A program made the position numbers and the translations under genes. A DNA stretch of 64,000 bases from an uncultured Fibrobacteraceae bacterium (GTDB taxonomy: Bacteria > Krumholzibacteriota > Krumholzibacteriia > LZORAL124-64-63), in the NCBI GenBank assembly GCA_964384055.1, contig CAYLIV010000012.1, positions 1,635 to 65,634 on the forward strand, written 5' to 3'. This document shows, piece by piece, positions 1 to 64,000 of this stretch. The notes under the pieces are model-generated. The model had not been told where the DNA came from. It saw only the letters and a program-made list of their open reading frames with translations, and did not search any database. How positions within the stretch are numbered: the first letter of the stretch is position 1; every line of letters begins with the position of its first letter.

Positions 1-2
1 AT

Positions 3-563
3 CTCGATGCGGCGGCGAAGGTCGTCGGCGTTTCGATAGCCGAACTCCACGCGGTGATGGCCGAGATGGACGAGCGTATCGACCAGACGCGAGTGTTCAT
101 GCAGCTCGCGGAGGAGGGCGTCGAGCCCGAATCACCACCGGCAGCCGAACGCGGCGCGAGCGCCGGCCGGGCGGAGAACTCGGCGACCGCAGGCGACACC
201 ACCGGCAGCAGGCCGAGCTTGCAGGTGGTCGTCATCGGTGGATCTCCCGATCGTGTCAGCTGGGTCCAGGGCCTGCTGACCCGATTCGGCCATGGTGTCG
301 TACCGATGAAAGCGTTCCTGGGCAAAGGGAGCGAGGCGCAGCAGGCCGACCTGGTTCTCGTCGATGTGCAGAGCATGACGCACCCGCAAATCGCGAAAGT
401 CGGCAAGATACTGGAAAACAGCTCGTCTCGGGTAGCGGTGGTGAAGCCGGATCAGCCGGCGCCGGAGCACGGGATCATGCTGGAGCGTTACCCGGGTTTG
501 CCGTATGCCTTCAGCGACGCAGACCTCGTCTCGGTCATGGGATCGACCGGTATTCCGGCCTGA
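3..563 (+). CDS. HDOD-family protein, C-terminal part (5'-truncated by window) with degenerate receiver-like domain
   Basis: Frame is open from the window edge. The segment RVFMQL...VSWVQGLL...VVPM..F...DLVLVD...F..ADL aligns with the C-terminus of the HDOD protein at 22628-23836. Confidence 0.7.
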   Translation, partial: LDAAAKVVGVSIAELHAVMAEMDERIDQTRVFMQLAEEGVEPESPPAAERGASAGRAENSATAGDTTGSRPSLQVVVIGGSPDRVSWVQGLLTRFGHGVVPMKAFLGKGSEAQQADLVLVDVQSMTHPQIAKVGKILENSSSRVAVVKPDQPAPEHGIMLERYPGLPYAFSDADLVSVMGSTGIPA

Positions 564-579
564 TCAGGCCGCTTCCCCT

Positions 580-1803
580 TCAGCTCGCCACCGGCTCTAC
601 ACCGGCACCATCCTGCTCGTTTGTCGCCGCTTGGTCGGCGGAGTTCTGGTCTTCCTGGGTCTCGATCCAGATCGGTTCTTCGATACCGAGGGTGTGGCTG
701 TAATTCTGCAGCTTCTCGAGCAGATTTTCGTTCACGACCTGTCCGGCGCTGACCAGCAGAACACCCGCCGTCGACTTCACATCACGGGCGAGGGTCATAT
801 CGCATAGCAGATCGCCGGTCAACATGGCGCGCTGACCGGTGCTGTCGGTATTCTCTTCGAAGATCCGGCAGAAGGCGTCCACCACCTTGGGATCGTAGTA
901 GCCGGTTCGTGCACGCAGGGTTTCGAAGGAATCGGCGGGACTGATCCCGCTGGCCTTCAGCGACTCGAAGTCGTTGATCACGTGCAGGATCCGTGCACCG
1001 ACCGGAATGTCATGGCCGGAAACCGGTTCGTCCGGGACGCCGGTGCCGTCGTAGTTCTTCATCTGGAGCCGGACGATGCGGGCGACGTCATCGAGTCGCG
1101 GAATATGGCTCAGAATCCGGGCGGTGATTTCGGGGAGCCGATCGACCTGATGCTGTTCTTCTTCGGTCAGTTGTTGGCCGTAATACAGTTTCGTGGTCAC
1201 TGCCTCGGTCAGCGTGATCGAACCGATCTGCGAGAACATGGCGGCGATCTCGATCTGCCAACGATCTTCGGAGCGCAGTGCCAGCGCCACGGAGATCGCC
1301 TGCTTCTTGATCCGGGTCACACGACCGAAGGCGGCCGGATCCGCCAGCGCCAGTACGTCCATCAGAGCCTGTACGCTTCCCTGCAACGTCTGCTCGAGCA
1401 GGACCTTCTCGGCGGTGAGCAGATGGTGCTGCTTGACCGCATCGACGAGCACGCCGCGCAGGACCGTGGCCGAGACCGGCTTGGTCATGAATCGGTAGAT
1501 ATGCCCGTAATTCACGGCATCGACGATGGTATCCATTTCGGCGAATCCGGTCAGCAGCAACCTGACCGTGTCCGGACACTTCGTATAGGCGTGTTTCAGA
1601 AAGGTCGCACCGTTCATCTGGGGCATTTTCATGTCGGACACGATGACCTCGAACGGCGCTTCGCGGTCGAGCATCTCGAGCCCCTCGGCTCCGCTCGTTG
1701 CCGTGGTCAGGTCGAAAGAGCCGCGCAGACTTCGTACCAGTGCCCGCAGGATCTTCTCGTCGTCGTCTACCAGAAGAACTCTGGGTTTTACTTTATCGGC
1801 CAC
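580..1803 (-). CDS. Response regulator with degenerate HD-GYP-like output domain (RpfG-like)
   Basis: N-terminal REC domain (VLLVDDD, VSDMKMP, FMTKP). HD-GYP-like region reads AAMFSQIG and NYDGTGVPD...IPVGARIL. GTG start with GGAG upstream. Confidence 0.88.
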   Translation of the reverse strand: MADKVKPRVLLVDDDEKILRALVRSLRGSFDLTTATSGAEGLEMLDREAPFEVIVSDMKMPQMNGATFLKHAYTKCPDTVRLLLTGFAEMDTIVDAVNYGHIYRFMTKPVSATVLRGVLVDAVKQHHLLTAEKVLLEQTLQGSVQALMDVLALADPAAFGRVTRIKKQAISVALALRSEDRWQIEIAAMFSQIGSITLTEAVTTKLYYGQQLTEEEQHQVDRLPEITARILSHIPRLDDVARIVRLQMKNYDGTGVPDEPVSGHDIPVGARILHVINDFESLKASGISPADSFETLRARTGYYDPKVVDAFCRIFEENTDSTGQRAMLTGDLLCDMTLARDVKSTAGVLLVSAGQVVNENLLEKLQNYSHTLGIEEPIWIETQEDQNSADQAATNEQDGAGVEPVAS

Positions 1804-1880
1804 TTTTCCACTCCCTGTCCGATTCGATGTTTCGACCCGGTTGCTGCCTGTTCAACCACCATCCGATCATCAGCCGATCA

Positions 1881-3134
1881 TCAGCCAATTGTCTCCTCGT
1901 CCGTCGCGCATCCGCACGGTTGCGGTTCGGTGGCGCAGGCGGGAATACGCACCGTAAAAGTGGTCCCGGAGCCCGGCGCCGATGCGCAGGCGATCGAACC
2001 GCCGAGTTTCTCCACGATGGTCGACCAGCAGATGAACAGACCCAGACCGGTTCCTTCGCCCACATCCTTGGTCGTGAAGAACTGGTCGAATATCCGGTCG
2101 CGAATATCATCCGGGATACCGTCGCCGGTATCGGATATGGTCATCACGACATCTGCTTCGTCCTGTAGCGTGCGTATCTCGATCGCGTCTTCGCGGTCCG
2201 CCTCGACCGGTCTGCGCTCGATGGCTTCGGTCGCGTTGAGAATCAGATTGAGCAGCACCTGTCCCATCTCATTCGAATTGCAGGCGATGGGCAGTACTTC
2301 GTCATAGTCGGTATGCACCGTCGTCCGCGCCTTGAACAGATGGGCGGCGACGGCGAGGGTGTCCCGGATCGTCCTGTTGAGATCGAGTTCCGCCTCGTTC
2401 TCGTCGTCCGTCGCCACGAAGTGCTGCATCGCCTTGATGACCATCGAGACCTGGCCGATGCCCTCGCGGGCCTCCTGAATCGAGACCGGGATCTCCTCGC
2501 GCAAGAACTCGAGATCCGCCTCCTCGACGGCCGCGTGCACGGCCTGTGACGACACGGAATCGCCGTCGACGCCGGGCGGCAGCTCGGTCACCGTTTTCAA
2601 CACATCGTCCAGCGTCGTGAACGAATCCTGCAGGAACTCCAGGCTATTGCCGATGTGCTGGATCGGTGAGTTGATCTCATGGGCGACGCCACCGGCGAGG
2701 TTGCCGATCGATTCCATCTTGCGGGCCTGGAACAGCGCCTGACTCTTCTCGAGGATCGATTTCTCGTAGGCGAGGGTACGCACACCGACGCCGATCCGGC
2801 TTTTCAACTCGGCAGCGTTTACCGGTTTGGTGACGTAGTCGTGTGCGCCGGCTTCGAGCGCCGCCACCACGTTTTTCGATTCGGTCAGGCTGGTTACCAG
2901 GATCGTGTAGGTCAACGGACTGTCGTCGCCGTGCACCTCGTTGCAGACATCGAGGCCGCTTTTGCCCGGCATCATCCAGTCCAGGATCGCCAGGCGAGGC
3001 GCATCGTCCTCGCGTAAGAACTGCAGCGCTTGCTCACCGTCCTCGGCGGTGACCGGATCGAAGCCCCACTTGGTCGTCAGGCTCTTGAGCATCTTCCGCG
3101 TTGTCGGGTCGTCATCGGCGATCAATATGCGCAT
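1881..3134 (-). CDS. Hybrid receiver-histidine kinase (NtrB-like)
   Basis: REC domain (ILIADDD, LDWMMP, YVTKP), H-box GVAHEINSP, N-box LLNLILNA, G-boxes ISDTGDGI and FTTKDVGEGTGLGL. Confidence 0.92.
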   Translation of the reverse strand: MRILIADDDPTTRKMLKSLTTKWGFDPVTAEDGEQALQFLREDDAPRLAILDWMMPGKSGLDVCNEVHGDDSPLTYTILVTSLTESKNVVAALEAGAHDYVTKPVNAAELKSRIGVGVRTLAYEKSILEKSQALFQARKMESIGNLAGGVAHEINSPIQHIGNSLEFLQDSFTTLDDVLKTVTELPPGVDGDSVSSQAVHAAVEEADLEFLREEIPVSIQEAREGIGQVSMVIKAMQHFVATDDENEAELDLNRTIRDTLAVAAHLFKARTTVHTDYDEVLPIACNSNEMGQVLLNLILNATEAIERRPVEADREDAIEIRTLQDEADVVMTISDTGDGIPDDIRDRIFDQFFTTKDVGEGTGLGLFICWSTIVEKLGGSIACASAPGSGTTFTVRIPACATEPQPCGCATDEETIG

Positions 3135-3336
3135 GGTGCCATCTCTCGTCTGGCCGTGGTTGCCGGCAAGCATGGGTGAATTCGTTTCCGGTCCAGCCCC
3201 GGGTCGGCGCCGCGGGCGAACGGGAACGCGACCCGAAACCAGGTATTTCAGTACGAATTACTTAGTGGAAATATCGGCTGCCGGCGGCAATCCTTGAGGC
3301 GAATACGGCAGGAAATCCGCTCCTGGCGGCCCGGAA

Positions 3337-4332
3337 CTACCACGGCGCCGCGAATTCCTCACGGTGCCAGTCAATGAGATGGCGGATGCCGTCGCGCAGG
3401 CCCACAGCCGGCTCGAAACCCAGGGCGGTCACGGCTGCGGTGTCGGCGATCATCTTGTCCACGTCGCCCGGCCAGCTCTGCATGGTATACTCGATTTCCG
3501 GTCGCGGGATGTCCACGAGCTCGACAATCAGTTCGACCAGGTCGCGAATGCTGATCGGCTTGCCGCCCGCGATATTGTAGACGTTGCCCCGCGCGTCGGG
3601 GTGGCAGCCCACGCGCAAGAGTGCCAGCACCGAATCCCCGACGTAGTTGTAATCGCGCACCTGCAGGCCCGTACCCAGCACTTCCAGGTGCTGCTGGTCG
3701 CGCCGCAGCTTCTCGAGCAGGTCGAACATCACATACTTGCGCTGGCGCGGACCGAAGGTGTTGAAGATGCGCACGCGTCGCAGGTCGAAGTCGTAGCAAC
3801 GGGCGAAGGCGTCGAGCAGGAACTCACCGCCGAGCTTGGTGCCGCCGTACGGGCTCTTGGGCAGGAAAGGATGGTCTTCGGCCATCCGGTCGGTCTGCGG
3901 TTCGCCGTACACCGCCGCCGAGGAGGCGAACAGCAGGCGACCGCTTCCGTGCTTGCGCATGGCGTCGGCCATACGGAACAAACCGATACCGTTGGCCTCG
4001 AAATCGTAGGCCGGATCCGCCGACGAACGCGGCACGAGGGCGTTGGCGGCCAGGTGGAATACGTAGTCACGGCCGGCGATCACGTCCTCGACCAGGGCGG
4101 CGTCGGTGATCGAGCCTTCCCGGAAATCTATGCTGTCAATAACGTTATCGAGATTGTCACGCCTACCGTCGGCAAGGTTGTCCACCACGCAGATCTGCGC
4201 GCCGTACTCGACGAGCGTATCGACCAGATGGGAACCGATGAAGCCCGCACCACCGGTCACGAGCACCTTTTTGCCTGCGTACTGCTGTCGTAAATCCATG
4301 TGTGTAGCCCCATCAGCGTTGAAGTCGGTCAA
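3337..4332 (-). CDS. NAD-dependent nucleotide-sugar epimerase/dehydratase (extended SDR)
   Basis: TGGAGFIGSH Rossmann motif, SSAAVYG, YGGTK (YxxxK), FNTFGPRQ, RDYNYV. The start could instead be the ATG at 4299. Confidence 0.9.
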   Translation of the reverse strand: MTDFNADGATHMDLRQQYAGKKVLVTGGAGFIGSHLVDTLVEYGAQICVVDNLADGRRDNLDNVIDSIDFREGSITDAALVEDVIAGRDYVFHLAANALVPRSSADPAYDFEANGIGLFRMADAMRKHGSGRLLFASSAAVYGEPQTDRMAEDHPFLPKSPYGGTKLGGEFLLDAFARCYDFDLRRVRIFNTFGPRQRKYVMFDLLEKLRRDQQHLEVLGTGLQVRDYNYVGDSVLALLRVGCHPDARGNVYNIAGGKPISIRDLVELIVELVDIPRPEIEYTMQSWPGDVDKMIADTAAVTALGFEPAVGLRDGIRHLIDWHREEFAAPW

Positions 4333-4494
4333 GCCATCGCGTCCGCGGCCGATAATCAGCGACGAATTCTAGTACCGACGCGGCGACCGGTCAACCCGGA
4401 CCGCAAACAGTGCGTCAGAGGCTATTTCGCGCGAATACAGCGCACCTTGAGCACCGTTCCCGTTTACCGGGCCGACGAGCGTCCCGTTTGGCGA

Positions 4495-4523
4495 TTGCCT
4501 ATCCGTCGGTGCGGCACTATCAT
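4495..4523 (+). promoter_or_regulatory. Putative sigma70 promoter for gmd-flippase
   Basis: TTGCCT-N17-TATCAT about 55 bp upstream of the gmd ATG. Confidence 0.5.
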
Positions 4524-4579
4524 GAACCGTCACTCGGCGACGAGATGAACGACAACGACCAGGATCCAGGAGGAACCAG

Positions 4580-5575
4580 ATGACCGAGAAAGCTACCCCG
4601 CGGCGAGCTTTGATCACCGGAATAACCGGACAGGACGGTTCCTATCTCGCGGATCTGTTGCTGGACGAGGGCTACGAGGTGTACGGCTGCCTGCGCCGGA
4701 CCAGCACCGAGACCATCGAGCGCATCAATCATATCAAGGACCGCATCCATTTCGTCCAGGCCGATCTGACGGATCAGACCTCGGTGATCAGCGCCGTCAA
4801 CGAGATCAGACCCCACGAGGTCTATAACCTGGCCGCCCAGTCCTTTGTGCCAACTTCCTGGCAACAGCCCATCCTGACGGCCGACGTGACGGCGCTGGGC
4901 GCCACGCGCATGCTCGAGGCCATCCGCATGGTGGACACCTCGATCCGCTACTACCAGGCGTCATCGAGCGAGATGTTCGGCAAGGTGCAGGAGCCCCGGC
5001 AGAGCGAGGCGACGCCGCTCTACCCGCGCAGCCCCTACGGCGTGGCCAAGGTCTACGCGCACTGGATAACCATAAATTACCGCGAGAGTTACGACATGTA
5101 CGCGGTCTCGGGTATCCTCTTCAATCACGAATCGCCGCGGCGTGGTCTCGAGTTCGTGACCCGCAAGATCAGTCACCACGTGGCCATGATCAAGCTGGGC
5201 CTGATCGATGAGCTGCGTCTGGGCAACCTGGAGGCCAAGCGGGACTGGGGCTACGCCCTGGACTACGTGCGGGCCATGTGGCTGATGATGCAACAGGACC
5301 AGCCGCAGGACTACGTGATCTCCAGCGGGGAGTCCCATTCGGTGCGGGAGTTCTGCGAAATCGCCTTCGATCACGTCGGCCTGAACTACGAGGAGCACGT
5401 GGTCACCGATCCCAAGTTCTACCGCCCGGCGGAGGTCAACGTGCTGCTCGGCGATTCCGCGAAGGCAGCCAAGGAACTCGGCTGGCAACGCGAAACCACC
5501 TTCGAGGAGCTGGTGAAGTTGATGGTGGACGCGGACCTCGAACTGCTCAAGGCGGAATCAGTCAGGACGCGGTAG
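4580..5575 (+). CDS. gmd: GDP-mannose 4,6-dehydratase
   Basis: ALITGITGQDGSYLA, YNLAAQSFV, YQASSSEMFG, PRSPYGVAK, NHESPRRG, GNLEAKRDWG; RBS GGAGG. Confidence 0.97.
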   Translation: MTEKATPRRALITGITGQDGSYLADLLLDEGYEVYGCLRRTSTETIERINHIKDRIHFVQADLTDQTSVISAVNEIRPHEVYNLAAQSFVPTSWQQPILTADVTALGATRMLEAIRMVDTSIRYYQASSSEMFGKVQEPRQSEATPLYPRSPYGVAKVYAHWITINYRESYDMYAVSGILFNHESPRRGLEFVTRKISHHVAMIKLGLIDELRLGNLEAKRDWGYALDYVRAMWLMMQQDQPQDYVISSGESHSVREFCEIAFDHVGLNYEEHVVTDPKFYRPAEVNVLLGDSAKAAKELGWQRETTFEELVKLMVDADLELLKAESVRTR

Positions 5576-5579
5576 ACGC

Positions 5580-7136
5580 GTGTTGTCACGCCTCCGCAAA
5601 CTACTGTTCGAAGGTGAAGTGCTGCGCTTGATGGGCTTGTTCCTCCTGGTCAAGCCCATCGGACTGGTCACCCAGATGCTCACGGCGCGCTACTTCGGCG
5701 CGGGTGCGGCCCTCGATGCCTGGTCCACCGTGATGTTCCTGATCGGTTTTCTGGAAACGCCGGTCAACCTGACATTTACCGCTTCGGTCATTCCCTTCTT
5801 CATCCGACTGCGCGACCGGCTGTCACGTCGACAGCTGCTGGGAGTCCAAAACTCGGCCCTCCTGGCGTTCATGTTGCCGGTGCTGGCGTACATCACGTTG
5901 CTGTATTTCCGCAGCGACTGGGTACTCCAGGTCATCGGCCGCAATCTGCCGGACGAAACGCGTGACCATGTGTTGCGCCTCGTGGCCTACGTCGCCCTGC
6001 CCGGGATCGCGGCCTGCGCCCTGCCCCTGCTGAAGGGAATCCTCAACCTCAATCGGCGCTTTCGCGTGGTGGGGGCCATGCCGCTGTTCAACGGCGTGTC
6101 GATATTGCTGGCGGTCGTACTGCTCCACAAACAGCTGGGTATCTACGCGCTGCCCGTCGGTTATGCGGTGTCTCGGATCGGCCAGCTGTTGATCCTCGGC
6201 GCGTTCGCCCTCAAGACACGCTGCCTGGGACTGGTCCGGCCGGTGGCGCCGGGCGGCGCCATGTCCCGCCTGTGGGTGCTGACCCGCACCCTCGCCATCG
6301 CCAACCTCATTCTGGCGGTCCATGCCACCATCGACAAGATCTTCGCCACCGGGCTGGCCGAGGGCAGTGTCTCGTCCATCTTCTACTCGATGGTGATCAT
6401 CAATCTCGGCACGCAGCTGTTCAGTGTGAGCCTGGTGACGGTCATGTTCACCAGGATGTCGGAGCTGATCGCCGACGAGGACATCGCCGGCTTCAACGAA
6501 TACCTCTCCCAGAACATCGCCCGGGTCGTGCGGATCGTCGTGCCGGTGGCGCTGGCCTTGAGCGTGTCGAGTGACGAGATCGTCAAGGCGCTGTTCGAGC
6601 GCGGCGCCTTCGACTACCGCGACGTGATCCGTACTCGCTCTGTGCTGTCGTTCTATCTGCTCGGCCTGCCGGCGTTGATCCTCAACTTCCTCGTCAACCG
6701 CACCTATCACTCCCTGCAGCGGCTGACCGAGCGCATCTGGTTGAACATACAGGTTCTGGCGACCAATTTCATCGGCAACCTGATCCTGGTCAAAATCCTG
6801 CAGGTCACCGGACTGGCCATCTCCACGTCGGTCTCCATCAACATCCACATCGTCCTGTCGCTCTGGCTGCTCCATCGGTTCCGGCTCGGCCTGCAGGTCG
6901 GCCGCTGGGCGGCGCTGATCGGTCGCTCGTATGCCCTGGGCGTGCTGACCTATCTAGTCTACCGGCTGACGGGTTTCGGGCGGGTCATGGATGCCTGGCA
7001 GCTGGACGATACCTCCGTGGGCTGTGTCGGCGTCGCCGCGGTCAAGGCAGCGTTCATCCTGATCGTTTTCACCGCCGGCTATCTGGTCTGGCGCCGGATT
7101 TCCCCGCTCCAGCACACGACCGAGATCGACGCCTGA
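5580..7136 (+). CDS. MurJ/MviN-like (MOP family) flippase, probably for polysaccharide export
   Basis: Many hydrophobic helices; motifs ARYFGAGAALDA, IDKIFATGLAEGSVS, LFERGAF, YLLGLP; directly downstream of gmd. Confidence 0.82.
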   Translation: MLSRLRKLLFEGEVLRLMGLFLLVKPIGLVTQMLTARYFGAGAALDAWSTVMFLIGFLETPVNLTFTASVIPFFIRLRDRLSRRQLLGVQNSALLAFMLPVLAYITLLYFRSDWVLQVIGRNLPDETRDHVLRLVAYVALPGIAACALPLLKGILNLNRRFRVVGAMPLFNGVSILLAVVLLHKQLGIYALPVGYAVSRIGQLLILGAFALKTRCLGLVRPVAPGGAMSRLWVLTRTLAIANLILAVHATIDKIFATGLAEGSVSSIFYSMVIINLGTQLFSVSLVTVMFTRMSELIADEDIAGFNEYLSQNIARVVRIVVPVALALSVSSDEIVKALFERGAFDYRDVIRTRSVLSFYLLGLPALILNFLVNRTYHSLQRLTERIWLNIQVLATNFIGNLILVKILQVTGLAISTSVSINIHIVLSLWLLHRFRLGLQVGRWAALIGRSYALGVLTYLVYRLTGFGRVMDAWQLDDTSVGCVGVAAVKAAFILIVFTAGYLVWRRISPLQHTTEIDA

Positions 7137-7263
7137 CCGACCGCCTGCTTCCGTACGGTGTCGAGGCGCGCGGTACGACGGCGGCTTCCTGGTCCGCCGC
7201 ATCCGTCCGGTCGTCCTGGCGGCGGCTGTAGACGACGTCCGACTCCACGCGACGCGAAAATCA

Positions 7264-7272
7264 TGGTATACT
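7264..7272 (+). promoter_or_regulatory. Putative extended -10 promoter
   Basis: TG-G-TATACT about 40 bp upstream of the GTG at 7314. Confidence 0.45.
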
Positions 7273-7313
7273 CGAACGCGAGGACAACCGTGGCGGCAAC
7301 CGGGGAGGTACTC

Positions 7314-7943
7314 GTGTTTCTGCAGTTACGTTCCGCTCGGGGATGGCCGGGCGCGCCGGTGTTCCGGTTGCTGATCGGCCTGGCCGCCGCCGTCTCGATG
7401 GCCTGCGGTACGACGGCGTTGGCCCAGGTCGGTTGCGACGAACTCGCACCGCTCGACGCCGTGCCCGCCGCGCAGATCTGTGCCGGCTTCAGCTTTGACG
7501 GCGCACCATATGTCGCGCACAACGCGGAAGAGCTGCAGGTAGTCGTCAACGGGGGCTATACCACATACACCGATCGCGGTTTCATCGAGGCGGTCTTCCA
7601 GAACTACACCGTGGATCTGGGCAGTCCGGTCGGGGCGATGCTGAGCCTGTTCAACCAGGGCGAGACGGCCAACGCGGTGGACCTGTACGGGGAGCTCGAC
7701 GTGCCCGGCACGGTACCGATTGCCGATTGGACGGGCAGCGGCCTGGCGCGTTCCTTCGTGACCGGCTTCGCGACGGAGGTCCAGTTCCAGGAACTGTGCT
7801 TCTACGGCAGCGTCCTGATCATGTCGGGCGAAGACGAGGCGCTGGCCAGCGCCCGCTGCCTGGGCGAAGCGATCTGCGACTTGATCTACACCACGCCGTC
7901 GGCGACCTGTCCCTGGGGGAAGGCGAAGACGGTTTTCCATTAG
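7314..7943 (+). CDS. Secreted DUF6599-like protein with short C-terminal WxxxKxxFH motif
   Basis: RBS GGGGAGG then GTG; signal peptide ending TTALA-Q; core VVNGGYTTYTDRGF aligns with IINGGWELFATYGF (17862) and YINGGAELFLEFGF (47547). Confidence 0.62.
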   Translation: MFLQLRSARGWPGAPVFRLLIGLAAAVSMACGTTALAQVGCDELAPLDAVPAAQICAGFSFDGAPYVAHNAEELQVVVNGGYTTYTDRGFIEAVFQNYTVDLGSPVGAMLSLFNQGETANAVDLYGELDVPGTVPIADWTGSGLARSFVTGFATEVQFQELCFYGSVLIMSGEDEALASARCLGEAICDLIYTTPSATCPWGKAKTVFH

Positions 7944-8029
7944 CGGGTACCTGGCGAGAGGACGACTCTGCATCCAGAAACACGTCGATTCCGGCGACCG
8001 GCAGATCTACCAGACGGAGGGAATTTGGT

Positions 8030-9535
8030 ATGAGTAACGCGGACAAACCCGACTCGAATAACCACCAGCCGGCCGCGGACGAGCCCCGCCCGGTCACCCA
8101 TCACGACAATCTACGACCAGGCGCATGGAAGGATGGCGCGCCCTCGCGACGCGAGTTCCTCGGCTATACCGCGCTGGGAGCGGCCGGCCTGATCATGGGG
8201 CCGCGTCTGCTGGCGCCCGAACAGGCCCATGCCGGCCCGGGTCGCAGCCGCCGCGCCCAGAACGCCAAGATCGTCCGCGCCCATCATCCCGACGCGACCA
8301 GCCATATGAACACGGTGCACCAGGAGCCGGTCGACGACATGGTGCACGCCGCGATCCGGGAACTGACCGGCATCGGCGACACCGCCGCGGCCTGGGCGAG
8401 CCTCTTTCCCGATCTCACCGTGAGCAAGAAGATCGCCATCAAGATCAATCTCGCCTGCGGCGACGTGCCGACCCATCCCCAGGTGATCAACGCCATCATC
8501 GACGGCATCCTGATGGTCGACATCGGTGGGCAGACATTGCCCGAGGAGAACATCATCGTCTGGGATCTGGACAACGCCTTCCTGTGCGCGCAGACCGGTT
8601 ACGTGCCGAACTGGGGGGGACCTGGCGTGCAGTACGTGGGCACCGACCATCCGAGCGTCGGCTTCGACATGTTGTACGCCTTTCCCATCAGTCATCCCGA
8701 CGATTCGACGACCTACCACCATCCGTCACGGATCCTCACCCAGCACTGCGACTACCTGATCAACGCCGCGGTGATCAAGGACCACAGCGACTCCGAGGTG
8801 ACGCTCTGCCTGAAGAACCACTACGGGTCCTTCGACAACATCGCCATCAACGAGTTGCACCAGCACTGGTACTACGGCGACGGTCATGAACGCGGCGAGC
8901 CGGAGCTGAACCGGGTTCTGCGCGATGAACTCGGCGACAAGACGGTGCTGTACCTCATCGACGCCACCCTGGGGCTGTACGACGGCGGACCCGGCTACAT
9001 ACCACCCTGGCACACGCCGCCCAACTGGGCCTACAACAGCCTGCTGGCGGGCTTCGATCCGGTGGCCATCGACCGGATCGGGACCGAGAAGCTCACCGCG
9101 GAACGGCTGCAGCACGGGATCGAAACGCCGCTGGACCCGAGCCACGTGCGTTTCGCGGCCCAGCCGCCATACGAACTGGGTACGGACGATCTGGCGGAGA
9201 TCGATCTGGTCGAGATCGATGCGTCGACGGCCGTGCAGCCGGACGCGATCGGCGTACGATCGGTGGCGCTGCTGGCGCCGTATCCCAACCCGACACAGTC
9301 GTCGAGCACGGTGCGCTTCCGCTGCGGGACGGCAACCGAGGCCGACTTGCGGATCGTCGATGTGCGCGGCCGGCAGATACGGCAGCTGGCAACCGGCGCC
9401 TACGCTCCGGGTACGCATCGTTTCCTGTGGGACGGGCGCGACGACGGCGGCCGCGCCGTGCCGAGCGGTGTGTATTTCTGTTTGCTCGATTCGCAGGTCG
9501 GAGTGCAGAGACGGCGGGTCACGCTGGTGCGTTAG
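8030..9535 (+). CDS. Tat-exported DUF362 protein with FlgD-Ig/T9SS-like C-terminal domain
   Basis: RBS GGAGG; SRREFLG twin-arginine motif; KIN, INAAVIKDH, LKNHYG, D...GGP, DPVAID; C-terminal YPNP...WDGRDDGGRAVPSGVYF. Confidence 0.85.
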   Translation: MSNADKPDSNNHQPAADEPRPVTHHDNLRPGAWKDGAPSRREFLGYTALGAAGLIMGPRLLAPEQAHAGPGRSRRAQNAKIVRAHHPDATSHMNTVHQEPVDDMVHAAIRELTGIGDTAAAWASLFPDLTVSKKIAIKINLACGDVPTHPQVINAIIDGILMVDIGGQTLPEENIIVWDLDNAFLCAQTGYVPNWGGPGVQYVGTDHPSVGFDMLYAFPISHPDDSTTYHHPSRILTQHCDYLINAAVIKDHSDSEVTLCLKNHYGSFDNIAINELHQHWYYGDGHERGEPELNRVLRDELGDKTVLYLIDATLGLYDGGPGYIPPWHTPPNWAYNSLLAGFDPVAIDRIGTEKLTAERLQHGIETPLDPSHVRFAAQPPYELGTDDLAEIDLVEIDASTAVQPDAIGVRSVALLAPYPNPTQSSSTVRFRCGTATEADLRIVDVRGRQIRQLATGAYAPGTHRFLWDGRDDGGRAVPSGVYFCLLDSQVGVQRRRVTLVR

Positions 9536-9604
9536 CGGGCCGAGCCCTTCCGGGGGCCACCGACGGAGCTGCTCGGTTCGAGACCGGCCACCGCGTTGCG
9601 ATCG

Positions 9605-10981
9605 TCACCGCATGACCGTCAGCAGACGGCGCCGCACCTGGCTGCCGGTCTGCAGCCGCACGACGTACACACCGGTCGGCACCTTGCGGCCGGCGTCATC
9701 CTTGCCGTCCCAGGGTACGGTGGACGGTTCAGCGGCGTAGCTTCCGTGCGCCACCCGACGGACGACCCTGCCGCGCAGATCGACGATCTGGATGGCTGCT
9801 TCACCGGCGATCGCCAGCTGGAAGTGCAGGGTGGTCCCGTCCCGGAAGGGATTGGGCGTGTTGGGGCTCAGGGCGAGGTGGCGCGGTGCCGGCGGCGGCG
9901 GATCGGGATCATCGCCGGGGATGACCGGGTCGGCGGTCACCAGAGTCATCTGCGACGGATCGCCGACGCCCAGTTCGAATGGCGCGGCCGCCGCTTCCTC
10001 GATCCACGGACAGGGCTTTTCCGCGTAGCTCGCCGCAGTGCGCTGGGCGTTGATGGTATCCCGCGCCCAGTAGTCGTTGGTCACCGGATCGGTACTGACC
10101 AGCAGGGTATTGGGCGTCTGCTCGGGATAGAGGTCCCATCTCTGCGGCAGCGCATTCGGGCCGCCCGTGAAGGTGCCGCGCAGACAATCGGTGACCACCA
10201 GGCAGGTACGGTCCTTGATGCTGGCGTGGTTGTTGAGGGCCAGCATGCCGGGAATATCGCCGCACAAGCTCGAGGGCGTACACGAGCCGTAATGGTTCTT
10301 GAGAGCGACGGAGATCTGGTTGAGCGCGTTGTTGTGGCTCTTCAGGACCGGAATATTTATCAAGTAGTCGCAGTCCAGCAGGGTGCGGGACAGCTCGTAT
10401 TGCCCGTAGGGGAACTCGCCGGATCCGACCGCGTCGTTGTCGCCGGTCAGGGTGGGGCAGGCGCTGCCGAAACAGAAATCCTCCTGCGCGTAAGCGAAGC
10501 GCGTGATGTCGTGGTTGTCGAAGACGATCACGTGGCTCACGTCGTAACTACCGCCGAGCATCAGCGACAGACCCGAAACCACCCCGCGCACCACTTCCGG
10601 TCGCGTGTACGTGGGCCCGAGGGTGTTGACCTTGATGGCGATGGTCGAGGCGGCGTGCAGCCCGGGAAAGAGGGAAGCGAAGGCCTCGCCTGTGTCGTCG
10701 AGCTGGGTGAGCAGCCGGACCCCGTTGTGAATCGTGGCCTCGACCTGGTCGCGATCGATGACGGGCTCGTGACCGCCGAGCGCGGGATCGTGACAGAACA
10801 CGATACGCCCGGGCAAGCGGTTGCCGGCACCGTGCGGAGCGAGTCCGTCGAAGCGCGCCAGATGCCTGGCCATGGCAGGCGTCCCGGCGGCGGCCATGGC
10901 GCCCAGGGCGGAGAGCTTGATGAATGTCCGCCGGCTGGCGTAGAACCCGGAGAAGAAGCCGGCGTCGGTGTCGTGTTTCAT
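9605..10981 (-). CDS. Tat-exported DUF362 protein with FlgD-Ig/T9SS-like C-terminal domain
   Basis: SRRTFIK; KVN, INIPVLKSH, LKNHYG, GGP, TDPV; C-terminal PNPF...WDGKDDAGRKVPTGVY. Confidence 0.85.
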   Translation of the reverse strand: MKHDTDAGFFSGFYASRRTFIKLSALGAMAAAGTPAMARHLARFDGLAPHGAGNRLPGRIVFCHDPALGGHEPVIDRDQVEATIHNGVRLLTQLDDTGEAFASLFPGLHAASTIAIKVNTLGPTYTRPEVVRGVVSGLSLMLGGSYDVSHVIVFDNHDITRFAYAQEDFCFGSACPTLTGDNDAVGSGEFPYGQYELSRTLLDCDYLINIPVLKSHNNALNQISVALKNHYGSCTPSSLCGDIPGMLALNNHASIKDRTCLVVTDCLRGTFTGGPNALPQRWDLYPEQTPNTLLVSTDPVTNDYWARDTINAQRTAASYAEKPCPWIEEAAAAPFELGVGDPSQMTLVTADPVIPGDDPDPPPPAPRHLALSPNTPNPFRDGTTLHFQLAIAGEAAIQIVDLRGRVVRRVAHGSYAAEPSTVPWDGKDDAGRKVPTGVYVVRLQTGSQVRRRLLTVMR

Positions 10982-11007
10982 GTCGGTCCTCGTCGTTCGC
11001 GAACAAC

Positions 11008-12387
11008 CTACCGTGCCACTACCAGTCGCTGGCTTCTGACCAGTCGTCCTACCTGCAAGCGGGCGAAGTAGACACCGGTCGGTACGGCTCGCCCGTGGGC
11101 ATCCTTGCCGTCCCAGGACAGGCTGCTGTATCCCGCCGGGAAGCCGTGGCTGACCAGGTGCCGCACGAGTCGGCCGCGCAGATCGACGATCTGGACCGTG
11201 GCATCGTCGGCGGCGGCGAGCCGGAAGCGCAAGGTCGTGCGGTCGCTGAACGGATTGGGCGCGTTGGGTGCCAGGAAGGTGCCGCCCACCAGCAGGCCCG
11301 GCTCCTCCTCGACCCCGGTCGCATCATCATACAGGATCGTCATCTGGTGCGGATCGCTGACGCCGAGAAAGTACGGCTCTGCCGACGCCTGCTCGATCCA
11401 GGGACACGGCTTGGGGTTCCAGCCGTGGGCTGCGCGCTGCGCGTTGATCATGTCCCTCGCCCAGTACTCGTTGGTCACCGGATCGGTGGTCACCAGCAGG
11501 GTGTTGGGCGTCTCCTCGGGATAGAGGTTCCAGTCCATGGGCGGCGTGCTCGGGCCGCCGTTGAAAGTTCCGCGGATGCCGTCGGTGAGCACCAGTACCG
11601 TCTTGGGCTTGATATACTGATCCGTGTTGAGGGTCAGCATGGCGTTGATGTTGCCGCACATGCTCGACGGCGTGCACGAACCGTAATGGTTCTTCATGGC
11701 CACCGTGATCTGGTTGTTGCCGTCGCTGTGGCTCTTCAGGGCGGGTATGTTGATCGCGTAGTCGCAATCGATGAGGTACTGACTGAGCTCGTAGATGCCG
11801 TAGGGAAAGTAGTCCGAATTCCACGCGTTGTTCCCGCCGCTCAGCGTCGGGCAATTCCCGTTGAAGGTGAAACGTTCGGGCGTGTATCCGCGGTTGGAGA
11901 CCGGATCGCGGTCGTAGATGACGACATTGCTCACGTCATAGGTGCCGCCGAGCATCCGGGACAGGCCCGAGACCACGCCGCGCGCCACTTCCCAGCGCGA
12001 GAAGCAGGTACCGATGCAGTTGACCTTGATGGCGATGGTCGAACCGGCGTGCAGTCCGGGAAACAGCGATTCGAAGGCGAGATCCGTGCCGCTTTGCTGG
12101 GTCAGCAGTTCCACGCTGCGGAACACCGCGGCCTCGACGGCATCCACGTCGGGAGTGCCGTGGCCGTTCATGTCCGTGTCGTGGCAGATGACGATCCGAC
12201 CAGGTAACGTGTTGCTGCGACTGGCTTTCGGGTTTTGGCCGTCGAACTGGGCGAGATGCCGGGCCATGGCCGGGGCGCCCGCCATGACCATGGCGCCCAG
12301 GGCCGAGAGCTTGATGAACTGCCGCCGATCGGGGTAGAAACCCGAAAAAAAGCTCGTCGAGTTATTCCGCGTGTCGCTTTTCGCCAT
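11008..12387 (-). CDS. Tat-exported DUF362 protein with FlgD-Ig/T9SS-like C-terminal domain (tandem paralogue of 9605-10981)
   Basis: DRRQFIK; KVN, INIPALKSH, MKNHYG, DGIRGTFNGGP; C-terminal PNPF...WDGKDAHGRAVPTGVYF. Confidence 0.85.
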   Translation of the reverse strand: MAKSDTRNNSTSFFSGFYPDRRQFIKLSALGAMVMAGAPAMARHLAQFDGQNPKASRSNTLPGRIVICHDTDMNGHGTPDVDAVEAAVFRSVELLTQQSGTDLAFESLFPGLHAGSTIAIKVNCIGTCFSRWEVARGVVSGLSRMLGGTYDVSNVVIYDRDPVSNRGYTPERFTFNGNCPTLSGGNNAWNSDYFPYGIYELSQYLIDCDYAINIPALKSHSDGNNQITVAMKNHYGSCTPSSMCGNINAMLTLNTDQYIKPKTVLVLTDGIRGTFNGGPSTPPMDWNLYPEETPNTLLVTTDPVTNEYWARDMINAQRAAHGWNPKPCPWIEQASAEPYFLGVSDPHQMTILYDDATGVEEEPGLLVGGTFLAPNAPNPFSDRTTLRFRLAAADDATVQIVDLRGRLVRHLVSHGFPAGYSSLSWDGKDAHGRAVPTGVYFARLQVGRLVRSQRLVVAR

Positions 12388-12462
12388 TGCCGTACCGCCT
12401 CACGTTGTGAAAGAGGTGTCTCGGTTCGCCCGCGGTGTTTGCGCCGCCGATTGCGCGCAGAG

Positions 12463-12491
12463 AGTATACCGAAAAAGTCTTCAAGGTTCAA
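12463..12491 (-). promoter_or_regulatory. Putative sigma70 promoter for the tandem DUF362-CTD pair
   Basis: Minus strand TTGAAC-N17-TATACT about 75 bp upstream of the ATG at 12387. Confidence 0.55.
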
Positions 12492-12549
12492 TCGCCGAGG
12501 GCACCGTCGAGGGCGAACGGGTTGCAGTCGGGCGATCTGCTCCCGCCGC

Positions 12550-15500
12550 CTAGCCCCGGATCTGCAAACGCAGGCGAATATCGTGGTCCGTGATCCACGC
12601 GGCGCCGTCGTCTCGGGATCGACTCCAGCCGTACTGCAACTTCACCGAGAAATTCCGCTGCGGGCGGACGCTGACCGTCGCCGTCAGCGCCTGCTTGCGC
12701 GAGTTGTCGCTGCCGGCGGTGACGCCGGGCGAACGGTCTTCTGCGCTGGACCAGGTGAGCGAACCGCCCAGGTTGGCGTCGAGCTGCCAGCGCTCGCGAC
12801 GCCAGGTGATCCGGGCCTGGGGGCTCCAGAGGTTTTCGCGCTGCCCGACCTGGCCGGTCCAGGAGTCGTTGCGCTGCGCTTCCAGGGCCACGAAGGTGAG
12901 CAGACCGCCGCCCCAGGTCTGATCCCACTGTCCGAAGAAACGCCGGCGTTCGAGCCGGTTGAAGAAGGACTCGCTGTCGCTGCCGATGGCCCGCACGGTC
13001 ACGAGTCCGCCGCGCGGTCGGATCTCCAGTCGACTTTCGAGTTGCCGGCTGTCGCTGTCGGTGGTCAAGCCTTCCTGGACCAGCGAGCCGGATTCCATTT
13101 GCCAGCGTTCGATCAGCCGCACGCGCGAGAAGAGCTGCACTCTGGTTTCGAAGACGTCGCTGCGCGATCGGTTGCGTCGCGACACGGCATCCGCCGCGCC
13201 GAACAGGTTGCCGGTCGCCGGCTGCGCGATCCCCGGTTCACCGTTCTCGTTGTCGGTCACGCCGATGTCCCAGCGTAGCGAGAGGCGTGACAGCTGCTTC
13301 GACAGGCGCCCGGGATAGAAGTGCATCGTGGTCAGCAGCACGCGATTGGTGGCGAAACCGCCGCTGCCACCGCCCGGATACCAGAACAGGTTGCGGTCGG
13401 CCTCGTAACGCAGGTAGGCGTCGAGGCTCGCGTGCGGCTGCGACTGCAGGGTGGCGTCGACCTCCTGGAAGCGGCGCAGATCGCGCGCCGTAGCGCTTCC
13501 GGACTGGAAAGTGCGGCTGTCCTCGAACGCGACGTTCCAGGACAGGGGATTGCCGGCCGATCCGTTGAGGCGTACGAACGCATGGTTCGTGCTGCGCCGC
13601 AGGCCGCCGTCGACGCGCGGGATGCCGGCACTGTCCTCGTCGTCGGTCGCAAAATCGCGATCGCTGCGCTGGAAGAAGGCGCGCAACCACAACCGGCGAA
13701 TGCCCAGGGCAGCCAGTCGTCGCCGGTCGGGACTGAGTTCCAGCTCGGCGCGGCTGACCCATTTTTCGCGGCTGGCGCCCGCGGCGTCGATGTCCACGCG
13801 TCCGCGTTTCACCTCCAGGTTCGGCCAGCCCGAGCGTCGCCAGCGTACCGTGCCCATCAAGGTCGATTCCTCTCCACGGCCCGTACCCGGCTCGGTCTGC
13901 GTGCCGGCAGCGAACACATCGCCCGCCGCCACCTGGTCCGACGCCGAGCGGTCCCATTCGATTTCCGCCTGGAGCTGCTGGTTCACATTCCACAGGCCGC
14001 GCGCTCGCGACTGCTCGCGCAACCTGCCCAGCAGCGTGCGGCGATCCTCGAAGGAACGATAGTCCGCACCCAGGTCCCGGTGCCGCGCCGAGAGTTCGAG
14101 GCCGCGGTAGCGGCCTTGCACGCCGAGGCTCGAGGCGCGACCGGGATTCTCGTTCGCCGATCCGCCGCCGGCAGAGGCGGCTGTCTGGCTCACGGCCATT
14201 TCCGGGGTCAGGCGCAGCAGGTAACGATCGTCTTTCCACTCCAGGCGCGCGTTCAGATCCGCAGTCGTGACGTCGCTGCCGTCCGCGTCCGTCCAGCGGG
14301 TGGCGCCGGCGCCGGCATAGACCTGATCGCTGGGCGAAATCCCCACCTGGGCGGCACTGATCATGCTGTCGTCTTCGTCGTCGTTCGACGAGGCGCGCAG
14401 CCCCACCTCGTACAGATATTCGACCTCGATCACCGAGTCCTCGTCGAGCAGCACATGTTCGAACAGGACGAACAGGCCGCTGGTGTGAATCAATGAATAG
14501 TCGACGCCCGCCTGCAGGAGCTCCCGATCGATGATTATGCGTTCGGACCCCGGGACCAGATCGCGGTGACCGAGCTGGTAGGTGTTGCGCGTCGCCTGAT
14601 AGCTGTAGTTGAAGGTATACACGTTGGTGGACGGATCGGCGTACACCTCGTCGGGAAACGGCTGCGCCGCCGGCAAGGCGAGCATGCCGGTGATGGGGCT
14701 GAAGCGATGCGGATCGACCAGGCCGTCGCCGTCGGTGTCAAGGCCGAACGACTCGAGATAGGGTGTGCCCGAGACGTCGGCGATCGCGCCGTTGGTATCG
14801 ACCAGGGCGACCGCCAGCGAACCCGGCACCGGGTCCATGGCGATCCAGTAGTGGTTACGCAGGGCGAGGTGGGTCAGCTCGATCTCCGCCTCGGCGCCGG
14901 GCGGTGCGCCCGTGTTGTGCACCGCGACCAGGGCGTGATCGGCTGCCAGCGCCGCGGCGAGCACCAGCGAGTCGCCGCGCGGTCCGATCACGTAGTCGAC
15001 GTTGGGCCGCAGTCGATCCCAGGCGCCCGCGACACCGGCCAGTTCGCCGTGAATCGTGTTGGCGTTGTCGGAGAGGTCGTCCTTGTCGTCGCGATAGACA
15101 GACGCCTCGCGCAGATCCGCGGCGGTCCAGGCGGCGGGTAACGGAAACACCGCGCCGGCTGCGTAATCGACGTCCCGGGTGGAGGTCTCGACAAGTTGGT
15201 TGCCGCCCAGGAAAACGTCGCGTCCCGGTTTGGTGCGTCGCCGTCCGACCCAGGCGTCGGCGGCCACCCGGCGGCGACGTGAGCCGGCCAGCCGTTCGCC
15301 CAGCTCGGCGCGCACGCGACCGCCACGCAGGCCGGTACCCGGGGTCAGGTCGGTGTTGAAGGGCGTCATGTCGATCTCGCCGACACTGACGGTCCGCAAC
15401 ACGTCAGTGCGGCGGCCACGAAAGGTCAGCTGGTAGGCGGCGTTGTCCGGATCGGTGCTGTCGTAAAAACCGCTGAGGGTGCGGTCCTCGCTCACCTGCC

Positions 15501-16866
15501 CGGTGAGCAGGAGATCGAGTCGCGTTTCGGTCGCCAGGTCGCCAAGACCGGTGGTGCCCGCGGCGCTGTCGTCGTCTTCGACGAAGATCGTGGCACCGCC
15601 CTTGAGGTGCAGATCGGCCCCGCCCGGAGTTTCGACGCCCAGCCCGGCCTCGTCCAGACCGACCCGCCAGCCGGCTTGCGCGGGATCGGCATCGGCCAGC
15701 GCAGATTCCAGGATTTCCCGGCTGCGGTAGGAGAAGAGACTGGGATTGTCCTGGCCCTGGCTCAACCCGTAGACGATACGCTCGTCGCCGAGCAGCACGA
15801 GGGTCTCGCCGAGCCAGGCCAGTTCGTGGACCTCGGCGGGCGCCATGGGCACGCTGGTGGTGAAATCGATCCAACGGCCCGTTGTCCGCTCGTACACGGC
15901 GAAGGCTTGTTCGGTCACGACCCAGAAACGATCCGGCGCCACGGCGACGCTGCGCACCCGTCGGCCGGGCATCTCGTTGTTGGAATCGTCCCGGCGCCAG
16001 ATGCCCGATTCGGCCAGAAAACTCCACAGACCGTCGTCGGTACCGAGCCACAGATCGTTTCCCTGCTGCACGAGCTGGTGGATCCGAGCGTCCGGCAGAT
16101 CGACACCCGGCAGATAGCTCGTCCAGGTGTGCAGATCGGTATCGTAGCGGGCGATGCCGGCATCCGTCACCGCGTAGAGTACGCCGGTGCCCTCGCGCAG
16201 GGCCAGCACCCGCGGCGAGTGGAGATGGCCGAGCCGCTCGTCGATGCGAAAGCTCTCGGCGTCCTTGCGATACTCGGCGACACCGTGTTCGAGGGCGAAC
16301 CAGGCATACTGGTCACCCACGGCCACATCGGCCACCGGGCCCAGAGGCACGCCTTCGGGACCAGGCAAGGGTTCCCATTCGAGGATGAACTGGTCGAAGC
16401 GGGCGGCGCCGGCGTCGGTGCCCGCGTAGGCGTAGTCGGCGTCGGCGTCCACGTCGAAGACCAGACGGCCCGGATAGCCTTCGCCGGGGCCGTAGCACTG
16501 CCAGTCGTCGAAGCGCAGATCCGAGACACAGGCGCGTTTGCCTCCGATCCAGAGGTTGGCGTCGGCAACGGAGAAGCCGCCCAGGGGTGCGCCGGGAAGC
16601 CCGTCGGCGGCCGTGGTGGTGGTCCAGGTCTCGGAGTTCGGCTGGAAGCGATAGAGCGCGGCCGGGGTGAGGATCAGTATGCGGTCCTCGTTCTCGATGA
16701 TGCGGGGGCGGAGATCCTCGGGCGAGGTCGCGCCGAAGGGCTGCAGCTCGTCGAGGCCGGCCGCCGGCCCGGCACCGAGCAGCGCCGCCACCATGACGAG
16801 GGGCCACGGCGACATCGCCAGAAAGCCCACCGGCCGAACCGTCCGCGCGATGTGCGCGGGTATCAA
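12550..16866 (-). CDS. Large outer-membrane protein (about 1438 aa): signal peptide, beta-propeller, SprA-like region and C-terminal beta-barrel strands
   Basis: TTG start overlaps the upstream TGA, with RBS GAGGAG. Repeated propeller blades (LWLGTDDGL, AYAGTDAGAARF). SprA-like motifs GQVSEDRTLSGFYDST, VGEIDM, PNVDYVI, VPGSERIIID...GVDYSL. Amphipathic beta-strands to the C-terminus. Confidence 0.72.
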   Translation of the reverse strand: MIPAHIARTVRPVGFLAMSPWPLVMVAALLGAGPAAGLDELQPFGATSPEDLRPRIIENEDRILILTPAALYRFQPNSETWTTTTAADGLPGAPLGGFSVADANLWIGGKRACVSDLRFDDWQCYGPGEGYPGRLVFDVDADADYAYAGTDAGAARFDQFILEWEPLPGPEGVPLGPVADVAVGDQYAWFALEHGVAEYRKDAESFRIDERLGHLHSPRVLALREGTGVLYAVTDAGIARYDTDLHTWTSYLPGVDLPDARIHQLVQQGNDLWLGTDDGLWSFLAESGIWRRDDSNNEMPGRRVRSVAVAPDRFWVVTEQAFAVYERTTGRWIDFTTSVPMAPAEVHELAWLGETLVLLGDERIVYGLSQGQDNPSLFSYRSREILESALADADPAQAGWRVGLDEAGLGVETPGGADLHLKGGATIFVEDDDSAAGTTGLGDLATETRLDLLLTGQVSEDRTLSGFYDSTDPDNAAYQLTFRGRRTDVLRTVSVGEIDMTPFNTDLTPGTGLRGGRVRAELGERLAGSRRRRVAADAWVGRRRTKPGRDVFLGGNQLVETSTRDVDYAAGAVFPLPAAWTAADLREASVYRDDKDDLSDNANTIHGELAGVAGAWDRLRPNVDYVIGPRGDSLVLAAALAADHALVAVHNTGAPPGAEAEIELTHLALRNHYWIAMDPVPGSLAVALVDTNGAIADVSGTPYLESFGLDTDGDGLVDPHRFSPITGMLALPAAQPFPDEVYADPSTNVYTFNYSYQATRNTYQLGHRDLVPGSERIIIDRELLQAGVDYSLIHTSGLFVLFEHVLLDEDSVIEVEYLYEVGLRASSNDDEDDSMISAAQVGISPSDQVYAGAGATRWTDADGSDVTTADLNARLEWKDDRYLLRLTPEMAVSQTAASAGGGSANENPGRASSLGVQGRYRGLELSARHRDLGADYRSFEDRRTLLGRLREQSRARGLWNVNQQLQAEIEWDRSASDQVAAGDVFAAGTQTEPGTGRGEESTLMGTVRWRRSGWPNLEVKRGRVDIDAAGASREKWVSRAELELSPDRRRLAALGIRRLWLRAFFQRSDRDFATDDEDSAGIPRVDGGLRRSTNHAFVRLNGSAGNPLSWNVAFEDSRTFQSGSATARDLRRFQEVDATLQSQPHASLDAYLRYEADRNLFWYPGGGSGGFATNRVLLTTMHFYPGRLSKQLSRLSLRWDIGVTDNENGEPGIAQPATGNLFGAADAVSRRNRSRSDVFETRVQLFSRVRLIERWQMESGSLVQEGLTTDSDSRQLESRLEIRPRGGLVTVRAIGSDSESFFNRLERRRFFGQWDQTWGGGLLTFVALEAQRNDSWTGQVGQRENLWSPQARITWRRERWQLDANLGGSLTWSSAEDRSPGVTAGSDNSRKQALTATVSVRPQRNFSVKLQYGWSRSRDDGAAWITDHDIRLRLQIRG

Positions 16867-17801
16867 CCCAACTCCTCGACCCGTAAACTCGTCAGATCGA
16901 GCGTGCCGAGGCCGTGCTCGGCGGCGTAGCGGAGATAGGCGACCTGTTCGGGCCGCAGCGTCATGCTGTTCCAGGTGGCCAGGCCGGTGCCGTAGGCGTC
17001 GACCGCTACCGGATCGGTACCCACGACCACGCCCCCGAACGGATCGGTCTGGCCCGGACCCTGCGGTCCACCGGTCTTGAGGATCACCGCGGCGTCGAGA
17101 ATGGTCAGTTGCGGCTTGAGAACCGTCGCCAGGTCGGCGACGCCCTGATGCAGATCCATGTCCTGATGGAAGCACTCCCGGTTCCAGATCAGGCCCATCA
17201 GGTTCTTGATGCCGAAACTGACACCGGTCGCCGAATGGGATTTGGCCGTGGGCAGATTGATCAATACGTCGGCCTTCTGTACGGCGGCGGGAATAGCCGT
17301 CTCGTGCAGCGCCTTGCCGGCGGGTACGGCGACCGGGCGGTACGTCTTCTCCTTGTCGAGGGAAACGAGCTTGGCCTTGGTAAATGCGGCAACCGCCGCC
17401 TCGGTGCCGTTGATCTGGAAACAACGCTGCGGATCGCTCATGGTGTGGTCGACCACCAGCACGCGCCGCGCGCCGGCACCGAGGCAGGCGTCGATCACGG
17501 CGGAGAGCACGTCCGGGTGGGTGGTGGCGCCGAGCTCCGGCGGCCGCGGGAAGCTGGCGTTCGGTTTGACGATCACGACCTGGTCCGGCTTGACGAAACG
17601 TTCCATGCCGCCCACGGCGGCCAGCGCGGCCGCCACGGCGGATCGCGGTTCGCCCCGCGCCAGCACAAGATCGGGCGGATCGGCTGCGCCGGCTTCAGCC
17701 GGTGTATCGGCGTGGGCCACGTCCAGCAACCGCGCCGGCGGCAACAGCAGCCCGGCTCCGATCAGACGCGCACCAGCTGACAGGAAATATCGTCGTTTCA
17801 T
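16863..17801 (-). CDS. Tat-exported stand-alone DUF362 protein
   Basis: MKRRYFL; VIVKPN, ATTHPDV, INLPTAKSH, GIKNLMG, GGPQG, DPVAVD; RBS GAGGAG. Confidence 0.9.
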   Translation of the reverse strand: MKRRYFLSAGARLIGAGLLLPPARLLDVAHADTPAEAGAADPPDLVLARGEPRSAVAAALAAVGGMERFVKPDQVVIVKPNASFPRPPELGATTHPDVLSAVIDACLGAGARRVLVVDHTMSDPQRCFQINGTEAAVAAFTKAKLVSLDKEKTYRPVAVPAGKALHETAIPAAVQKADVLINLPTAKSHSATGVSFGIKNLMGLIWNRECFHQDMDLHQGVADLATVLKPQLTILDAAVILKTGGPQGPGQTDPFGGVVVGTDPVAVDAYGTGLATWNSMTLRPEQVAYLRYAAEHGLGTLDLTSLRVEELG

Positions 17802-17861
17802 GGTTGTCGGCTCCTCGGAGCATCACGGTGGTCGTCATCGCCCGATGCGACTGCGGCCGCT

Positions 17862-18470
17862 TCAGCTCGTGATTTCCTGAACGATGTGCTGCGCCATCAG
17901 GGTCATGACCGTCAGCGTATCGTTGGCGAAGCTGCTGAACAGCAACGTGACCACGTACTGGTCCTGGCGCAAATGGACGGTGTAACTGCCCAGGTCCTGT
18001 TGCGAGTAGGCCTCGGTCCCGATGCCGTTCATGGCCGTCCATGAGCCCTCGATCGTCAGTTCCTCCAGCACGGCGGCCGCATTGTCGACATCGGTCTGGT
18101 CGTAGATCTGGATCGTGCCATTGGCGGTGTCGGTGCCGATGGTGCCGGTGTAACTCTGTTCGACCATCTCCTGGAAGCCGTAGGTGGCGAACAGCTCCCA
18201 GCCGCCGTTGATGATGTCGTTGAGTTCCGTATCGTTGGTGGCGATGCTGGGCTCGCCCGTCTGGGCCAAGCTGGCGTCGCCGGGTGGGAGAAAATCTCGA
18301 GGGTGTTTCGTCGTCGATCCGTCTTCGCTGCAGCCGGCGGCCAGTAGCACCAACATCACCAGCAGCACCGAAGACATGCGCCGCAGACTCGCGGCGCCGG
18401 AGCGGCGGTCGCTTTTCTCTCGGATCCGGTCGGGTCGGCTCACGGGTTCGCTGTGGATACCTGGCGTCAT
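17862..18470 (-). CDS. DUF6599-like lipoprotein
   Basis: Lipobox LAAG-C; IINGGWELFATYGF, IQIYDQ. The start may be the ATG at 18377. Confidence 0.65.
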   Translation of the reverse strand: MTPGIHSEPVSRPDRIREKSDRRSGAASLRRMSSVLLVMLVLLAAGCSEDGSTTKHPRDFLPPGDASLAQTGEPSIATNDTELNDIINGGWELFATYGFQEMVEQSYTGTIGTDTANGTIQIYDQTDVDNAAAVLEELTIEGSWTAMNGIGTEAYSQQDLGSYTVHLRQDQYVVTLLFSSFANDTLTVMTLMAQHIVQEITS

Positions 18471-18749
18471 TCTCTTCCCTTCCTGCCGTTATGAGCGCTG
18501 CTGAGGGGATCCGGAGCTCGAATTGCGTCTAGTATTCTACCACCTGTGTCCATGCCTCACAATCCGCGAATGCAAGAGCCACGAATGCAGGAGCCGTTGC
18601 CCGGATCGCACCCCGCGCTGGACCGGGGGCGGGTTCCGGTAAAGATGAACCACCAACGGCCGATACCATCAGCATACCTGATTTGACGAGTGGCCGCACG
18701 AGCAGATCGTCGCGGTACGGGCTGTGGACAAGGAAAACACCCTGAGCGG

Positions 18750-20504
18750 ATGATCAAGGACGAACTGACAACAGCCAACTGCGGCATTCTCGACCACGTT
18801 CCCCTCGGTATGTGCGTGATCGGTCCGGATTTCACGGTTCGCTTCTGGAACCGTTGCCTCGAGAAATGGACCGGCATCAGCTATGGGGAAATCGTCGGTA
18901 CGGTGATTCTCGATCACTTTCCACATTTTGGCGAACCACACTATTTCTCGACGCTGGAGAGCCTGTTCCACGGCGGCCCGCCGGTCGTCTTCGCCTCGCA
19001 GCAGCACGGTATCCTCTTTCCGCCCAGGCACGCGGAGCAGGAGCCGCGGGTCCAGGTCACCACGGTCACGCCAATCCCCGATTCGGACGGCTACTCCTTC
19101 GCCGCGTTGATGGTCATCGAGGACGTGACCGAACTTACCAGCCGCATCGAGGCCTACAAGAAGATGCGCGACCAGGCGCGGATGGAGATCGAGCAACGCA
19201 AGCAGGCGGAACGGCAGCTCAAGGCGGCCAAGCAGGAGGCTGATTCGGCCAACGAGGCGAAATCGGTGTTCCTGGCCAGCATGTCCCACGAACTGCGTAC
19301 GCCGCTCAACAGCATGCTGCTGCTCTCGAAGCACCTGGCCGACAACAGGGACGGGAACCTAACGCAGCGGCAGATCGAGTCGGCGGAGACGATCAACAAG
19401 GCCGGTCATGACCTGCTCGACCTGATCAACGATATTCTCGACCTGTCGAAGGTCGAGGCCGGAAAGGTCGAGTTCGAGATCACCGCGGTCGATCTACGGG
19501 AGTTCACCGAGGACCTGGGGCGGACCTTGCGCCCCCTTGCCGTCCAGAAGGATCTCGAATTGAAGATCGAGATTGCTGAAGATGTACCGTCCAGCATTAT
19601 TTCGGACGGTCAGCGAGTGCATCAGATCGTCAAGAACCTCGTCGCCAACGCCATCAAGTTCACCGAAACAGGCAGCGTGACCGTCGGTGTCGAGCGACCG
19701 GTCCTTTCGGCCGAACCACCTGCCGGCGAGGCCTCGTCGCAGCCGCTGATCACAATTTCGGTGACCGACACGGGTATCGGGATTCCGCCAGGAAAACAGC
19801 ATTTGATCTTCGAACCGTTCAAGCAGGAGGACGAGACCACGTCCCGGAGATACGGCGGCACGGGACTGGGCCTGTCGATTTCCAGGAGCCTCGCCGAGGC
19901 CCTCGGCGGCAGCCTGTCCGTGACCAGCACGCCGCAGGTGGGCAGTACATTCACCCTCACGCTACCTGAGACCGCACCGGAAGCGCTGGGCCGAGCCGCC
20001 GAGCCGGCGGCCGTCGGCCAGGCAGCCGGGCCGCAGACCGGCCGGCACGACGAAACCACCGCCGGTCCGGTGGACGACCAGACTATGATTCTGGCTCAGG
20101 ACCAGGACGAGACGGTCTCCTTCGCGAACCAAAAGGTCTTGCTGGTCGATGACGACATGCGTAACAGCTTCATCCTGACCTCGATGCTCGAGGATCTGGA
20201 TGTGGACGTCAGCGTGGCGGCCAACGGGGCTGAAGGTCTGGAGCGACTTTACGCGGATCCCGAGATCGATCTGGTGCTGATGGACATCATGATGCCGGAG
20301 ATGAACGGCTACGAGGCCATGGCCGAGATCCGCCGGCGAGACGAGTACCGCGACCTGCCCGTCATCGCAATCACCGCGCTGGCCATGGCCGACGACCGCG
20401 AACGCTGCCTGGCCGCGGGCGCCACGGACTATCTCGCCAAGCCCTTCGAGTTCTCCGCGCTCTGTCGCCTGCTTCGGCAGAGATTGCCGGTCGGACAGCG
20501 TTAA
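18750..20504 (+). CDS. PAS-domain hybrid sensor histidine kinase with C-terminal receiver
   Basis: PAS-like N-terminus (FWNRCLEKWTG), MSHELRTPLN, NAIKFT, DTGIGI, GGTGLGL, REC domain (VDDD, MDIMMP, LAKP). Confidence 0.93.
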   Translation: MIKDELTTANCGILDHVPLGMCVIGPDFTVRFWNRCLEKWTGISYGEIVGTVILDHFPHFGEPHYFSTLESLFHGGPPVVFASQQHGILFPPRHAEQEPRVQVTTVTPIPDSDGYSFAALMVIEDVTELTSRIEAYKKMRDQARMEIEQRKQAERQLKAAKQEADSANEAKSVFLASMSHELRTPLNSMLLLSKHLADNRDGNLTQRQIESAETINKAGHDLLDLINDILDLSKVEAGKVEFEITAVDLREFTEDLGRTLRPLAVQKDLELKIEIAEDVPSSIISDGQRVHQIVKNLVANAIKFTETGSVTVGVERPVLSAEPPAGEASSQPLITISVTDTGIGIPPGKQHLIFEPFKQEDETTSRRYGGTGLGLSISRSLAEALGGSLSVTSTPQVGSTFTLTLPETAPEALGRAAEPAAVGQAAGPQTGRHDETTAGPVDDQTMILAQDQDETVSFANQKVLLVDDDMRNSFILTSMLEDLDVDVSVAANGAEGLERLYADPEIDLVLMDIMMPEMNGYEAMAEIRRRDEYRDLPVIAITALAMADDRERCLAAGATDYLAKPFEFSALCRLLRQRLPVGQR

Positions 20505-20569
20505 CGTCGCGCCCCGTGCAGTCCGGCGCTCCGCGCGCCGCGCCGCGAATCCAGTAAACAGATCGAATG

Positions 20570-22399
20570 TCAGATGGAAGGTGCAACCACGGTGGCGGCG
20601 TCCGTCGGCAGTTCGTCGATGATCCGCTTGAGCTGCCGAGTACGCAGCGGTTTCGTCAAGTAGGCGTCCATGCCCGCTTCACGGCAGCGCGCGCGGTCTG
20701 CCGCCATGGCGTGGGCCGTCAAGGCGACGATGGGAATCCGGTGGCCGGTAGCGGCTTCTTCGCTGCGGATGGCGGCCGTTGCCTGCAGGCCGTCCATCTC
20801 CGGCATCTGCACGTCCATGAGGATCAGGTCGAACGTACCGTCTCGCCAGGCCTGGACACCCTCTTTGCCGTTCTGGGCCAGCTCGACCGTATGGTCCCAT
20901 TTGCGTAGAATACTCATGACCAGTTTCTGATTGACGACGTTGTCCTCGACGACCAGAACCCGCAAACCACAATCGGCGGCGTCGTGGGCCGGGGACGCCG
21001 AATCGTGCCCGGTCGTCTTCGCCGGTGCCTGCGCGCTCGATGACAGCTGTGCTGTGAATTGGAAGGTCGAACCCTTGCCCTCCGTGCTCTCGGCCCAGAT
21101 GTATCCGCCCATCATCTGCACGAGTTGCGCGCTGATGGAAAGGCCGAGCCCGGTGCCGCCGTACCGGCGCGAGGTCGAACCGTCGGCCTGGGTGAAATCC
21201 TCGAAAATGGTCTGCAGCTTGCCCGCCGGAATTCCGATTCCCGTATCGCGGACGCTGCAGTTGAGCTCGACATCCTGGCCGCCGAGCGACGTACTCGACA
21301 TGGTGACGACTATCTCGCCCGCCGGTGTGAACTTGATGGCGTTGCCGACGAGATTGACCAGAACCTGTCGGATGCAGCGGGCATCGCCGAACAGGCGATC
21401 GGGCAGGGTGTCGGCGATCTCGCAGCGCACGGTCACGTTCTCGTCGTCGACCCGCAGGGCCAGGCCGGGCAGCATCTTCTCGACCAGCGTCCGTGGATCG
21501 AAATCTTCCTCGTGGAGTTCGAACTTGCCGGCCTCGATCTTGGACAGATCCAGGATGTCGTTGATCAAATCGAGCAGCGTCTCGCCCGAAAAATGCACCA
21601 GTTCCAGATGTTCGCGTTGGTTCCGTTTCAGATCGGTCTGCAGCACGAGTTCGGTCAATCCGATGATGCCGTTCATCGGCGTACGGATCTCGTGACTCAT
21701 ATTGGCCAGGAACTCGGTCTTGGCTCGGCTGGCTTTCTCGGCCTGCGTTCTGGCCGCCTCGAGCAACCGGGCCTGTCGCTTCAGCCGTTCCTTGGATACG
21801 ATCAGCTGGATGAACTGGTCTTTCTGGATCCTGGCCTGGACGATCATGTAGACCAGGCTTGTGCCCAGCAGGCCGGCCAGCGCGTAACCCTGGCTCCCAC
21901 CCTCGACCACGCAGGCGGCGATAGCCGGCGCCAGGACGGCCACGACGAGGGTGCGGGTAGTTCCCATGCTCGCACTCAGCGACGATGTGCCGCCCCCTAC
22001 CAGGGCGGAGACGATAACGAGAGCGAAATAGGATGTCCAGGCCACCCCGTAGGATAGTACGGACCAGCCGGCCACGATACCCATGGTCAGGGCAGACGTA
22101 CCGACCAGGACAGTAAACAGTCGGTGCCAGGCGAGCGGATTCTGTCGGTAGATCGATGCGATGCGCCGGCTGATGATCAGGCGCAAGACCCCCGATATCA
22201 GCAGTACGCCGCCCGCAATGGCCGTCCACCATGGGAAGTCGGGGTAGAAGGGTGTCAGTACGCAGAGTAGTGCGAAGAACGCGACATACACCAGACCGCC
22301 GCTTGCGCCTCGCTCGGCGAGGCTTCGGCAAGCCTGGCTGTGGATCACTTCCCGCGACGGAAGCCACTGATCGTGCTGGTCCGTGTCGTGATGTAACAC
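20570..22399 (-). CDS. Membrane-bound hybrid sensor histidine kinase with receiver
   Basis: N-terminal multi-TM sensor, [32 protein letters not shown] domain (VEDN, MDVQMP, LTKP). Confidence 0.93.
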
Positions 22400-22627
22400 T
22401 TAGTCGCCCAGTTTCGTGCGATGTATTTGATTCGGCAGGAATTCGTCGCGATTAACCGATTTTCTGCGGCAATTCGTTGGTGGAGAATCGCGGCCGCCGC
22501 CGGCAGGCATCTCCGAGGCAGTCGCGCATGCAAAGTGAGTGTAGATATACTTTCCGGGCAAACGTATGCTACGGGTGTATGCGCAGAAGCCAATCGTGGA
22601 TCAGCAGCTACGAACACGGCAGGCCGC

Positions 22628-23836
22628 ATGTCCATGGACGACACCTGGGTCGAAAACATGGGAGATCTGCCCGCCTTGCCGGCGGTAGTGCAGAGACTCC
22701 TGGCTACCATGTCGGACGAGATGTGTTCGGCGGAAAACATCACCGCGGTCATATCGGCGGACCAGGCGCTGGCGAGTCAGGTGCTCAAGCTCGTCAATGC
22801 GCCCTCGCGGGGCGTACCGGAACAGATCGTCGAGGTCTCACGGGCGGTCGTGCTGCTCGGCTTCGCCGAGATTCGTTCTCTGGCCCTCAGTCTGGGCGTG
22901 GTCGATTCATTCAAAGCAGTGGGCGAGGACCTCGATCTCAGCCGTTTCTGGGAACATGCGGCGACCGTCGCTTCGGGCGCCAAGGTTCTGGCGCAACGAA
23001 TACGATACGGCAATCCCGAAGAAGCCTTTATCGCCGGTCTGTTGCACGACGTCGGCCAGCTCGTGTTGGCGGTCCGGATGCCCGACAACTATGCCCAGGT
23101 CAGCGCGTCGAGCCCGCTGGAACGCGTCGAGAACGAGCGCAAACTGCTGGGCATCACGCATCCGCGCGCCGGCCGGAAGTTGATGACTCACTGGAACTTG
23201 CCCAAACCTCTGTGCGAGGTGGTGCGCAACCACCACAACGAACGGGCATGGCTGGAAGCGGATGCGACGCTGCTGGGGCTGGTGGCACTGGCAGACACCC
23301 TCGCGCGTATTCTGGGACAGAGCGACGAGCAACCCACCGACGAGCGCACCGTGCTGCGGCTGGCCAAAAATCTCGACCTGGATCTGGGCCAGATCAAGGA
23401 GATCCTCGCGAAAACTTCCCTGGGCGTCGACGAGATGCGCATCTTTCTCGATATCGACAACAATCTCGGCTGGCAACTCGATCGCCCCGATCGGCGACCG
23501 CGGAAGCTGCGCGCCGTCATCATCTGTTCGCAGCCCCAGCGCCACCAGTGGATCGACCAACTGCTGACCTTCCACCGGAATGACGTCGTTCCCATGGAGG
23601 AGTTCTTCGCCCGGATCGGCGAGGCCGACCCCGTCGACCTGATCGTGCTCGATCCGCGCAGCATCACCCGCGATCAGATGGTGCGCCTCCGGCCGCTTCT
23701 GAAACCGGTTCTCGACAAGATGGTGGTGTATGGCGACCAGGGAATGCCCACTGTGAGCGGCGTCTGGGGTCGCCGGTTCCCGGTGTTGAAAACGGTGTTC
23801 AACCAGGCGGATTTGCTGGCCCTGAGCGGCCGCTGA
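22628..23836 (+). CDS. HDOD-domain protein with C-terminal receiver-like domain
   Basis: LPALPAVV, ISADQALASQVLKLVNA, AVVLLG, FWEHA, GLLHDVG, H...G..L..HWNLP. Confidence 0.88.
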   Translation: MSMDDTWVENMGDLPALPAVVQRLLATMSDEMCSAENITAVISADQALASQVLKLVNAPSRGVPEQIVEVSRAVVLLGFAEIRSLALSLGVVDSFKAVGEDLDLSRFWEHAATVASGAKVLAQRIRYGNPEEAFIAGLLHDVGQLVLAVRMPDNYAQVSASSPLERVENERKLLGITHPRAGRKLMTHWNLPKPLCEVVRNHHNERAWLEADATLLGLVALADTLARILGQSDEQPTDERTVLRLAKNLDLDLGQIKEILAKTSLGVDEMRIFLDIDNNLGWQLDRPDRRPRKLRAVIICSQPQRHQWIDQLLTFHRNDVVPMEEFFARIGEADPVDLIVLDPRSITRDQMVRLRPLLKPVLDKMVVYGDQGMPTVSGVWGRRFPVLKTVFNQADLLALSGR

Positions 23837-23989
23837 GCTCATCACGGATACACGTTCGGGTGCCGGCACCGGATCTCGGCGCTGCGACATCGCTGCCCGG
23901 TGGGGGATCGATTTGCGCTGCGATCACGGCCAAATGCGCTATATAGTGCGATTATATGAAATAATATGCAGTATTCTCCAGGTGCCCCC

Positions 23990-24019
23990 TTGCCAGCAAA
24001 TGAGGATTTATTTTATAAT
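23990..24019 (+). promoter_or_regulatory. Putative sigma70 promoter in AT-rich region upstream of the cohesin cluster
   Basis: TTGCCA-N18-TATAAT. Confidence 0.45.
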
Positions 24020-24266
24020 TATATACTTGCTTGTAACAAGTGACATCGTTGCAGTCATTCGACACTATACGTTGTGGTACTGAACGTATGTTCATTGTTC
24101 CGTGGGATAGGAGTCGGTGGTACGGGGTCAGCGTTCGTGGGGCGAGTCGTGGATGCGACTGCCCGTGCGGAGGTTGATCGACTGATTTGGCCAGTCGTTT
24201 CTTGAACGGGATCGGGCTCGCGCGCAGCGTGAGTGAACGATCCTTACCGTCTCCTGGGGGGCACCG

Positions 24267-26870
24267 ATGATCGCCGCCGGGATCAACGCTCGCCGATCGT
24301 ACTGGTCGGTCGTACTGATGCTATTCGCATTGACGATCGCCGGCCGTGATGCGCTTGCCGATCGCGACGGCGGCAATGTCGTGTGCGTCCCCGACACGCT
24401 CCAGATCACCACGGACGACGATATCGGCGGCGGCGTCTACGCCGACGACATGGTGGTCAGTTATCTCGGCGGCGGTTCCGCGGACCTGTGGGGCTTTTCG
24501 GTCGTCTTTACCTGGGATCCGACCATCGTCTCGGTCGCCATCAATCCGCCGGCGAGCGGCGCCTTCGCCAATCTTGCCGACGAAGGCTTCTTCGTTCCCC
24601 TGATCGACAACGTGGCCGGCTCCGCGTCGGTCAATTGCGCCATCGGCGGTACTCTGCCGGGTACCGCGGCGGACGATCTGTTCATCGTCACCTTCACGGC
24701 CGTCGCCTCGGCGGTCGACGCGTACACACCGGTCGTCTTCGGTACCTGTCTGTACCGCGACGCCGACAACGAAGACCTGAGCGGCATGGTCGAAAACGAC
24801 GGGCTGCTACACGTGTTTCTCCCGCCCGACGCCGGTGTCGCCTGCGTGCCGCTCAATCTGGAGATCAGCCTGGCCGACCACATCGGCGGCGGTGTCTACG
24901 CGGATGACCTGGTTGTCAGCTATCTCGGGGGTGGTTCGGCGAACCTCTGGGGGTACTCGGTTGCCTTTACCTGGGATCCGGCGCTCCTGTCGGTCGCGGT
25001 CTCGCAGCCCGCGAGCGGGGCCTTCGCCAATCTGGCCGAAAACGGGTTCTTCATCCCGACGGTCGACAACGGCAGCGGATCGGCTTCGGTCGATTGCGCC
25101 ATCGGCGGCACCTTGCCCGGCACTCCGGCCGACGACCTGTTCGTCATCACCTGCACGGCCCTCGGGACGCCCGCCTACGCGACGACGCCGGTCGCCTTCG
25201 GCGCCTGCGTGTATCGGGATTCCACCAACGCGGATATTCTCGGTATCGACGAGACCGACGGCACGGTGGTCGTCGATCTCGTGGCGCCGGTGGTCTCGGC
25301 GGTCGCCATGGTCAACAACACCCTGGCGCACACCGACGATTATCTGAAAAACGGCGACGAGCTCACCATCACCGCGACGGTCACCGATGCCCACCCGTTG
25401 TTCGCCCGTGACAGCATCACGGCCGATCTCAGTGGACTGGGCGGCAGCACGCAGGCGAATCCGGGCACGTACGATGGTCTGACCGCTACCTGGGTCGCGG
25501 ACGTGGGCAGCACCAGCCCGGCCGACGGCGTGGTCAGCGTTCCGGTGCTGGCGACCGATCCGCTCGGCAATAGCGGCAGCGACAGCGGCACCATCACCGC
25601 CGACAACACGCCGCCGGTCCCGCTGACCGGACTGGTCGCCACGCCCGGCCACCGCAACGTCGATCTCGTCTGGGACGATCCTGCCGGCGCCGACCTCAAC
25701 TACTACGGCGTGGCGGTGCGGTACCGGACGTGGGGCGACTATCCGGAATACGCCACGGCCGCGCCGGCATACCCTGCCGATCACACCGCGGGCCTGCTGG
25801 CGCTGACGGCGGCGGGCACCGGCGCCAGTCACTCCTTCGCCGGCGACGACCGCGATGTCTACTTCTACGCCGGTTTCATCTACGATCTGGCGCTGAACTA
25901 CAGCCCGACCGAGGGCGGCGGAGCCAACGAGGACCGGGCGACGAACTACTGGCTCGGCGACGTCAGCGACGGCACCTATGGCTTCTACGACGGCTACCTC
26001 GACATCGCCGATGTGACCGCGCTCGGCAGCAGCTATGGCCTCAACGACGGCGAACCGGGCTACAAGAACGAATGTGACGTGGGTCCGACCCACAACGGTA
26101 GCGCCTTCGGCGTGCCCGAGCCCGACGATCTGGTGAAGTTCGAGGACCTGATGATCTTCGCCATGAACTACACCGTGATCACGCCGCAGAAGAGCCCGCT
26201 CGCCGCCGGCGAACCGGCCCTGGCCTGGCGCCGGATCGGCGATCGCTCCTGGGTTCTCGAACTGCTCCTACCGGAAGGCGGACAGCAGGTCAGCAACCTC
26301 AAGGGCCTGAGTCTGTCGGCCCCGCTGCCGCCCGGCACGAGCGTGAGCGTCGAAGGCGGGGCGTTGCTCGGCCGCCAGCCGACGCCGGTGTTCCTGAAAA
26401 ACGTGGCGGCCAACGGGCTGGACCTCGGGCTGGCGATATTAGGCAGCGACGTGGGCTTCGCGGGCAGTGGCGAGCTGTGTGTGGTCGTCACGAGCGACGT
26501 CATCGATCTGAGCCGGGTCAGTATTCGTGCCCGAGGCGTGGACAACGTCGAATACAGCCGGGTAACGGAGCCGGTGGCCGCCGATCTGCCCAAGGCCTAC
26601 GTGCTGGAGCAGAACTTCCCGAATCCGTTCAATCCGCAGACGACCATCCGCTTCGGTCTGCCCGCGGCGCAGGAGGTCAGCGTGGCGGTTTACGGCGTCG
26701 ACGGCAGCCGGGTCCGAAAGCTGCTCGCCGGTTCGCTTGACCCGGGCTATCACGAAGTCAGCTGGGATGGCCGCAATGACCGCGGGGCGACGGTCGCCTC
26801 CGGAATGTACTTCTGCAAGATCGTCGCCGGACAGTTCAGCGATGTACGTAAGATGGTCCTGGCGAGGTAA
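24267..26870 (+). CDS. Secreted modular protein: two cohesin-like domains, Ig/FN3-like domains, dockerin-like domain, FlgD-Ig CTD
   Basis: Signal peptide; tandem repeat with GFSVVFTWDP...DLF..TF; NYWLGDV..DGYLDIAD and DVGPT...DDLVKFEDL Ca-loop-like segments; PNPFNPQTT CTD. Confidence 0.75.
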   Translation: MIAAGINARRSYWSVVLMLFALTIAGRDALADRDGGNVVCVPDTLQITTDDDIGGGVYADDMVVSYLGGGSADLWGFSVVFTWDPTIVSVAINPPASGAFANLADEGFFVPLIDNVAGSASVNCAIGGTLPGTAADDLFIVTFTAVASAVDAYTPVVFGTCLYRDADNEDLSGMVENDGLLHVFLPPDAGVACVPLNLEISLADHIGGGVYADDLVVSYLGGGSANLWGYSVAFTWDPALLSVAVSQPASGAFANLAENGFFIPTVDNGSGSASVDCAIGGTLPGTPADDLFVITCTALGTPAYATTPVAFGACVYRDSTNADILGIDETDGTVVVDLVAPVVSAVAMVNNTLAHTDDYLKNGDELTITATVTDAHPLFARDSITADLSGLGGSTQANPGTYDGLTATWVADVGSTSPADGVVSVPVLATDPLGNSGSDSGTITADNTPPVPLTGLVATPGHRNVDLVWDDPAGADLNYYGVAVRYRTWGDYPEYATAAPAYPADHTAGLLALTAAGTGASHSFAGDDRDVYFYAGFIYDLALNYSPTEGGGANEDRATNYWLGDVSDGTYGFYDGYLDIADVTALGSSYGLNDGEPGYKNECDVGPTHNGSAFGVPEPDDLVKFEDLMIFAMNYTVITPQKSPLAAGEPALAWRRIGDRSWVLELLLPEGGQQVSNLKGLSLSAPLPPGTSVSVEGGALLGRQPTPVFLKNVAANGLDLGLAILGSDVGFAGSGELCVVVTSDVIDLSRVSIRARGVDNVEYSRVTEPVAADLPKAYVLEQNFPNPFNPQTTIRFGLPAAQEVSVAVYGVDGSRVRKLLAGSLDPGYHEVSWDGRNDRGATVASGMYFCKIVAGQFSDVRKMVLAR
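24378..25280 (+). repeat. Intragenic tandem duplication of a cohesin-like domain (period 459 bp, 153 aa)
   Basis: IGGGVYADD.VVSYLGGGSA.LWG.SV.FTWDP...PASGAFANLA..GFF.P..DN...CAIGGTLPGT.ADDLF occurs twice, starting at 24378 and 24837. Confidence 0.9.
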
Positions 26871-26893
26871 ACAGACAGACAGATGGCAGCCGG

Positions 26894-29800
26894 GTGGGAG
26901 CCGGCGCCGCATCAATCGCGAAGGGACGTTTCGTGCCGAGTCGATCGGGATTACTGGCGCTCATGCTGCTGACGAGCTGGCTGCTCGTCGTGCTGCCGTG
27001 CGCCGGCCGGGCCGCCACGTTGCTGGTGCCGACCGAGTACCCGACGATCCAGGACGCCGTCACGGCTGCGTCCGCGGGTGACAGCGTGTCGGTCGCCGCC
27101 GGCACCTACGAAGAGCAGGTCTGGATCACGCAGAACATCACCGTTCTCGGCGCCGGCAGTGACCAGACCATCGTGCGCAGTCCATTGACGCTCGGCCACA
27201 CCTTCGATGTCGACCACAAGGCAGTGGTATTCGTGGAGAATGCCGATGCGGTGACCCTGGTCGATCTGGGCATCGACGGCGCCGATCGGGCCACCGCCGC
27301 CTTCGTCCAGGTCGGTATCGGTTTTCTCGACGGGGGCGGTGTCGTCACCCGCTGTGAGATCGCCAATCTGCGTGAGGCGGTCATGAGCGACACGCAGACC
27401 GGTCTGGGCATCTACGCCTACAACGCCGGTGGCGCGCCACGCACGATCGCGGTCGACGAAGTGGACATCCACCACTACCAGAAATCCGGGGCGGTCTTCC
27501 GGGGCGCGGCGCTGACCGTGGCGCTGGACGAGGCGACCGTTACACCCGGCGAGATCAGCCCGGCGGTGCAGAACGGCATCGAGATACTCACCGCAGCAAG
27601 CGCCATCATCACCGGCGGGTCGGTCACGGACCACCGCTACGAGGAGATGGTGCTCGCCGAGACCTCCGTCGGGATTCTCGTCTCCTTGGCCACCTCTTGC
27701 GATATCACGGGCGTGAGCATCACCGGCAACCAGTCCGGTGTTTATCTGCACGAGACCGCAGGCACGCTCGAGGCGTGTTCGATCGTGGGCTGGGACGACG
27801 CCCTGGCCGAGCACGGCGTCGTGGTCGGGACCATCGACGGCCGGGCGCAGCCGCCGCTGGGAATCGCGGTACCGTTGCCGGCGGTGGTCGTTGAGGGAGA
27901 GGACGCCGAGAAGGGGACCAGAGATCCGTGGACGAGCTTCCAGATGACCGGCTGTACCCTGACGGGGTACCAGCAGCTCGCTACGGCCGGTCTCGTGGTC
28001 AATGTCGTGGACCAGCCCGATCCGGTTGTCGTCGACCTGGTCGAATGCCGATTCACCGCCTGGGATTACGGTGTCCAGCTCTGGAACACCAATTCCACCG
28101 TCGAGGCGACGGTTCACCTCGGGCATCTTGCCGATAACCTGAGCTATGGCCTGTTCTCCGACTCGCTACAGCCGGTCGACGCCCGCAATTGCTGGTGGCA
28201 GGCGACTGACGGCCCGGCCGGCGTCGGCCCCGGCTCCGGCGATGCGGTCAGCGCGAACGTGCTGTTCGATCCCTGGCTCGGCGGTCCGGTCGGATTGAGC
28301 ATCTACCCCGGTAACGGTGGGCTCATCAACTGCTACCGCTCGGTAACCTTGACCTTCCACTACGTTCCCGGCGCTTCCGCTGAACCCATGCGCGGATTCG
28401 AGATCTATGTGGATACCGGCAGCGAACTGGATTTCTCGGCGGCGGACGTGACCGACAGCGGCGAGCTCGGCGCCATCGGCGACCACTTCTTCGAGGCCCT
28501 CGACGAGGTGGATGGCTCGGTTTCGGTCACCGACGTGCTGCTGGGACCGACCCCGGGGCTGACCGCGGAAGCGGATCTGTTCACCATCACCTTCCACGGC
28601 GCGGACACGGGGACGGCAACCGTGGGCATCACCGCCTACGATCTGCGCGATTTGGCAAACCAGGGCATCGGCGTCGCCGGCGTTTACGACGCGTCGATCG
28701 AGGTGGACTGCCTGGCACCCACCGCCGTCGACGGTATCATCGCCGAACCGGGGCACCAGCAGGTGGTGCTGACCTGGAACGGCTCGCCGTCGGCCGATCT
28801 GCTTGAATACGAGATCTGGCGCGGTATGTGGTACGACACGACGCCCGGCGATTCAGCCTATCCGGAGTACAACAACCTGCCCGGTAATACCCTGCCCACC
28901 CGGCCACCGAGTCGGTTCAGCGCGTTGCTCAGCGACGAGTGGGAGCTGGCCGGCGTCGTACCGGCCGACTCGCTGTCGTTCGTCGATACCGGCGACACCA
29001 CGCGCGGTGTGTACTACTACGAGGTCTACGCCCGCGATATCGCGTTCAATTTCAGCCAGTACGCGATGGAGAACAGCGGCGCCACCAACTACTGGCTGGG
29101 TGACTTCACCTGGGACGGCTATGTCGACAACGCCGACATGTCCTTCCTCGGCTCGACCTTCACCACGGCCATCGGCGATGCGGACTACAAGGCCCAGGCC
29201 AACGTGGGGCCCACCGACGGCTCCACGTCAACCGACATTCCCCATCCCAACAACGTGGTCTATTTCGAAGACCTGACCATTGCCGCCGTCAACTTCGACA
29301 TGATCGGCGGCGGCAAGCTGGACGACGGGAGCGGGCATGACCACCTGCCCGTGCCCCTGGCCTGGGAGGAAATCGACGCCGGTGTCTGGTCGTTGCTGCT
29401 ACGCGAGGCCTGTCCGCATTTGCAGGCGCTGCACCTGCAGGCCGAACTGCCCGACGACGTCGTAGCTACCGTACAGCCCGGTCAGATGCTCGCCGCCTTG
29501 CCCGATCCGTTCTTCCTGCATCCGGGTACGCCGCGGAACCTGGACATCTGCCTGGCGATCCTGGGCCGCAACCGGGGCTTCGGGCAAGCGGGCGAGATCG
29601 TGCGGATCACCCTGTCCGCGATGCAGCACAGCGGTGGCGAGGCCGCGGCGTTCTGGCAGTCTCTGGGTCTGGAACTGGACCTGGTTTCGAATACCCTGGC
29701 CGATCTGGAATACTCGTTGACCCAACAGAATCCCGACCGACCGCCCAGTGTCGCCGTGCTCTACCAGAACGTTCCCAATCCCTTCAATCCGCGGACGACC

Positions 29801-30025
29801 ATTCGCTTCAGCCTGCCGCGAGCACAGGAAATCGACCTGGCCCTGTTCCGGCTCGACGGGCGGCTGGCGGTCCGTCTGGTCGAGGGGCTGACTCCGGCGG
29901 GGACGCACGAGGTGGTCTGGGACGGCAACGACGCAACGGGACGGCCGGAGGCGTCCGGCATGTACATGTGTCGGTTGGTGACCGAAACCGACACGCGTGT
30001 ACGCAAGATGATACTGGCACGATAA
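26894..30025 (+). CDS. Secreted modular protein: beta-helix (pectin-lyase-like), cohesin-like, FN3-like, dockerin-like, FlgD-Ig CTD
   Basis: VPTEYPTIQDAV...GTYEEQV beta-helix start; cohesin-like MRGF...ADLFTITF; NYWLGDF..DGYVDNAD...VGPTD...FEDL; PNPFNPRTT CTD. Confidence 0.72.
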   Translation: MGAGAASIAKGRFVPSRSGLLALMLLTSWLLVVLPCAGRAATLLVPTEYPTIQDAVTAASAGDSVSVAAGTYEEQVWITQNITVLGAGSDQTIVRSPLTLGHTFDVDHKAVVFVENADAVTLVDLGIDGADRATAAFVQVGIGFLDGGGVVTRCEIANLREAVMSDTQTGLGIYAYNAGGAPRTIAVDEVDIHHYQKSGAVFRGAALTVALDEATVTPGEISPAVQNGIEILTAASAIITGGSVTDHRYEEMVLAETSVGILVSLATSCDITGVSITGNQSGVYLHETAGTLEACSIVGWDDALAEHGVVVGTIDGRAQPPLGIAVPLPAVVVEGEDAEKGTRDPWTSFQMTGCTLTGYQQLATAGLVVNVVDQPDPVVVDLVECRFTAWDYGVQLWNTNSTVEATVHLGHLADNLSYGLFSDSLQPVDARNCWWQATDGPAGVGPGSGDAVSANVLFDPWLGGPVGLSIYPGNGGLINCYRSVTLTFHYVPGASAEPMRGFEIYVDTGSELDFSAADVTDSGELGAIGDHFFEALDEVDGSVSVTDVLLGPTPGLTAEADLFTITFHGADTGTATVGITAYDLRDLANQGIGVAGVYDASIEVDCLAPTAVDGIIAEPGHQQVVLTWNGSPSADLLEYEIWRGMWYDTTPGDSAYPEYNNLPGNTLPTRPPSRFSALLSDEWELAGVVPADSLSFVDTGDTTRGVYYYEVYARDIAFNFSQYAMENSGATNYWLGDFTWDGYVDNADMSFLGSTFTTAIGDADYKAQANVGPTDGSTSTDIPHPNNVVYFEDLTIAAVNFDMIGGGKLDDGSGHDHLPVPLAWEEIDAGVWSLLLREACPHLQALHLQAELPDDVVATVQPGQMLAALPDPFFLHPGTPRNLDICLAILGRNRGFGQAGEIVRITLSAMQHSGGEAAAFWQSLGLELDLVSNTLADLEYSLTQQNPDRPPSVAVLYQNVPNPFNPRTTIRFSLPRAQEIDLALFRLDGRLAVRLVEGLTPAGTHEVVWDGNDATGRPEASGMYMCRLVTETDTRVRKMILAR

Positions 30026-30067
30026 CACGAGCCCGCTGAACCGGGCCGGATCAGGAGACGAAACACC

Positions 30068-30898
30068 ATGGGTGCAGACCGATCAAACCCGAGTCGACAC
30101 CGGAGCGTGGGCAGCGCCGTTGCCGGCGTGGTCGTCGTCGGCCTGGCCGTGCTGAGCGCGCTGCCGGGATCGGCGACCGTGGACCTGCGCTGGGCACCGG
30201 CCGACACGACCATCGATCTCGGCGACACCACGGTGATCTCGGTGCTGGTCGACGATCCGGTGGCCATCCGTACCTTCGAGGCCTGGATCGCCTTCGACGA
30301 CACGATCGTCAGCAGTGTCGACGGTATGCCGGGACAGCTTTACATGGACACCGGTGTCCGCCTGTGGGAGGGCTTCGAGGAAGTCGCGCCGGGGAACTGG
30401 CACGGCTACTGGGTGGTCATGTCCAATACCGATTGGACCGTCGGGCCGGGCGAGCTGTTCGCCTGGACCATTACCGGGATCAACGCTGGAACCTGCCCCG
30501 TCACGACCGGCGATCTGCGCTTGTGGGGACCGGACGGGGAAAACCTCATTGCCGACGTGTCGCTGGCCGCCACCACAGTCATCGTCGACGATTCGTCCCG
30601 GGTTCCCGACGACGGATCGACGCACCTGGCGTTCGATTGCTATCCGAATCCCTTCAATCCGCACACGGAGCTACGCTTCATCGTACCCGGCTCCGGCAAG
30701 GTGCGCATCGACGTGTTCGATCTGCGGGGCAACCGCGTCGCGACCGCCTTCGACGGCTGGGTCGAACAGGGATCGCTGACCGTCCCCTGGGATGCCAGCG
30801 ACGACGGTGGCCGCTCATTGGCCAGCGGTGTCTATCTCTTCCGCCTGACCGGCCCTGGAGCGATAAGCACGACAGCCCGGGGCGTGTTGCTCGAATAG
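30068..30898 (+). CDS. Small secreted protein: cohesin-like domain and FlgD-Ig CTD
   Basis: Signal peptide; IRTFEAWIAFDDTIV...GPGELFAWTI cohesin-like pattern; YPNPFNP CTD. Confidence 0.68.
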   Translation: MGADRSNPSRHRSVGSAVAGVVVVGLAVLSALPGSATVDLRWAPADTTIDLGDTTVISVLVDDPVAIRTFEAWIAFDDTIVSSVDGMPGQLYMDTGVRLWEGFEEVAPGNWHGYWVVMSNTDWTVGPGELFAWTITGINAGTCPVTTGDLRLWGPDGENLIADVSLAATTVIVDDSSRVPDDGSTHLAFDCYPNPFNPHTELRFIVPGSGKVRIDVFDLRGNRVATAFDGWVEQGSLTVPWDASDDGGRSLASGVYLFRLTGPGAISTTARGVLLE

Positions 30899-30966
30899 AC
30901 ATTCCTCATGCGCCGCCGGCGGGATAAGTCGGGTCGGCACGGCGAAGGATCGGCGAGGCGAAATCC

Positions 30967-31671
30967 ATGCGACTGGAAGACCTGCGCCGGGAACTGCGCA
31001 GTCACGGCACGTCCGAGCGCGCCGCCCACTCCCGAAAATATTTCAAGACCGGGCCCGGCGAATACGGAGCGGGCGATCGGTTCCTGGGTGTGCGAGTGCC
31101 GCTGGTGCGCAAACTCGCGCGCCGGTACCGTACGTTGAGTCGACGGCAAACGATTACCCTGCTCCGGTCGTCTTACCACGAGGAGCGGTTGCTGGCGCTG
31201 CTGATCCTGGTACACTGCTTCGAACGCGGCGACGACACCGAGCGCGAACGGATCTACGACACCTACCTCGAGAACACGGCCTGGATCAACAGCTGGGATC
31301 TGGTCGACTGTACCGCGCCGCACATCGTCGGCGCCTGGCTCTACCGGCGGGATCGCCGGATCCTGGACGAACTGGCCGCTGCCGCCGACCTGTGGCGACG
31401 GCGCATCGCTATCCTGGCCACGTTATACTTCATCAGGCATGACGACTTCGACGACGCCTTGCGGCTGGCCGATCGCTTGCTGCACGACGAGCACGACCTG
31501 ATACACAAGGCCGTGGGCTGGATGCTGCGCGAGATCGGCAACCGCGAATCGTCGGTGGCGGAGGGTTTTCTCTGCTCGCGCTACCGGACCATGCCCCGCA
31601 CGATGTTGCGTTATGCCATCGAACGGTTCCCTGAGCCCAGGCGGCAGGCCTATCTCAAGGGCACCATCTGA
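30967..31671 (+). CDS. DNA alkylation repair protein (AlkD-like HEAT-repeat glycosylase family)
   Basis: YFKTGPGEYG.GD.FLGVRVP, HEERL.AL, NSWDLVD, LIHKAVGWMLRE, MPRTMLRYAIE. Confidence 0.9.
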   Translation: MRLEDLRRELRSHGTSERAAHSRKYFKTGPGEYGAGDRFLGVRVPLVRKLARRYRTLSRRQTITLLRSSYHEERLLALLILVHCFERGDDTERERIYDTYLENTAWINSWDLVDCTAPHIVGAWLYRRDRRILDELAAAADLWRRRIAILATLYFIRHDDFDDALRLADRLLHDEHDLIHKAVGWMLREIGNRESSVAEGFLCSRYRTMPRTMLRYAIERFPEPRRQAYLKGTI

Positions 31672-31712
31672 CCGGTTCGATCCGGTATTTCCAGGTATGC
31701 GGAGCGGTTTTT

Positions 31713-31721
31713 TGGTATACT
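31713..31721 (+). promoter_or_regulatory. Putative extended -10 promoter
   Basis: TG-G-TATACT about 75 bp upstream of the ATG at 31798. Confidence 0.45.
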
Positions 31722-31797
31722 TGTAGGGCATCCCCTGCCAAGCGCCGGAATCACTCGGGTCGCACGTCGGCTCTTCTGTTCTTTGGAGGACTGGTTG

Positions 31798-34257
31798 ATG
31801 GATTCTCATCGTCCCTCGTCTGGTGTGCTCGGCCTACCGAGTCTCGTGGTGTTTGTCTTGGTGTTCCTGTGCAGCGCGCTGGCCGGCGCTGCGGGTGTCA
31901 CCTTCCTGCCCGGTCACGATCGGGAGTCGGCGAGCGAGGAACTGGCGCTTCAGCCCTCGCTGGCGGTCCCGGTCTGGGAGTTGCCGGGAGGATTGCTGGT
32001 GGCCGATCGCCTCGCCGCGGCGGACGGCAACCGTTTCGGCCCGTCCTTGCCCCGGGCGTTCCCCGCCGGCGAGTGGTTCGTGGTCGATACACGACGTCAC
32101 GCCCGGCAACCCGAGGGAGCCGCCGAACACAGTCTTGCCCTGGCCCGGTACGGTCAGGTCCACCTGAGCGATGCCGGCGTATACGTGGTGGAAGTGGCTG
32201 CCGACCGGTTGACCGACTTCGCCGCCTGCAACCTGGAACGACAGCGGATCGTCCTCGACCCGCCCCCCGCGGGCTGGCAGCACTACGCCGCGGCCATCAC
32301 CGCCACGGCCGCCGGCGACGCGGCGCGCCGGGCAGACGACCGAGTAGACCGCAGCGTGATCGAAGGTTTCCTGTCGGAAGGCGACGAGACGTCTTTCCGG
32401 CAGATTCTTCAGGAGATATCCGGCGCCGTCGCCTTCATGCACGAGGGGACGCCCCACACTGTCTACACCCGCTACTACGATACCGCCGACAAGAATCTGG
32501 TTGCCGACTACCTGGCTGCCACGCTGACCGGGTACGGCTATACGGTGGAGTTCGACGAATTCCGGGTCAGCGGTGTGGACTGCCGCAACGTCGTGGCAAC
32601 GCTGTTGGGTACGACCATGCCGGATGAGTACGTTGTCGTGGGAGGACACTACGACGCCACCAGCGAGCAGCCGTACGTGCTCGCTCCGGGTGCCGAGGAC
32701 GACGGCTCCGGCACGTCGCTGGTCATGGAGATCGCCCGCATGGCGGCCGGCCACGATTTCGAACGGTCGATCCAGTTCGTGCTGTTCGACTCGGAGGAAC
32801 AGGGACTGAACGGGAGCGAGCACTTCGTCGAAGAGGCCGTCGGCGCGGGCCGGGTCATCGTCGGTGCCATCATCGCCGACATGGTGACCTATTACGCCCA
32901 GAACTACGGCGTCATCATCGAAGGTCAGAACGAGTGGGAATGGCTCATGAGCATCATGGAGACCAGCGTCGAGACCTACACCACGCTGACCAACCGCAAG
33001 GACTACTACAGCTGGGGCAGCGACCACGTGCCGTTCCAGCAGGCCGGAATCCCTGCGTTTCTGGCCATCGACTGGGACTGGAACGTCTACCCGTACTACC
33101 ACAATTCCACCGACAACTGGCAGAACGTCGAAGCCACGGCTCACATCGGCCACGAAATCACCCAGGCCTGCGCCGCGACCCTTGCCGAAGTCGCCGGCCT
33201 GTTGGGGCCGCCGGCCGAGGCCGTGATCACGCCTCTGGCCTTCGACGTCACGGTGCCGGTCGACGGCGCCGCCACCGAGCACCTGACCATCGGCAACGAC
33301 GGTGCGCCGGGCAGTGTTCTCGGTTACGCCCTGTCCCAGAACAGCGCACCGCTGGCGAAGCGCAGTATCGCAGGCTCGGACATAACCCCATCGCCGTCGC
33401 AGTTCACACCCGGCGAAACGACCACCTACACGCTGACGGTGTTCAATGCGAGCACCGACGCCGAGTGGCTCGACGAGATCACGCTCGATTTCCCACCCGG
33501 TGTGAGCGTCCTGAACTCGACGGACTTCGTCGGCGGTTCCGACGGTCCGCTCGTGACCAACGGTGCAACCGGCGACGGCGCGTTTCTCGAGTGGACCGAT
33601 CAGAACGGGAGCTGGGGTAACATCCACGAGCAGGAGACGGCGACTGCCGACGTGACCTTGCAGTTCACGCCCGACCTGTGGACTGATCTGAACGTTCCCT
33701 TTACCATCAGCGGTGACGTCTACGGCGATGAACCCCACGATATCGCCGGCACCGTGCCCTTCACGATCCACAATCCCGCGACCTGGCTGACGCTGCCCGT
33801 CAGCGAGGGGCAGTGCGAGGTCGACGAGTACCATGATCTGCTCGTCGAATTCGATGCCACCGGACTCGCGGCGGGCGACTACGGTGCGAACATCACGGTC
33901 GCCCACAGTGCGGGCGACGACGTCGTCATTCCGGTGTTATTGCATGTGGACGACTCGACGGACACCGTGATAGCTGCGGCCGGCGTGCGCCTGTACGGCA
34001 ATCATCCCAATCCTTTCAATCCGCAGACGACGATCGATTTCGAGCTGCCGCGAGCCGAGCGGGTGGAGCTGGCGGTGTTCGACGTCAACGGACGACGGCT
34101 CGTCACGCTGGTCGACGGGCTGCTCCCCGCCGGTCGGCATAGTATCGTGTGGCGGGGTAGGGATCAACAGGGCCGGGTGCTCGCCAGCGGGCCGTACTTC
34201 TGTCGGCTCACCGCCGGCACGACGATTCGGTGCGATCGCATGTCGCTTGTGAAATAG
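31798..34257 (+). CDS. Secreted M28 zinc aminopeptidase with Ig-like domains and FlgD-Ig CTD
   Basis: RBS GGAGGA; VGGHYD, APGAEDDGSG, FDSEEQG, ADM, SDHVPF, YYH metal-ligand motifs; PNPFNPQTT CTD. Confidence 0.9.
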   Translation: MDSHRPSSGVLGLPSLVVFVLVFLCSALAGAAGVTFLPGHDRESASEELALQPSLAVPVWELPGGLLVADRLAAADGNRFGPSLPRAFPAGEWFVVDTRRHARQPEGAAEHSLALARYGQVHLSDAGVYVVEVAADRLTDFAACNLERQRIVLDPPPAGWQHYAAAITATAAGDAARRADDRVDRSVIEGFLSEGDETSFRQILQEISGAVAFMHEGTPHTVYTRYYDTADKNLVADYLAATLTGYGYTVEFDEFRVSGVDCRNVVATLLGTTMPDEYVVVGGHYDATSEQPYVLAPGAEDDGSGTSLVMEIARMAAGHDFERSIQFVLFDSEEQGLNGSEHFVEEAVGAGRVIVGAIIADMVTYYAQNYGVIIEGQNEWEWLMSIMETSVETYTTLTNRKDYYSWGSDHVPFQQAGIPAFLAIDWDWNVYPYYHNSTDNWQNVEATAHIGHEITQACAATLAEVAGLLGPPAEAVITPLAFDVTVPVDGAATEHLTIGNDGAPGSVLGYALSQNSAPLAKRSIAGSDITPSPSQFTPGETTTYTLTVFNASTDAEWLDEITLDFPPGVSVLNSTDFVGGSDGPLVTNGATGDGAFLEWTDQNGSWGNIHEQETATADVTLQFTPDLWTDLNVPFTISGDVYGDEPHDIAGTVPFTIHNPATWLTLPVSEGQCEVDEYHDLLVEFDATGLAAGDYGANITVAHSAGDDVVIPVLLHVDDSTDTVIAAAGVRLYGNHPNPFNPQTTIDFELPRAERVELAVFDVNGRRLVTLVDGLLPAGRHSIVWRGRDQQGRVLASGPYFCRLTAGTTIRCDRMSLVK

Positions 34258-34347
34258 CGTCGGCACAATGCTGCTCGTCGTCGGAATGAGCGGTGCCCTT
34301 GCCGTCGGATCCGGCGACGGCGATACCGTGGTCGATGATGCCCCTCC

Positions 34348-34377
34348 TTGACACCGGAAGGCGGAAGTTACTACCCT
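34348..34377 (+). promoter_or_regulatory. Putative sigma70 promoter for dacA
   Basis: TTGACA-N18-TACCCT about 60 bp upstream of the ATG. Confidence 0.4.
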
Positions 34378-34436
34378 GAGGCACCACGTGAGCCCTGACC
34401 GGTCGTTTCGACCTTGCTCCAGCCGAGGAACGCTCC

Positions 34437-35657
34437 ATGACGAAGAAGGATCTTCTGTGCCTGCCGATATTGCTTCTCCTGACGGCGATACCGCTTTCTA
34501 CTGTCGATCCGGCATTGAGCCGGGCCGCGGATAGCGGCGCGAGCGCAACCGGCGCCGAGGACGCCGCGACTACGGTGCCCGACGCCCCCCCGAGACCGGC
34601 CCAGCTCGACGGTGACTTCAAGTCGGCCATTGTCGTCGATGCCGATACGGGCGAGGTGCTCGTGGCCAGCAATCCCCGCCGGCGCAGTCAGCCGGCGAGC
34701 ATGCTCAAGATGATGACCGAGCTGATCGTGCTGGAACGCATCGCCGAGGGCGATCTGGCCCTGGATGACACCACCGAGGTGTCCGCCAAGGCGAGTCGCA
34801 TGGGCGGTTCGCAGGTCTACCTGAAACACGGCGAGGTGTTCACCATCGAGGAACTGCTGGGCGCCCTGGCCATCCACTCGGCCAACGACGCCGCGGTCTG
34901 TCTCGCCGAGCACGTTGCCGGGTCCACCGAGGCCTTCATCGACCTGATGAACCTGCGAGCCCGCGAACTCGGCATGAACGACACCGAATTCCACACCGTG
35001 CATGGTCTACCTCCGGAGTGGAACCAGCAACCGGATCTGACCACCGCCTACGATCTGACGCTGCTCGGTCGCGAGCTCGTCGAGTATCCCCAGGCGCTCG
35101 ACTGGTCGGCGACCGCCACGGCACCGTTTCGCGACGGCGAATTCATCATGTACAATCCCAACAAACTGGTGGGCAAGTTCCGTGGCCTCGACGGTCTGAA
35201 AACCGGTTTCCACGGGCGCTCGGGATTCTGCGTGACGGCGACGGCCATCCAGAAGGGCAAGCGGCTGATTTCCGTGGTCATGGGCTGCTCGACCGATCGG
35301 AGCCGGGCCACGGAGACCACGCGGCTGATGAGCTACGGCTTCAATCTCTACACCAAGACCGAGCTGGTGGCGGAGCCCATGCAGATGCTCACGCAACCTT
35401 ATCCGGTCAAAGGCGGTAAGAAGAAGGCGATCGACCTGGCTTATGCGAAACCGCTGGCGTTGAGCGTGCTGAAGGACCGGATCTCGGAGGTCAGGCTGCA
35501 ACCGGATCTTCCCGAAAAGCTCGCCGCGCCGATTACCGAGGGAGACGTGGTCGGACGAGCGGTCGCCGTGCTCGACGGTCACGAACTCGGATCGGTGGCC
35601 ATCGTCGCGACCGAAACGGTCGAGAAAGGCAACTGGCTCGATCGACTGTTCCATTGA
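34437..35657 (+). CDS. dacA: D-alanyl-D-alanine carboxypeptidase (peptidase S11, PBP5/6 family)
   Basis: PASMLK (SxxK), SAND (SxN), LKTG (KTG), and a C-terminal PBP5_C domain (L.API..G..VG). Confidence 0.92.
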   Translation: MTKKDLLCLPILLLLTAIPLSTVDPALSRAADSGASATGAEDAATTVPDAPPRPAQLDGDFKSAIVVDADTGEVLVASNPRRRSQPASMLKMMTELIVLERIAEGDLALDDTTEVSAKASRMGGSQVYLKHGEVFTIEELLGALAIHSANDAAVCLAEHVAGSTEAFIDLMNLRARELGMNDTEFHTVHGLPPEWNQQPDLTTAYDLTLLGRELVEYPQALDWSATATAPFRDGEFIMYNPNKLVGKFRGLDGLKTGFHGRSGFCVTATAIQKGKRLISVVMGCSTDRSRATETTRLMSYGFNLYTKTELVAEPMQMLTQPYPVKGGKKKAIDLAYAKPLALSVLKDRISEVRLQPDLPEKLAAPITEGDVVGRAVAVLDGHELGSVAIVATETVEKGNWLDRLFH

Positions 35658-37339
35658 CCGCATTATCGCGCCGTGAACCGGGATGGGTGACGATGTCTGA
35701 ATCTCGGCTCTCTCTTCACCGCACGCGCGTCGTGGCCGCCGGAAGGCGGCGCCCGGGTGTCCGCGCGGCGGCACCTCTGCGGGTGCCGCTTCGGGTGGCG
35801 TGGTGGCTGGTGTTGCTGGCGGCGAGCCCGTTGTTGCTGGCGGCCTGTGGCCCGCGTCCGGCCGTGCGCTGCGTGTTTCCGGACGATCTGCTGTACAGCG
35901 CGGCCCTGGACTCCATCGGACTGGACACCTTTTCCCAGCTGGCGGTCACACAGCAGGCAACGCGGCGGCAACAAGCGCGCGGCTGGCTGTCACAGGCGAA
36001 ACGCAGTACTCGAACCGACACGGAGATACGGTCGCTGCGCAACAGCGTCGGCCTGGCACCCGACCAACCGGAAGTCTGGCTCGAGCTGGCGGAACTGACC
36101 CGCTGGACCGGCGACTACCAGGACGCACTGTCCTACTTGCGCAACGCGTGGGAAAGCACACCGTTCGCTGCCGCCGACCGCCGGAATGAACTGCGCAACC
36201 TCATCGCCCACGCTTATTCCTGGCTACACTACGACCGCGGAGAGTGGCGAAAAGGGCTCGCCTGGTCGGATACCTCCCTCGTCTACGGGCCCGAGGAACA
36301 GAACACCATGCAGATCCGGGGTCTGCTGATGGCTTGCTCCGGGAAACTCCGTTATGCCGAAGATATCGCCCGCGAGATTTACCGGCGCGATCCGTTCAAT
36401 CCCGACATACGCTGGATCCGCGGGATGAGCGACTGGGGACAGAAGCGGTACGAGGAAGCGTCGCAGAGTTTCTCGGGCGTGCGACCAACCGTGCGACATC
36501 GCGCCGAGTGCTGGCAGAGCACGGCCACGCTGGAGGAATATCTCCATCACTGGGACGAAGCCAGGAGGCGGTACGAACGAACGCGGGCCTCGTTGCCGTT
36601 GTCGGCTCCGACCTGTTTGAGCCGGCACGAATTCCAGCCGCTGGATCAACGTGGCGAGGTATCCCTCATGCCTGTCTGGCTGGCCTTCGATCGGTTTTTC
36701 GTCGCCGGCTCGATGTCGGCCTACACGGCGCTGGCAGCGCGGCGGCTGGAGCGGTCCAGTACGAGCGCCGAGCGGGAATTCTGGGCCGGGGCGACGGTCG
36801 ACGCCGCCAGCATCTGCATCCGCAAGGACCTGGACAAGCCGTGGGCGCTCGTGGCCAGAGGCATCGTCTTCGCCCAGATCGAGCGTTTCGGTCTGGCGCG
36901 CCAGGACCTGGGACGGGCGGTCCGTATGTTCGAAAAACGACGCCACGAACCTGCCGAAGCGCTGGCCTGGCTCGGGCACGTTCACCTGAAGGAAGAATCG
37001 TTTCCGGCGGCGCTGCCCTTCCTGCGGCGGGCCGTGGCGGCCGATAACGGGTCGGCGACAGCCTGGAGCGATCTCGGCCTGGCGTTGATCAAGACCGGCG
37101 ACATGTCGGCGGCCGTCGACGCGCTGGACAAGGCCATCGCGCTGGACGACGCGCTCGCTGTCGCCTGGTACAATCGCGGCCTGACCCATTTCCACGCCAA
37201 GCGCTGGACCGCGGCCATCGGCGACCTGGAGGTCGCCGCGCGCCTGGCGCCCGACAACGCCAATGTCCAGCAAACCTTGCGGCGCGCCCGGATCATGGCG
37301 GACCGCGCTCCGGTTCCGGCCTCAACCGACGACGAATGA
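35654..37339 (+). CDS. TPR-repeat lipoprotein, function unknown
   Basis: Lipobox LLAA-C; TPR-like repeats (AWSDLGLAL, AWYNRGL...A..DLE.A..LAPDN). The true start may be further downstream. Confidence 0.75.
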   Translation: MTALSRREPGWVTMSESRLSLHRTRVVAAGRRRPGVRAAAPLRVPLRVAWWLVLLAASPLLLAACGPRPAVRCVFPDDLLYSAALDSIGLDTFSQLAVTQQATRRQQARGWLSQAKRSTRTDTEIRSLRNSVGLAPDQPEVWLELAELTRWTGDYQDALSYLRNAWESTPFAAADRRNELRNLIAHAYSWLHYDRGEWRKGLAWSDTSLVYGPEEQNTMQIRGLLMACSGKLRYAEDIAREIYRRDPFNPDIRWIRGMSDWGQKRYEEASQSFSGVRPTVRHRAECWQSTATLEEYLHHWDEARRRYERTRASLPLSAPTCLSRHEFQPLDQRGEVSLMPVWLAFDRFFVAGSMSAYTALAARRLERSSTSAEREFWAGATVDAASICIRKDLDKPWALVARGIVFAQIERFGLARQDLGRAVRMFEKRRHEPAEALAWLGHVHLKEESFPAALPFLRRAVAADNGSATAWSDLGLALIKTGDMSAAVDALDKAIALDDALAVAWYNRGLTHFHAKRWTAAIGDLEVAARLAPDNANVQQTLRRARIMADRAPVPASTDDE

Positions 37340-37471
37340 TCCCGAAATAGTACCGGACGGCGTTTTTCCTGTTCGTTGCCCGGGCGGGGGATATGCTAGT
37401 ATGCACACGATCCTGGCCGTCATGTGTAGGCCGGACGGAACCGGTTGTCTCTAGCGACTGTTGATCAACGG

Positions 37472-38731
37472 ATGACAGCACTTCCCGCACGTAAAATAGC
37501 CTATCTCGTCAATCGCTACCCCAAGGTCAGCCACAGTTTCATCCGGCGTGAGATCGCGGGGCTCGAAGCTAACGGCGTGTCGGTGGAGCGTTTTTCCCTG
37601 CGCGGCTGCGAGGAGGAACTGGTCGACGCGGCGGATCTGGCGGAACTGCAGCGTACGCGTGTGGTTCTCGCCGGTGGCCGGCTCCGGCTATTGCGCTACC
37701 TGCTGGGCGCTTGCGTCCGCCGGCCGGGACGTCTGTCGCGGGCGCTGCGGCTGGCGGTGAAGATCGGTCGACATTCGGATCGTGGCCTCGCCCGTCACCT
37801 GGCGTATCTGGCCGAGGCCTGCGTGCTCGTGGAGTGGTTTGCCGCAGCCGACATCGGCCATGTCCACGCCCATTTCGGTACCAATTCGGCGGCGGTCGCC
37901 CTGCTGTGCCGGGTACTGGGCGGGCCGCCCTACAGCTTCACGATTCACGGCCCGGAGGAATTCGACAAGGCATCGGTGCTCGCCCTGGCCGACAAGGTCG
38001 CGCGGGCGGCCTTTGTTGCGGTGGTCAGTTCCTTCGGCCGCAGCCAGCTCATGCGCTGGACCACCAGCGCGGACTGGCCGCGGATCGAGGTGATCCACTG
38101 CGGTCTCGACGACGACTATCTCGCGGCGACGCCGACGCCGGTGCCGGATGTGTCGCACCTGGTGTGCGTCGGCCGACTCTGCGAGCAGAAAGGCCAGCTC
38201 CTGTTGCTCGAGGCCATCGGCGCTGTCGCCGCCGAAGGAGTGCCGGTCCAGCTCACCCTGGTCGGCGACGGACCGCTGCGGGGCGATATCGAGCGGCGCA
38301 TCGCCGCCCTGCATCTTCACGACCGGGTCCGGATCACCGGCTGGGCCAGTGGCGACGCGGTGCGGCAATACCTCGACCAGGCGCGAGCGCTGGTACTGCC
38401 GAGCTTCGCCGAAGGCCTACCCGTGGTGATCATGGAAGCCCTGGCCCTGGGCCGCCCGGTGATCAGCACCTACATCGCCGGTATTCCCGAACTGGTCGAA
38501 CCCGGTGTGAGCGGCTGGCTGGTGCCGGCCGGGTCGGTCGCGGATCTGGCAGCGGCCGTACGCGAGGTGCTGGCGGCGCCGGTCGCAGAGCTCGGCCGGC
38601 TCGGTGCCGCGGGCGCTGAACGTGTCGGCCGGCGGCACAGCGCGCTGATCGAGGCGCGGAAGCTGCAAGCGCTGTTCGCGGCGAGCCTGAACTCCGCTAA
38701 CGACAACCCCGACGACGATAGGTCCGGTTGA
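37472..38731 (+). CDS. Glycosyltransferase family 4
   Basis: YP..SHSFI.REI, HVHAHFG, VGRLCEQKG, LPSFAEGLPVVIMEA (EX7E), ELVE.GVSGWLV. Confidence 0.93.
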   Translation: MTALPARKIAYLVNRYPKVSHSFIRREIAGLEANGVSVERFSLRGCEEELVDAADLAELQRTRVVLAGGRLRLLRYLLGACVRRPGRLSRALRLAVKIGRHSDRGLARHLAYLAEACVLVEWFAAADIGHVHAHFGTNSAAVALLCRVLGGPPYSFTIHGPEEFDKASVLALADKVARAAFVAVVSSFGRSQLMRWTTSADWPRIEVIHCGLDDDYLAATPTPVPDVSHLVCVGRLCEQKGQLLLLEAIGAVAAEGVPVQLTLVGDGPLRGDIERRIAALHLHDRVRITGWASGDAVRQYLDQARALVLPSFAEGLPVVIMEALALGRPVISTYIAGIPELVEPGVSGWLVPAGSVADLAAAVREVLAAPVAELGRLGAAGAERVGRRHSALIEARKLQALFAASLNSANDNPDDDRSG

Positions 38732-40707
38732 TCATGTTCTGGGACGTCGTTCTTCTTGTGGCGGCGCTGGCGGTGTTGCTGCCGACGGGTGTGGTCTGCC
38801 TCGAGATATGTGCCGCCCTGTTGCCGGTTGCCGGTCGCCGCCCGCGAGGGGAGGAGACGCCGCGGCCATGCGTGGCGGTTCTGATACCGGCCCACGACGA
38901 GGCGACGGTGATCGGTGATACGCTGGCTGCGCTCGGCGGGCAGCTCGCGCCGGGCGACCGCCTGGTCGTCGTGGCCGACAATTGCGGCGACCAGACCGCG
39001 CAGATCGCCGCGTCCGCCGGCGCGGAGGTATGCCGGCGCGACGAGCCGGACCGTCGCGGCAAGGGCTTTGCCCTGGAATTCGGGTTGCGCCATCTCGAGA
39101 CGGATCCGCCCGACGTCGTCGTCTTCATCGACGCCGACTGCATTGCGCAACCGCACGCCGTCGACCTGCTGAGTCGCCGCGCCGCGGCGACCGGACGACC
39201 GGTACAGGCAAGCTATCTGCTGGCGCCGCCGCAAGATGCGGGTCCGCGGCAGCTCCTGGCGTCACTGGCATTCCTCGTCAAGAACCTGGTCCGTCCGTGG
39301 GGTCTGCACCGGCTGGGCCTGCCCTGTCTGCTGACCGGTTCGGGCATGGCCTTCCCGTGGCCCGCGATCCGCTCCATCGACGTGGGCAGCGGCGCCATCG
39401 TGGAGGACATGCAATTCGCCGTCGATCTGGCGCTGGCCGGTTTTGCGCCGCGGTTCTGCCGGCGCGCCGAGGTCCACGGTCGTTTCCCCGCCGACGAGCG
39501 CGCGGCGCGCGGTCAGCGCACCCGCTGGGAACACGGTCACCTGGCGACCCTGCTGACGCAGGGCCCGCGGCTGTGTCGCGCCGCCTTCGGGCAGCGGCGG
39601 CCGAAGCTGCTCGCGCTGATGGGCGAGCTGGCGGTACCGCCGCTCGCGTTACTCGTACTCCTGTCGGTGGCAATGCTGACCCTCACGATCGTGGCCGGTC
39701 TGGCCGGTGCGGCCTGGCTGCCGGCGCGGTTGATCCTGTTTGGTCTGTTGCTGCTCGGCGCGGCCGTCGTCGCCACCTGGGCGCGTTTCGGCCGGCGGTT
39801 CTTGCCGGGTAGAGCGCTGCTGGCGGCACCGTTCTACGTGCTGGGCAAGATCCCGCTCTATTTCAGGTTCCTCGTGCGACGGCAGAAGGAATGGGTGCGC
39901 ACGCAGCGCGATACCGAGCCGCTGTCCATCGACTCGCTGCGGACGATCGAGCTCTACGGCGCCCAGCTGCACGGCATAACCGAACCCCAGTGCATCGAGC
40001 TGATTCTCGACGAGATCGATCGGGGCGCCGGCGGTTCGGTCGTGACCATGAATCTGGATCACCTGCGTCGATACGCGCGGCACGATTCGTACAAGCAGCT
40101 GTGCCGGCAAGCGCGGCTGGTGGTCGCCGACGGCATGCCGCTGGTCTGGGCGAGCCGGCTGCAGGGCACGCCGCTGCCGGTACGTGTGGCGGGATCGAAC
40201 CTGGTCGAGACGCTCAGCGCCGGTGCCGCCGGTCGCGGTCGTTCGGTCTTTCTGCTCGGCGGCGATCCCGGCATGGCCGAGGCGAGCGCCGAGAACCTAG
40301 GGCGTGAACTGCCCGGCCTGCGCGTGGCCGGTACCTACTTTCCCGAATTCGGTTTCGAACAGGACGCCCTGCAACTGCAACGCCTGGTAACGGCGCTCCA
40401 GACGGCGCAGCCGGACATCGTTTTCGTCGCCCTGGGTTCGCCGAAACAGGAGCAGCTCATCGCCGATCTGCGTCACGTGCTGCCCGCCGCCTGGTGGCTG
40501 GGTGTGGGTATCAGTTTCAGCTTCGTGGGCGGCGAGATATCCCGCGCGCCCGGGTGGATGCAGCGCGGCGGTCTGGAGTGGTTGCACCGCCTGTACCAGG
40601 AGCCTCGCCGCCTGGCCGGACGTTACCTGCTCCAGGGTCTGCCGTTTGTGTTGCGCCTTTTCGGATCGGTGTTGTGGCAGCGTTTGCGGGGCAAGTCGAA
40701 CCGCTGA
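38728..40707 (+). CDS. Fused GT2 glycosyltransferase and WecB/TagA/CpsF glycosyltransferase
   Basis: GT2 part: IPAHDE, VADNC, GKG.AL, DAD, VED, QR.RW. WecG part: ADGMPLVW, RVAGS, FLLGG, VALGSPKQE, GLEWLHRL.QEPRRL..RY. Single reading frame. Confidence 0.9.
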   Translation: MIMFWDVVLLVAALAVLLPTGVVCLEICAALLPVAGRRPRGEETPRPCVAVLIPAHDEATVIGDTLAALGGQLAPGDRLVVVADNCGDQTAQIAASAGAEVCRRDEPDRRGKGFALEFGLRHLETDPPDVVVFIDADCIAQPHAVDLLSRRAAATGRPVQASYLLAPPQDAGPRQLLASLAFLVKNLVRPWGLHRLGLPCLLTGSGMAFPWPAIRSIDVGSGAIVEDMQFAVDLALAGFAPRFCRRAEVHGRFPADERAARGQRTRWEHGHLATLLTQGPRLCRAAFGQRRPKLLALMGELAVPPLALLVLLSVAMLTLTIVAGLAGAAWLPARLILFGLLLLGAAVVATWARFGRRFLPGRALLAAPFYVLGKIPLYFRFLVRRQKEWVRTQRDTEPLSIDSLRTIELYGAQLHGITEPQCIELILDEIDRGAGGSVVTMNLDHLRRYARHDSYKQLCRQARLVVADGMPLVWASRLQGTPLPVRVAGSNLVETLSAGAAGRGRSVFLLGGDPGMAEASAENLGRELPGLRVAGTYFPEFGFEQDALQLQRLVTALQTAQPDIVFVALGSPKQEQLIADLRHVLPAAWWLGVGISFSFVGGEISRAPGWMQRGGLEWLHRLYQEPRRLAGRYLLQGLPFVLRLFGSVLWQRLRGKSNR

Positions 40708-40752
40708 TCACCGGTCGACCGTACAGGGCATTACCATATATATGACAACGTA

Positions 40753-41727
40753 TTATAGCGTTCGGTCAGTCCTGCGGCTCCACACTCGTCGCCAGGCTTT
40801 GCGAACGAGACGAGGACTGATCCGTAGCCGCATGCGATCGAGCAGGAAGTTCCGGGCCGACCACAGCCACCGCGCGTCGTCCCGTGTTTCCAGGCAGTAG
40901 CCCAGCCGCGCTTGACACTCGCCGGCGATCCAGTTGAAGCGCTCGTGCCGCGACCGTCCCCAGTGGGCAAAGCGGCGCAGCGGATCGAAATCCGCGGTTT
41001 TTTGGACCGGATGCCAGTGTACTTCCTTCTCGCCCTGCTTGATCAACTCCGAGGAACCGGATACGGGCAGATCGAGGGCGCCGGCGAAATCGAAAGCCGC
41101 CGCCGGCAGGTCCAGAAAATCGAAGACTCGCCGCAGCGTGTTTTCGGCGTCGCTGACCAGGTCTTCGTACTTGACGATCAGGAACTGCCCGGCGAAGTGC
41201 CCGGGATCGTCGGCGAGTTGCAGGATCCGCCGGGCGCCGCTCGCCCAGTAGCGCATGGTCCAGTCGTAGTCCCAGCCGAAGCTACGCACGCCCGACTCGG
41301 TGACCGCCCGTCCGTCCCGGACCACGAGCAACAACTGCGCACGAGGGAAGAACTCGAAAAAACACTGGAGATTCTCGACACTCGGCGTCTTGGTCAACAA
41401 GCGCCGGGAATCGCTTGCCTGTTTCTGGCGGTTCAGGAAGGTGATCAATCCGTCGCCGATGTTTTCCAGCAACACAGTGGGCGGACCGACCACGCCCGGT
41501 ACATCCCAGTCCGCACTCCAGCGCCGGTAGACGGCGTCTGCGTAGTCGACGAGCAACTGTGCGTCGTTGAGCAGGAAGTTCTCCCAGATCGGCCCGACCC
41601 GTTCGCAATCCGGGTGCAGGCCGAGCAGATTGAACAGGAAATTGGTGCCGCTGCGCTGGGATATGCCGAGGATGAAGATGGGATCGGGCACGGACCGGCT
41701 ATGGCGATCGTCCACGGGACTGGGCAT
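40753..41727 (-). CDS. PAPS-dependent sulfotransferase family protein
   Basis: PIFILGISQRSGTNFL (5'-PSB), KTPS, VRDGRAV (3'-PB), VKYEDLV; RBS GAGGAG. Confidence 0.88.
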   Translation of the reverse strand: MPSPVDDRHSRSVPDPIFILGISQRSGTNFLFNLLGLHPDCERVGPIWENFLLNDAQLLVDYADAVYRRWSADWDVPGVVGPPTVLLENIGDGLITFLNRQKQASDSRRLLTKTPSVENLQCFFEFFPRAQLLLVVRDGRAVTESGVRSFGWDYDWTMRYWASGARRILQLADDPGHFAGQFLIVKYEDLVSDAENTLRRVFDFLDLPAAAFDFAGALDLPVSGSSELIKQGEKEVHWHPVQKTADFDPLRRFAHWGRSRHERFNWIAGECQARLGYCLETRDDARWLWSARNFLLDRMRLRISPRLVRKAWRRVWSRRTDRTL

Positions 41728-41817
41728 GCGAACACGAACTCCTCGCTGGTCGGTCGCGATCCGCCGCCGCCGACGCGGCCGGAAACGCCGCTCGCCGGAC
41801 AGCCGGTACGGTTTGGC

Positions 41818-41871
41818 GGACGATCCGGACAATTCGGATGATCCGGATGATCCGGATGATCCGGATGATCG
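41818..41871. repeat. 9-bp tandem repeat (GGATGATCC), six units, degenerate at the ends
   Basis: ggacgatcc ggacaattc ggatgatcc ggatgatcc ggatgatcc ggatgatcg. Confidence 0.9.
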
Positions 41872-41899
41872 ACCGCCAGCGAAGTGTAACCAGCGTCGC

Positions 41900-44545
41900 T
41901 TATTTTAACAACGTCATCTTCCGGGTTTCTGTGTGCGTACCGGCTTTCAGCTCGTACACGTAGACACCGCTGGCGACTTCCCGGTCAGCCGCGTCCCGCC
42001 CGTTCCACCGGAACTCGTACGAGCCCGCCGGTTGCCGTTCCTGGACCAGGCACCGCACGAGGCGTCCCGCGGCGTCATGGATGTTCAACGTTACCGGCGT
42101 TTCGCGCGACAGGTGATAGCGTATCGTCGTCGCCGCGTTGAAGGGATTGGGCTGGTTCTGTTCCAGCCGCGCCGAAACGACCGCCGGCGGTTGCTCGTCC
42201 ACCGCGACGACCTGGTACACCAGATCCCGTTCGTACACGCCGTTGCCGTAGGTGGACACCCGCAAGTGGCGGCTGGTCGGCGAGATGGTCAGGTCCATGG
42301 CCACGACTGCATCGGGCAGGCCGGTGCTGTATTCGTACCAGTTCGCACCACCGTCGTCGGTGTAGTACACGCCGATGTCGTTGCCCACGTACACGTGATC
42401 GGACTGCCGGGGATCGACGATCACCGACGAGGTCGGCACATCGGGCAACGCGGCGCCGATATCCTGCCAGCTGCCGCCGCCGTCGGTCGTCCGGAACACG
42501 TGCGAGGTGCCGAAACCGGAGAAGGTTACGTACGCCGTCTGGTCGTCGTCGGGATCGATGGCCAGGCCCACCGGGTAGCGGTCGGGCAGCGATCCGGTGA
42601 TGTCGGCGAAGGTGGCGCCGCCGTCGGTGGTGACGAAGACACCGGCGTGGGAGTAGACCGGCGCCGTCGTCACGTACACGATGTTCGCGTCGTTACGCGA
42701 CACCTCCAGGGCGATGGCGGGATTCCCATCGAGAGCCAGGCCGCCGTTGGTGCCGTTCCAGTTGAAGCCGCCGTTCGTCGATTTGGCGACCTTGCTGCCC
42801 GCGGCGTAGATGGTTTCGCCGCCCAGCAGCCCGGTACCGGTGGCGAAGGGCGCGATGAAACCCGGTTCGCCGATCAGGTTCGAGGGCGGTTCGACGGAGA
42901 ACCAGCTGTCGCCGGAGTCGAACGACTTGAACATCTGCAGATACTGCGCCGAACCATAGAGGTAGGAATCGTTGTTGGGGTCGATCGCCGTGCAGCTGCC
43001 GTCGCCGCCGATGGCCCGGAACCAGGCGTTGGTACCGAAATAGATGGCCGTCGAGTTATCCTGCATCCCGCCCAGGGCCAGGTGCGAATCCCGTTGCGAC
43101 GATGAGAAACCCGCGTAGAACTGCTGGCTCTGGTAGCCGCCGTTGCACCCGGAGAAGGTCTCGCCCCCGTCCAGGCTGCGGAACACGCCGCCGTCATTGG
43201 CGAAATAGATTATGTCGGAATCGGTGGGATGGAAGACGATGTCGTGGTGGTCGGCATGGGAATAGTTCGGCGGTCCCTCGGGCCCGCCGGGTTCAGTCTG
43301 GCCGAAGTACCACAACGACCATTCGGATTTCTGGTTCAGACTGTTGCCGCCGGCAGTGGATTTCCAGATATCGATACCCGCGGCCATGACCTGGTTCACG
43401 TCGTCATGCGCGACGGCCACGTCATGGGCGAACCAGCCCTGCCAGCGCGAGTAATCGACGTTGGAACGCAGCTGCCAGGTGTTGCCGCCGTCCAGGGTTC
43501 TGACCAGTCGCGTCCAGTACGAACCCACATCGCCGTTGCCGATACTCGCGTAGACGACGCCGGGCAACGAGGCGCCCACCGCCAGTTGCGCCTTGCCGTC
43601 CCAGCCGGCGGGGATGACGCCGGTCTGGGACATCAGTGACCACGAACCGCCACCGTCGGTCGTGCGGTAGATGCCGGTGCCCGGACTCTGCATGTCGCCG
43701 CAGGCGATGAACACCCGGCTGGTGTCGCCGGGGTCGATGACCAGATCCATGACCATGATAGTGTCGTCGACCTGGGTCCAGCTCGCGCCGCTGTCAGTGG
43801 ATTTGTAGGTGCCCTCGGTCGTGCCGGCCCAGACCGTGTGGGGATTGAGCGGATTGATCCGTACCGCCCAGATGCCCCGCTGCTGCTGGTATGACCAGTC
43901 CAGGCTCTTGGTCCAGGTCATACCGCCGTCGGTCGTCTTCAGGATGCCCATGCCGTAGCTACCGCGCGTGTGCCGCACGGTGATGCCGCCCTGGGTGTCG
44001 TAGTAGCTGTACACTTCGCCGGTACCGATGTACACGGTGTTCGAATCGCCGGGATCGATGGCGATGGTGCTGACACCGAGCACCGGATGGCCGGTCGAAA
44101 CATAATGCCAGGCCGCGGCGCCGACCCCGCCCGTATAACTTCGCCAGAGACCGCCGCTTGCCGCCCCGGCGTACACGGTCAGCGGATTCTGGGGATTGAG
44201 TGCGATCGCCAGCGTACGTCCGCCGATGTTGTGGGGACCGAGTTCCTGCCACGGCTCCTTGGCGCCCGGTCTCTCGGCGCCGCCTTTTTCCCAATCCGCT
44301 CCCAGCGACGCCTTGGAATAGACATAGGCGTCGTAGTGACCCCGCGTCGGCAGGGTCTTGTTCGGATAAGCGCGTTGCGCCGTCCAGAAATCGAACGCGC
44401 CGCGAGCGCCGGAGACTCTCTCGTCTGCACGGTGATGGTGTGCGGCCCGCGAATCGGGTTGCGCCGGATGGTGCCGCTGGACCACGAGGATGGATCCGAT
44501 CGACACGACAGTCAACGACACCAGCAGAAACACGAATTTTTTCAT
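41900..44545 (-). CDS. Secreted Vps10/sortilin-like BNR-repeat beta-propeller protein with FlgD-Ig CTD
   Basis: W.ELGP.NIGGR, multiple Asp-box repeats (S/T.DGG.TW), HADHH, ANDGGV, GGMQDN, LPDVP; PNPFNAATT CTD. Confidence 0.88.
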   Translation of the reverse strand: MKKFVFLLVSLTVVSIGSILVVQRHHPAQPDSRAAHHHRADERVSGARGAFDFWTAQRAYPNKTLPTRGHYDAYVYSKASLGADWEKGGAERPGAKEPWQELGPHNIGGRTLAIALNPQNPLTVYAGAASGGLWRSYTGGVGAAAWHYVSTGHPVLGVSTIAIDPGDSNTVYIGTGEVYSYYDTQGGITVRHTRGSYGMGILKTTDGGMTWTKSLDWSYQQQRGIWAVRINPLNPHTVWAGTTEGTYKSTDSGASWTQVDDTIMVMDLVIDPGDTSRVFIACGDMQSPGTGIYRTTDGGGSWSLMSQTGVIPAGWDGKAQLAVGASLPGVVYASIGNGDVGSYWTRLVRTLDGGNTWQLRSNVDYSRWQGWFAHDVAVAHDDVNQVMAAGIDIWKSTAGGNSLNQKSEWSLWYFGQTEPGGPEGPPNYSHADHHDIVFHPTDSDIIYFANDGGVFRSLDGGETFSGCNGGYQSQQFYAGFSSSQRDSHLALGGMQDNSTAIYFGTNAWFRAIGGDGSCTAIDPNNDSYLYGSAQYLQMFKSFDSGDSWFSVEPPSNLIGEPGFIAPFATGTGLLGGETIYAAGSKVAKSTNGGFNWNGTNGGLALDGNPAIALEVSRNDANIVYVTTAPVYSHAGVFVTTDGGATFADITGSLPDRYPVGLAIDPDDDQTAYVTFSGFGTSHVFRTTDGGGSWQDIGAALPDVPTSSVIVDPRQSDHVYVGNDIGVYYTDDGGANWYEYSTGLPDAVVAMDLTISPTSRHLRVSTYGNGVYERDLVYQVVAVDEQPPAVVSARLEQNQPNPFNAATTIRYHLSRETPVTLNIHDAAGRLVRCLVQERQPAGSYEFRWNGRDAADREVASGVYVYELKAGTHTETRKMTLLK

Positions 44546-44786
44546 GGTAGTCACCGCCAGGAGAGCGAGTTGCGTCGGGGAGACGAACAGCATGAGTATA
44601 CAGGAAAAGTTCGGTCGGGTACAGGGCCCGGCGGGGCGGTGGCGCTCGATCCAACCGCAACTCGACCGTTCGGCGGGCAAGAGAAAATGCGTGACCACCA
44701 CCGCATGGGCATTCTAGTATCTGTCCTCTGACCTGATCTCTGGCCGCCGTGCGGTCGAGTGTCACCACCGGCTCTGGGAGATACTT

Positions 44787-46070
44787 GTGAACCTCTTCGA
44801 CGGCATCGCGATCCTGTTGACCCTGGCGGCCGTGTTCGGCTATCTCAACGCCCGCTTCCTGAAGCTCGAACCCTCGGTGGGCTTGCTGCTGATCAGCCTG
44901 GTCAGCTCGCTCTTCGTGCTGGCGCTGAGCTGGCTGATGCCGCAGTTCGATCTGATCACGATGGTCCGCCAGTACCTGACCAACATCGATTTCAACAAGG
45001 CCCTCATGCACGGCATGCTCGGCTTTCTGCTCTTCGCGGGGGCGCTGCACGCCGATCTCGACTATTTCGTCAAGCGCAAGTGGACGATCATTCTGCTGGC
45101 ATCGGTCGGTCTGCTCATGTCGACCTTTCTGGTGGCGCTGATGAGCAAGGGCGTTTTCAACTGGCTGGGGCTGGAAGCGTCGTTCCTGGCCTGCCTGGTC
45201 TTCGGCTCCCTGATCTCGCCCACCGATCCCATCGCGGTGATGGGCACGCTGAAAACCCTGCATGCGCCGCCCGAACTGGAGGCCAAGATCGCGGGCGAGT
45301 CGTTGTTCAACGACGGCGTGGCGGTCGTGGTCTTCACCGGACTGGTGGCGCTGTTGCCGGCGGTCACCGGACACGGCGTCGACGCGGGCCAGGGCCATGA
45401 AGCCCACGGCCACGGCGGGATCACCCCGGGCGGCCTGGCGCTCTTCTTCCTGCGCGAAGCCGGCGGCGGCGCCGCGCTCGGCCTGCTCGCTGGCTACGTC
45501 GCCTACCGGTTGATGCTCGCCATCGACGACTACAAGGTCGAGGTCCTGATCAGCCTCGCCCTGGTCATGGGCAGTTACAGCCTCGCCTGGACGCTCCACA
45601 TCTCCGGGCCCATCGCCGTGGTCGTCGCCGGTCTGCTGATAGGCAATCGCGGCCGCAGCTTCGCCATGAGCGACGAGGTCGCCGACTACCTGGAAAAATT
45701 CTGGGAGCTGCTGGACGAGATTCTCAACGCCGTGCTTTTTCTGCTGATCGGTATCGAGGTGCTCGTGGTCGCCTTCCACCTGCTGAGCGCCGCCGCGGGG
45801 TTGATCACCATTCTGATCGTCCTGCTGGCGCGTTTCATCAGCGTGTCCATTCCGCTGTCGCTCCTGCGCAAGAAGTATCGTTTCTCGCCGGGCGCGATCC
45901 GGATCCTGACCTGGGCCGGCTTGCGTGGCGGCATCTCGGTGGCGCTGGCGCTGTCCCTGCCGCCGATTCCGGAGAAACCTTTATTGCTGACCTGCACGTA
46001 TCTGGTTGTGCTATTCTCCATACTCGTGCAGGGGCTGACGATCAAGCGGGTGCTCCGCCGTTACCTCTGA
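44787..46070 (+). CDS. nhaP: Na+/H+ antiporter, CPA1/NhaP family
   Basis: LISPTDPIAV, GESLFNDG, SGPIAVVVAGL, GLRGGISVALALSL, SILVQGLT. Confidence 0.9.
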   Translation: MNLFDGIAILLTLAAVFGYLNARFLKLEPSVGLLLISLVSSLFVLALSWLMPQFDLITMVRQYLTNIDFNKALMHGMLGFLLFAGALHADLDYFVKRKWTIILLASVGLLMSTFLVALMSKGVFNWLGLEASFLACLVFGSLISPTDPIAVMGTLKTLHAPPELEAKIAGESLFNDGVAVVVFTGLVALLPAVTGHGVDAGQGHEAHGHGGITPGGLALFFLREAGGGAALGLLAGYVAYRLMLAIDDYKVEVLISLALVMGSYSLAWTLHISGPIAVVVAGLLIGNRGRSFAMSDEVADYLEKFWELLDEILNAVLFLLIGIEVLVVAFHLLSAAAGLITILIVLLARFISVSIPLSLLRKKYRFSPGAIRILTWAGLRGGISVALALSLPPIPEKPLLLTCTYLVVLFSILVQGLTIKRVLRRYL

Positions 46071-46147
46071 TCCGGCTATGACCGGACGCGGCTCGACCTT
46101 CGACGTGGAGCTGTTCCCTGCCGGCTGACCTTCTCGGGAGGAAGACG

Positions 46148-47458
46148 ATGGCTGACCGTGGCAACGGATCTGCAAAGGAAACCGGATACGGATCGATGTA
46201 CCGCTGGTGGCAGCTGAAGCGGCGGGAGTTTCTCCAGCTGAGCTCGGTCGCCAGTGCGGGTATCGTGCTGGGCACGCCGGCCCTCGGTGAGGATTCGACG
46301 CAGAACAAGCCGGCCGATCCGCCGCCGCGTCCGGCCACGAACATCGACGAAATCAAGCTGATCCCCCGCACGAAGACCTCGTTGCCCGGGCCCTTTCCCG
46401 GCCGGGTCGTGGCCGTGTTCGACGAGCGGGTGGTCGCCGGGCAATCGACCGACGAGAGTGCGGCCGCCGGAGAAGACGCAGCGGGCAATGCCGGGACGGC
46501 CGGCGAGCGACACGTGGATGCCGCGGTCGTGGCGGCCATGTTCGAGCGCGGTCTGCGTGAGTTGACCGGCAAGAGTCCGGCCGAGAGCTTCGATCTGCTG
46601 TTCAGCCACGAAGACATCGTGGGCATCAAACCCAATCCGGTCGGTCCCGGCCTGATCAACACGAACCACGAGCTCGTGGACGCGGTCATCGAGTGGCTGA
46701 CCGCCAACGGTTTGCCCCGGGGCAACATCGTTATCTGGGATCGTTTCGAGTCCATGCTGGCCGACGCCGGTTTCACGCCGGAGCGTTACCCGGGTGTGGG
46801 CGTCGAGGCGCTGCAGATCCTCGACGAAGCCGCCTTCGAGGAAGGCAATACCGACACGAGCGGCTACCTCGATGCCGACGGCAAGCACCTGAGCCGCGAC
46901 CTGTTCGATCCGGACGTGGTCTACTGGGCCGATTGCGAAGCGCCCCAGGACAACAACTACCTCAACCAGCACGTCTTCAACGACAAACGCTCGCCCTTCG
47001 GCAAGTTGATCACCCAGAAGCTGACCAAGATCATCAACCTGCCCGTTTTCAAGAACACGGGCAACGGCATCAGCATGGCGACCAAGAACATCGGCTACGG
47101 CGCTGTGGCCAACACCGGACGGCTGCACCGGCCGCTGTTCTTCGATGTCTGCACCGAGGTGCTCGCCTTCCCGGCGATTCGCGACAAGCTGGTGCTGAAC
47201 ATCACCGACGGCATCCGCGGGCAGTACGACGGCGGGCCGGGTCCGAACGCGAGTTTCATCTACGATCACCACACGCTGTACTTCGCCACCGATCCTTTCG
47301 CGCTCGACATGATCTGCCACGATCTGCTGGTGGAGAAGCGCAAGGAGATGGGGGTGACGGTGAACGAACATCCGCGATTTACCGAGTACCTGCGTTACGC
47401 CGAGCGCCTGGGCCTGGGCATCGCGGATCGTGAAAAGATCAGTGTGGTTCGGGTATGA
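46148..47458 (+). CDS. Tat-exported DUF362 protein (no CTD)
   Basis: LKRREFLQ; VGIKPN, INLPVFKN, ATKN, TDGIRGQYDGGP, TDPFALD. Confidence 0.85.
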   Translation: MADRGNGSAKETGYGSMYRWWQLKRREFLQLSSVASAGIVLGTPALGEDSTQNKPADPPPRPATNIDEIKLIPRTKTSLPGPFPGRVVAVFDERVVAGQSTDESAAAGEDAAGNAGTAGERHVDAAVVAAMFERGLRELTGKSPAESFDLLFSHEDIVGIKPNPVGPGLINTNHELVDAVIEWLTANGLPRGNIVIWDRFESMLADAGFTPERYPGVGVEALQILDEAAFEEGNTDTSGYLDADGKHLSRDLFDPDVVYWADCEAPQDNNYLNQHVFNDKRSPFGKLITQKLTKIINLPVFKNTGNGISMATKNIGYGAVANTGRLHRPLFFDVCTEVLAFPAIRDKLVLNITDGIRGQYDGGPGPNASFIYDHHTLYFATDPFALDMICHDLLVEKRKEMGVTVNEHPRFTEYLRYAERLGLGIADREKISVVRV

Positions 47459-47546
47459 GCCACGACGGTGTGGAGTCGATCGTGGTACCGATCGCGACAC
47501 GGGATTGCGCGGCCGAACCCGATATCGCTCACGGAGAGGATCGCTG

Positions 47547-48458
47547 ATGCGGATCCCAAACCGGTCGCGCGCCGTGACGATGTTGCTCGCGATGATGTCG
47601 CTCGTGATCGGTCTGACCGCCGGCTGTGCAACGAACCCGCCCGCCCTGCCGGCCACCGTGACGGCCGGCGGACCGGACCTGCACTTCGAGCCGCACGGTC
47701 TGTACGGGTACATCAACGGCGGCGCGGAGCTTTTCCTCGAATTCGGATTCACGTCGCTGGACGTCCGGAATTACCGGGTGACAACCGCTGCCGAGGACGG
47801 TGCGAACCCGCGACAGATCGACGTCGAGACGTACCGTATGGCCGACCCGCCCGCCGCGCAGGGTATCTATCTCGCCAAGTGCGGCGATGAGAACCCCGCC
47901 GTCGACGTCGTGGCGCGCAACACGGGCAATCCCTACCAGATAACGGCGGTGGCCGGCTCGCTCTTTCTCCAGGTGAACAACTTCAGCGGCGATGCCGCCT
48001 GTCTGCCAGCCATGACTGCCCTGGCCAACGCGGCGCTGGCGGCCGAAAACGAAACGCCGCCGCTCGCTATCTGGCGGCACCTGCCGTCAGCGGGACGGGT
48101 CGCCGGCAGCGAGTTCCTGTTCCGCGGCCGCTTCGGGCTCGAGCCGGTATTCACCTTCGGCCCCGGCGATGTGTTGCAGATCGAGGGCCAGGCTCTCGGC
48201 GCGGGGGCGAGTTACGATAACGGCGACGGCTCGTTCTGTCGCCGGCTGACTGTCGAGTATCCCGACGCGGTTGCCGCCCGCCGGGCGCTGGTGCATCTGC
48301 AGGACAACCTCGACGCCTACCTCGAGGTGATCGACCGGAACGCCGCCGGACTGATCTTCAAGGATTACGCGGGACAATACGGCATCGTGCGACACGTTGA
48401 CCGGCGGCTCGACATGGCCGTCCGGCTTACCGATGTCCCGCCGCCGTTGACACCGTGA
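47547..48458 (+). CDS. DUF6599-like lipoprotein
   Basis: RBS GGAGAGG; lipobox LTAG-C; LYGYINGGAELFLEFGF, YRMADPPAAQGIY. Confidence 0.75.
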   Translation: MRIPNRSRAVTMLLAMMSLVIGLTAGCATNPPALPATVTAGGPDLHFEPHGLYGYINGGAELFLEFGFTSLDVRNYRVTTAAEDGANPRQIDVETYRMADPPAAQGIYLAKCGDENPAVDVVARNTGNPYQITAVAGSLFLQVNNFSGDAACLPAMTALANAALAAENETPPLAIWRHLPSAGRVAGSEFLFRGRFGLEPVFTFGPGDVLQIEGQALGAGASYDNGDGSFCRRLTVEYPDAVAARRALVHLQDNLDAYLEVIDRNAAGLIFKDYAGQYGIVRHVDRRLDMAVRLTDVPPPLTP

Positions 48459-48691
48459 CGGCCGGCAAGCGATAGACGAGCCGCCACGCGTACGACCGAC
48501 GTTAAAAACTTCCCGCAACGACCGACGAATGTGATAGAGTTATGGGGCGAAATACGAGTAATTACCTTGTTGATTGGCACGTGTCACCGCCAGGTTGTCC
48601 GATGCGGTACACCCGAATACGGGTGCTCCGGACCGGGGAGCGGATGGGCGCGCCGTGCCAGCGTGTCCGCCTTGGTGGAGAGGATGGGATC

Positions 48692-49321
48692 ATGTCGCAC
48701 AAGATCCTCATGGTATGTGTTGCTGTCGCGAGTCTGCTGGTGTTCGCACCAGCCTGGGCCCAGGTCATCAACGAGATACTTGCCGATCCCGATGCAGTGA
48801 ACGGCGACGCGAACGGTGATGGTGTCGTCGACGTTGTGGAGGACGAGTTCGTGGAGATCGTCAACGCCACCGGCGACGCACTGAATATCGGTGGCTGGAC
48901 ACTCGCTGACGGCTTCGAACTGCGCCACACCTTCCCGGCCGGCACGGTGGTGCTGGACAACTGCTCGATCATCGTTTTCGGCGGCGGTACGCCGACGGGC
49001 GATTTCGGCGATGCGGAAGCGCAGGTCGCGTCGACCGGCAGCCTGGGACTGAACAATACCGGCGATACGGTGACCCTGAACGACGGCGCATTCGATGTGG
49101 CGAGCTACACCTACGATGTCGAGGGCGGCGATAACCAGTCGCTGACCCGTGATCCCGACATCACCGGTGGCGAACCCCTCGTCAAGCACAGCGAAGCCGC
49201 CGGATCCGGCGGTACGCTCTTCTCCGCCGGCGTCATGGTTGACGGTAGTCCCTTTGTCGGCTGCGGCGAAGTGACCGCCATGCCCATCGAGTGGGCGGCC
49301 CTGAAAGTTCATTTCCGCTGA
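48692..49321 (+). CDS. Secreted lamin-tail-domain (LTD) protein with short C-terminal WxxxKxxFR motif
   Basis: Signal peptide AWA-Q; VINEILADP, DEFVEIVN, IGGWTL.D, LNNTGDTVTL. Confidence 0.8.
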   Translation: MSHKILMVCVAVASLLVFAPAWAQVINEILADPDAVNGDANGDGVVDVVEDEFVEIVNATGDALNIGGWTLADGFELRHTFPAGTVVLDNCSIIVFGGGTPTGDFGDAEAQVASTGSLGLNNTGDTVTLNDGAFDVASYTYDVEGGDNQSLTRDPDITGGEPLVKHSEAAGSGGTLFSAGVMVDGSPFVGCGEVTAMPIEWAALKVHFR

Positions 49322-49327
49322 TCGGGG

Positions 49328-52300
49328 TCAATGACCCCGGTCTTCGGGATAACCGCCGATGGTCGGCCAGGCGACCGGTTCCTGCTCGATCTTCTCCAGC
49401 AGATATTCCACCGCCTTTTCGATCTGCGCGTCCCGGCCGTCGATCACCTCGTGGGGCAACTCGTCCACGTCGATGTCGGGATCGACACCATGATTCTCGA
49501 CCGTCCACTCGCCGTCCTTGGTGAAGACGCCGAAGGTGGGTATGGTCACGTTACCGCCGTCGAGCAACTGGATGTAGTGCCGATAGCCGATCAGCCCGCC
49601 CCAGGTCCGTGTGCCGATCACCGGTCCCAGCTCCCAGATCTGGAAGTAGTACGGCAGCGCGTCGCCGCCGCTGCCCGCATAGTGGTTGCTGAGCATGGCC
49701 AGGTGCCCGGCAAAGGCGGTGCCGGGGGTGTGGGCTTCGCGGCCGTAGCGGCTCTTCCAGCCGTGCGCGATCTTCTGACCCATGACGGTCATCATGAAAT
49801 CGGGCACCCAGCCGCCGCCGTTGTAGCGCTCGTCGATGATCAGGCCTTCCTTGCGCAGATTCGGATAGTAACCCTTGGCGAAGGCCTGCATCCCGCCGAT
49901 GGCGGTGTTGGGCAGGTGCAGATAGCCGATCCGCCCGTCCGAAAGCCGCGCCACGCGCCGGCGGTTGTTCTGTACCCATGCCTCGTAGCGCAAACCCGCT
50001 TCCGAACCGATGGGTTCGACGGTCACCTCGCGTGATTCTTCACCGTCGGCGTCGGGGCCGACGGTCAGGACCACCTGCTGACCGACCTTGTTCTCGAGCA
50101 GGCTGAGCGGGTTCATGGGCGCCACGAGCTGCACGCCGTCCACCGCCAGCAGGTAGTCGCCCTCGCTGACGTCGATGCCCGGCCCGAACAGTGGTGTCGT
50201 CTGGTCCCGGTTCCAGTCGCGCTCGGCGAGAATGGCGGCGATCCGGTAGCGATCATCGCCGTCCTCGAGGGCGAAATCACAGCCGAGCAAACCGGTACGC
50301 ACGCGCGCCGCGGACGGTCGCTCGCCCGGGCGGACGTAGGCGTGGCCGGCGTTCAGCTCGCCGAGCAGTTCGCCCAGCAGGTAGCTGAAGTCGGCGCCAT
50401 GCGCGACGTAGGGCAGGAGCTGGGCGTACCGCTTGTACATCTTATCCCAGTCGACCTGGTGCATGTTGGGATCGTAGAAATAGTCCCGCTCGAGACGCCA
50501 GGCGTCGCGGAACATCTGCCTCCACTCGGCGCGCGGATCGATCTTGACCTGCATCTCGCCGGTGCGCAGCGGCTCGCTGGCCGGCTTCTGGTCGGCGGCA
50601 GCGTCGACGATGCCCCAGCTGCCGTTGCTCGTATAGAGGAACTTCTTACCGTCGGCCGACTGGGCAAAGCCGTTGATGCCGGACATGACGGTGCTCTCTT
50701 CGCGCTCCTCCAGATCGAACATCATGATCGACATTCCGCCGTCCTCGCGACTGCCGCCGAGTGTGCGGTTCACGCTGCCGTAGAAGAGCGTGCCGTCGGC
50801 GAAACGGAGGTTGACGTACGCGCCCGGCGGCAGGTCCAGGGCCACGGTGCGCTCGAAAATGCCCTCGACGTCGATGACCAGGGGCTCCGGTTCGTCGTCG
50901 CTCTCCTCGTCGTCCTCAGCGTCTTCGTCATCCTCGCCCTCTTCGCCATCGTCGCCATCGTCGTCAGCGTCGTCGCCGTCTTCGTCGCCGCCTTTATCGT
51001 CGGCGTCGTCCTCGTCACCTTGGCCGTCGATTTCCACCTCGTCGCTCTCGAAGGGGAAGGGGTTCTCCACGTCGGCGCGCAGGGTCAGCAGGTAAATGCC
51101 CTCGCCGTTGGCGTAGGTCGGCTTGATATCGTAGCCGCCGATGGTGGGATTGAAATGGCGATCGGAGGTGAAGAAAAGGTACTTGCCGTCGCTATCGAAG
51201 CAGGGATCGTCGTCGTCGGTGGCCTCGCTGGTCACCTGGTGGGATTCATCGGCGTCGACGTCGTACAGGTGAATGTTGCCGAAGCCGTTCTCGCCGGCCA
51301 TGGCGTAGGCTACCCAGCGGCTGTCGGCGCTCCAGGCGTAGTCTCTGATGGCAGCGATGGGGCTCTCGTCGATCCTGGTCACCTTGCCGCCGTCGATCTC
51401 GACGAGAAACAGCCGGAAGGCGGCGTCGCTGTACAGCAGATACTTGCTGTCGGGCGACCAGGCCAGGCCGATGCGAAAAACGTCGGCGTCGTCGGTTAAC
51501 CGTTTCACCTCGCCCTTGCCGTCGCTCGGGTGGAGGTAGATGTCGTACTCACCGTCGCGGTCGCTGAAGCAGGCGATCCACTTGCCGTCGGGCGACCAGG
51601 CGGGATTGCGTTCGTTGCTGCTGGATGAGCTGGTCAGTGCCCGGACCGCTCCTTTCTCGGCCGGCAGGCTGAACAGGTCGCCGCGCGCCGACATCACGAC
51701 CCGCTTGCCGTCCGGGGCGATGTCGGCGTAGTTGATCCAGCGGCTGACGTCCTTGAACACCGGGCGCGTCAAGGCCAGGTCGCTGTGCAGGGTTACCTCG
51801 ATCTTGCGCGTCTTCTCGTCGGCCAGATCCAGCACGTACAGCCAGCCGCCGTTCTCGTAGACGATGGCCGCGTCGCCCAGGCTGGGGTACTTGACATCGT
51901 ATTGGTTGTGACGCGTTACCTGCCGATGCTCGCCGGTCGTCAGCTCGTAGGCCCAGATCTGTAGTCGACCGGTGCGGTCGCTCGTGTAATAGATCGTCTC
52001 ACCATGCCACATGGGGAAGTTATCCGTGCCGACCCAATCGGTCACCTTCTCGGTGTCGTTGGCGTCGAAATCGTAGATCCACAGATCCTGGGCCATGCCA
52101 CCCTTGTAGCGCTTCCAGGTCCGGTGCTCCCGGGTCATGCGGTTGTAGACGAGTTGCTTGCCGTCGGGTGAATAGCTCGACAGACCACCCTCGTGCAACG
52201 GCAGCGGCGCCGGCAAGCCGCCGGTCAGCGGCACGGTGTACAGCTGGGCGTCGTAGCGCGTGCGACTCCCGCGTTGCGTCTGGAAGCGTACGGCCTTGCC

Positions 52301-52681
52301 GTCCGGTTGCCAGTCGATGACCCGGTCTCTGCCGGGATGCCAGGTCAGGCGCCGCGGTTCGCCGCCGGTGGCGGTGATCACGTAGATGTCGTTGTTGCCG
52401 TCGTAGTTGCCGCTGAAGGCGATGTGCTTCCCGTCCGGACTGAATTTGGGTTCGGTCTGGAAGCCGAGGGAACTGGTCAGGCGTCGCGCCTCGCCGCCGC
52501 CGGCCGGCACGGTCCAGAGGTTGCCGGCGTAGGTGAAGACGATCCGATCGCCGTGGATGTCCGGATAGCGTAGCAAGCGCATGTCTTCGGGATCGAGGGG
52601 ATCGTACGCGTCCTTGGCCAAGGTCACGCCGGCCGCGAGGAACAGGAGCGGCAACAGGAACAGCAACAACAAGCGCTTCAT
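49328..52681 (-). CDS. Tricorn-like protease (peptidase S41) with signal peptide
   Basis: LLRYPDIHGD.IVF, PD40 repeats, GELNAGH, PDZ domain, IGYLHLP, IDERYNGGG, GSGGD, GTRTWGG, ENHGVDPD. Confidence 0.95.
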   Translation of the reverse strand: MKRLLLLFLLPLLFLAAGVTLAKDAYDPLDPEDMRLLRYPDIHGDRIVFTYAGNLWTVPAGGGEARRLTSSLGFQTEPKFSPDGKHIAFSGNYDGNNDIYVITATGGEPRRLTWHPGRDRVIDWQPDGKAVRFQTQRGSRTRYDAQLYTVPLTGGLPAPLPLHEGGLSSYSPDGKQLVYNRMTREHRTWKRYKGGMAQDLWIYDFDANDTEKVTDWVGTDNFPMWHGETIYYTSDRTGRLQIWAYELTTGEHRQVTRHNQYDVKYPSLGDAAIVYENGGWLYVLDLADEKTRKIEVTLHSDLALTRPVFKDVSRWINYADIAPDGKRVVMSARGDLFSLPAEKGAVRALTSSSSSNERNPAWSPDGKWIACFSDRDGEYDIYLHPSDGKGEVKRLTDDADVFRIGLAWSPDSKYLLYSDAAFRLFLVEIDGGKVTRIDESPIAAIRDYAWSADSRWVAYAMAGENGFGNIHLYDVDADESHQVTSEATDDDDPCFDSDGKYLFFTSDRHFNPTIGGYDIKPTYANGEGIYLLTLRADVENPFPFESDEVEIDGQGDEDDADDKGGDEDGDDADDDGDDGEEGEDDEDAEDDEESDDEPEPLVIDVEGIFERTVALDLPPGAYVNLRFADGTLFYGSVNRTLGGSREDGGMSIMMFDLEEREESTVMSGINGFAQSADGKKFLYTSNGSWGIVDAAADQKPASEPLRTGEMQVKIDPRAEWRQMFRDAWRLERDYFYDPNMHQVDWDKMYKRYAQLLPYVAHGADFSYLLGELLGELNAGHAYVRPGERPSAARVRTGLLGCDFALEDGDDRYRIAAILAERDWNRDQTTPLFGPGIDVSEGDYLLAVDGVQLVAPMNPLSLLENKVGQQVVLTVGPDADGEESREVTVEPIGSEAGLRYEAWVQNNRRRVARLSDGRIGYLHLPNTAIGGMQAFAKGYYPNLRKEGLIIDERYNGGGWVPDFMMTVMGQKIAHGWKSRYGREAHTPGTAFAGHLAMLSNHYAGSGGDALPYYFQIWELGPVIGTRTWGGLIGYRHYIQLLDGGNVTIPTFGVFTKDGEWTVENHGVDPDIDVDELPHEVIDGRDAQIEKAVEYLLEKIEQEPVAWPTIGGYPEDRGH

Positions 52682-52774
52682 GGCGGTCCTCCGGAAAAAG
52701 CGATATGTACGTGCGCGAACTGAGCGACGAGTGAGGCGAGCTTGTGTACGGTACAGGCGAGACGAGGTTGCACG

Positions 52775-54181
52775 CTATCGCGCGGTCGGCGGCGCCGTCG
52801 ATTTTCGGGTCGGTACGGCCGGCTCGACCGCCTGGCGCAGATAGATTCGCGAGCGCCACCACAGCAACGCCAGACAGAGTAGACCGCCCAGAGCGTCCGC
52901 GCCGGCCAGGCCGTACCAGCCGCCGGCCAGACCGCCCAGCCGGATGCCAAGATACACGCCCAGCGGACCCAGAACCACCCTCAGCAGGATGTTCGGCACC
53001 ATGCCCGCCGGTCCCTGTCCTCGCGCCTGGAACCAGAACGCGGTGATAACCACGACACCGAGCAGAGGCCGGGCCAGCGTCACCCAGCGCGCCAGCGGCA
53101 GGCCGGCCGCGATCACCGCCTGATCGTCGGTGAACAACGACAGTGCCCAGCGCGGAAAAAGCGCCACCGGCGCGGCCAGGACAACAAGCATCGCCGTGGA
53201 GAATACCAGCGCCGTCCGGGTTATTTCCTGCACGCGCCGTCGCGAGCCCGCTCCGTGGTTCTGTCCCACCATGATCATCATGCTCAGCGAGATGCCCATG
53301 CTCGGCAGCAACACGAAACTCAAAAGGCGAATGCCCGCACCGAAGGCTGCCAGCGCATCGGTGCCGAAGGGAATCAGCATCCGGTTGATGAGATAGACGT
53401 ACAGGGGCATGGAGAGATTCGCGAGCGCCGCCGGTCCGGCCACCATGCCGAAATCGCGCAGCAACGCGGGATCGAAACGCCAGGCCGAGCGATCGAAACG
53501 CACCTGACGCGCCGGATTGAACAGCTCCTTGCACACCAGCGCCGCCGCCAGGCCGATGGCGAAAAGAGTCGTGACCGCCGCCCCGGCCACACCCAGCCGC
53601 GGGAAGGGACCGATACCGAAAATGAAGAAGGGATCGAGTACGATGTTCACGGCCAGGGCCGCCGCCATGACCTTGAAGGGGTACACGGTGTCGCCTTCAC
53701 CGCGGTAGAGGGCGTTGACGACCATGGCCAGCAGGGCGAAGAGGCTGCCCAGAAAGTAGATCGTGCCGTACCGGATACCTTGCTCGACAACCGCGGGCGC
53801 CGCCCCGCCACTGGTCAACACCGGCCGCAACAACAACATGCCGCCCGGCGTGGCGATCACCGCCAGCAGCACCACGCCCACCAGCACGTGCAAGACCAGG
53901 TTGCGCACACGCCTGTGCTCGCCTTGCCCGATCAGGCGCGAACACAGAGAAGTCGCCGCGGTGCCGCAGGCGCCGGCGAAGGTGTGGAGCAGAAAGGTGA
54001 CGGGGTAGGCAAGGCCGACGGCCGCCATCGCCTCCTTGCTGAAGCGTCCGAGATAAATCATGTCGACGATACCGAAGCCGGTGATCAGGAACATGGCCAG
54101 GATCATCGGCACGCTCAGGGTGCCGAGCGTCCTGGGGATGGGGCCGCTGAGGATGTTGTTGGCGCGCGTGTCCGTGGCTAC
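52775..54181 (-). CDS. MATE family efflux transporter (start codon uncertain)
   Basis: ILSGPI..TL..L..P, D..YLGR, RGEGDT..P, NIVLDP.FIFG, LGVAGAA, two-repeat topology. The first canonical start (GTG 54112) lies inside the conserved N-terminus. Confidence 0.88.
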   Translation of the reverse strand, partial: VATDTRANNILSGPIPRTLGTLSVPMILAMFLITGFGIVDMIYLGRFSKEAMAAVGLAYPVTFLLHTFAGACGTAATSLCSRLIGQGEHRRVRNLVLHVLVGVVLLAVIATPGGMLLLRPVLTSGGAAPAVVEQGIRYGTIYFLGSLFALLAMVVNALYRGEGDTVYPFKVMAAALAVNIVLDPFFIFGIGPFPRLGVAGAAVTTLFAIGLAAALVCKELFNPARQVRFDRSAWRFDPALLRDFGMVAGPAALANLSMPLYVYLINRMLIPFGTDALAAFGAGIRLLSFVLLPSMGISLSMMIMVGQNHGAGSRRRVQEITRTALVFSTAMLVVLAAPVALFPRWALSLFTDDQAVIAAGLPLARWVTLARPLLGVVVITAFWFQARGQGPAGMVPNILLRVVLGPLGVYLGIRLGGLAGGWYGLAGADALGGLLCLALLWWRSRIYLRQAVEPAVPTRKSTAPPTAR

Positions 54182-55686
54182 TCGCTTCCCGGATCGAGCA
54201 CGGATCCGTCACGCAGCGACGCGGGCGATTCCGCGATGGCGTAAATGAGCGCCGCGACGGCGGCGACGTTCCGGCGCATGATTTCCAGATCGATCTTGTC
54301 GAAGGTGTCGGCCGGGCTGTGGTGGTAATCGAAGTAGTCGGGATTGTCCATGCGATGGCCGATGCCGATGGCGCCGGCGTCGACGACCGGCCGGATATCC
54401 ACGCCCGACCAGCCGGGCTTGATCTCGTCGACTCCCAGCGGGGCGAGCGACTCGCCCAGCAGTCCGGTCAGCTGCGCGACCACCGTGTCGACCAGTGAAT
54501 CGGGCGCCGAGATCGAGAACCACCTGGGCGGGAAGCAACCCGAATCGCTCTCGAAGGCGGCGACGTGATCGTCCAGCTCATGGGCATGTGCGTCGTGATA
54601 GGCGCGGCCGCCATGGCCGCCGAATTCCTCGCCCGTGAAATGGACGAGCCGTACGGTCCGCCGCGGTCGCAGATCGAGTTGTTTCAGCAACTGGATGGCG
54701 CCGAAAGTGACGGCGCAACCGGCGCCGTCGTCGTGGGCGCAGGTACCCACGTCCCAGCTGTCGAGATGGCCGCCGATCACCACGATCTGTTCGGGTTGTT
54801 CGCGACCCTTCAGATCGCCGATCACGTTGTGGCACGTGATCTCGCCGCGATTCTCAGCGCCGAGCTGCAGGTGAACGCGAACGCGCTCGCCCCGACGGCA
54901 AAGCCGGAACAGCCGGGCGGCGTCTTCCACGGTCAACGCAGCGCCGGGAATGCGTGGCGCATCGTCCGCATAGCGCATCATGCCGGTGTGCGGAGTGCTG
55001 AGGCTCCGGTTCGTTACCGACCGGATCAAGCAGGCCACGGCACCATGGCGGGCGGCGGCGCTGGCGCCTGCGGTCCGGTAGCGTACCGTGCCGCCGTATC
55101 CCGTCCAAGGAGGATTGAACAGTACGATCTTGCCCGGCGCCTCGTCGGCGCGTGCCTCGAGCTCGTCGAAGTCGCGTACCGCGAGGACCTCGGCCTCGAT
55201 GCCGTCGGGGCCCGTGCCGTCGCTGAATCCCATCGCCAGCACCGGCATCTCGAAAACCCGTGGCGCCGTGCAACGAGCCGCTTCGTGGCCGCGGATCCAG
55301 TAGGGAACGGTCACCGGTTCGAGCCAGACACTGTCGAGACCCGCCTGGCGCATGGTGTGTGCCGACAGCTCGACCGCGGCTTGCATTCCCGGCGAGCCGG
55401 CGAGCCGGTGTCCGACCCGATCGCAGAGGGTTTGCAACCAGTCGTAGGCGAAGGTATCCTGCAGCGCCGCCGCGATGATCTGCTCGGTGGCGGCGGCGAT
55501 CGCCGGATAGCGGGAGGTCGGCGCGGCGGTGTCACTGCGCGTGCCGGTGCGGCCAGGAGCGGCGCAACCGGTGAGGCTCGCTGCCAGCAGGCCGTACCCC
55601 AGCGCGACAACCGCCCAACACGACAGAGAACGCCATCGTCCGGAACGGCCGGTCGGGCCACCTGTGCGAAGCTGTTGGTGCATCAT
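54178..55686 (-). CDS. M28 carboxypeptidase Q-like lipoprotein with PA domain
   Basis: Lipobox LTG-C; G.RL.GS, IGGHLDSWDVG..AHDDGAG, TGEE, ESDSG, YHHS.ADT.DK. Confidence 0.9.
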   Translation of the reverse strand: MMHQQLRTGGPTGRSGRWRSLSCWAVVALGYGLLAASLTGCAAPGRTGTRSDTAAPTSRYPAIAAATEQIIAAALQDTFAYDWLQTLCDRVGHRLAGSPGMQAAVELSAHTMRQAGLDSVWLEPVTVPYWIRGHEAARCTAPRVFEMPVLAMGFSDGTGPDGIEAEVLAVRDFDELEARADEAPGKIVLFNPPWTGYGGTVRYRTAGASAAARHGAVACLIRSVTNRSLSTPHTGMMRYADDAPRIPGAALTVEDAARLFRLCRRGERVRVHLQLGAENRGEITCHNVIGDLKGREQPEQIVVIGGHLDSWDVGTCAHDDGAGCAVTFGAIQLLKQLDLRPRRTVRLVHFTGEEFGGHGGRAYHDAHAHELDDHVAAFESDSGCFPPRWFSISAPDSLVDTVVAQLTGLLGESLAPLGVDEIKPGWSGVDIRPVVDAGAIGIGHRMDNPDYFDYHHSPADTFDKIDLEIMRRNVAAVAALIYAIAESPASLRDGSVLDPGSE

Positions 55687-55943
55687 GAACTCACTCCCCA
55701 AAACCACAAACGCAAACGCGATACCCGAGACGTCGCCCGCATCCCTCCGCGATCGAGGTGCGGGCGCCGATCCGCTGAACAATACTAGAATCCGCGCGCG
55801 ATGTCGCTACGGGAATCGCCACCGGATTCGCGTTGGGCTGGGCTGAGCTTATCTTGTTGTCGGTCGTTGGTTTTCCGTGACCCGGATTTCGATGCCGGCG
55901 CAGAATCGCCGCGTCGCGGCATGTCGACAGCACCTCATCCGGG

Positions 55944-56690
55944 ATGGTCGTGATGAAATATACTCCAGACATCTTCAACCGTGGCGGACTCCTGCTTGCA
56001 CTGTGCTGCATGATCGTGTTCGTCTGCGGCGAGGCGGTCATGGCGCGCGCGGAAGATCACGCAGCCGGCGATACGGGTGTGCGTACGCTCTATCTGATCC
56101 GCCACGGCGCGTATGACACCGCTGACCAGCGCGATCCCGACGTGGGCAAGGCCCTGATCCCGCTGGGCGTGGCGCAGGCGCGCCTGCTCGGCGCTCGTCT
56201 TCGTGCCCTGCCAACGCCGATTACCTCGCTGCACAGCAGCACCATGACCCGCGCCCACCAGACAGCCGCCGTCATCGGGGAAATGTTTCCCGAACTCGAG
56301 GTGCAGCAATCGCGGCAGCTGCGCGAGTGTCTCATGCCAACCTGGCGCGAGGACGTCATGCGCGACGAAGATCCGGACGAGGTAGCGGCCTGTCTTGCGC
56401 AGGTCGAGATGGCTTTCACGGAATATTTCCGTCCCGCCGGCCCGGAGGACGAGCACGACATCATCGTCTGCCACGGCAACGTGATCCGCTACTTCGTCAC
56501 TCGCGTGCTGCAGGTCGAGACGCGGAGCTGGCTGCAGATGACCATCGGCAATTGCAGTCTGACCGTGGTGCGGATATTTTCCGACGGGCGGATGAAGCTC
56601 GTGTCCTACGGGGACGTAGGGCATCTGCCGCCGAATCTGCAGACCTTCACCGGGCGCCGGCACGGGCGGCTGGTCGTTCCCGGGGAATAG
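55944..56690 (+). CDS. Histidine phosphatase family protein, PGAM5-like, with signal peptide
   Basis: LYLIRHG, SSTMTRA.QTA, LRE, IVCHGNVIRYFV, SYGDVGHLP. Confidence 0.85.
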   Translation: MVVMKYTPDIFNRGGLLLALCCMIVFVCGEAVMARAEDHAAGDTGVRTLYLIRHGAYDTADQRDPDVGKALIPLGVAQARLLGARLRALPTPITSLHSSTMTRAHQTAAVIGEMFPELEVQQSRQLRECLMPTWREDVMRDEDPDEVAACLAQVEMAFTEYFRPAGPEDEHDIIVCHGNVIRYFVTRVLQVETRSWLQMTIGNCSLTVVRIFSDGRMKLVSYGDVGHLPPNLQTFTGRRHGRLVVPGE

Positions 56691-56796
56691 ATCGGCGTGT
56701 CGATACGGGCGTACGGCGAGGGAACGAGTTGCCCCGGCGCAACTGGCCGCGGTCGTGAATCGCGCCCGGTCATCGCCTAACCTCGGCAGTACTGCA

Positions 56797-56830
56797 GAAA
56801 GAGAAAGCGCCCGCCGTGATCGGCGGGCGC
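56797..56830 (-). terminator. Rho-independent terminator downstream of rocD
   Basis: Perfect 10-bp stem GCGCCCGCCG-(4 nt)-CGGCGGGCGC followed on the minus strand by TTTCTCTTTC. Confidence 0.8.
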
Positions 56831-56864
56831 CTGGTACCGGAATCGTGCTGCCGCAGGCACGCGT

Positions 56865-58064
56865 CTAGCCCTCCAGCATCTTGAACACCTTCTCGACCCG
56901 CTTGAAGGCCATGTTCAGCTCCCGCTTGCCGATCACCAGCGGCGGCGCGAAGCGGATCACGTTCTCGTGGGTCTCCTTGCACAGCAGGCCCTGCTTCATC
57001 AGTTCCTCGCAGTAGGGCCTCGCCGGGCGGTCCAGGACCAGGCCGATGAACAGGCCCCGGCCGCGGACTTCCTTGATGCTCTTGTATTTCAGCGAGCGCA
57101 GCTTGTCCATGAACCACGGACCGAGGGTGGCCGATTTCTGGACGAGCTTCTCGTCGATCAGTACCTGCACCGCTTCGCGCGCCACCGCCATGCCCAGCGG
57201 ATTGCCGCCGAAGGTCGAGCCGTGGTCGCCGGGCTTGAATACGTCCATGATCTCGCGGTTGCTGAGGAAGGCCGACACGGGGTAGAAGCCGCCGCTGAGC
57301 GCCTTGCCGATGATCACACCGTCGGGCTTGATGCCTTCGTGTTCGTAGGCGAACAGCTTGCCCGTGCGGCCCAGTCCCGACTGGATCTCGTCACAGATCA
57401 ACAGCACCTGCTTCTTCTTGCACAGCGCCGCAGCTTTTTTCAGGAAACCGGCCGGCGGGATGTTGATGCCGGCTTCGCCCTGCACCGGCTCGACCAGGAA
57501 GGCACACGTGTTCCTGGTGATCGCCTTCTCGAGCGCCTTGTGGTCGCCGAAGGGGATGACCTTGAATCCGGGGGTGAAGGGGCCGAAGCCGTCCTTGTAC
57601 TGTGCCTCGGTGGAGAAGCCGACGATGGTGGTCGTGCGGCCGTGGAAGTTGTCGGCGCAGACGATGATCTCGGCCTTGTTCTTCTTGACGCCCTTGACCT
57701 TCTCGCCCCACTTGCGCGCGGCCTTGATGGCGGTCTCCACGGCCTCGGCGCCGGAGTTCATGGGCAGCACTTTCTCGTAACCAGTCAGCTCGCAGATCTC
57801 ACGGTTGAACAGCGGTAGCTGGTCGTTGCGGAAGGCGCGGCTCGTCAGCGTGACCTTGGCCGCCTGCTTGCGGAGGGCTTTGAGGATCCTCGGATGGCAA
57901 TGGCCCTGATTGACCGCGCTGTAGGCAGCCAGGAAGTCGATGAAGCGGTTGCCTTCGACATCCTCGACCCACACGCCTTCGGCCTTCTTGATCACGATGT
58001 CGAGCGGATGGTAGTTGTGAGCACCGTAGTGGTCTTCCATCTCGATGAATTCTGCGGTTTTCAT
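56865..58064 (-). CDS. rocD: Ornithine aminotransferase (PLP class III)
   Basis: GAHNYHPL, AYSAVNQGHCHP, MNSGAEAVETA, NFHGRT, EPVQGEAG, DEIQSGLGRTG, GKALSGGFYPVS, HGSTFGGNP. Confidence 0.96.
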   Translation of the reverse strand: MKTAEFIEMEDHYGAHNYHPLDIVIKKAEGVWVEDVEGNRFIDFLAAYSAVNQGHCHPRILKALRKQAAKVTLTSRAFRNDQLPLFNREICELTGYEKVLPMNSGAEAVETAIKAARKWGEKVKGVKKNKAEIIVCADNFHGRTTTIVGFSTEAQYKDGFGPFTPGFKVIPFGDHKALEKAITRNTCAFLVEPVQGEAGINIPPAGFLKKAAALCKKKQVLLICDEIQSGLGRTGKLFAYEHEGIKPDGVIIGKALSGGFYPVSAFLSNREIMDVFKPGDHGSTFGGNPLGMAVAREAVQVLIDEKLVQKSATLGPWFMDKLRSLKYKSIKEVRGRGLFIGLVLDRPARPYCEELMKQGLLCKETHENVIRFAPPLVIGKRELNMAFKRVEKVFKMLEG

Positions 58065-58348
58065 TCAGCCCTCCTTCTTCGTGGGGTTGGGCGCCGGCGC
58101 CGTCCGTGTCGGGTGCGGTCGCCGATCGCACGCTTCGAATTACTCATCTATCTGCCCAGCACAGGCAAGCGAAGGTCGCCGGAATCGCCGGCCCGGCAGG
58201 CCGACTGTCCAGACAACTTCCAGTAGAAGATAACCCCAGCCGCAGACAAGTTCCAGTTTCTCCCGTCGTTGTCTGCGCTCTCGACGGCGGTTGGTATCTA
58301 GCCCCGCTGACCCGCGCCGCCACAGGCCCTGAATTTTTTCTTTTTTCT

Positions 58349-58382
58349 ACTTGACTATACAAAGTACTTTGGTTATTAAAGT
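58349..58382 (+). promoter_or_regulatory. Sigma70-like promoter overlapped by two abutting inverted-repeat operator-like sites
   Basis: TTGACT(58351)-N17-TATTAA(58374); sites ACTTGA-N5-CAAAGT and ACTTTG-N5-TAAAGT; central perfect palindrome CAAAGTACTTTG. Confidence 0.65.
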
Positions 58383-58456
58383 ATCTGACATCGGGCGGAC
58401 ACTTTGCGCAGACTGCAGATCGTGAAGTCGATGCCGCAGCGCGGACAGCGTGTCGC

Positions 58457-58711
58457 GAGAGGTTGATGCCGGGTCCAGACGGAGCAACGGTTTCCGGCCG
58501 AGGACCCCCGAGAGGGGTTGGGGAAGGATCCCCGAGCGGCAAGGGGGACGGATTCTTGGTCCTGGGTGCCAGCCGTCCCCCCGTCAACCCTCTTCCGCTG
58601 AACGGACTCAGGGAAGAGATCGACTTCTTCCGATCGCGATCTCCGATCACACTCACTGCGTCATGGGGGAGGTGTATGCCTCCCCCGAGTGAGTCGTCGC
58701 CGAAGGTGACG
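58457..58711 (+). ncRNA. Candidate structured RNA or 5' leader, family unassigned
   Basis: At least seven nested or adjacent stems in about 255 nt of intergenic sequence (see findings). No credible protein ORF. Confidence 0.4.
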
Positions 58712-58775
58712 TTGTCCCGGTGCGCGCCCGCTCTCTCGTACCCGCGTAGTACGCCCGGCAAGGAGGCCGAGGGGC

Positions 58776-59102
58776 GTGGCGAGGTCTTCTACATCCGTGC
58801 CTGCCGGTGGCGGACAGGTGCCGCTGGCCCCCTTGATCCACGGCCGGGTCCGGCTCATGGTTCTCTCCCTCATCACGACCGAGCAACGTCCGGTACCGTT
58901 TACCGAGATACGCGCACAACTGGGGCTGACCGACGGATCGCTGTCGGTGCACCTGTCGCGGCTGGCGGAAGGCGGCTTGATCTCCCTGGAAAAGCGATTC
59001 GTGGGTAAACGTCCCCAGACGCTGGTTGCGGTAACACCCGAGGGAAGGCGTCGCTTCGCGAAGTACGTGCAGGAGTTGCGTGATATCGTGCCCGGACTGT
59101 AG
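58776..59102 (+). CDS. Winged-helix transcriptional regulator (HTH_34, ArsR/MarR-like)
   Basis: LIH.RVRL.VLS, F.E....LGLTDGSLSVHL..L...G.I...K.F.G.RP.T....TPEGR; RBS AAGGAGG. Confidence 0.88.
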   Translation: MARSSTSVPAGGGQVPLAPLIHGRVRLMVLSLITTEQRPVPFTEIRAQLGLTDGSLSVHLSRLAEGGLISLEKRFVGKRPQTLVAVTPEGRRRFAKYVQELRDIVPGL

Positions 59103-59180
59103 AGCCCGGTAGGCGACCGCAGCGCGCTTTTCTCGGTTTAGGCCGCAGCGCTGCGCTCGCCACTGTCAATCCGCTTCAGG

Positions 59181-61805
59181 TCACGGCGTGCGTATCCTGA
59201 CGGAGCTCTTCTCGGCGTCGCTGACCCGACTGGTCGGATCGGGTTCGTCCAGCCAGGTGATCAGGCCGGTCTCGAAACGATCGAGGGGGAATTCCTCGTT
59301 GCGCGGTACGACGCGGATGGTAAAGCCGCGTTGCCCCGAACGGCGGCACGGTATCTCGCCGGTGAAGGTGACCGAGCCCTGCTGCGCATCGTCCTGCGGG
59401 ATCATGGTCGCCGTCTCGCCGTTCTCGATCTCGCCCCTGCTGTTCAGCAAGCCGTGATAGATCTCGACCAGGACGTCGCTGGTGGCTATCGCCCCGAGAT
59501 CCACGACGGCCTTGACCGGCAGATGGGAGCCCATGGGCAGGGCGTCGACCGTGTCGGTCTGCACGCCGGCGATCTTGACCGTCGGCCAGTTTTCACGCAC
59601 GTGGCTCCGCCAGCCGGCGAGACTCTGCGCGCCGGTGAAATCGTTCTGGACGAGCCTTTCGTTGTTATAGAGGCTGGGGATGTAGAAGCGCTGGGTGTAT
59701 TCCTCGACCATGCGGTTGGTATTGAAGTTGGCGTTGACCGTCCGCATGGAGTTTTTCATGATCCGGGTCCATTCACGCGGCACGCCGTCGTTGCCGCGCT
59801 CGTAGTAGATCGGCACGATCTCCGCCTCGAGCAGGTCGTACAGCGCCGTGCTTTCCACCTCGTCCTGGTACTCCTGGTCGGTGTAGTCCTCGCCGGCGCC
59901 GATCGCCCAGCCGTTGTCGCCCTCGTAACCCTCGCACCACCAGCCGTCGAGGATCGAGAGGTTGATACCGCCGTTGACCGGAACCTTCATGCCGCTGGTG
60001 CCGCTCGCTTCCAGCGGACGGCGCGGGTTGTTCAACCAGATATCGACTCCCTGGACCAGGTACCGAGCCACCTCGATATTGTAGTCCTCCACGAAGGCGA
60101 TCCGGTTGCGGAACTCCTCCCGTTGCGACATGTGGACGAGCTGTCGGATCAGTTCCTTTCCCGGGTGGTCTTTCGGGTGCGCCTTGCCGGCGAAGATCAG
60201 CTGCACCGGTCGCTCGGGATTGTTCAGGATACGGCTCAGGCGTTCGGGATCGCGCAGGATCAGGGCGGCGCGCTTGTAGGTGGCGAAACGGCGGGCAAAG
60301 CCGATGGTCAGCGCCTCGGGGTCGAGCACCTCGGAGGCGGCCTTGATCCAGGCGCGGTTGGCGCCGCGTCGCTTCAGCTGGGCGCGCAGACGACGCCGGG
60401 CAAAGCCTACCAGCCGCTCGCGCATGCGCTCGTGACTGCGCCACAGCTCGGCGTCGGGAATATGGTTCACCCGTTCCCAGACCATTTGATTCGTCGGTTC
60501 GTCATACCACCGCGGGCCGAGATAGCGGTCGTACAGGCGCGCCATTTCCTGGCACTGCCAGGTCCGCGTATGGATGCCGTTGGTCACGTGCGAGATGGGA
60601 ATCTCGGCCTGGGGCACGCCGGGCCACATGCGCTGCCACATGTCCCGCGAGACGTGACCGTGCAGTTCGCTCACGCCGTTGGCGAACTGGGCGAGCCGCA
60701 GGGCCAGTACGGTCATGCAGAAGGGCTCGGAGAGGTTTTCGGCGTCCTGGCGGCCCAGAGCCAGCAGCCCGTCGATACCGATACCGAGCGTGTCCGCCAA
60801 TGGCTGCAGGTAGGCCTTCACCAGGTCGGCGGGGAAGTGATCGTTGCCCGCGGGAACCGGCGTGTGGGTGGTGAACACGCTGCTGGAACGGACGGTCTCG
60901 AAAGCCACTTCGTATGGTAGAGCGTGCTCCGCCATCTGCGTCCTGATCCGTTCGAGTCCCAGAAACGCGGCGTGTCCTTCGTTCATGTGGCAGACGGTGG
61001 GTTTGATACCCAGCTTGCGCAGCGCTTTGTAGCCGCCGATCCCGAGCAGGATTTCCTGGCGGATCCGCATGTCGTTGTCACCGCTATACAGATTGCTCGT
61101 CAGTTCCCGGTCTTCGGGCCGGTTCTCGGGCACGTTGGTGTCGAGCATGAACAGCGGATTGCGTCCGACCTGGATGCGCCAGATCAGTGCCTTGACCTGG
61201 CGGCCGGGCAGGTCCACGTGGATGTACTGCTGGTTGCCGTCCGCATCGAGTTCCTGGGTCATGCACATGTTGAAGAAATCGTTGACGACGTAGTCTTCCT
61301 GCTGCCAGCCATCGTGATTCAGGTACTGACGAAAGTAGCCGTACTGATAGGCCAGGCCGACGCCCACGAGCGGCAGGCCCAGGTCCGACGCGGACTTCAA
61401 ATGGTCTCCTGCCAGGATCCCCAGGCCGCCCGAGTAGAGGGGCAGACATTCGTGCAAACCGAATTCGAGGGAGAAATAGCCGATGATGTGCTGCCGGTGT
61501 TCTTCGTGTTCGCTGTCGAACCAGGAAGTGCGGGTCAGGTAGCGGTCGAGATCCGCCTGCACACGTTCCAGGTGCGCGAGGAACGCACTGTCGCGCATCA
61601 GCGCGGAAACCCGCTCGGCCGAGAGACTGCCCAGCACGGCGACCGGGTTGTGCTTGTTCCCGTCCCAGAGATCGGCGTCGACCCGGCGCAGCAGCGTGAT
61701 CGCTTCGGGATTCCAGGTCCACCAGACATTTCGAGCGATGTCCAGCAGCGGCTGCAATTTCGGGGGGAGGCTGGGAGTGACGGTGAACCTCTTCACGTAA
61801 CGCAT
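59181..61805 (-). CDS. glgP: Alpha-glucan (glycogen) phosphorylase
   Basis: YFSLEFG, YSGGLG.LAGD.LKSASD, HMNEGH, FTTHTPVPAG, GFARRFATYKR, EASGTSGMK (PLP lysine), DGWW.EG. Confidence 0.97.
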   Translation of the reverse strand: MRYVKRFTVTPSLPPKLQPLLDIARNVWWTWNPEAITLLRRVDADLWDGNKHNPVAVLGSLSAERVSALMRDSAFLAHLERVQADLDRYLTRTSWFDSEHEEHRQHIIGYFSLEFGLHECLPLYSGGLGILAGDHLKSASDLGLPLVGVGLAYQYGYFRQYLNHDGWQQEDYVVNDFFNMCMTQELDADGNQQYIHVDLPGRQVKALIWRIQVGRNPLFMLDTNVPENRPEDRELTSNLYSGDNDMRIRQEILLGIGGYKALRKLGIKPTVCHMNEGHAAFLGLERIRTQMAEHALPYEVAFETVRSSSVFTTHTPVPAGNDHFPADLVKAYLQPLADTLGIGIDGLLALGRQDAENLSEPFCMTVLALRLAQFANGVSELHGHVSRDMWQRMWPGVPQAEIPISHVTNGIHTRTWQCQEMARLYDRYLGPRWYDEPTNQMVWERVNHIPDAELWRSHERMRERLVGFARRRLRAQLKRRGANRAWIKAASEVLDPEALTIGFARRFATYKRAALILRDPERLSRILNNPERPVQLIFAGKAHPKDHPGKELIRQLVHMSQREEFRNRIAFVEDYNIEVARYLVQGVDIWLNNPRRPLEASGTSGMKVPVNGGINLSILDGWWCEGYEGDNGWAIGAGEDYTDQEYQDEVESTALYDLLEAEIVPIYYERGNDGVPREWTRIMKNSMRTVNANFNTNRMVEEYTQRFYIPSLYNNERLVQNDFTGAQSLAGWRSHVRENWPTVKIAGVQTDTVDALPMGSHLPVKAVVDLGAIATSDVLVEIYHGLLNSRGEIENGETATMIPQDDAQQGSVTFTGEIPCRRSGQRGFTIRVVPRNEEFPLDRFETGLITWLDEPDPTSRVSDAEKSSVRIRTP

Positions 61806-61904
61806 GATTCGCTCCGGGTTTGAAGGCTACGACTCGATCGACGTTGGTCTCGGATCTATCGGCACGTCTGCCAGGGAGTTAATCGTTTGTACGGCATTTC
61901 CCGC

Positions 61905-62453
61905 TCAGAAGAGCTGCGGTGCCGCGACCCGCGCTGAAGATCCCATCGTGTGCCCTTCCAGGCGCAACAGCTGTGCCTTCAGGCTGACGCCGCCGCCAAA
62001 TCCGACGAGACGACCATCGGCGCCGATGACCCTGTGGCAGGGCACCACGATCGGTAGCGGATTCTGGCCGGCGGCCTGACCGACGGCGCGGGCGCCGCGC
62101 GGACGACCGATCTCACGGGCGACCCGCTGGTACGACCGCAATTTCCCGAAGGGGATGGTCCGCAGCAATTCCCAAACGGAACACTGGAAACTGGTACCAC
62201 GCATGTCGAGGGGCAAGTCGAAATCGTGCCGGCGACCGCAGAAGTATTCGCCGAGCTGGTCGATCAGCGGTGCAAAGGCCGACTCGTTTTCCATCAACTC
62301 GATGTCTTCGCCGTAGGCCTGGGCCAGCCGCGCAACCTCGGTGCGGTACTGGAAGGCTTCCTGCAAGAAGAACACACGCAGCAATCCGCGTTCGCTGGCC
62401 AGGGTCAGTACCGGGCCGACGACAGTCAGGACGAGTCTGTGGTAGATAAGCAT
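61905..62453 (-). CDS. ogt: Methylated-DNA--protein-cysteine methyltransferase
   Basis: GTSFQ..VW..L..IP.G, ARAVG.A...NP.PIVVPCHRVI. Confidence 0.93.
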   Translation of the reverse strand: MLIYHRLVLTVVGPVLTLASERGLLRVFFLQEAFQYRTEVARLAQAYGEDIELMENESAFAPLIDQLGEYFCGRRHDFDLPLDMRGTSFQCSVWELLRTIPFGKLRSYQRVAREIGRPRGARAVGQAAGQNPLPIVVPCHRVIGADGRLVGFGGGVSLKAQLLRLEGHTMGSSARVAAPQLF

Positions 62454-62681
62454 CGTACCGCCGTGACGAAACGCTCGGTGAGCGAGTATCAATCGGGCCA
62501 CACGTGTTCGGCGGAACACCCGGGCGCTGTCGACTCGAAGCGGCGCCGAGCCGGGCTCGGCACGAGCTGTCCGGGACAGAGCGTAGCAGATCTGTTACGC
62601 TTTGCAAAGTGTTCACGACGGTGATCCGCGCTTGCTCACGGGCGCTGAAACGAATCCGGAAACGTGCCGCGGGGGACAATC

Positions 62682-63623
62682 ATGCCAGCCGATGACCGGT
62701 CGGATTTCCACCCGGAACCCCATGGGGATAGACCGTCGGCATTGCTCGGCGAAATACTGGCCCATGCGGCGTGGCGCCTGGGTAATCTGCTCGACATCCG
62801 ACCGAAGCGTGAGTTCGTTGCCGGACATCTCGTCGGTTCGGTGTCGTTACCGGTGGCCGCGGCACCGGACGCGGCGACCGTGGACGCGTGTCTGCCCTCG
62901 ATCTTCCTGCCGCCCCGGCACGAGCCGCTGGTATTGATCGCCGGTAGCAGAACGCTGGGCGAGGCTGTCGGTGAGCACCTGGTACGCCGCGGACGCCAGC
63001 AACCGCTCGTCGCGGCATTCGCTCCGGCGGACTGGCGAGAACTGCCGTCCGACGCGGTCGCCACGGGAGAAAGTCGGCGACATCTCTGGCGGCCGTCGCC
63101 GTTTCTCGAGCAGCACCTGGAACTCCTGCCCCCGCCGGCTGCCGGGCCGGTGCTCGATCTGGCCTGTGGCAGCGGGCGCGCCGCCGTCTGGCTCGCCGAA
63201 CGAGGCTTCCACGTAACTGGCGTCGACCGGCAAGCCGAAGCCCTGGGCTACGGCGAACGCCTGGCGGCCAGCCGCGGCGTTCACTGCGAGTTCATCAACC
63301 GGGATCTGCGCGACCTGGACCGGGTGCCCAGGGGACCGTGGGCGGTCGTGCTGGTATTTCGCTACCTTCACCGGCCCTTGCTGGCCCGGCTGACCGCGTT
63401 GTTGAAACCCGGCGGCGTGGCCCTGATCCGCACCTTTCGCCATCAGCCGGGATTCGGCGGTCCGCCGAGTCGCCGCCACCGTCTGGAAGCCGGTGAACTG
63501 CCACAATACTTCCCGCCGGATCTTTTCGAGGTATTGATACACGAAGAGAATCTCGATCCGGACGGACGACCGGCGGCGGGTATCGTCGCCCGCCGCCACC
63601 GGCCAACCAAACGCGCTATTTGA
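62682..63623 (+). CDS. Rhodanese-like domain fused to TehB-like class I SAM methyltransferase
   Basis: LDIRP..EF..GH..GSVSLP rhodanese motif; VLDLACGSGR..VWLA..GF.V.GVD; FRYLHRPL...LKPGG. Confidence 0.8.
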   Translation: MPADDRSDFHPEPHGDRPSALLGEILAHAAWRLGNLLDIRPKREFVAGHLVGSVSLPVAAAPDAATVDACLPSIFLPPRHEPLVLIAGSRTLGEAVGEHLVRRGRQQPLVAAFAPADWRELPSDAVATGESRRHLWRPSPFLEQHLELLPPPAAGPVLDLACGSGRAAVWLAERGFHVTGVDRQAEALGYGERLAASRGVHCEFINRDLRDLDRVPRGPWAVVLVFRYLHRPLLARLTALLKPGGVALIRTFRHQPGFGGPPSRRHRLEAGELPQYFPPDLFEVLIHEENLDPDGRPAAGIVARRHRPTKRAI

Positions 63624-63999
63624 GCAAGGTCAACTTACGTGTTCGCAACTCGTCGACGGTACGCAGCAACACGAGATACGTGCCCGAGGATACGAAACGC
63701 CCGGTGTCGTCGCGACCGTTCCACACGAGGCTGTGGCGGCCGGTCGCATACACCTCGTCGGCGAGTTCGACGATGTGGTGCCCGGTCAGATCGTACACAC
63801 CGATCTCGACCCGCTGGGGGTTGCCCACGGTGAACGAAATCGTCGTCTGCGGATTGAAGGGATTGGGGAAGATCTCCTGGAAATCGGTGCGCAACGCCGG
63901 CACGTCGATGGTCAGATTCCGATGATCCAGATAGGTCCACGAGCCGTCCGGTTCCTGCAGCGAAAGCGTATAGGTCACCGAACCGCCGGCAAAGAGGTG
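63616..63999 (-). CDS. Secreted protein, C-terminal part with FlgD-Ig CTD (5'-truncated by window)
   Basis: Frame is open to the window edge; FPNPFNPQTTISF...WNGRDDTGRFVSSGTY...RKLTLLK. Confidence 0.85.
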   Translation of the reverse strand, partial: HLFAGGSVTYTLSLQEPDGSWTYLDHRNLTIDVPALRTDFQEIFPNPFNPQTTISFTVGNPQRVEIGVYDLTGHHIVELADEVYATGRHSLVWNGRDDTGRFVSSGTYLVLLRTVDELRTRKLTLLK

Positions 64000-64000
64000 C

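Follow-up and report, generated by a model that had tools for sequence, protein, structure and literature searches.

Two unrelated small secreted proteins encoded in the same stretch of DNA have a common ending. What is this ending, and why does it occur on both? The stretch, called the window here, is the whole 64,000 nucleotides that were analyzed. In bacteria, C-terminal sorting signals determine which of the exported proteins arrive at the cell surface or remain there. To our knowledge, the recognition of each new signal (LPXTG, PEP-CTERM, GlyGly-CTERM, and the T9SS C-terminal domain, or CTD) led to its processing machinery. The two genes and their parts are located as follows.

7290..7943, + strand: gene for protein 1 (P0001), an open reading frame (ORF) of 217 aa that encodes a divergent DUF6599-superfamily secreted protein.
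7263, + strand: alternative ATG start of protein 1, which gives 226 aa.
7290..7424, + strand: signal peptide region of protein 1, with RLLIGLAAAVSMACGTTALA before the cleavage site and QV after it, of the SPase I type and without a canonical lipobox (sequence; AF2 helix 22-38).
7890..7943, + strand: tail copy 1 and stop of protein 1; 7890-7940 encodes TTPSATCPWGKAKTVFH and 7941-7943 is the stop codon TAG.
48692..49321, + strand: gene for the LTD protein (P0002), an ORF of 209 aa (Pfam LTD, E=1.8e-14).
48692-48760, + strand: signal peptide of the LTD protein, with MSHKILMVCVAVASLLVFAPAWA before the cleavage site and QV after it.
About 48764-49114, + strand: lamin-tail domain of the LTD protein.
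49268..49321, + strand: tail copy 2 and stop of the LTD protein; 49268-49318 encodes EVTAMPIEWAALKVHFR and 49319-49321 is the stop codon TGA.

The gene for protein 1 was also called in several metagenome assemblies. An exhaustive phmmer search retrieved 52 relatives, and the aligned relatives carry equivalent signal peptides. Protein 1 had no Pfam match at E<=0.1 and did not reach the gathering score of DUF6599 (PF20244). The lipoproteins that phmmer links to it as distant relatives exceed the Pfam DUF6599 cutoff, and P0126 is subthreshold at 18 bits. By transitive homology, protein 1 is a divergent relative of DUF6599 and no member of the model. Its globular domain was modeled with an AF2 pLDDT of about 96, and a fold search found no PDB match at E<1e-3. 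The LTD protein passes the lamin tail domain model (PF00932) with 54.5 bits against a cutoff of 34.3. It has 533 homologues and an AF2 mean pLDDT of 90.9.

In both tails, W stands at -9, K at -5, and F at -2, the last residue is basic, and the stop codon follows directly. Tail copy 1 consists of the linker TTPSATCP (T-P at -16/-15) and the core WGKAKTVFH at 7914-7940. Tail copy 2 consists of the linker EVTAMPIE (P at -12, last domain Cys at -19) and the core WAALKVHFR at 49292-49318. Each linker thus contains Pro. AF2 placed a short detached helix at residues 209-216 of protein 1 (pLDDT 50-62) and a helix separate from the domain at residues 201-208 of the LTD protein (pLDDT 56-59). The identical register was already described in the initial annotation, along with Sec signal peptides on both proteins and the absence of the long FlgD CTD from both. 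All of this was confirmed on the sequence.

The motif is more frequent in the window than chance allows, a comparison that the initial annotation had proposed as a check. A strict regular expression matched only the two tails among 548 six-frame ORFs of >=60 aa. The equivalent DNA pattern matched twice, with 0.00 matches expected from 100 shuffles. A scoring profile was built from independent tails found outside the window. It gave the window tails 13.2 and 6.0 bits, which ranked them first and second of 823 ORF termini, and the next best terminus scored -0.6. Internal 16-mers that scored as high numbered 0 and 4 of 82,446. Canonical tails score 22-43 bits, well above both window tails. Over the positions that the initial annotation did not use, they come only 30th and 105th among the 823 termini. 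Taken alone, the window tails thus match the family only modestly, and the decisive support is from the orthologues.

The ending belongs to a larger family. Its consensus is [VT]-P-x-[ERK]-x2-[ST]-W-G-x-[ILVM]-K-x-[LMI]-[YF]-R-COOH. The last Cys of the folded domain (often at -18 to -21) is followed by a short Pro linker (P at -15, -17, or -12) and then by the ten-residue tail. The pattern used for the blind scans fixed only W, G, a hydrophobic residue, K, Y, R, and the stop, and the pattern for the F variant left -6 free. True tails made up 5/5 matches in viral contigs and about 80 of the 123 F-variant matches in metagenomes. In species genomes they made up about 120 of 128 matches and came mostly from Candidatus Eisenbacteria, a taxonomic picture skewed to high-GC genomes, since particular codons had to be fixed in the pattern. 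Positions that were left unspecified are conserved as well, with [ST] at -10 in 111/123, P at -15 in 72/123, and a hydrophobic residue at -3. The initial annotation had noted a likeness to "TWGxIKxxYR"-type tails from uncultured FCB-related bacteria, and the blind scans bore it out. Its own motif, W-x3-K-x2-F-[HR], was too narrow. It misses G at -8, the hydrophobic residues at -6 and -3, [ST] at -10, and the Pro linker that reaches to -16, and Y is commoner than F at -2.

The tail must occupy the very C-terminus. Family membership was defined with 0-2 residues after the motif, and 143 of 146 occurrences were exactly C-terminal. No internal occurrence was found in 1.2 million residues. The third codon positions are free, and the DNA after the stop codon is not conserved. 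Selection therefore acts on the peptide. The same two observations rule out a repeated DNA element at the 3' ends of genes. About one extra tail was found per 35 kb, and extrapolation from the sampled loci gives roughly 100 tail-bearing proteins per genome. By its sequence, the tail is found on many exported proteins of Eisenbacteria, Krumholzibacteria, and related uncultured bacteria. No Pfam or NCBIfam model matched the tail, with whole carriers or with isolated tails at E<=10. Literature searches on the motif and on sorting signals or T9SS in Eisenbacteria, Krumholzibacteriota, and Zixibacteria turned up nothing relevant.

The tail is restricted to Sec-exported proteins. All 124 complete carriers encode a signal peptide, compared with 175 of 353 controls (P=3e-31); this enrichment had been proposed as a check and holds for carriers outside the window. 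The tail is attached to many unrelated extracellular-type domains. The carriers form 76 unrelated clusters, with LTD, beta-helix, NHL, and choice-of-anchor L/J/V domains among them, and some are related to proteins that depend on PEP-CTERM, rhombosortase, or myxosortase. Outside the window, LTD is the most frequent carrier domain (10/124). When the 353 neighbor ORFs at 119 tail loci were clustered, no non-carrier family recurred except proteins joined by the long CTD. A dedicated sortase or protease beside the tail genes was rejected on this basis.

Both window proteins have orthologues with near-canonical tails at the aligned position. W209 of protein 1 is invariant, and 14 relatives have ...TPVxxxSWGxIKxx[FY]R aligned to its tail. 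Population variants of protein 1 have 4-5 substitutions nearby but none in the last 17 residues. Homologues of the LTD protein with 50-60% identity end in SWGRAKANYR, AWSAVKSLYR, GWTRLKWRYR, and PWGAVKRLYRRCEP at the same place. Tail-bearing LTD homologues are P0008, P0013, P0059, P0065, and P0066, and P0008 has A at -6. Because homologues of the carriers bear the canonical tail at the aligned position, the window tails descend from the tail family. The protein 1 tail agrees with further consensus positions at -8 (G) and -3 (V) and deviates at -6 (A) and -10 (P). The LTD protein tail agrees at -6 (L) and deviates at -8 (A), -3 (H), and -10 (E). As judged from these alignments, the window copies are atypical, diverged members of the family. 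Membership explains the common ending of the two proteins.

Other C-terminal signals occupy the place of the tail in some homologues. Among the LTD homologues, one site holds the tail, PEP-CTERM, or a CTD. In P0126, the closest relative of protein 1, a FlgD/T9SS CTD is grafted immediately after "WG." The distant relatives of protein 1 are lipoproteins in which the tail is absent. Two related genes lie in the window.

47547..48458, + strand: DUF6599 lipoprotein paralogue with the lipobox LTAGC and without the tail (Pfam DUF6599, E=7.5e-16).
17862..18470, - strand: second DUF6599 paralogue, without the tail (Pfam DUF6599, E=1.3e-8).

The first paralogue matches protein 1 by BLASTP at E=0.004. 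The initial annotation had suggested that lipidation and the tail are alternative routes. This holds inside the DUF6599-like family. Across 124 diverse carriers the alternation is not significant: a lipobox occurs in 5/124 compared with 16/175 (P=0.11), and in three carriers it stands together with the tail. In homologues, the aligned sequences indicate that the tail takes the place of PEP-CTERM, a T9SS-type CTD, or a lipobox.

The initial annotation read the motif as a possible second sorting signal. Its sorting-like behavior stands, since it is terminal, occurs on signal-peptide proteins only, spans 76 clusters, and swaps with PEP-CTERM, CTD, and lipobox; from this behavior we infer the function. 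With confidence slightly better than even, we propose that the tails are a conserved family of linear envelope-sorting or surface-targeting signals that are read at the free C-terminus. Sec export and cleavage of the signal peptide would come first. The free C-terminal peptide would then be read by a dedicated periplasmic or outer membrane component. The tail is probably a short helix capped by Ser/Thr, with W, K, Y/F, and R predicted on one face. Small single-domain proteins would make up most of the cargo, which the component would send to the outer membrane or the cell surface. The window organism (marine, Krumholzibacteriota-like) uses the tail beside the long T9SS-type CTD. Several results speak against the sorting reading: the helix has a low AF2 confidence (pLDDT 50-62) and no significant amphipathicity, and no partner gene family recurred at the 119 tail loci. 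In addition, the window copies deviate at 2-3 otherwise strongly conserved positions, score far below canonical tails, and may work poorly or differently.

The long FlgD/T9SS CTD is the other C-terminal signal of the window's organism. It occurs in roughly ten proteins within the window, and a FlgD_ig domain was found on 8027-9532. One example is the following.

41900..44701, - strand: protein with a long FlgD/T9SS type A CTD (TIGR04183, 29.1 bits; cutoff, 23).

The short tail may instead be recognized by the T9SS that serves these long CTDs, or by a paralogous SprA/PorV-like component, which would then carry small proteins over the outer membrane. Every tail lineage lies within or adjoining the FCB group. 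The same genomes have genes for FlgD/T9SS type A CTD proteins, which were found in 15 of 119 tail loci. The tail and the T9SS-type CTD interchange within one family, and in P0126 the graft point is inside the tail. The median length is 243 aa for tail carriers and 690 aa for ORFs whose end is CTD-like, and such small cargo would fit two signals for one route. However, neither window protein has anything like a folded beta-sandwich CTD. The T9SS type A models (TIGR04183/PF18962/PF13860) matched neither protein, nor the isolated tails at E<=10, and AF2 shows just a 9-residue helix past the domain. The WG motif was found upstream of 0/20 CTDs. A 1,623-aa ORF that might be SprA-like has a mere 20-bit partial NCBIfam match to SprA, for which the cutoff is 200, and it has no PDB sequence match. 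We consider this explanation unlikely. A truncated FlgD/T9SS CTD was ruled out by the same 0/20 count and by the lack of HMM similarity.

The tail could also be a passive retention device, a basic-aromatic helix that sticks to the membrane or to an anionic envelope polymer (LPS, peptidoglycan, or capsule). AF2 predicts a helix in both proteins, and the conserved residues (W, Y/F, K, and R) are of a kind typical of interfaces. A lipid anchor alternates with the tail in the DUF6599 family. The nearest analogue, the anchor of PBP5, is an established precedent (PMC2909392). Against this reading, the core has only 9 residues, is on average weakly hydrophobic, and does no better than shuffled sequences in hydrophobic moment. 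The moment was 0.33-0.53 compared with 0.41+-0.19 for shuffles, and neither a helical nor a strand arrangement was significantly amphipathic. A generic amphipathic anchor was rejected on this test. The near-invariant W-G, K, and [YF]-R across phyla and the exact C-terminus point to a specific reader, and some carriers have a lipobox together with the tail. We judge passive retention to be rather improbable.

Alternatively, the tail family is real, but both window copies may be decaying, nonfunctional relics. The LTD protein has A for G at -8, protein 1 has A at -6 and H at -1, and [ST] at -10 is absent from both. The profile scores are 13 and 6 bits compared with 22-43 for true tails, and none of about 80 F-variant tails has A at -6. 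The window tails nevertheless keep the W and the K, an aromatic residue followed by a basic one at the end, the exact register at the terminus, and a linker with Pro. Their variants also exist outside the window, with F at -2 (common), H at -1 (once, in L110), S/T at -8, and A at -6. The protein 1 tail is constant among the population variants, and F at -2 occurs in many relatives of protein 1 and in 2/2 window tails. Decay of both copies is quite unlikely in our estimate.

A protease gene lies next to the LTD gene.

49328..52681, - strand: tricorn-like protease gene (TolB-propeller, PDZ, and S41, from Pfam and NCBIfam families), in convergent orientation to the LTD gene at a distance of 6 bp.

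One small contig covers this gene in metatranscriptomes (shallow data). In the relative L251, a tricorn-like PDZ/S41 gene is also convergent to a tail gene, which encodes a different carrier. Free C-termini are bound by the PDZ domains of S41 and HtrA proteases. The tail could be a C-terminal tag for the PDZ domain of a periplasmic S41/tricorn-like processing protease and serve maturation or turnover, not localization. The convergent arrangement in the window and in L251, with different carriers, is consistent with such a tag. General adjacency of tricorn/S41-PDZ genes to tail genes was rejected, with just 4 weak propeller matches in 239 tail loci. PDZ ligands normally terminate in a hydrophobic residue, whereas the tail has Arg at its end. 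Nor would a degradation tag account for the substitution of PEP-CTERM, CTD, and lipobox modules by the tail on surface-type domains. This reading is very improbable.

An OMP beta-signal was ruled out by the basic last residue (H/R) and the soluble-domain carriers.

If the tails are sorting signals, they may be the cargo signal of an undescribed high-capacity sorting system with about 100 substrates per genome in Eisenbacteria, Krumholzibacteria, and allied FCB-group phyla. This system would have its own receptor or translocon, which would recognize about 10 residues at the free C-terminus of folded periplasmic proteins. We put this extension forward tentatively and give it less than even weight. 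The tail occurs in several phyla with few or no cultured members and is missed by current annotation, which has no Pfam or NCBIfam model for it. It is a candidate for a very small targeting tag. A tail profile could mark a large share of the "hypothetical" secreted proteins in MAGs as probable surface or exported proteins. It could also serve as a query for phylogenetic profiling of the cognate machinery.

Four known types of C-terminal signal were compared with the tail. The C-terminal beta-signal of OMPs is recognized by BamA/Omp85 (PMC1634882). Like this signal, the tail is short, must be at the extreme C-terminus, and has an aromatic residue near its end. The beta-signal, however, has a terminal aromatic residue, alternating hydrophobic residues, and beta-barrel carriers, whereas the tail ends in Arg, His, or Lys on LTD, beta-propeller, and beta-helix proteins.

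In PBP5, a low-molecular-weight PBP of E. coli, a C-terminal amphipathic helix anchors a Sec-exported protein to the membrane (PMC2909392). The tail is likewise predicted to be a short helix at the C-terminus of a Sec-exported soluble domain, and it contains aromatic and basic residues. The PBP5 anchor has about twice the length, a clear amphipathic character, and little sequence conservation, whereas the tail has 9 residues, some of them near-invariant, and is not significantly amphipathic. A PBP5-type helix has about 15-20 residues and a strong moment, and the helices of the window tails have 8-9 residues.

The tripartite signals that are processed by sortase-like enzymes are LPXTG/sortase, PEP-CTERM/exosortase, GlyGly-CTERM/rhombosortase, and MYXO-CTERM/myxosortase (PMC3237569, bioRxiv 10.1101/2023.06.07.544157). 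Like them, the tail is modular, lineage-limited, and present in many copies per genome, and it follows a low-complexity linker on Sec-exported proteins with unrelated domains. It directly substitutes for PEP-CTERM in LTD homologues, and its carriers include "choice-of-anchor" domains and proteins related to rhombosortase- and myxosortase-dependent proteases. Unlike them, it has no transmembrane helix or basic cluster, and its core of about 10 residues must end the protein. No sortase-like gene was found near the tail loci, and the NCBIfam and Pfam sorting-signal models were unmatched. The window tails contain 9 residues past the linker, with no hydrophobic stretch and no NCBIfam match.

As characterized, the T9SS signal folds into a beta-sandwich of about 70-100 aa (PMC4804311). 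Like the T9SS CTD (TIGR04183/PF18962; FlgD_ig, PF13860), the tail is C-terminal on signal-peptide proteins of FCB-group bacteria. One genome can have both, and within one protein family, that of protein 1 and P0126, either can take the place of the other. The tail differs in being a linear peptide of 10-16 residues on much smaller proteins. If the tail serves an undescribed sorting system, its mode of recognition would differ in kind from both the membrane-embedded sortase-type signals and the folded T9SS CTD.

The tail, a short C-terminal peptide with positions counted back from its last residue (-1), occurs twice in the window. One copy ends protein 1, a divergent secreted protein of the DUF6599 superfamily, and the other ends the LTD protein, which carries a lamin-tail domain (Pfam LTD, E=1.8e-14).

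7290-7943 (+), protein 1, 217 aa
7890-7943 (+), tail copy 1 with stop codon, TTPSATCPWGKAKTVFH, end of the protein 1 ORF
48692-49321 (+), LTD protein, 209 aa
49268-49321 (+), tail copy 2 with stop codon, EVTAMPIEWAALKVHFR, end of the LTD protein

The initial annotation placed W at -9, K at -5, F at -2, and a basic last residue in the same register in both tails, as they are. Both carriers have the Sec-type N terminus that it reported, and neither has the long CTD (the FlgD/T9SS type A C-terminal domain), which forms the C terminus of about 10 other proteins in the window. As a check on chance, a strict regular expression retrieved only these two tails among 548 six-frame ORFs of the window. 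Its DNA equivalent matched twice, with 0.00 matches expected from shuffles.

Because the pattern was defined after the fact, independent data were sought. Several of 120 LTD homologues from other organisms end in SWGRAKANYR, AWSAVKSLYR, GWTRLKWRYR, PWGAVKRLYRRCEP, or LWGNVKQLYRRRIP directly behind the LTD domain. The same site holds a PEP-CTERM anchor in about 20 others and a long CTD in some. Five LTD homologues from outside the window (P0047, P0049, P0050, P0076, and P0036) share an ending, V(V)[FY]LPL[VI][KQ]K-COOH, directly behind the domain; it may be another unrecognized type of C-terminal tail. Four further proteins from outside the window (P0010, P0030, P0147, and P0160) contain a C-terminal domain of about 100 aa ("VPVEL..F...V.L.W.T..E....GF...R...") behind LTD or DUF6599-like domains. 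It is followed in P0147 and P0160 by tail-like endings (SWGDMKASFGD and SWGRLKAAFRAGWAP), so another C-terminal module can precede the tail.

The first DNA scan pattern fixed only W-G-x-[hydrophobic]-K-x-x-Y-R-stop. All five of its matches in a viral collection were true tails. So were about 120 of 128 in one-genome-per-species contigs, among the matches listed, at the ends of ORFs of 200 to 500 aa. Unspecified positions were conserved among the matches listed: S/T occupied -10 in 111 of 123 and P occupied -15 in 72 of 123, while -3 was conserved as hydrophobic, -16 as [VT], and -13 as [ERK]. The second pattern required F at -2 and allowed any residue at -6; of its 123 metagenome matches, about 80 were true tails, some on low-GC contigs. 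Position -6 was I, L, V, or M in these tails without exception. Natural variants among non-seed neighbor tails have F at -2, H at -1, or S/T at -8, or extend the C terminus by two residues. For the family as a whole, the consensus reads [VT]-P-x-[ERK]-x2-[ST]-W-G-x-[ILVM]-K-x-[LMI]-[YF]-R-COOH. This is the "TWGxIKxxYR" tail named in the initial annotation; the motif definition given there, W-x3-K-x2-F-[HR]-COOH, needs widening. A Cys lies 9 to 12 residues ahead of W in 42% of carriers versus 1 to 3% per position in controls.

The motif occurred 146 times in 1.2 million six-frame residues: 143 copies lay exactly at the stop, two had 2 extra residues, one had 13, and none was truly internal. Information in the tail DNA is concentrated at codon positions 1 and 2, and there was no nucleotide conservation past the stop codon, so the tail is a peptide. 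The same two results rule out a DNA repeat as its source. Signal-peptide-like N termini were present in all 124 complete carriers and in 175 of 353 control ORFs (P=3e-31), which came from the same loci and were scored by the same lenient heuristic. The carriers form 76 BLAST clusters and have a median length of 243 aa, versus 690 aa for ORFs with a CTD-like end. Their domains include LTD (10), beta-helix (7), NHL and other propellers, CHRD, proteases, and NCBIfam "choice-of-anchor" L/J/V. Relatives of PEP-CTERM-, rhombosortase-, and myxosortase-dependent proteins are also among them. Additional tails occur about once per 35 kb, or roughly 100 per genome by extrapolation. No candidate for a recurrent partner gene was found in tail-locus neighborhoods.

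Selection acts on the tail as a peptide. The tail is modular, is confined to the C terminus of Sec-exported proteins of extracellular type, and can be interchanged with known sorting modules. We consider it somewhat probable that it acts as an envelope-sorting or surface-targeting signal, which a dedicated component would read at the free C terminus. The initial proposal of a second sorting signal is thus partly supported: its core idea stands, and the sorting function itself is what we infer.

An indexed search retrieved no homologues of protein 1, and exhaustive phmmer retrieved 52. The closer relatives are about 200 aa long, have SPase-I type signal peptides, and end in SWGSIRAGFR, SWGDLKTRFR, SWGNIKRGFRP, TWSDIKASYR, TWSALKNLYR, or SWGSIKAVYR. 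In the alignment of protein 1 and its relatives (A3), the last conserved helix precedes the tail, and all 15 sequences have W209. Distant relatives are tail-less lipoproteins that pass the Pfam DUF6599 cutoff. Protein 1 is below that threshold and is DUF6599-like by transitive homology. Tail and lipidation, proposed as alternatives, do alternate inside this family: the 18 members with a tail carry SPase-I type signal peptides, and of the 33 without one, at least 25 carry true lipoboxes, a contrast that is largely one clade-level split. As a general rule the alternation fails. Lipobox depletion was not significant across 124 diverse carriers (5/124 versus 16/175; OR, 0.42; P=0.11), and three loci (L090, L113, and L124) combine lipobox and tail.

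DUF362 and DUF6599-type genes are repeatedly paired in the window (7290-9535; 9605-12387 [-]; 46148-48458; 17862-18470 [-]).

8027-9535, DUF362 protein with a T9SS-type CTD, preceded by protein 1
12550-17424 (-), 1,623-aa ORF between DUF362-CTD genes and a DUF6599 gene
46148-47458, DUF362 gene, precedes a DUF6599 lipoprotein gene

Two further paralogues (9605-10981 and 11008-12387 [-]) have a Tat-like "SRRTFIKLSALG" signal at the N terminus and a FlgD-type CTD at the C terminus. A Tat signal and a T9SS-type CTD in one protein is an unusual combination.

The best match to protein 1 (P0126, 46% identity) has a FlgD_ig/T9SS-type CTD (42 bits) joined directly after "WG" (LTPVEVSGWG, then LELLPPYPNP). 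From this junction it looks as if recombination exchanged the final seven residues of an ancestral tail for a CTD. Tails and CTDs coexist and swap, as they would if the tail were a minimal T9SS cargo signal. However, the tail has no fold or HMM similarity to CTDs. For the "SprA-like" 1,623-aa ORF, neither a Pfam domain nor a PDB sequence match was found, and its sole match is a partial one to the T9SS translocon SprA model (73 residues, 20 bits versus a cutoff of 200). We consider a minimal T9SS signal unlikely.

AlphaFold predicted the globular domains of both window proteins with a pLDDT of about 96 to 97. Behind each domain it placed a low-confidence linker and then a short helix that stands apart from the domain and begins at the Trp (LTD protein, residues 201-208; protein 1, residues 209-216; pLDDT, 50 to 62). 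The S/T at -10 would fit as the helix N-cap. The calculated helical wheel places W, K, Y/F, R, and G on one face. It is quite unlikely that such a helix binds membrane or envelope polymers passively, in the style of the PBP5 anchor. The hydrophobic moment of the tail was not significantly higher than that of shuffles, as helix or strand, and its mean hydrophobicity is low, which makes a generic membrane anchor unlikely. The near-invariance of certain residues and the requirement for the exact C terminus are in keeping with a linear motif recognized by a specific reader.

The window tails were scored with a profile in which pattern-free tails alone supply the positions fixed by the DNA scans. 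The LTD protein tail scored 13.2 bits and the protein 1 tail 6.0 bits, ranks 1 and 2 of 823 window ORF termini; both are well under the 22 to 43 bits of true tails. The LTD protein tail departs from the consensus with A at -8, H at -3, and E at -10, and the protein 1 tail with A at -6, H at -1, and P at -10. Both belong to the family by descent and have diverged. Population variants of protein 1 have 4 to 5 differing residues nearby and none within the last 17. That the two copies are decayed relics is very unlikely.

By label, the 119 genome loci among the matches listed comprise 47 Eisenbacteria/Eiseniibacteriota, 6 "uncultured Fibrobacteraceae," 5 Krumholzibacteri(i)a, 2 Gemmatimonadota, one each of Zixiibacteriota, Latescibacterota, Effluviviaceae, and Hyd24-12, and about 45 unclassified; a few odd labels are probably mis-binned, and 3 to 5 matches are due to chance. 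The scan codons (AAG, CGN, and TGA) favor high-GC genomes, so the true taxonomic range is at least this wide. A metagenomic subfamily of 150- to 250-aa proteins ends in VSSV[RK]RTWGS[IL]KAMFR (L169, L197, L235, L150, L160, L226, L230, L231, L245, and L249). Some of these lie on contigs of 33 to 41% GC, so the tail is not limited to high-GC lineages. Five IMG/VR contigs classed as viral (L001 to L005) carry tail-bearing secreted proteins. L001 has two tandem tail genes, L002 encodes an integrase (PHROG, E=5e-53), and L004 and L005 have PHROG matches of unknown function. Phages or prophages of these bacteria may use the tail of the host.

The window organism was found again in several marine metagenomes. 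It is most likely a marine bacterium resembling Krumholzibacteriota, since the nearest named relatives of its phosphorylase are from Krumholzibacteriia MAGs (70 to 73% identity). A close relative, contig L251 (74%-identical phosphorylase), has a canonical tail, SSWGVIKALYK, at the syntenic position on a different gene (22310-22625). That gene is convergent to a tricorn-like gene (18587-21943), and the window has a similar arrangement.

49328-52681 (-), tricorn-like TolB-propeller/PDZ/S41 protease gene, convergent to the LTD protein gene

This adjacency would suit a tag for a PDZ/S41 protease, but it was not seen in 239 other tail loci, and we regard such a tag as highly improbable.

A sorting signal read at the free C terminus would work like known C-terminal signals, yet the tail fails the defining features of each known class. 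LPXTG, PEP-CTERM, GlyGly-CTERM, and MYXO-CTERM signals have a transmembrane helix and a basic cluster, and the tail has neither. The tail also lacks the beta-sandwich domain of the T9SS CTD (PMC4804311), and it has neither the terminal aromatic residue nor the barrel cargo of the OMP beta-signal (PMC1634882). For a PBP5-type anchor (PMC2909392), its length and its amphipathicity are both insufficient. The window also encodes a PBP5/DacA-type D-Ala-D-Ala carboxypeptidase (34437-35657 [+]; Peptidase_S11 and PBP5_C) that ends in EKGNWLDRLFH. This ending has the Trp/Arg/Phe-His flavor of the protein 1 tail in another register; perhaps it is an abbreviated form of the helix that anchors PBP5 to the membrane. 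Pfam and NCBIfam contained no model that matched the tail, even when isolated tails were scanned at E<=10, and text searches found no description of it in the literature. We rate the tail as belonging with the C-terminal sorting signals, as a variant new to them. If dedicated machinery is found, it would represent a new class of sorting signal.

Follow-up and report, generated by a model that had tools for sequence, protein, structure and literature searches.

Reviews describe the cargo of the T9SS as Sec-exported (PMC10202324, PMC8047123, PMC11285876), in agreement with the premise of the original prediction; according to PMC10202324 all T9SS effectors are Sec-dependent, and the T9GPred predictor rejects Tat-positive candidates outright (bioRxiv 10.1101/2023.03.31.535141). 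Folded proteins pass SprA (PMC9251779), and Tat-exported cargo is already accepted by the T2SS (PMC4899797). We found no example of a Tat-exported T9SS cargo in the literature. A Tat route for T9SS-tailed cargo, as proposed below for three DUF362 proteins, would depart from the Sec-only description in these reviews.

The three genes lie in a 64-kb stretch of DNA, the window, and come from an uncultured marine bacterium outside the Bacteroidota. Re-translation of the coordinates confirmed the ORFs of gene A (8030..9535, plus strand, 501 aa), gene B (9605..10981, minus strand, 458 aa), and gene C (11008..12387, minus strand, 459 aa). [quoted passage not shown] The PF04015 (DUF362) scores of A, B, and C (49.3, 42.2, and 27.7 bits) are all above the gathering score of 24 bits, and the PF13860 (FlgD_ig) scores (33.6, 33.3, and 35.1 bits) are all above the threshold of 27 bits. 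With TIGR04183, the T9SS type-A sorting domain (cut-off 23), B (31.0) and C (28.9) exceed the cut-off, while A (20.6) falls slightly under it. These profile scores agree with the original prediction that three DUF362 proteins combine a Tat motif—SRREFLG in A, SRRTFIK in B, and DRRQFIK in C—with a CTD. The count of three holds for the Tat-DUF362 proteins with a CTD, but not for all Tat-DUF362 proteins, of which the window has five. The other two have no CTD: D4 (16863..17801, minus strand, 312 aa; PF04015 162.8 bits) contains MKRRYFLS and shares the RR motif with its homologs, and D5 (46148..47458, plus strand) carries KRREFLQ and scores 16.7 with the Tat model TIGR01409. The sequences indicate that A, B, and C are most likely secreted DUF362 enzymes and paralogs of one another. 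Three metatranscriptomes yielded no transcripts.

The predicted Tat signal peptides comprise 68 aa in A (8030..8233, plus strand; RR codons at 8147-8152; cleavage between AHA and G), 38 aa in B (10868..10981, minus strand; RR codons at 10928-10933; cleavage between AMA and R), and 42 aa in C (12262..12387, minus strand; RR codons at 12322-12327; cleavage between AMA and R). All of them have an extended n-region, RR-x-F-[LI], a weakly hydrophobic h-region, and an A-x-A site. When the N-terminal peptides were scanned alone, TIGR01409 (cut-off 16.7) matched A (24.0), B (17.3), and C (19.0). Five further CTD proteins from the window gave no match. The maximum 12-residue Kyte-Doolittle mean, 1.5-1.8 in the DUF362 signals, is 2.6-3.1 in the Sec-type CTD proteins. 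In the family alignment (47 members, 32-58% overall identity to B), R17, R18, and F20 are invariant, as are K117, N119, D155, K214, K228, H230, G232, S233, D298, and R314; judged from this alignment, the Tat motif is under selection of the same strength as the putative catalytic residues. Throughout the window and about 30 related loci, the RR motif occurs in 31/31 DUF362-CTD ORFs whose N-terminus is intact, compared with 0/26 other CTD ORFs (Fisher p ~2e-15), so that the proposed restriction of the Tat-plus-CTD architecture to DUF362 is true for this set. When a library of 1.8 billion proteins was searched for the Ig-like domain of the CTD, one of the 150 top-scoring carriers had an RR motif.

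Could the RR pair be incidental in an ordinary Sec signal, with A, B, and C taking the Sec route in an unfolded state, as other T9SS cargo does? Sec signals frequently have basic n-regions, an RR pair (ARRSYW) is present in one of the Sec-type CTD proteins encoded in the window, and D4 gives no TIGR01409 match despite its KRRYFLS. We nevertheless consider this explanation very improbable, as it is contradicted by the 31/31 versus 0/26 split, by the invariance of RR-x-F in 47 members whose n-regions are otherwise unalignable, by the full S/T-R-R-x-F-L-K consensus, and by h-regions that are clearly less hydrophobic than those of the Sec-type cargo. In addition, two Armatimonadota loci have tatA within their DUF362 module, between the DUF362 and DUF6599 genes.

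The CTD corresponds to 9278..9535 in A (plus strand; the last 85 aa and the stop codon), 9605..9883 in B (minus strand; residues 367-458, seven beta-strands), and 11008..11265 in C (minus strand; aligned with other CTDs of the window). The CTD of A aligns without gaps with eight further CTDs encoded in the window, and the alignment of the CTD with its counterparts in the Sec-type cargo likewise has zero gaps. In the AF2 model of B (pLDDT 87.8), the CTD folds as a 7-strand sandwich and follows a Pro-rich linker that is modelled with low confidence (residues 354-366). Foldseek matches it to PorU (6za2, 6.7e-6), PorZ (5m11), the mirolase CTD (8qb1), and the T9SS-bound NucA CTD (8glk_D). The type-A cargo of the Bacteroidota T9SS—for example RgpB of P. 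gingivalis and ChiA, RemA, and NucA of F. johnsoniae—similarly has a TIGR04183-type Ig-like beta-sandwich of ~80 residues after a flexible linker, and both groups have PNPF, D-x-x-G-R, and a basic motif at the C-terminus. A, B, and C differ from this cargo in their twin-arginine rather than Sec signal, in their non-Bacteroidota host, and in the Pfam score of the CTD, which is higher for FlgD_ig than for Por_Secre_tail.

This order of the Pfam scores would fit a reading in which the CTD is a FlgD-type Ig-like module for binding or structure, and A, B, and C stay in the periplasm after Tat export. The Ig-like profile covers 451,951 representative clusters, including many proteins in which the domain is repeated internally up to 23 times, and, since the domain is thus also an internal tandem repeat in giant proteins, the fold alone is no proof of a secretion signal. 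Moreover, we found no paper demonstrating T9SS machinery in Eisenbacteria. Periplasmic retention is still quite unlikely in our view: the CTD is always the terminal domain and ends with the basic-x-x-aliphatic-x-basic tail that is present on all the remaining proteins in the window that look like cargo (peptidase M28, BNR/sortilin, and beta-helix), TIGR04183 exceeds its cut-off in B and C, and the top structural matches are T9SS CTDs, namely those of PorU and PorZ. The occurrence of the CTD-less D4 and D5 beside CTD-bearing paralogs also fits differing destinations.

A further argument against periplasmic retention is the gene at 12550..16830 (minus strand), in the same operon as B and C, which encodes a 1426-aa protein of a 'hypothetical protein' family. 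The protein has a Sec-type signal and an N-terminal Reg_prop-type propeller, followed by ~36-38 long strands. It has zero Pfam matches, including the Pfam SprA models, and TIGR04189 (SprA/Sov) gives 20.5 bits (E 5.6e-5) against a curated cut-off of 200; the sequence matches to SprA are weak and colinear. When its AF2 model (pLDDT 82.9) was searched with Foldseek, the best four matches were all SprA (8gl6_A, with E 2.5e-21 and TMq 0.56, 8gl8, 6h3i, and 6h3j), while the best non-SprA match, MtrB (6r2q_B, E 2.8e-7), was 14 orders of magnitude behind. SprA being the only strong structural match, the model, supported by the colinear sequence matches, suggests that this protein is an unannotated relative of the T9SS outer-membrane pore. 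The predicted giant barrel resembles SprA/Sov, whereas the protein is ~1000 residues shorter than SprA and adds the propeller. Its gene also lies in a fixed operon together with those for a DUF6599 lipoprotein and a Tat-DUF362 protein, which are not known as components of the T9SS. CTD-driven outer-membrane translocation is more plausible because this SprA-like gene lies in the same operon.

The gene order of the minus-strand cassette is the DUF6599 lipoprotein (17862..18470, minus strand; lipobox LAAGC; PF20244 35 bits), D4, the barrel, and Tat-DUF362-CTD, with B and C at the end. The cassette, which the original prediction missed and which is the more novel part of the system, recurs in conserved form in Eisenbacteria, Krumholzibacteriota, Latescibacterota, Stahlbacteria, and further MAGs. 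D4 is invariably immediately upstream of the barrel gene, and D4 and DUF6599 are its constant partners; the fourth gene is sometimes another CTD protein. No tatABC, porV, porU, or gldKLMN gene was found within the 64-kb window.

This conserved order—periplasmic paralog, barrel, surface paralog—could also mean that the cassette encodes a stable trans-outer-membrane complex instead of a secretion route. By analogy with MtrA-MtrB-MtrC, the SprA-like barrel would serve as a sheath or dock, with D4 and DUF6599 inside and surface-exposed B or C outside, and a substrate would be acted on or relayed across the membrane by the pair of enzyme paralogs. Besides the order kept across phyla, the constancy of D4 and DUF6599 next to a variable CTD protein and the rank of MtrB as the best non-SprA match are in its favor. 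We regard such a complex as unlikely, considering how far the SprA match surpasses that of MtrB, the lack of haem and Fe-S motifs in DUF362 across the 47-member alignment, and the many other CTD proteins in the genome, which need a general translocon. Since B or C could reach its place on the surface only by way of Tat and the CTD, the complex would supplement that route, not replace it.

Why would a DUF362 protein be exported by Tat? DUF362 belongs to Pfam clan CL0471, which also includes the N-terminal domain of LarA, a nickel-pincer lactate racemase (PMC11770544). The DUF362 domain of B matches a LarA-like NPN enzyme (9q3k_A) in Foldseek, with E 1.6e-4 over 316 columns and a TMq of 0.30 over the whole protein. 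The DUF362 proteins resemble the LarA/DUF2088 nickel-pincer-nucleotide racemases and epimerases in their clan, in this match of the catalytic domain, and in having invariant Lys and His residues. The spacing of K214 and H230 is presumably that of K184 and H200 in LarA, 16 residues in both cases, which we take as a lead only. The DUF362 proteins here have no LarA match at the sequence level, the window has no LarB, LarC, or LarE genes, and the DUF362-CTD family has no conserved Cys cluster. The known LarA homologs are cytoplasmic, whereas A, B, and C are predicted to be exported. Clan membership and the one moderate Foldseek match suggest that a cofactor may be the reason for the use of Tat.

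We consider it likely that A, B, and C are delivered to the cell surface or the medium in two steps, first by Tat and then by the T9SS, and all of the in-silico tests that were run—Tat motif conservation, CTD alignment, fold, and structural matches—agree with this reading, which the original prediction had put forward. In the first step, the enzyme would fold in the cytoplasm, probably with a cofactor or metal inside; the S/T-R-R-x-F-[LI]-K signal would then direct it to the Tat translocase and be cut off at the A-x-A site. For the second step, homology, fold, and gene context suggest that the 7-strand Ig-like CTD, on its flexible Pro-rich linker, directs the folded enzyme through an SprA-type barrel, the candidate gene for which lies two genes upstream in the same operon. 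The CTD appears to be the same domain as that on the Sec-exported cargo of the genome, and we infer that it is used for outer-membrane translocation in the phylum of the host. D4 and the DUF6599 lipoprotein probably cooperate with the barrel on the periplasmic side. The proposed route resembles the Tat-dependent T2SS of the P. aeruginosa phospholipases (PMC4899797), in which folded Tat export is followed by an outer-membrane system that takes folded cargo; the second step would depend on the CTD and the SprA-like barrel here, as compared to the secretin there.

The Tat signal and the CTD appear to differ in origin. Since D4, D5, and remote CTD-less relatives in other phyla also carry Tat signals, the signal is, on sequence grounds, tied to DUF362 itself, as an old property of exported DUF362 proteins across many phyla. 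The S/T-RR-x-F-L-K motif is present on remote CTD-less DUF362 proteins of Poribacteria, Anaerolineae, Aminicenantes, Planctomycetota, and Armatimonadota. By its distribution, the CTD was added in particular lineages, a group of FCB-related candidate phyla that includes Eisenbacteria, Krumholzibacteriota, Latescibacterota, KSB1, and others. The generic Tat-DUF362 proteins (Poribacteria, Anaerolineae, Armatimonadota, SAR324, and others) have the Tat motif and catalytic residues of A, B, and C, and, as here, a DUF6599 neighbour in at least 24 of 73 loci; unlike the A/B/C system, they have neither the CTD nor the SprA-like barrel, and many are Tat lipoproteins with a Cys after the h-region. In the window, D5 is paired with a second DUF6599 lipoprotein (47547..48458, plus strand; lipobox LTAGC; PF20244 58 bits). 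Immediately upstream of A lies a DUF6599-like predicted lipoprotein (7263..7943, plus strand; start codon uncertain), which jackhmmer recovered together with the DUF6599 proteins and which has the NGG..F..GF motif in common with them; its pairing with an A-type gene recurs in two related loci (L001 and L007).

Our analysis of A, B, and C, the three DUF362 proteins with a twin-arginine (Tat) signal and a C-terminal FlgD-Ig/T9SS-like domain (CTD), and of their neighbors was computational throughout. Gene A (8030-9535 (+); 501 aa), gene B (9605-10981 (-); 458 aa), and gene C (11008-12387 (-); 459 aa) are complete ORFs in the window, the G+C content of which is 62-70%. Their products pass the Pfam threshold for PF13860 (FlgD Ig-like) and exceed the gathering score of 24 bits for PF04015 (DUF362), with 49.3, 42.2, and 27.7 bits, respectively. 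The PF04015 score is also exceeded by D4 (162.8 bits) and D5 (50.5 bits), two further DUF362 proteins of the window. At the boundary between the n- and h-regions, A, B, and C contain the motifs SRREFLG, SRRTFIK, and DRRQFIK, which conform to the S/T-R-R-x-F-L-K pattern, and a weakly hydrophobic h-region, an A-x-A site, and a basic residue in or near the c-region complete the Tat-type signal. The N-terminus of A (...GAPSRREFLGYTALGAAGLIMGPRLLAPEQAHA) is predicted to be cleaved between AHA and G, and those of B (...FYASRRTFIKLSALGAMAAAGTPAMA) and C (...FYPDRRQFIKLSALGAMVMAGAPAMA) between AMA and RH. The maximum 12-residue Kyte-Doolittle mean of the h-region is 1.5-1.8 in the DUF362 signals, as compared to 2.6-3.1 in the Sec-type CTD proteins; such lower hydrophobicity is a known difference of Tat from Sec signals. 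When the N-terminal peptides were scanned with the Tat model TIGR01409 (cut-off, 16.7 bits), A scored 24.0, C 19.0, and B a marginal 17.3 bits, and the peptides of five other CTD proteins in the window, serving as Sec-type controls, gave no match; the scan of the full-length proteins reported A alone. These scores and the weak h-regions relative to the Sec-type CTD proteins, together with the ORFs and the TIGR04183 matches of B and C, bear out the original prediction that three DUF362 proteins combine a Tat motif with a CTD. No tat gene lies within the 64-kb window. The Sec-type CTD protein encoded at 24237-26870 (+) also has an N-terminal RR pair (NARRSYWSVVLMLFALTIAG), which lacks the F-L-K context and accompanies a strongly hydrophobic h-region; this N-terminus has no match to TIGR01409, and is a useful negative control for scanning by RR alone.

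How widely is the combination of the two signals conserved? A database search with B as the query returned about 70 full-length relatives (43-54% identity), nearly all composed of DUF362 and FlgD_ig, and the named ones belong to Candidatus Eisenbacteria or Krumholzibacteriota. Almost every complete relative carries [ST]RR[DE]FLK, although the N-regions are unalignable, and R17, R18, and F20 are invariant in an alignment of 47 sequences. The remaining invariants are K117, N119, D155, K214, K228, H230, G232, S233, D298, and R314, which are likely the catalytic residues, and a few structural positions. Using an HMM of the nine CTDs of the window, we called the CTD ORFs in the window and in 71 related loci taken from a one-genome-per-species collection. 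This yielded 35 ORFs with DUF362, 4 of which are cut by contig ends. Consistent with the claim that the combination is specific to DUF362, the RR motif is present in all of the remaining 31 (including 3 that escaped the automatic filter and were recognized by eye) versus 0 of the 26 CTD ORFs without DUF362 (Fisher p ~2e-15). Of the top 150 hits of the CTD profile among 1.84 billion representative proteins, 1 has an RR-like N-terminus, a figure that represents a background rate rather than a census, because these hits are mostly multi-repeat giant proteins. The conservation and both counts indicate that the predicted link between Tat and the CTD is real and specific to DUF362. The RR pair is less likely to be incidental to Sec signals, as the invariance of both arginines and its occurrence in every intact DUF362-CTD ORF argue strongly against this explanation.

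D4 (16863-17801 (-)) and D5 (46148-47458 (+)) lack the CTD and also begin with Tat-type N-termini, MKRRYFLS (motif KRRYFLS) and KRREFLQ, respectively, so that the window holds five Tat-DUF362 paralogs, not three. The S/T-RR-x-F-L-K motif likewise starts distant CTD-less DUF362 proteins from Poribacteria, Anaerolineae, Aminicenantes, Planctomycetota, Armatimonadota, and Desulfobacterales, in which a lipobox often follows the Tat signal. The Tat-DUF362 and DUF6599-like genes of two Armatimonadota MAGs are separated by a tatA gene of 72 aa (MFMVFGLQGQELIVILIIVLILFGGRKIPELMRSLG...; related loci L059:3979-4197 (+) and L053 near 4192 (+)). Since D4, D5, and the distant relatives share these N-termini, the predicted Tat export is, as judged from sequence, an ancestral trait of the exported DUF362 proteins. 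The CTD-bearing DUF362 proteins occur in MAGs of Eisenbacteria, Krumholzibacteriota, Fermentibacteria, KSB1, Latescibacterota, and Stahlbacteria, and this taxonomic pattern fits the gain of the CTD by a family that was already Tat-dependent.

Over their last 85 residues, A, B, and C can be aligned gaplessly with six other window proteins (among them an M28 peptidase, a BNR/sortilin protein, and a beta-helix protein), with the consensus N-x-PNPFNP-x-TTIRF...D-x-x-GR-x-V...W-D-G-R-D...SG-x-Y...R-K-x-x-L-x-[KR] among the nine. The N-termini of these six proteins are ordinary Sec-type or unseen, and thus the original statement that the other FlgD-CTD proteins with a visible N-terminus bear ordinary Sec-type signals holds in the window. 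TIGR04183, the NCBI model of the T9SS type-A sorting domain (cut-off, 23 bits), matches B (31.0 bits) and C (28.9 bits) at the extreme C-terminus, and A falls just under the cut-off (20.6 bits). In the AlphaFold model of B (mean pLDDT 87.8), residues 55-350 form a well-defined alpha/beta enzyme domain after the signal helix, and a Pro-rich linker of low confidence (354-366) leads to a seven-strand sandwich (369-456), the strands of which have pLDDT values of about 90 or more and form a 3+4 Ig-like fold. The best PDB matches of this sandwich in Foldseek are the CTDs of PorU (6za2, E 6.7e-6) and PorZ (5m11), followed by FlgD and the CTDs of mirolase (8qb1) and of T9SS-captured NucA (8glk_D). Because of the gapless alignment and the structural likeness to T9SS CTDs, the system handling the Sec-type CTD cargo of the source organism should also see A, B, and C. 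It is less likely that the tail is a mere Ig-like module of periplasmic proteins. Within the 64-kb window, we found none of the T9SS components PorV, PorU, and PorK/L/M/N (GldK-N), and an SprA-like barrel gene adjoins genes B and C.

The nine proteins with the same CTD, including the BNR/sortilin protein, lie within 64 kb, also in the spans 24237-34257 (+), 41900-44713 (-), and 63616-63999 (-), and four of their genes are in a row (24237-26870, 26852-30025, 30026-30898, and 31672-34257 (+)), the last encoding the M28 peptidase. The source organism leans heavily on this tail. At E values up to 0.001, the CTD profile matched 451,951 representative clusters, and the highest scores went to giant proteins in which the domain occurs internally in as many as 23 copies; therefore, the Ig-like module is not solely a C-terminal tag.

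What could the enzyme domain carry? The LarA superfamily of racemases, which depend on the nickel-pincer nucleotide (NPN), has an NPN-tethering lysine and nickel-binding and catalytic histidine residues, and LarB, LarC, and LarE make the cofactor. By fold, the catalytic part of B best matches the LarA-like NPN enzyme 9q3k_A (Foldseek E 1.6e-4, 316 aligned columns), in agreement with Pfam, where DUF362 shares a clan with the N-terminal domain of LarA (PMC11770544). A PDB search by sequence returned no solved structure matching DUF362, and there is no sequence match to LarA. Because the family of B has invariant lysine and histidine residues, and no conserved cysteine cluster, in the 47-sequence alignment, an Fe-S center seems unlikely and a tethered organic or metal cofactor possible. 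We also considered whether an Fe-S cofactor explains the Tat export, since the Pfam text ties DUF362 to iron-sulfur proteins, and rejected this for lack of such a cluster. We infer that a cofactor may be the cause of the Tat export. We also considered DUF362 as the SprA Plug protein and rejected it, as Foldseek found no such match for the B model.

The barrel gene (12550-16830 (-)) encodes a 1426-aa protein that lacks any Pfam domain, and all of its database relatives are annotated as hypothetical. The family comprises about 57 database clusters in two size classes (~1400 and ~1210 aa), all from Eisenbacteria-like MAGs and all in the same gene cassette. Its N-terminus consists of a Sec signal followed by a Reg_prop-type propeller. 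The match to the SprA/Sov model TIGR04189 reaches 20.5 bits (E 5.6e-5), and the protein falls outside the curated definition of SprA (TIGR04189 of at least 200 bits, or Pfam SprA domains). The AlphaFold model of residues 228-1427 (pLDDT 82.9, pTM 0.72) is a giant barrel of ~36-38 long strands, as counted from the DSSP string only; the SprA barrel has 36 strands. This single-chain barrel can be superimposed on SprA, and its four best PDB matches in Foldseek are all SprA: 8gl6_A (E 2.5e-21, TM 0.56 on the query), 8gl8_A, 6h3i_A, and 6h3j_A. Against PDB sequences, the only barrel matched by the family profile is SprA, weakly (E 0.2) and colinearly with the TIGR04189 match. A profile search with the barrel alignment for a canonical SprA or extra paralogs returned the family itself and one weak match only. 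We conclude with fairly high confidence that the 1426-aa protein belongs to the SprA fold family as a distant and compact relative, missed by the current models.

The barrel gene is part of a five-gene (-) block, in the order of a DUF6599 lipoprotein (17862-18470), D4, the barrel, C, and B, and gene A is convergent to this block, with a DUF6599-like lipoprotein gene (7263-7943 (+)) directly upstream. The order of DUF6599, CTD-less Tat-DUF362, large protein, and DUF362-CTD recurs in Eisenbacteria, Krumholzibacteriota, and further MAGs, and is permuted in Latescibacterota and Stahlbacteria; the D4-type and DUF6599 lipoprotein genes always flank the barrel gene. When the large protein is the shorter one (~1210 aa), the same cassette continues with a different, Sec-type CTD protein. 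The predicted DUF6599 (PF20244) lipoprotein adjoins Tat-DUF362 three times in the window (17862-18470 (-), 47547-48458 (+), and 7263-7943 (+)). Of 73 related loci from many phyla, at least 24 (L029, L034, L036, L041, L049, L051, L056, L059, L062, and others) show the same adjacency, and the two genes, as far as sequence can tell, are a conserved module. The uncultured marine bacterium that carries the window has a coverage of ~12x in a marine metagenome, and the locus was not found in three small metatranscriptomes of the same study. In a promoter and terminator scan, the DUF6599 gene and gene C were each preceded by weak sigma-70-like sites, not beyond those in shuffled sequences.

How might A, B, and C leave the cell? 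We propose that they would first fold in the cytoplasm and cross the inner membrane via Tat, with the signal cut at the A-x-A site. Guided by the CTD, the folded enzyme would then pass through the SprA-like barrel and reach the cell surface or the medium, with D4 and the DUF6599 lipoprotein acting with the barrel on the periplasmic side. These steps fit known biology, since SprA passes folded proteins (PMC9251779) and the T2SS already accepts Tat substrates (PMC4899797). The proposed route would likewise take Tat substrates, and it differs from the Tat-fed T2SS in its second step, which would use the CTD and the SprA-like barrel. The main rival, by analogy with MtrCAB, is that the barrel, D4, DUF6599, and B or C may form a lasting trans-membrane assembly. 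MtrB is indeed the next fold after SprA for the barrel model (E 2.8e-7), behind the four SprA structures, and the assembly and the secretion route would not be mutually exclusive. Extending the secretion route further, we tentatively raise the rather doubtful possibility that the cassette is a hitherto unrecognized compact relative of the type IX translocon in Eisenbacteria, Krumholzibacteriota, Latescibacterota, and allied phyla, with accessory proteins of its own and a dedicated cargo that acquires a cofactor in the cytoplasm and is fed in by Tat. If true, T9SS-type pores would be older, more varied, and less Sec-bound than in the Bacteroidota model, and DUF362 and DUF6599 would represent either new partners of the translocon or the two ends of an enzyme relay across the outer membrane.

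Reviews attribute a Sec signal to every T9SS effector (PMC10202324; also PMC8047123, PMC11285876, and PMC9251779), whereas A, B, and C have a predicted Tat signal. Sec export is the assumption behind current accounts of type IX secretion and the tools that predict it, and T9GPred demands "no Tat signal", a rule derived from 102 experimentally known cargo proteins (bioRxiv 10.1101/2023.03.31.535141), and discards Tat-positive candidates. Our literature search, with incomplete coverage, returned general statements of Sec dependence only, with no paper on Tat-dependent T9SS cargo and none on the T9SS in Eisenbacteria. The JGI name of one relative joins DUF362, FlgD Ig-like, and TAT signal; therefore, the architecture was already visible, though not discussed. 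The export signal, the secretion tail, and the pore fold are each known; what appears to be new is their combination and gene context. A conserved, phylum-spanning family with a strongly selected Tat signal and a T9SS-type tail suggests that the Sec-only rule is too narrow, and predicts that T9SS-type pores can take proteins folded, and perhaps cofactor-loaded, in the cytoplasm, which would be useful for the surface display of cofactor enzymes. It also provides a handle on two large DUFs: DUF362 as a LarA-clan fold that would work outside the cell, and DUF6599 as its constant lipoprotein partner. Moreover, the unannotated SprA-like barrel family, missed by standard models, bears on how, or whether, the CTD proteins of uncultured FCB-related phyla are secreted.

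Several features were observed around the cassette and its variants. In the short-barrel cassette of related locus L075, the fourth gene (14001-16022 (+)) encodes, instead of DUF362-CTD, a Sec-type CTD protein of 673 aa, the N-terminal part of which contains a C-x-x-C motif (WCTYCPDAY), and a second DUF6599 gene comes next. In five related loci (L010, L011, L012, L017, and L019), a C-type DUF362-CTD gene stands alone without the barrel cassette, GAPDH recurs ~5 kb upstream, and a second CTD-less Tat-DUF362 gene lies ~4 kb downstream; this arrangement looks like conserved local synteny in one Eisenbacteria subgroup. On the flanks of the cassette (580-3257 (-) and 18690-23836), the window encodes several hybrid histidine kinases/response regulators, as well as proteins of the HD-GYP or HDOD type. 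A PAS-HisKA-HATPase-REC gene at 18690-20504 is oriented divergently from the cassette, as on other cassette-bearing contigs, and is possibly its regulator.

What the first reader, a model, noticed from the sequence alone, without database searches (positions are those of the whole stretch)
12550..16866. Shortened SprA-like protein fused to an N-terminal beta-propeller
After the signal peptide come about 330 aa of propeller blades (about 15770-16740). These are followed by motifs collinear with my recollection of the SprA N-terminal half: RLDLLLTGQVSEDRTLSGFYDST (about 15454-15523), YQLTFRG..DVLRTVSVGEIDM, NTDL..G..LRG, RLRPNVDYVI, LRNHY, FGLDTDGDG..D, GMLALP..QPF and VPGSERIIID..L..GVDYSL (about 14490-14555). 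A strand-rich barrel region ends the protein. The SprA-like part is only about 1050 aa, whereas Bacteroidetes SprA is roughly 2400 aa. This implies a smaller barrel with a fused propeller that might act as a cargo receptor, plug or sensor.
Basis: partly seen in the sequence, partly recalled or inferred. Interest (0 to 1): 0.8.

Follow-up and report, generated by a model that had tools for sequence, protein, structure and literature searches.

The report
Propeller-fused short SprA paralogue
This gene encodes a previously undescribed, half-size relative of the giant outer-membrane channel of the type 9 protein secretion system. It carries a beta-propeller at its front end and always sits in a small gene cassette with two proteins of unknown function, so it may be a stripped-down or specialised version of that export channel.

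Summary
Window 12550-16815/16866 (-) encodes a 1421-1438 aa secreted protein with three parts: about eight Reg_prop-like propeller repeats (aa 28-372), a region homologous to the N-terminal part of SprA/Sov, and a strand-rich barrel.

The SprA homology is real but remote. Direct family models fail (TIGR04189 20.5 bits against a 200-bit cut-off; no Pfam SprA_N). A family profile aligns with TIGR04189-positive proteins at hhalign probability 100%, E 1e-38. An AlphaFold model (pLDDT 86.8) finds SprA structures as its top four PDB matches (E 3e-21, TMq 0.61). TonB-type receptors score about 1e-5.

- **Barrel size.** The barrel is probably not smaller. I count about 36 long strands with short loops, so what is missing appears to be SprA's extracellular cap and inserts.
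- **Role in the cell.** This is probably not the organism's main translocon. An Eisenbacteria genome assembled from a metagenome (MAG) encodes a 2166-aa SprA next to lptFG.

The propeller-fused proteins form one clade (bootstrap 100/100). That clade is nearly always embedded in a cassette: DUF6599 lipoprotein, Tat-signal DUF362, this barrel protein, then a type-A CTD protein. Its function is inferred; the most likely role is a specialised SprA-derived outer-membrane translocon. I rate it a new variant of a known kind.

The parts
12550..16866 (-). Gene for the propeller-fused SprA-superfamily outer-membrane protein. It is 1421 aa from ATG 16815; alternative starts are GTG 16830 and TTG 16866. 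The stop codon is 12550-12552.
   Evidence: ORF and translation. There are 53 close homologues of about 1200-1550 aa, with source labels Eisenbacteria and Krumholzibacteriota where given.
16756..16866 (-). Signal peptide region (..HIARTVRPVGFLAMSPWPLVMVAALLGAGPAAG).
   Evidence: Read directly from the sequence; no predictor was run. Homologues start with a similar hydrophobic leader (consensus).
15700..16734 (-). N-terminal Reg_prop-like beta-propeller, aa 28-372, with eight repeats of about 42 aa (7-8 blades).
   Evidence: Weak Pfam Reg_prop hit. The family profile hits HTCS propellers 4a2l at E 1.2e-8 and 3ott at 4.5e-5. Foldseek of the homologue model hits BT4663 at 4e-11. The model's secondary structure shows about 31 short strands.
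15196..15630 (-). First barrel strands ('nbar', aa 396-540), homologous to SprA residues about 100-250.
   Evidence: Family profile against PDB SprA 6h3i_A residues 165-251, E 0.044. hhalign against SprA-like proteins. Long strands in the model.
14584..15195 (-). Insert domain (aa 541-744) carrying RLRPNVDYVI, LRNHY, FGLDTDGDG and GMLALP..QPF. It is shared with SprA and deleted in the roughly 1200-aa subclass.
   Evidence: Gap analysis. The domain HMM finds it in non-propeller SprA relatives in the same order. hhalign alignment.
14380..14583 (-). Small beta domain (aa 745-812; VPGSERIIIDRELLQAGVDYSL..IEVEYLYE), the most conserved SprA-like motif.
   Evidence: TIGR04189 hit at aa 728-800 against profile positions 578-651, E 5.5e-5. 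20 of 34 family members give the same hit. hhalign.
12553..14379 (-). C-terminal barrel (aa 813-1421): 29 long strands (30 counting one at aa 795-803, in the small-domain part), with loops of 20 aa or less.
   Evidence: AF2 model with pLDDT mostly above 90. SprA is the best Foldseek hit. There is no significant sequence similarity to the C-terminal half of SprA (hhalign probability 11%).
16863..17801 (-). Upstream cassette gene: DUF362 protein of 312 aa with a twin-arginine signal (KRRYFLSA) and no CTD. Its stop codon overlaps the TTG at 16866.
   Evidence: Pfam DUF362 at E 1.3e-47. Sequence. It lies immediately upstream of the barrel gene in 14 of 15 homologous loci that retain upstream sequence, at 52-64% identity in all but the most distant locus (L003, 42%).
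17862..18470 (-). Upstream cassette gene: DUF6599 lipoprotein (lipobox LLAAGC).
   Evidence: Pfam DUF6599. Sequence. Synteny is conserved. In P0055 a DUF6599-like segment is inserted into the barrel protein itself.
11008..12387 (-). Downstream gene: Tat-signal DUF362 paralogue with a T9SS type-A C-terminal sorting domain. It is a candidate cargo.
   Evidence: Pfam DUF362 plus FlgD_ig/Por_Secre_tail. TIGR04183 at 28.9 bits against a cut-off of 23. Tat motif RRQFIK.
9605..10981 (-). Second downstream Tat-signal DUF362 paralogue with a type-A CTD. It is a candidate cargo.
   Evidence: Pfam. TIGR04183 at 31.0 bits against a cut-off of 23. Tat motif RRTFIK.

Best explanation
**What it is (shown).** The gene encodes a divergent member of the SprA/Sov superfamily, whose founding member is the outer-membrane translocon of the type 9 secretion system. 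It belongs to a distinct, monophyletic, previously undescribed clade.

**Architecture (shown and inferred).** A signal peptide is followed by a Reg_prop-type beta-propeller. The propeller takes the place of SprA's periplasmic N-terminal extension, which in Flavobacterium binds SkpA and SprE. Next comes a segment of about 480 aa that is clearly homologous to the N-terminal part of SprA: the first barrel strands, an insert domain and a small beta domain. A further 30 long strands then complete a giant barrel of about 36 strands. The barrel has only short loops, so most of SprA's extracellular cap is missing.

**Function (inferred).** It most likely works as an outer-membrane protein-conducting channel specialised for the cassette it always travels with. 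That cassette holds a DUF6599 lipoprotein and a Tat-exported DUF362 protein as partners. Type-A CTD proteins encoded directly downstream are the likely cargo; in this window they are two Tat-exported DUF362 paralogues.

- **Propeller.** It would sit in the periplasm as a docking or gating module, because it lies N-terminal to strand 1 and is homologous in position to SprA's periplasmic N-terminus.
- **DUF6599 lipoprotein.** It may supply the missing cap or plug.
- **Full-size SprA.** An Eisenbacteria MAG also encodes one, which would remain the general T9SS translocon.
For: **Homology by sequence.**
- The family profile (A5) searched against 1.84 billion proteins finds 518 relatives. These include non-propeller proteins of 1300-2080 aa at E 1e-24 to 1e-13.
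- Those proteins are SprA by NCBIfam TIGR04189: P0143 scores 282 bits (cut-off 200), and others score 196, 186, 161 and 120 bits. One has Pfam SprA_N.
- hhalign of A5 against 21 of them gives probability 100%, E 1.1e-38 over 460 columns.
- hhalign of A5 against an NCBI-named 'cell surface protein SprA [Candidatus Eisenbacteria bacterium]' gives 97.8%, E 8e-13.

**Fold.**
- The AF2 model has pLDDT 86.8 and pTM 0.78.
- Foldseek's top four PDB hits are SprA chains at E 3e-21 to 2e-14 and TMq up to 0.62. The next hit is MtrB at 1.7e-7 and TMq 0.25.

**Clade.**
- The propeller is present in all 90 full-length clade members.
- The bipartition between propeller and non-propeller proteins has 100/100 bootstrap support.

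**Cassette.**
- DUF6599, DUF362, the barrel gene and a CTD protein occur together in loci L001-L007, L010-L015 and L018-L020, including members only about 25% identical.
- It is absent from the two true SprA loci, which sit next to lptFG instead.

**Cargo logic.**
- The downstream proteins pass the curated T9SS type-A sorting-domain model.
- They carry Tat signals.

**Position of the SprA N-terminus.** It is periplasmic and essential for function (PMC10994853).
Against: - No transport function has been tested, and no T9SS core genes (gldKLMN, porV, porU) lie in the 64-kb window or in the flanks of homologous loci.
- The most conserved neighbour, the 312-aa DUF362, has no CTD. By CTD logic it is a partner rather than a cargo, which fits an enzyme-complex reading equally well.
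- In two distant loci the cassette also carries NapH-like polyferredoxins, and in one an ABC transporter.
- Sequence homology to SprA is shown only for the N-terminal 480 aa or so of the SprA-like part. The C-terminal barrel is similar by predicted fold only.
- I had no model coordinates. The strand count, the absence of a cap, the position of the propeller and any lateral opening are all inferred from secondary structure and topology rules.
- I could not show that the short paralogue and the full-size SprA occur in the same genome.
Confidence: 0.55

Rival explanations
1. It is the structural outer-membrane component of a DUF362/DUF6599 enzyme or electron-transfer complex, not a secretion channel. 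In this reading the giant barrel houses or anchors the Tat-exported, presumably cofactor-bearing DUF362 protein and the DUF6599 lipoprotein. This resembles the way MtrB sheathes MtrA and contacts the MtrC lipoprotein, or the way LptD holds LptE.
For: - DUF362 (no CTD) and DUF6599 are the invariant neighbours. The upstream DUF362 is more conserved than the barrel: 52-64% identity in all but the most distant locus, against 38-55% for the barrel in close homologues.
- Pairs of DUF362 (Tat signal) and DUF6599 (lipoprotein) also occur without the barrel.
- One homologue has a DUF6599-like segment inserted into the barrel protein.
- Distant loci add NapH-like Fer4_5 polyferredoxins.
- DUF362 shares a Pfam clan with the cofactor-binding LarA N-terminal domain (PMC11770544).
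- MtrB is the best non-SprA Foldseek hit.
Against: - The only homologous system with a known function is a protein translocon.
- A CTD-bearing gene is always adjacent.
- The MtrB similarity is generic (TMq 0.25).
- There are no multihaem CxxCH motifs in the cassette proteins (by inspection).
- No cofactor has been demonstrated for DUF362.
Confidence: 0.22
2. It is the organism's general, miniaturised T9SS translocon. It would export all type-A CTD proteins, with the propeller replacing accessory factors.
For: - The window alone encodes at least six type-A CTD proteins of diverse function.
- The protein is the only SprA-like gene in the 64-kb window.
- I did not show coexistence with a full-size SprA in one genome.
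Against: - A MAG labelled Candidatus Eisenbacteria encodes a 2166-aa SprA with Pfam SprA_N in the conserved lptFG context.
- The short clade has a tight, specific synteny with the DUF362 and DUF6599 genes, even at 25% identity. That is atypical for a housekeeping translocon.
Confidence: 0.15
3. It is an uptake channel or sensor. The Reg_prop propeller would bind a ligand such as a glycan, as in Bacteroides hybrid two-component sensors, and the large barrel would import or present it.
For: - The closest sequence and structure relatives of the propeller are the glycan-sensing HTCS periplasmic domains.
- Two hybrid histidine kinases lie just upstream, at 18690-20504 and 20570-22399.
- An ABC importer follows the gene in L003.
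Against: - The kinase and ABC transporter neighbours are not conserved across loci.
- There is no TonB box or plug domain.
- The barrel is homologous to an exporter.
Confidence: 0.06

Closest known systems
SprA/Sov, the T9SS outer-membrane translocon (F. johnsoniae SprA, PDB 6H3I/6H3J/8GL6/8GL8; NCBIfam TIGR04189; Pfam SprA_N PF14349)
   Same: - It is a single-chain giant beta-barrel, and SprA is the best Foldseek match (E 3e-21, TMq 0.61).
- An N-terminal segment of about 480 aa is homologous in the same module order: first strands, insert domain, small beta domain.
- The secondary structure is consistent with about 36 strands (PMC10994853 for SprA's 36).
- It is encoded in a genome rich in type-A CTD cargo.
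   Different: - It is about 1420 aa, not 2100-2500.
- It fails the TIGR04189 cut-off (20.5 against 200 bits) and has no Pfam SprA_N hit.
- SprA's N-terminal extension, which binds SkpA and SprE, is replaced by a beta-propeller.
- Nearly all long loop inserts, and so the extracellular cap, are missing.
- The genomic context is different: a DUF6599-DUF362 cassette instead of lptF-lptG.
- The C-terminal barrel has no detectable sequence similarity to SprA.
Reg_prop beta-propellers of Bacteroides hybrid two-component sensors (BT4663, PDB 4A2L/4A2M; BT4673, 3VA6) and of the T9SS protein PorZ (PF21544)
   Same: - The same repeat type and fold: profile E 1.2e-8 and Foldseek 4e-11.
- Relatives P0054 and P0055 give weak PorZ_N_b_propeller hits.
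   Different: - It is a single propeller fused to an outer-membrane barrel, not a tandem pair on a kinase or a surface protein with a CTD.
- The target's own Pfam score is below threshold (13.6 against 20.4 bits).
- The ligand is unknown.
LptD-LptE and MtrB-MtrA-MtrC: large barrels with an N-terminal periplasmic domain or a lipoprotein/periplasmic partner held in the lumen (analogy only)
   Same: - It is a large barrel encoded with a lipoprotein and a periplasmic partner.
- It has an N-terminal soluble domain ahead of strand 1, as LptD does.
- MtrB is the best non-SprA structural hit.
   Different: - Homology is not supported (TMq 0.25 or lower).
- Strand numbers differ (26 in those barrels).
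- The partners are unrelated (DUF362, DUF6599).

Membership tests
SprA/Sov T9SS translocon (TIGR04189 equivalog) | Whole-protein score at or above the curated cut-off of TIGR04189 (200 bits) | tested here: not met
   20.5 bits, E 5.5e-5, with only aa 728-800 matching. 20 of 34 family members give similarly weak hits.
SprA/Sov T9SS translocon | Pfam SprA_N (PF14349) domain | tested here: not met
   No hit at E <= 1. No close homologue carries it in the precomputed annotation.
SprA/Sov superfamily (remote homology) | Significant profile-level homology to proteins that do pass the SprA models | tested here: met
   hhalign gives probability 100%, E 1.1e-38 over 460 columns against 21 SprA-like proteins, including P0143 (TIGR04189 282 bits). 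Against an Eisenbacteria SprA it gives 97.8%, E 8e-13.
SprA/Sov superfamily | Giant single-polypeptide beta-barrel fold closest to solved SprA | tested here: met
   The Foldseek top four are 8gl6_A, 8gl8_A, 6h3i_A and 6h3j_A at E 3e-21 to 2e-14 and TMq 0.49-0.62. The next hit is at 1.7e-7.
SprA/Sov T9SS translocon | 36 transmembrane strands | tested here: inconclusive
   The model's secondary structure shows 30 long C-terminal strands plus 6-8 N-terminal ones in two independent models. No coordinates were available to close the count.
SprA/Sov T9SS translocon | Extracellular cap built from long loop inserts, with a lateral opening | tested here: inconclusive
   All loops among the last 30 strands are 20 aa or shorter. 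Only the insert of about 200 aa and the small domain of about 65 aa remain. Cap geometry and a lateral opening cannot be judged without coordinates.
SprA/Sov T9SS translocon | Conserved periplasmic N-terminal extension that binds SkpA and SprE (essential in F. johnsoniae, PMC10994853) | tested here: not met
   That position is occupied by a propeller of about 345 aa. SprA-like relatives instead have only about 100-150 aa before the first homologous strand.
SprA/Sov T9SS translocon | Partner proteins and machinery (PorV, PPI, Plug, SprE/PorW, GldKLMN) in the genome | not testable with these tools
   None are found in the 64-kb window or in 10-kb flanks of homologous loci. Whole genomes could not be scanned.
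SprA/Sov T9SS translocon | Type-A CTD cargo in the same organism | tested here: met
   Five window proteins pass TIGR04183 at 24.4-31.0 bits against a cut-off of 23. They include both genes directly downstream.
Two-component regulator propeller (Pfam Reg_prop PF07494) | Pfam gathering score; propeller fold | tested here: inconclusive
   The target scores 13.6 bits against a cut-off of 20.4. However, the family profile hits 4a2l at 1.2e-8, the model of homologue P0037 hits BT4663 at 4e-11, and P0032 carries PF07494.
TonB-dependent receptor | Plug domain plus 22-strand barrel (Pfam Plug, TonB_dep_Rec) | tested here: not met
   No Pfam hits. Foldseek hits are at E about 1e-5 and TMq 0.18-0.21, far below SprA.

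The most novel reading that the evidence does not exclude
The cassette of DUF6599 lipoprotein, Tat-exported DUF362 protein and propeller-fused, cap-less SprA-like barrel is a self-contained outer-membrane machine that has not been recognised before. It could be a T9SS-independent route that takes Tat-folded, cofactor-bearing enzymes across the outer membrane. Alternatively it could be a trans-outer-membrane enzyme or redox conduit in which the roughly 36-strand barrel sheathes DUF362 and is capped by the lipoprotein. In some lineages it would be fed by NapH-like polyferredoxins.
Probability: 0.2. Interest if true: 0.85.

Novelty: new variant of a known kind. Interest (0 to 1): 0.66.

Why it matters
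**A natural minimal version of SprA.** SprA is the largest known single-chain outer-membrane barrel, and how it gates and how cargo leaves it are still being worked out. This clade keeps the giant barrel and the conserved N-terminal modules. It drops about 1000 residues of cap and inserts, and it swaps the essential SkpA/SprE-binding N-terminus for a propeller. Comparing the two would show which parts are needed for a protein-conducting barrel and which belong specifically to the Bacteroidota machine.

**A first functional context for two domains of unknown function.** The conserved cassette links DUF362 (in the same Pfam clan as the LarA N-terminal domain) and DUF6599 to an outer-membrane channel. 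It also suggests a route by which Tat-exported folded proteins reach the cell surface.

**A wider superfamily.** The survey shows the SprA superfamily spans a length range of about 1100-2500 aa. It also reaches MAGs labelled Elusimicrobiota, Zixibacteria and Coatesbacteria, which is wider than the usual 'Bacteroidota-specific' description.

Tried and rejected
**Direct family assignment.** Pfam returns only a sub-threshold Reg_prop hit, and TIGR04189 scores 20.5 bits. Single-sequence phmmer against the PDB finds only a weak propeller hit.

**TonB-dependent receptor or generic porin.** Rejected on Foldseek ranking.

**C-terminal barrel homology to SprA by profile-profile comparison.** Not significant (probability 11%).

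**Same-genome coexistence of the short paralogue and a full-size SprA.** I could not show this.
- Look-ups of P0018, P0008 and P0046 gave assemblies other than GCA_043815815.1.
- A metagenome scan with P0281 found nothing.
- A search with the high-GC SprA-like protein P0183 found only one relative.

**Taxonomy of distant members.** Cluster look-up yielded one label, 'Bacteroidota bacterium'. The genome contigs pattern scan found only 11 close loci, all Eisenbacteria or unnamed MAGs.

**Literature.** Searches for Eisenbacteria or Krumholzibacteria with T9SS terms, for DUF6599, and for short or SprA-like proteins found nothing relevant. The 2018 SprA structure paper is not held.

**Cassette partners.** DUF362 and DUF6599 have no relatives among solved structures by sequence.

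**Model coordinates.** None were accessible. I therefore could not measure the strand count, the position of the propeller or the cap geometry.

Full report
**1. What is in the sequence**

One ORF on the minus strand ends at 12550. From the ATG at 16815 it encodes 1421 aa. A GTG at 16830 would give the 1426-aa length of the database entry. It would add an Arg-containing n-region to the hydrophobic leader MSPWPLVMVAALLGAGPAAG. Homologous loci show 4-nt stop/start overlaps at the same junction. The window has about 64% G+C. The closest homologues carry NCBI labels Candidatus Eisenbacteria or Krumholzibacteriota.

**2. Direct family searches are nearly blank**

Pfam gives only a sub-threshold Reg_prop hit (13.6 bits). 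NCBIfam gives a weak hit to TIGR04189 'T9SS outer membrane translocon Sov/SprA': 20.5 bits against a cut-off of 200, matching aa 728-800 to profile positions 578-651. That same weak hit recurs in 20 of 34 family members. A profile of 49 homologues hits F. johnsoniae SprA (6h3i_A, residues 165-251) at E 0.044, and hybrid two-component sensor (HTCS) propellers at E 1.2e-8. The two weak SprA hits are collinear, which made the lead worth pursuing.

**3. Structure**

AlphaFold2 on aa 375-1421 with the 49-sequence alignment gave pLDDT 86.8 and pTM 0.78. Foldseek against the PDB ranks four SprA chains first: 8gl6_A at 3.3e-21, then 8gl8_A, 6h3i_A and 6h3j_A, with TMq up to 0.62. Next come MtrB (1.7e-7, TMq 0.25), SlpA, and TonB-dependent receptors at about 1e-5.

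A full-length model of an 1181-aa homologue (pLDDT 88.1, pTM 0.87) hits BT4663 propellers at 4e-11. SprA is again its best barrel match, at 4.5e-7.

The models' secondary structure shows 30 long strands (9-18 aa) from aa 795 or so to the C-terminus, joined by loops of 20 aa or less. A further 6-8 long strands lie between the propeller and the insert. That gives about 36 strands, the number reported for SprA (PMC10994853). I had no coordinates, so this count is an inference. It is backed by the high TMq on SprA compared with the 26-strand MtrB.

The protein is therefore short because it lacks SprA's long loop inserts and cap, probably not because the barrel is smaller.

**4. Sequence homology, established through intermediates**

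A profile of the SprA-like part only (A5) was searched against 1.84 billion representative proteins. It found 518 proteins at E <= 1e-3, of which 196 were at E <= 1e-10.

I built local HMMs for five modules: propeller, first strands, insert, small domain and C-terminal barrel. They split the hits into two architectures:
- **Propeller class.** 90 full-length proteins of 1006-1551 aa, all with the propeller. 66 have the aa 541-744 insert and 24 lack it.
- **Non-propeller class.** Proteins of 1193-2082 aa. In those with a detectable first-strands match, it lies about 90-300 aa from the N-terminus, and the modules follow in the same order.

The non-propeller proteins are SprA by curated models. 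TIGR04189 scores are 282 bits for P0143 (above the cut-off), then 196, 186, 161 and 120 bits. One has SprA_N.

hhalign of A5 against an alignment of 21 of them gives probability 100%, E 1.1e-38 over 460 columns, covering target aa 398-873 or so. The C-terminal barrel halves are not significantly similar in sequence.

An NJ tree on the 427 shared columns used 72 representatives. It separates all propeller proteins from all others in 100 of 100 bootstraps. The fusion therefore happened once and defines a clade.

**5. It is probably a paralogue, not the only SprA**

Searching with the SprA-like alignment returned P0281, which NCBI names 'cell surface protein SprA [Candidatus Eisenbacteria bacterium]'. 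It is 2166 aa and has Pfam SprA_N. It sits next to lptF-lptG, as does another non-propeller SprA relative (L016). A5 against P0281 gives 97.8%, E 8e-13 at 24% identity. The phylum therefore has a full-size SprA as well. I could not show that both occur in one genome.

**6. Conserved cassette**

In the window the gene is preceded by two genes and followed by two more:
- **DUF6599 lipoprotein** (17862-18470; lipobox LLAAGC).
- **312-aa DUF362 protein** (16863-17801) with a twin-arginine signal.
- **Two DUF362 paralogues** (11008-12387 and 9605-10981). Both have Tat signals and C-terminal domains that pass the curated T9SS type-A sorting-domain model.

The DUF362 gene lies immediately upstream in 14 of the 15 homologous loci with enough upstream sequence, usually preceded by DUF6599, and a CTD-bearing gene lies nearby, usually directly downstream. 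This includes loci whose barrel protein is only about 25% identical, L003 and L015. The upstream DUF362 is more conserved (52-64% identity in all but the most distant locus) than the barrel is among close homologues (38-55%).

Three further observations bear on the partners:
- In P0055 a DUF6599-like segment is inserted into the barrel protein directly after the small beta domain. This argues for physical association.
- Tat-DUF362 plus lipoprotein-DUF6599 pairs also occur without a barrel, for example at window 46082-48458.
- Two distant loci add NapH-like polyferredoxins.

DUF362 is in the same Pfam clan as the LarA N-terminal domain (PMC11770544). Neither DUF has a relative among solved structures by sequence, and DUF6599 does not appear in the searchable literature.

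**7. Mechanism**

*Shown:*
- Superfamily membership at the remote-homology and fold level.
- The propeller fusion.
- Loss of most inserts.
- The cassette.
- Type-A CTD proteins adjacent.

*Inferred:*
- **The propeller is periplasmic.** It precedes strand 1 and occupies the place of SprA's periplasmic N-terminal extension, which binds SkpA and SprE and is essential (PMC10994853).
- **The barrel conducts folded proteins,** as SprA does.
- **The neighbouring CTD proteins are cargo.**
- **DUF6599 and/or DUF362 close or gate the uncapped pore.**

The main rival is that the barrel is the structural sheath of a DUF362/DUF6599 enzyme or redox complex. The data fit it almost as well, and it cannot be excluded.

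**8. Novelty**

All members are annotated 'hypothetical protein' and none has a Pfam assignment for the barrel. No paper in the searchable library describes a short or propeller-fused SprA. It is a new variant of a known kind, the SprA superfamily. There is a modest chance that the cassette represents a distinct type of machine.

Noticed in passing
window 9605-10981(-), 11008-12387(-), 24237-26870(+), 26852-30025(+), 30026-30898(+), 31672-34257(+), 41900-44713(-), 63616-63999(-): The window is unusually rich in proteins ending in a FlgD_ig/Por_Secre_tail-type T9SS type-A sorting domain. Five pass the TIGR04183 cut-off. They include an M28 peptidase, a sortilin/BNR protein, a beta-helix protein and the DUF362 paralogues. 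A partial ORF at the window end carries the PNPFNPxTTI motif.
   Followed up: partly
window 46082-47458(+) and 47364-48458(+): A second pair of Tat-signal DUF362 protein (KRREFLQLSS) and DUF6599 lipoprotein (LTAGC) lies here with no barrel gene beside it. DUF362 and DUF6599 therefore seem to be partners in their own right.
   Followed up: partly
loci L016 and L017; proteins P0212-P0330: Non-propeller SprA homologues of 1640-1850 aa carry Elusimicrobiota or Endomicrobiales labels. Others of about 1950-2030 aa are labelled Zixibacteria, and others Coatesbacteria. The SprA superfamily thus spans a length range of about 1100-2500 aa and is found well outside Bacteroidota. An lptF-lptG-sprA arrangement appears in both loci examined.
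   Followed up: partly
locus L003, protein P0055 aa 589-658: A distant propeller-class member has a DUF6599-like segment inserted in the barrel protein right after the small beta domain. Its locus also holds extra DUF362 and DUF6599 genes, NapH-like Fer4_5 proteins and an ABC importer.
   Followed up: partly
window 16863-16866: A TTG start candidate for the barrel gene overlaps the TGA stop of the upstream DUF362 gene (TTGA). Homologous loci L002, L015 and L020 have 4-nt overlaps. This suggests translational coupling.
   Followed up: yes
window 18690-20504(+) and 20570-22399(-): Two hybrid histidine kinase/response-regulator genes lie just upstream of the cassette, one of them with PAS domains. 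Signalling genes also lie near the cassette in L002 (response regulator and histidine kinase) and L020 (response regulator), but not in the other loci.
   Followed up: no
window 49328-52774(-): A large tricorn-type protease of 1148 aa, with PD40 propeller repeats, Tricorn C1 and PDZ domains, and a peptidase S41 domain.
   Followed up: no
protein P0054: A 1354-aa protein made almost entirely of Reg_prop/PorZ-like propeller repeats is the closest propeller-only relative of the fused propeller. It has no barrel part.
   Followed up: no
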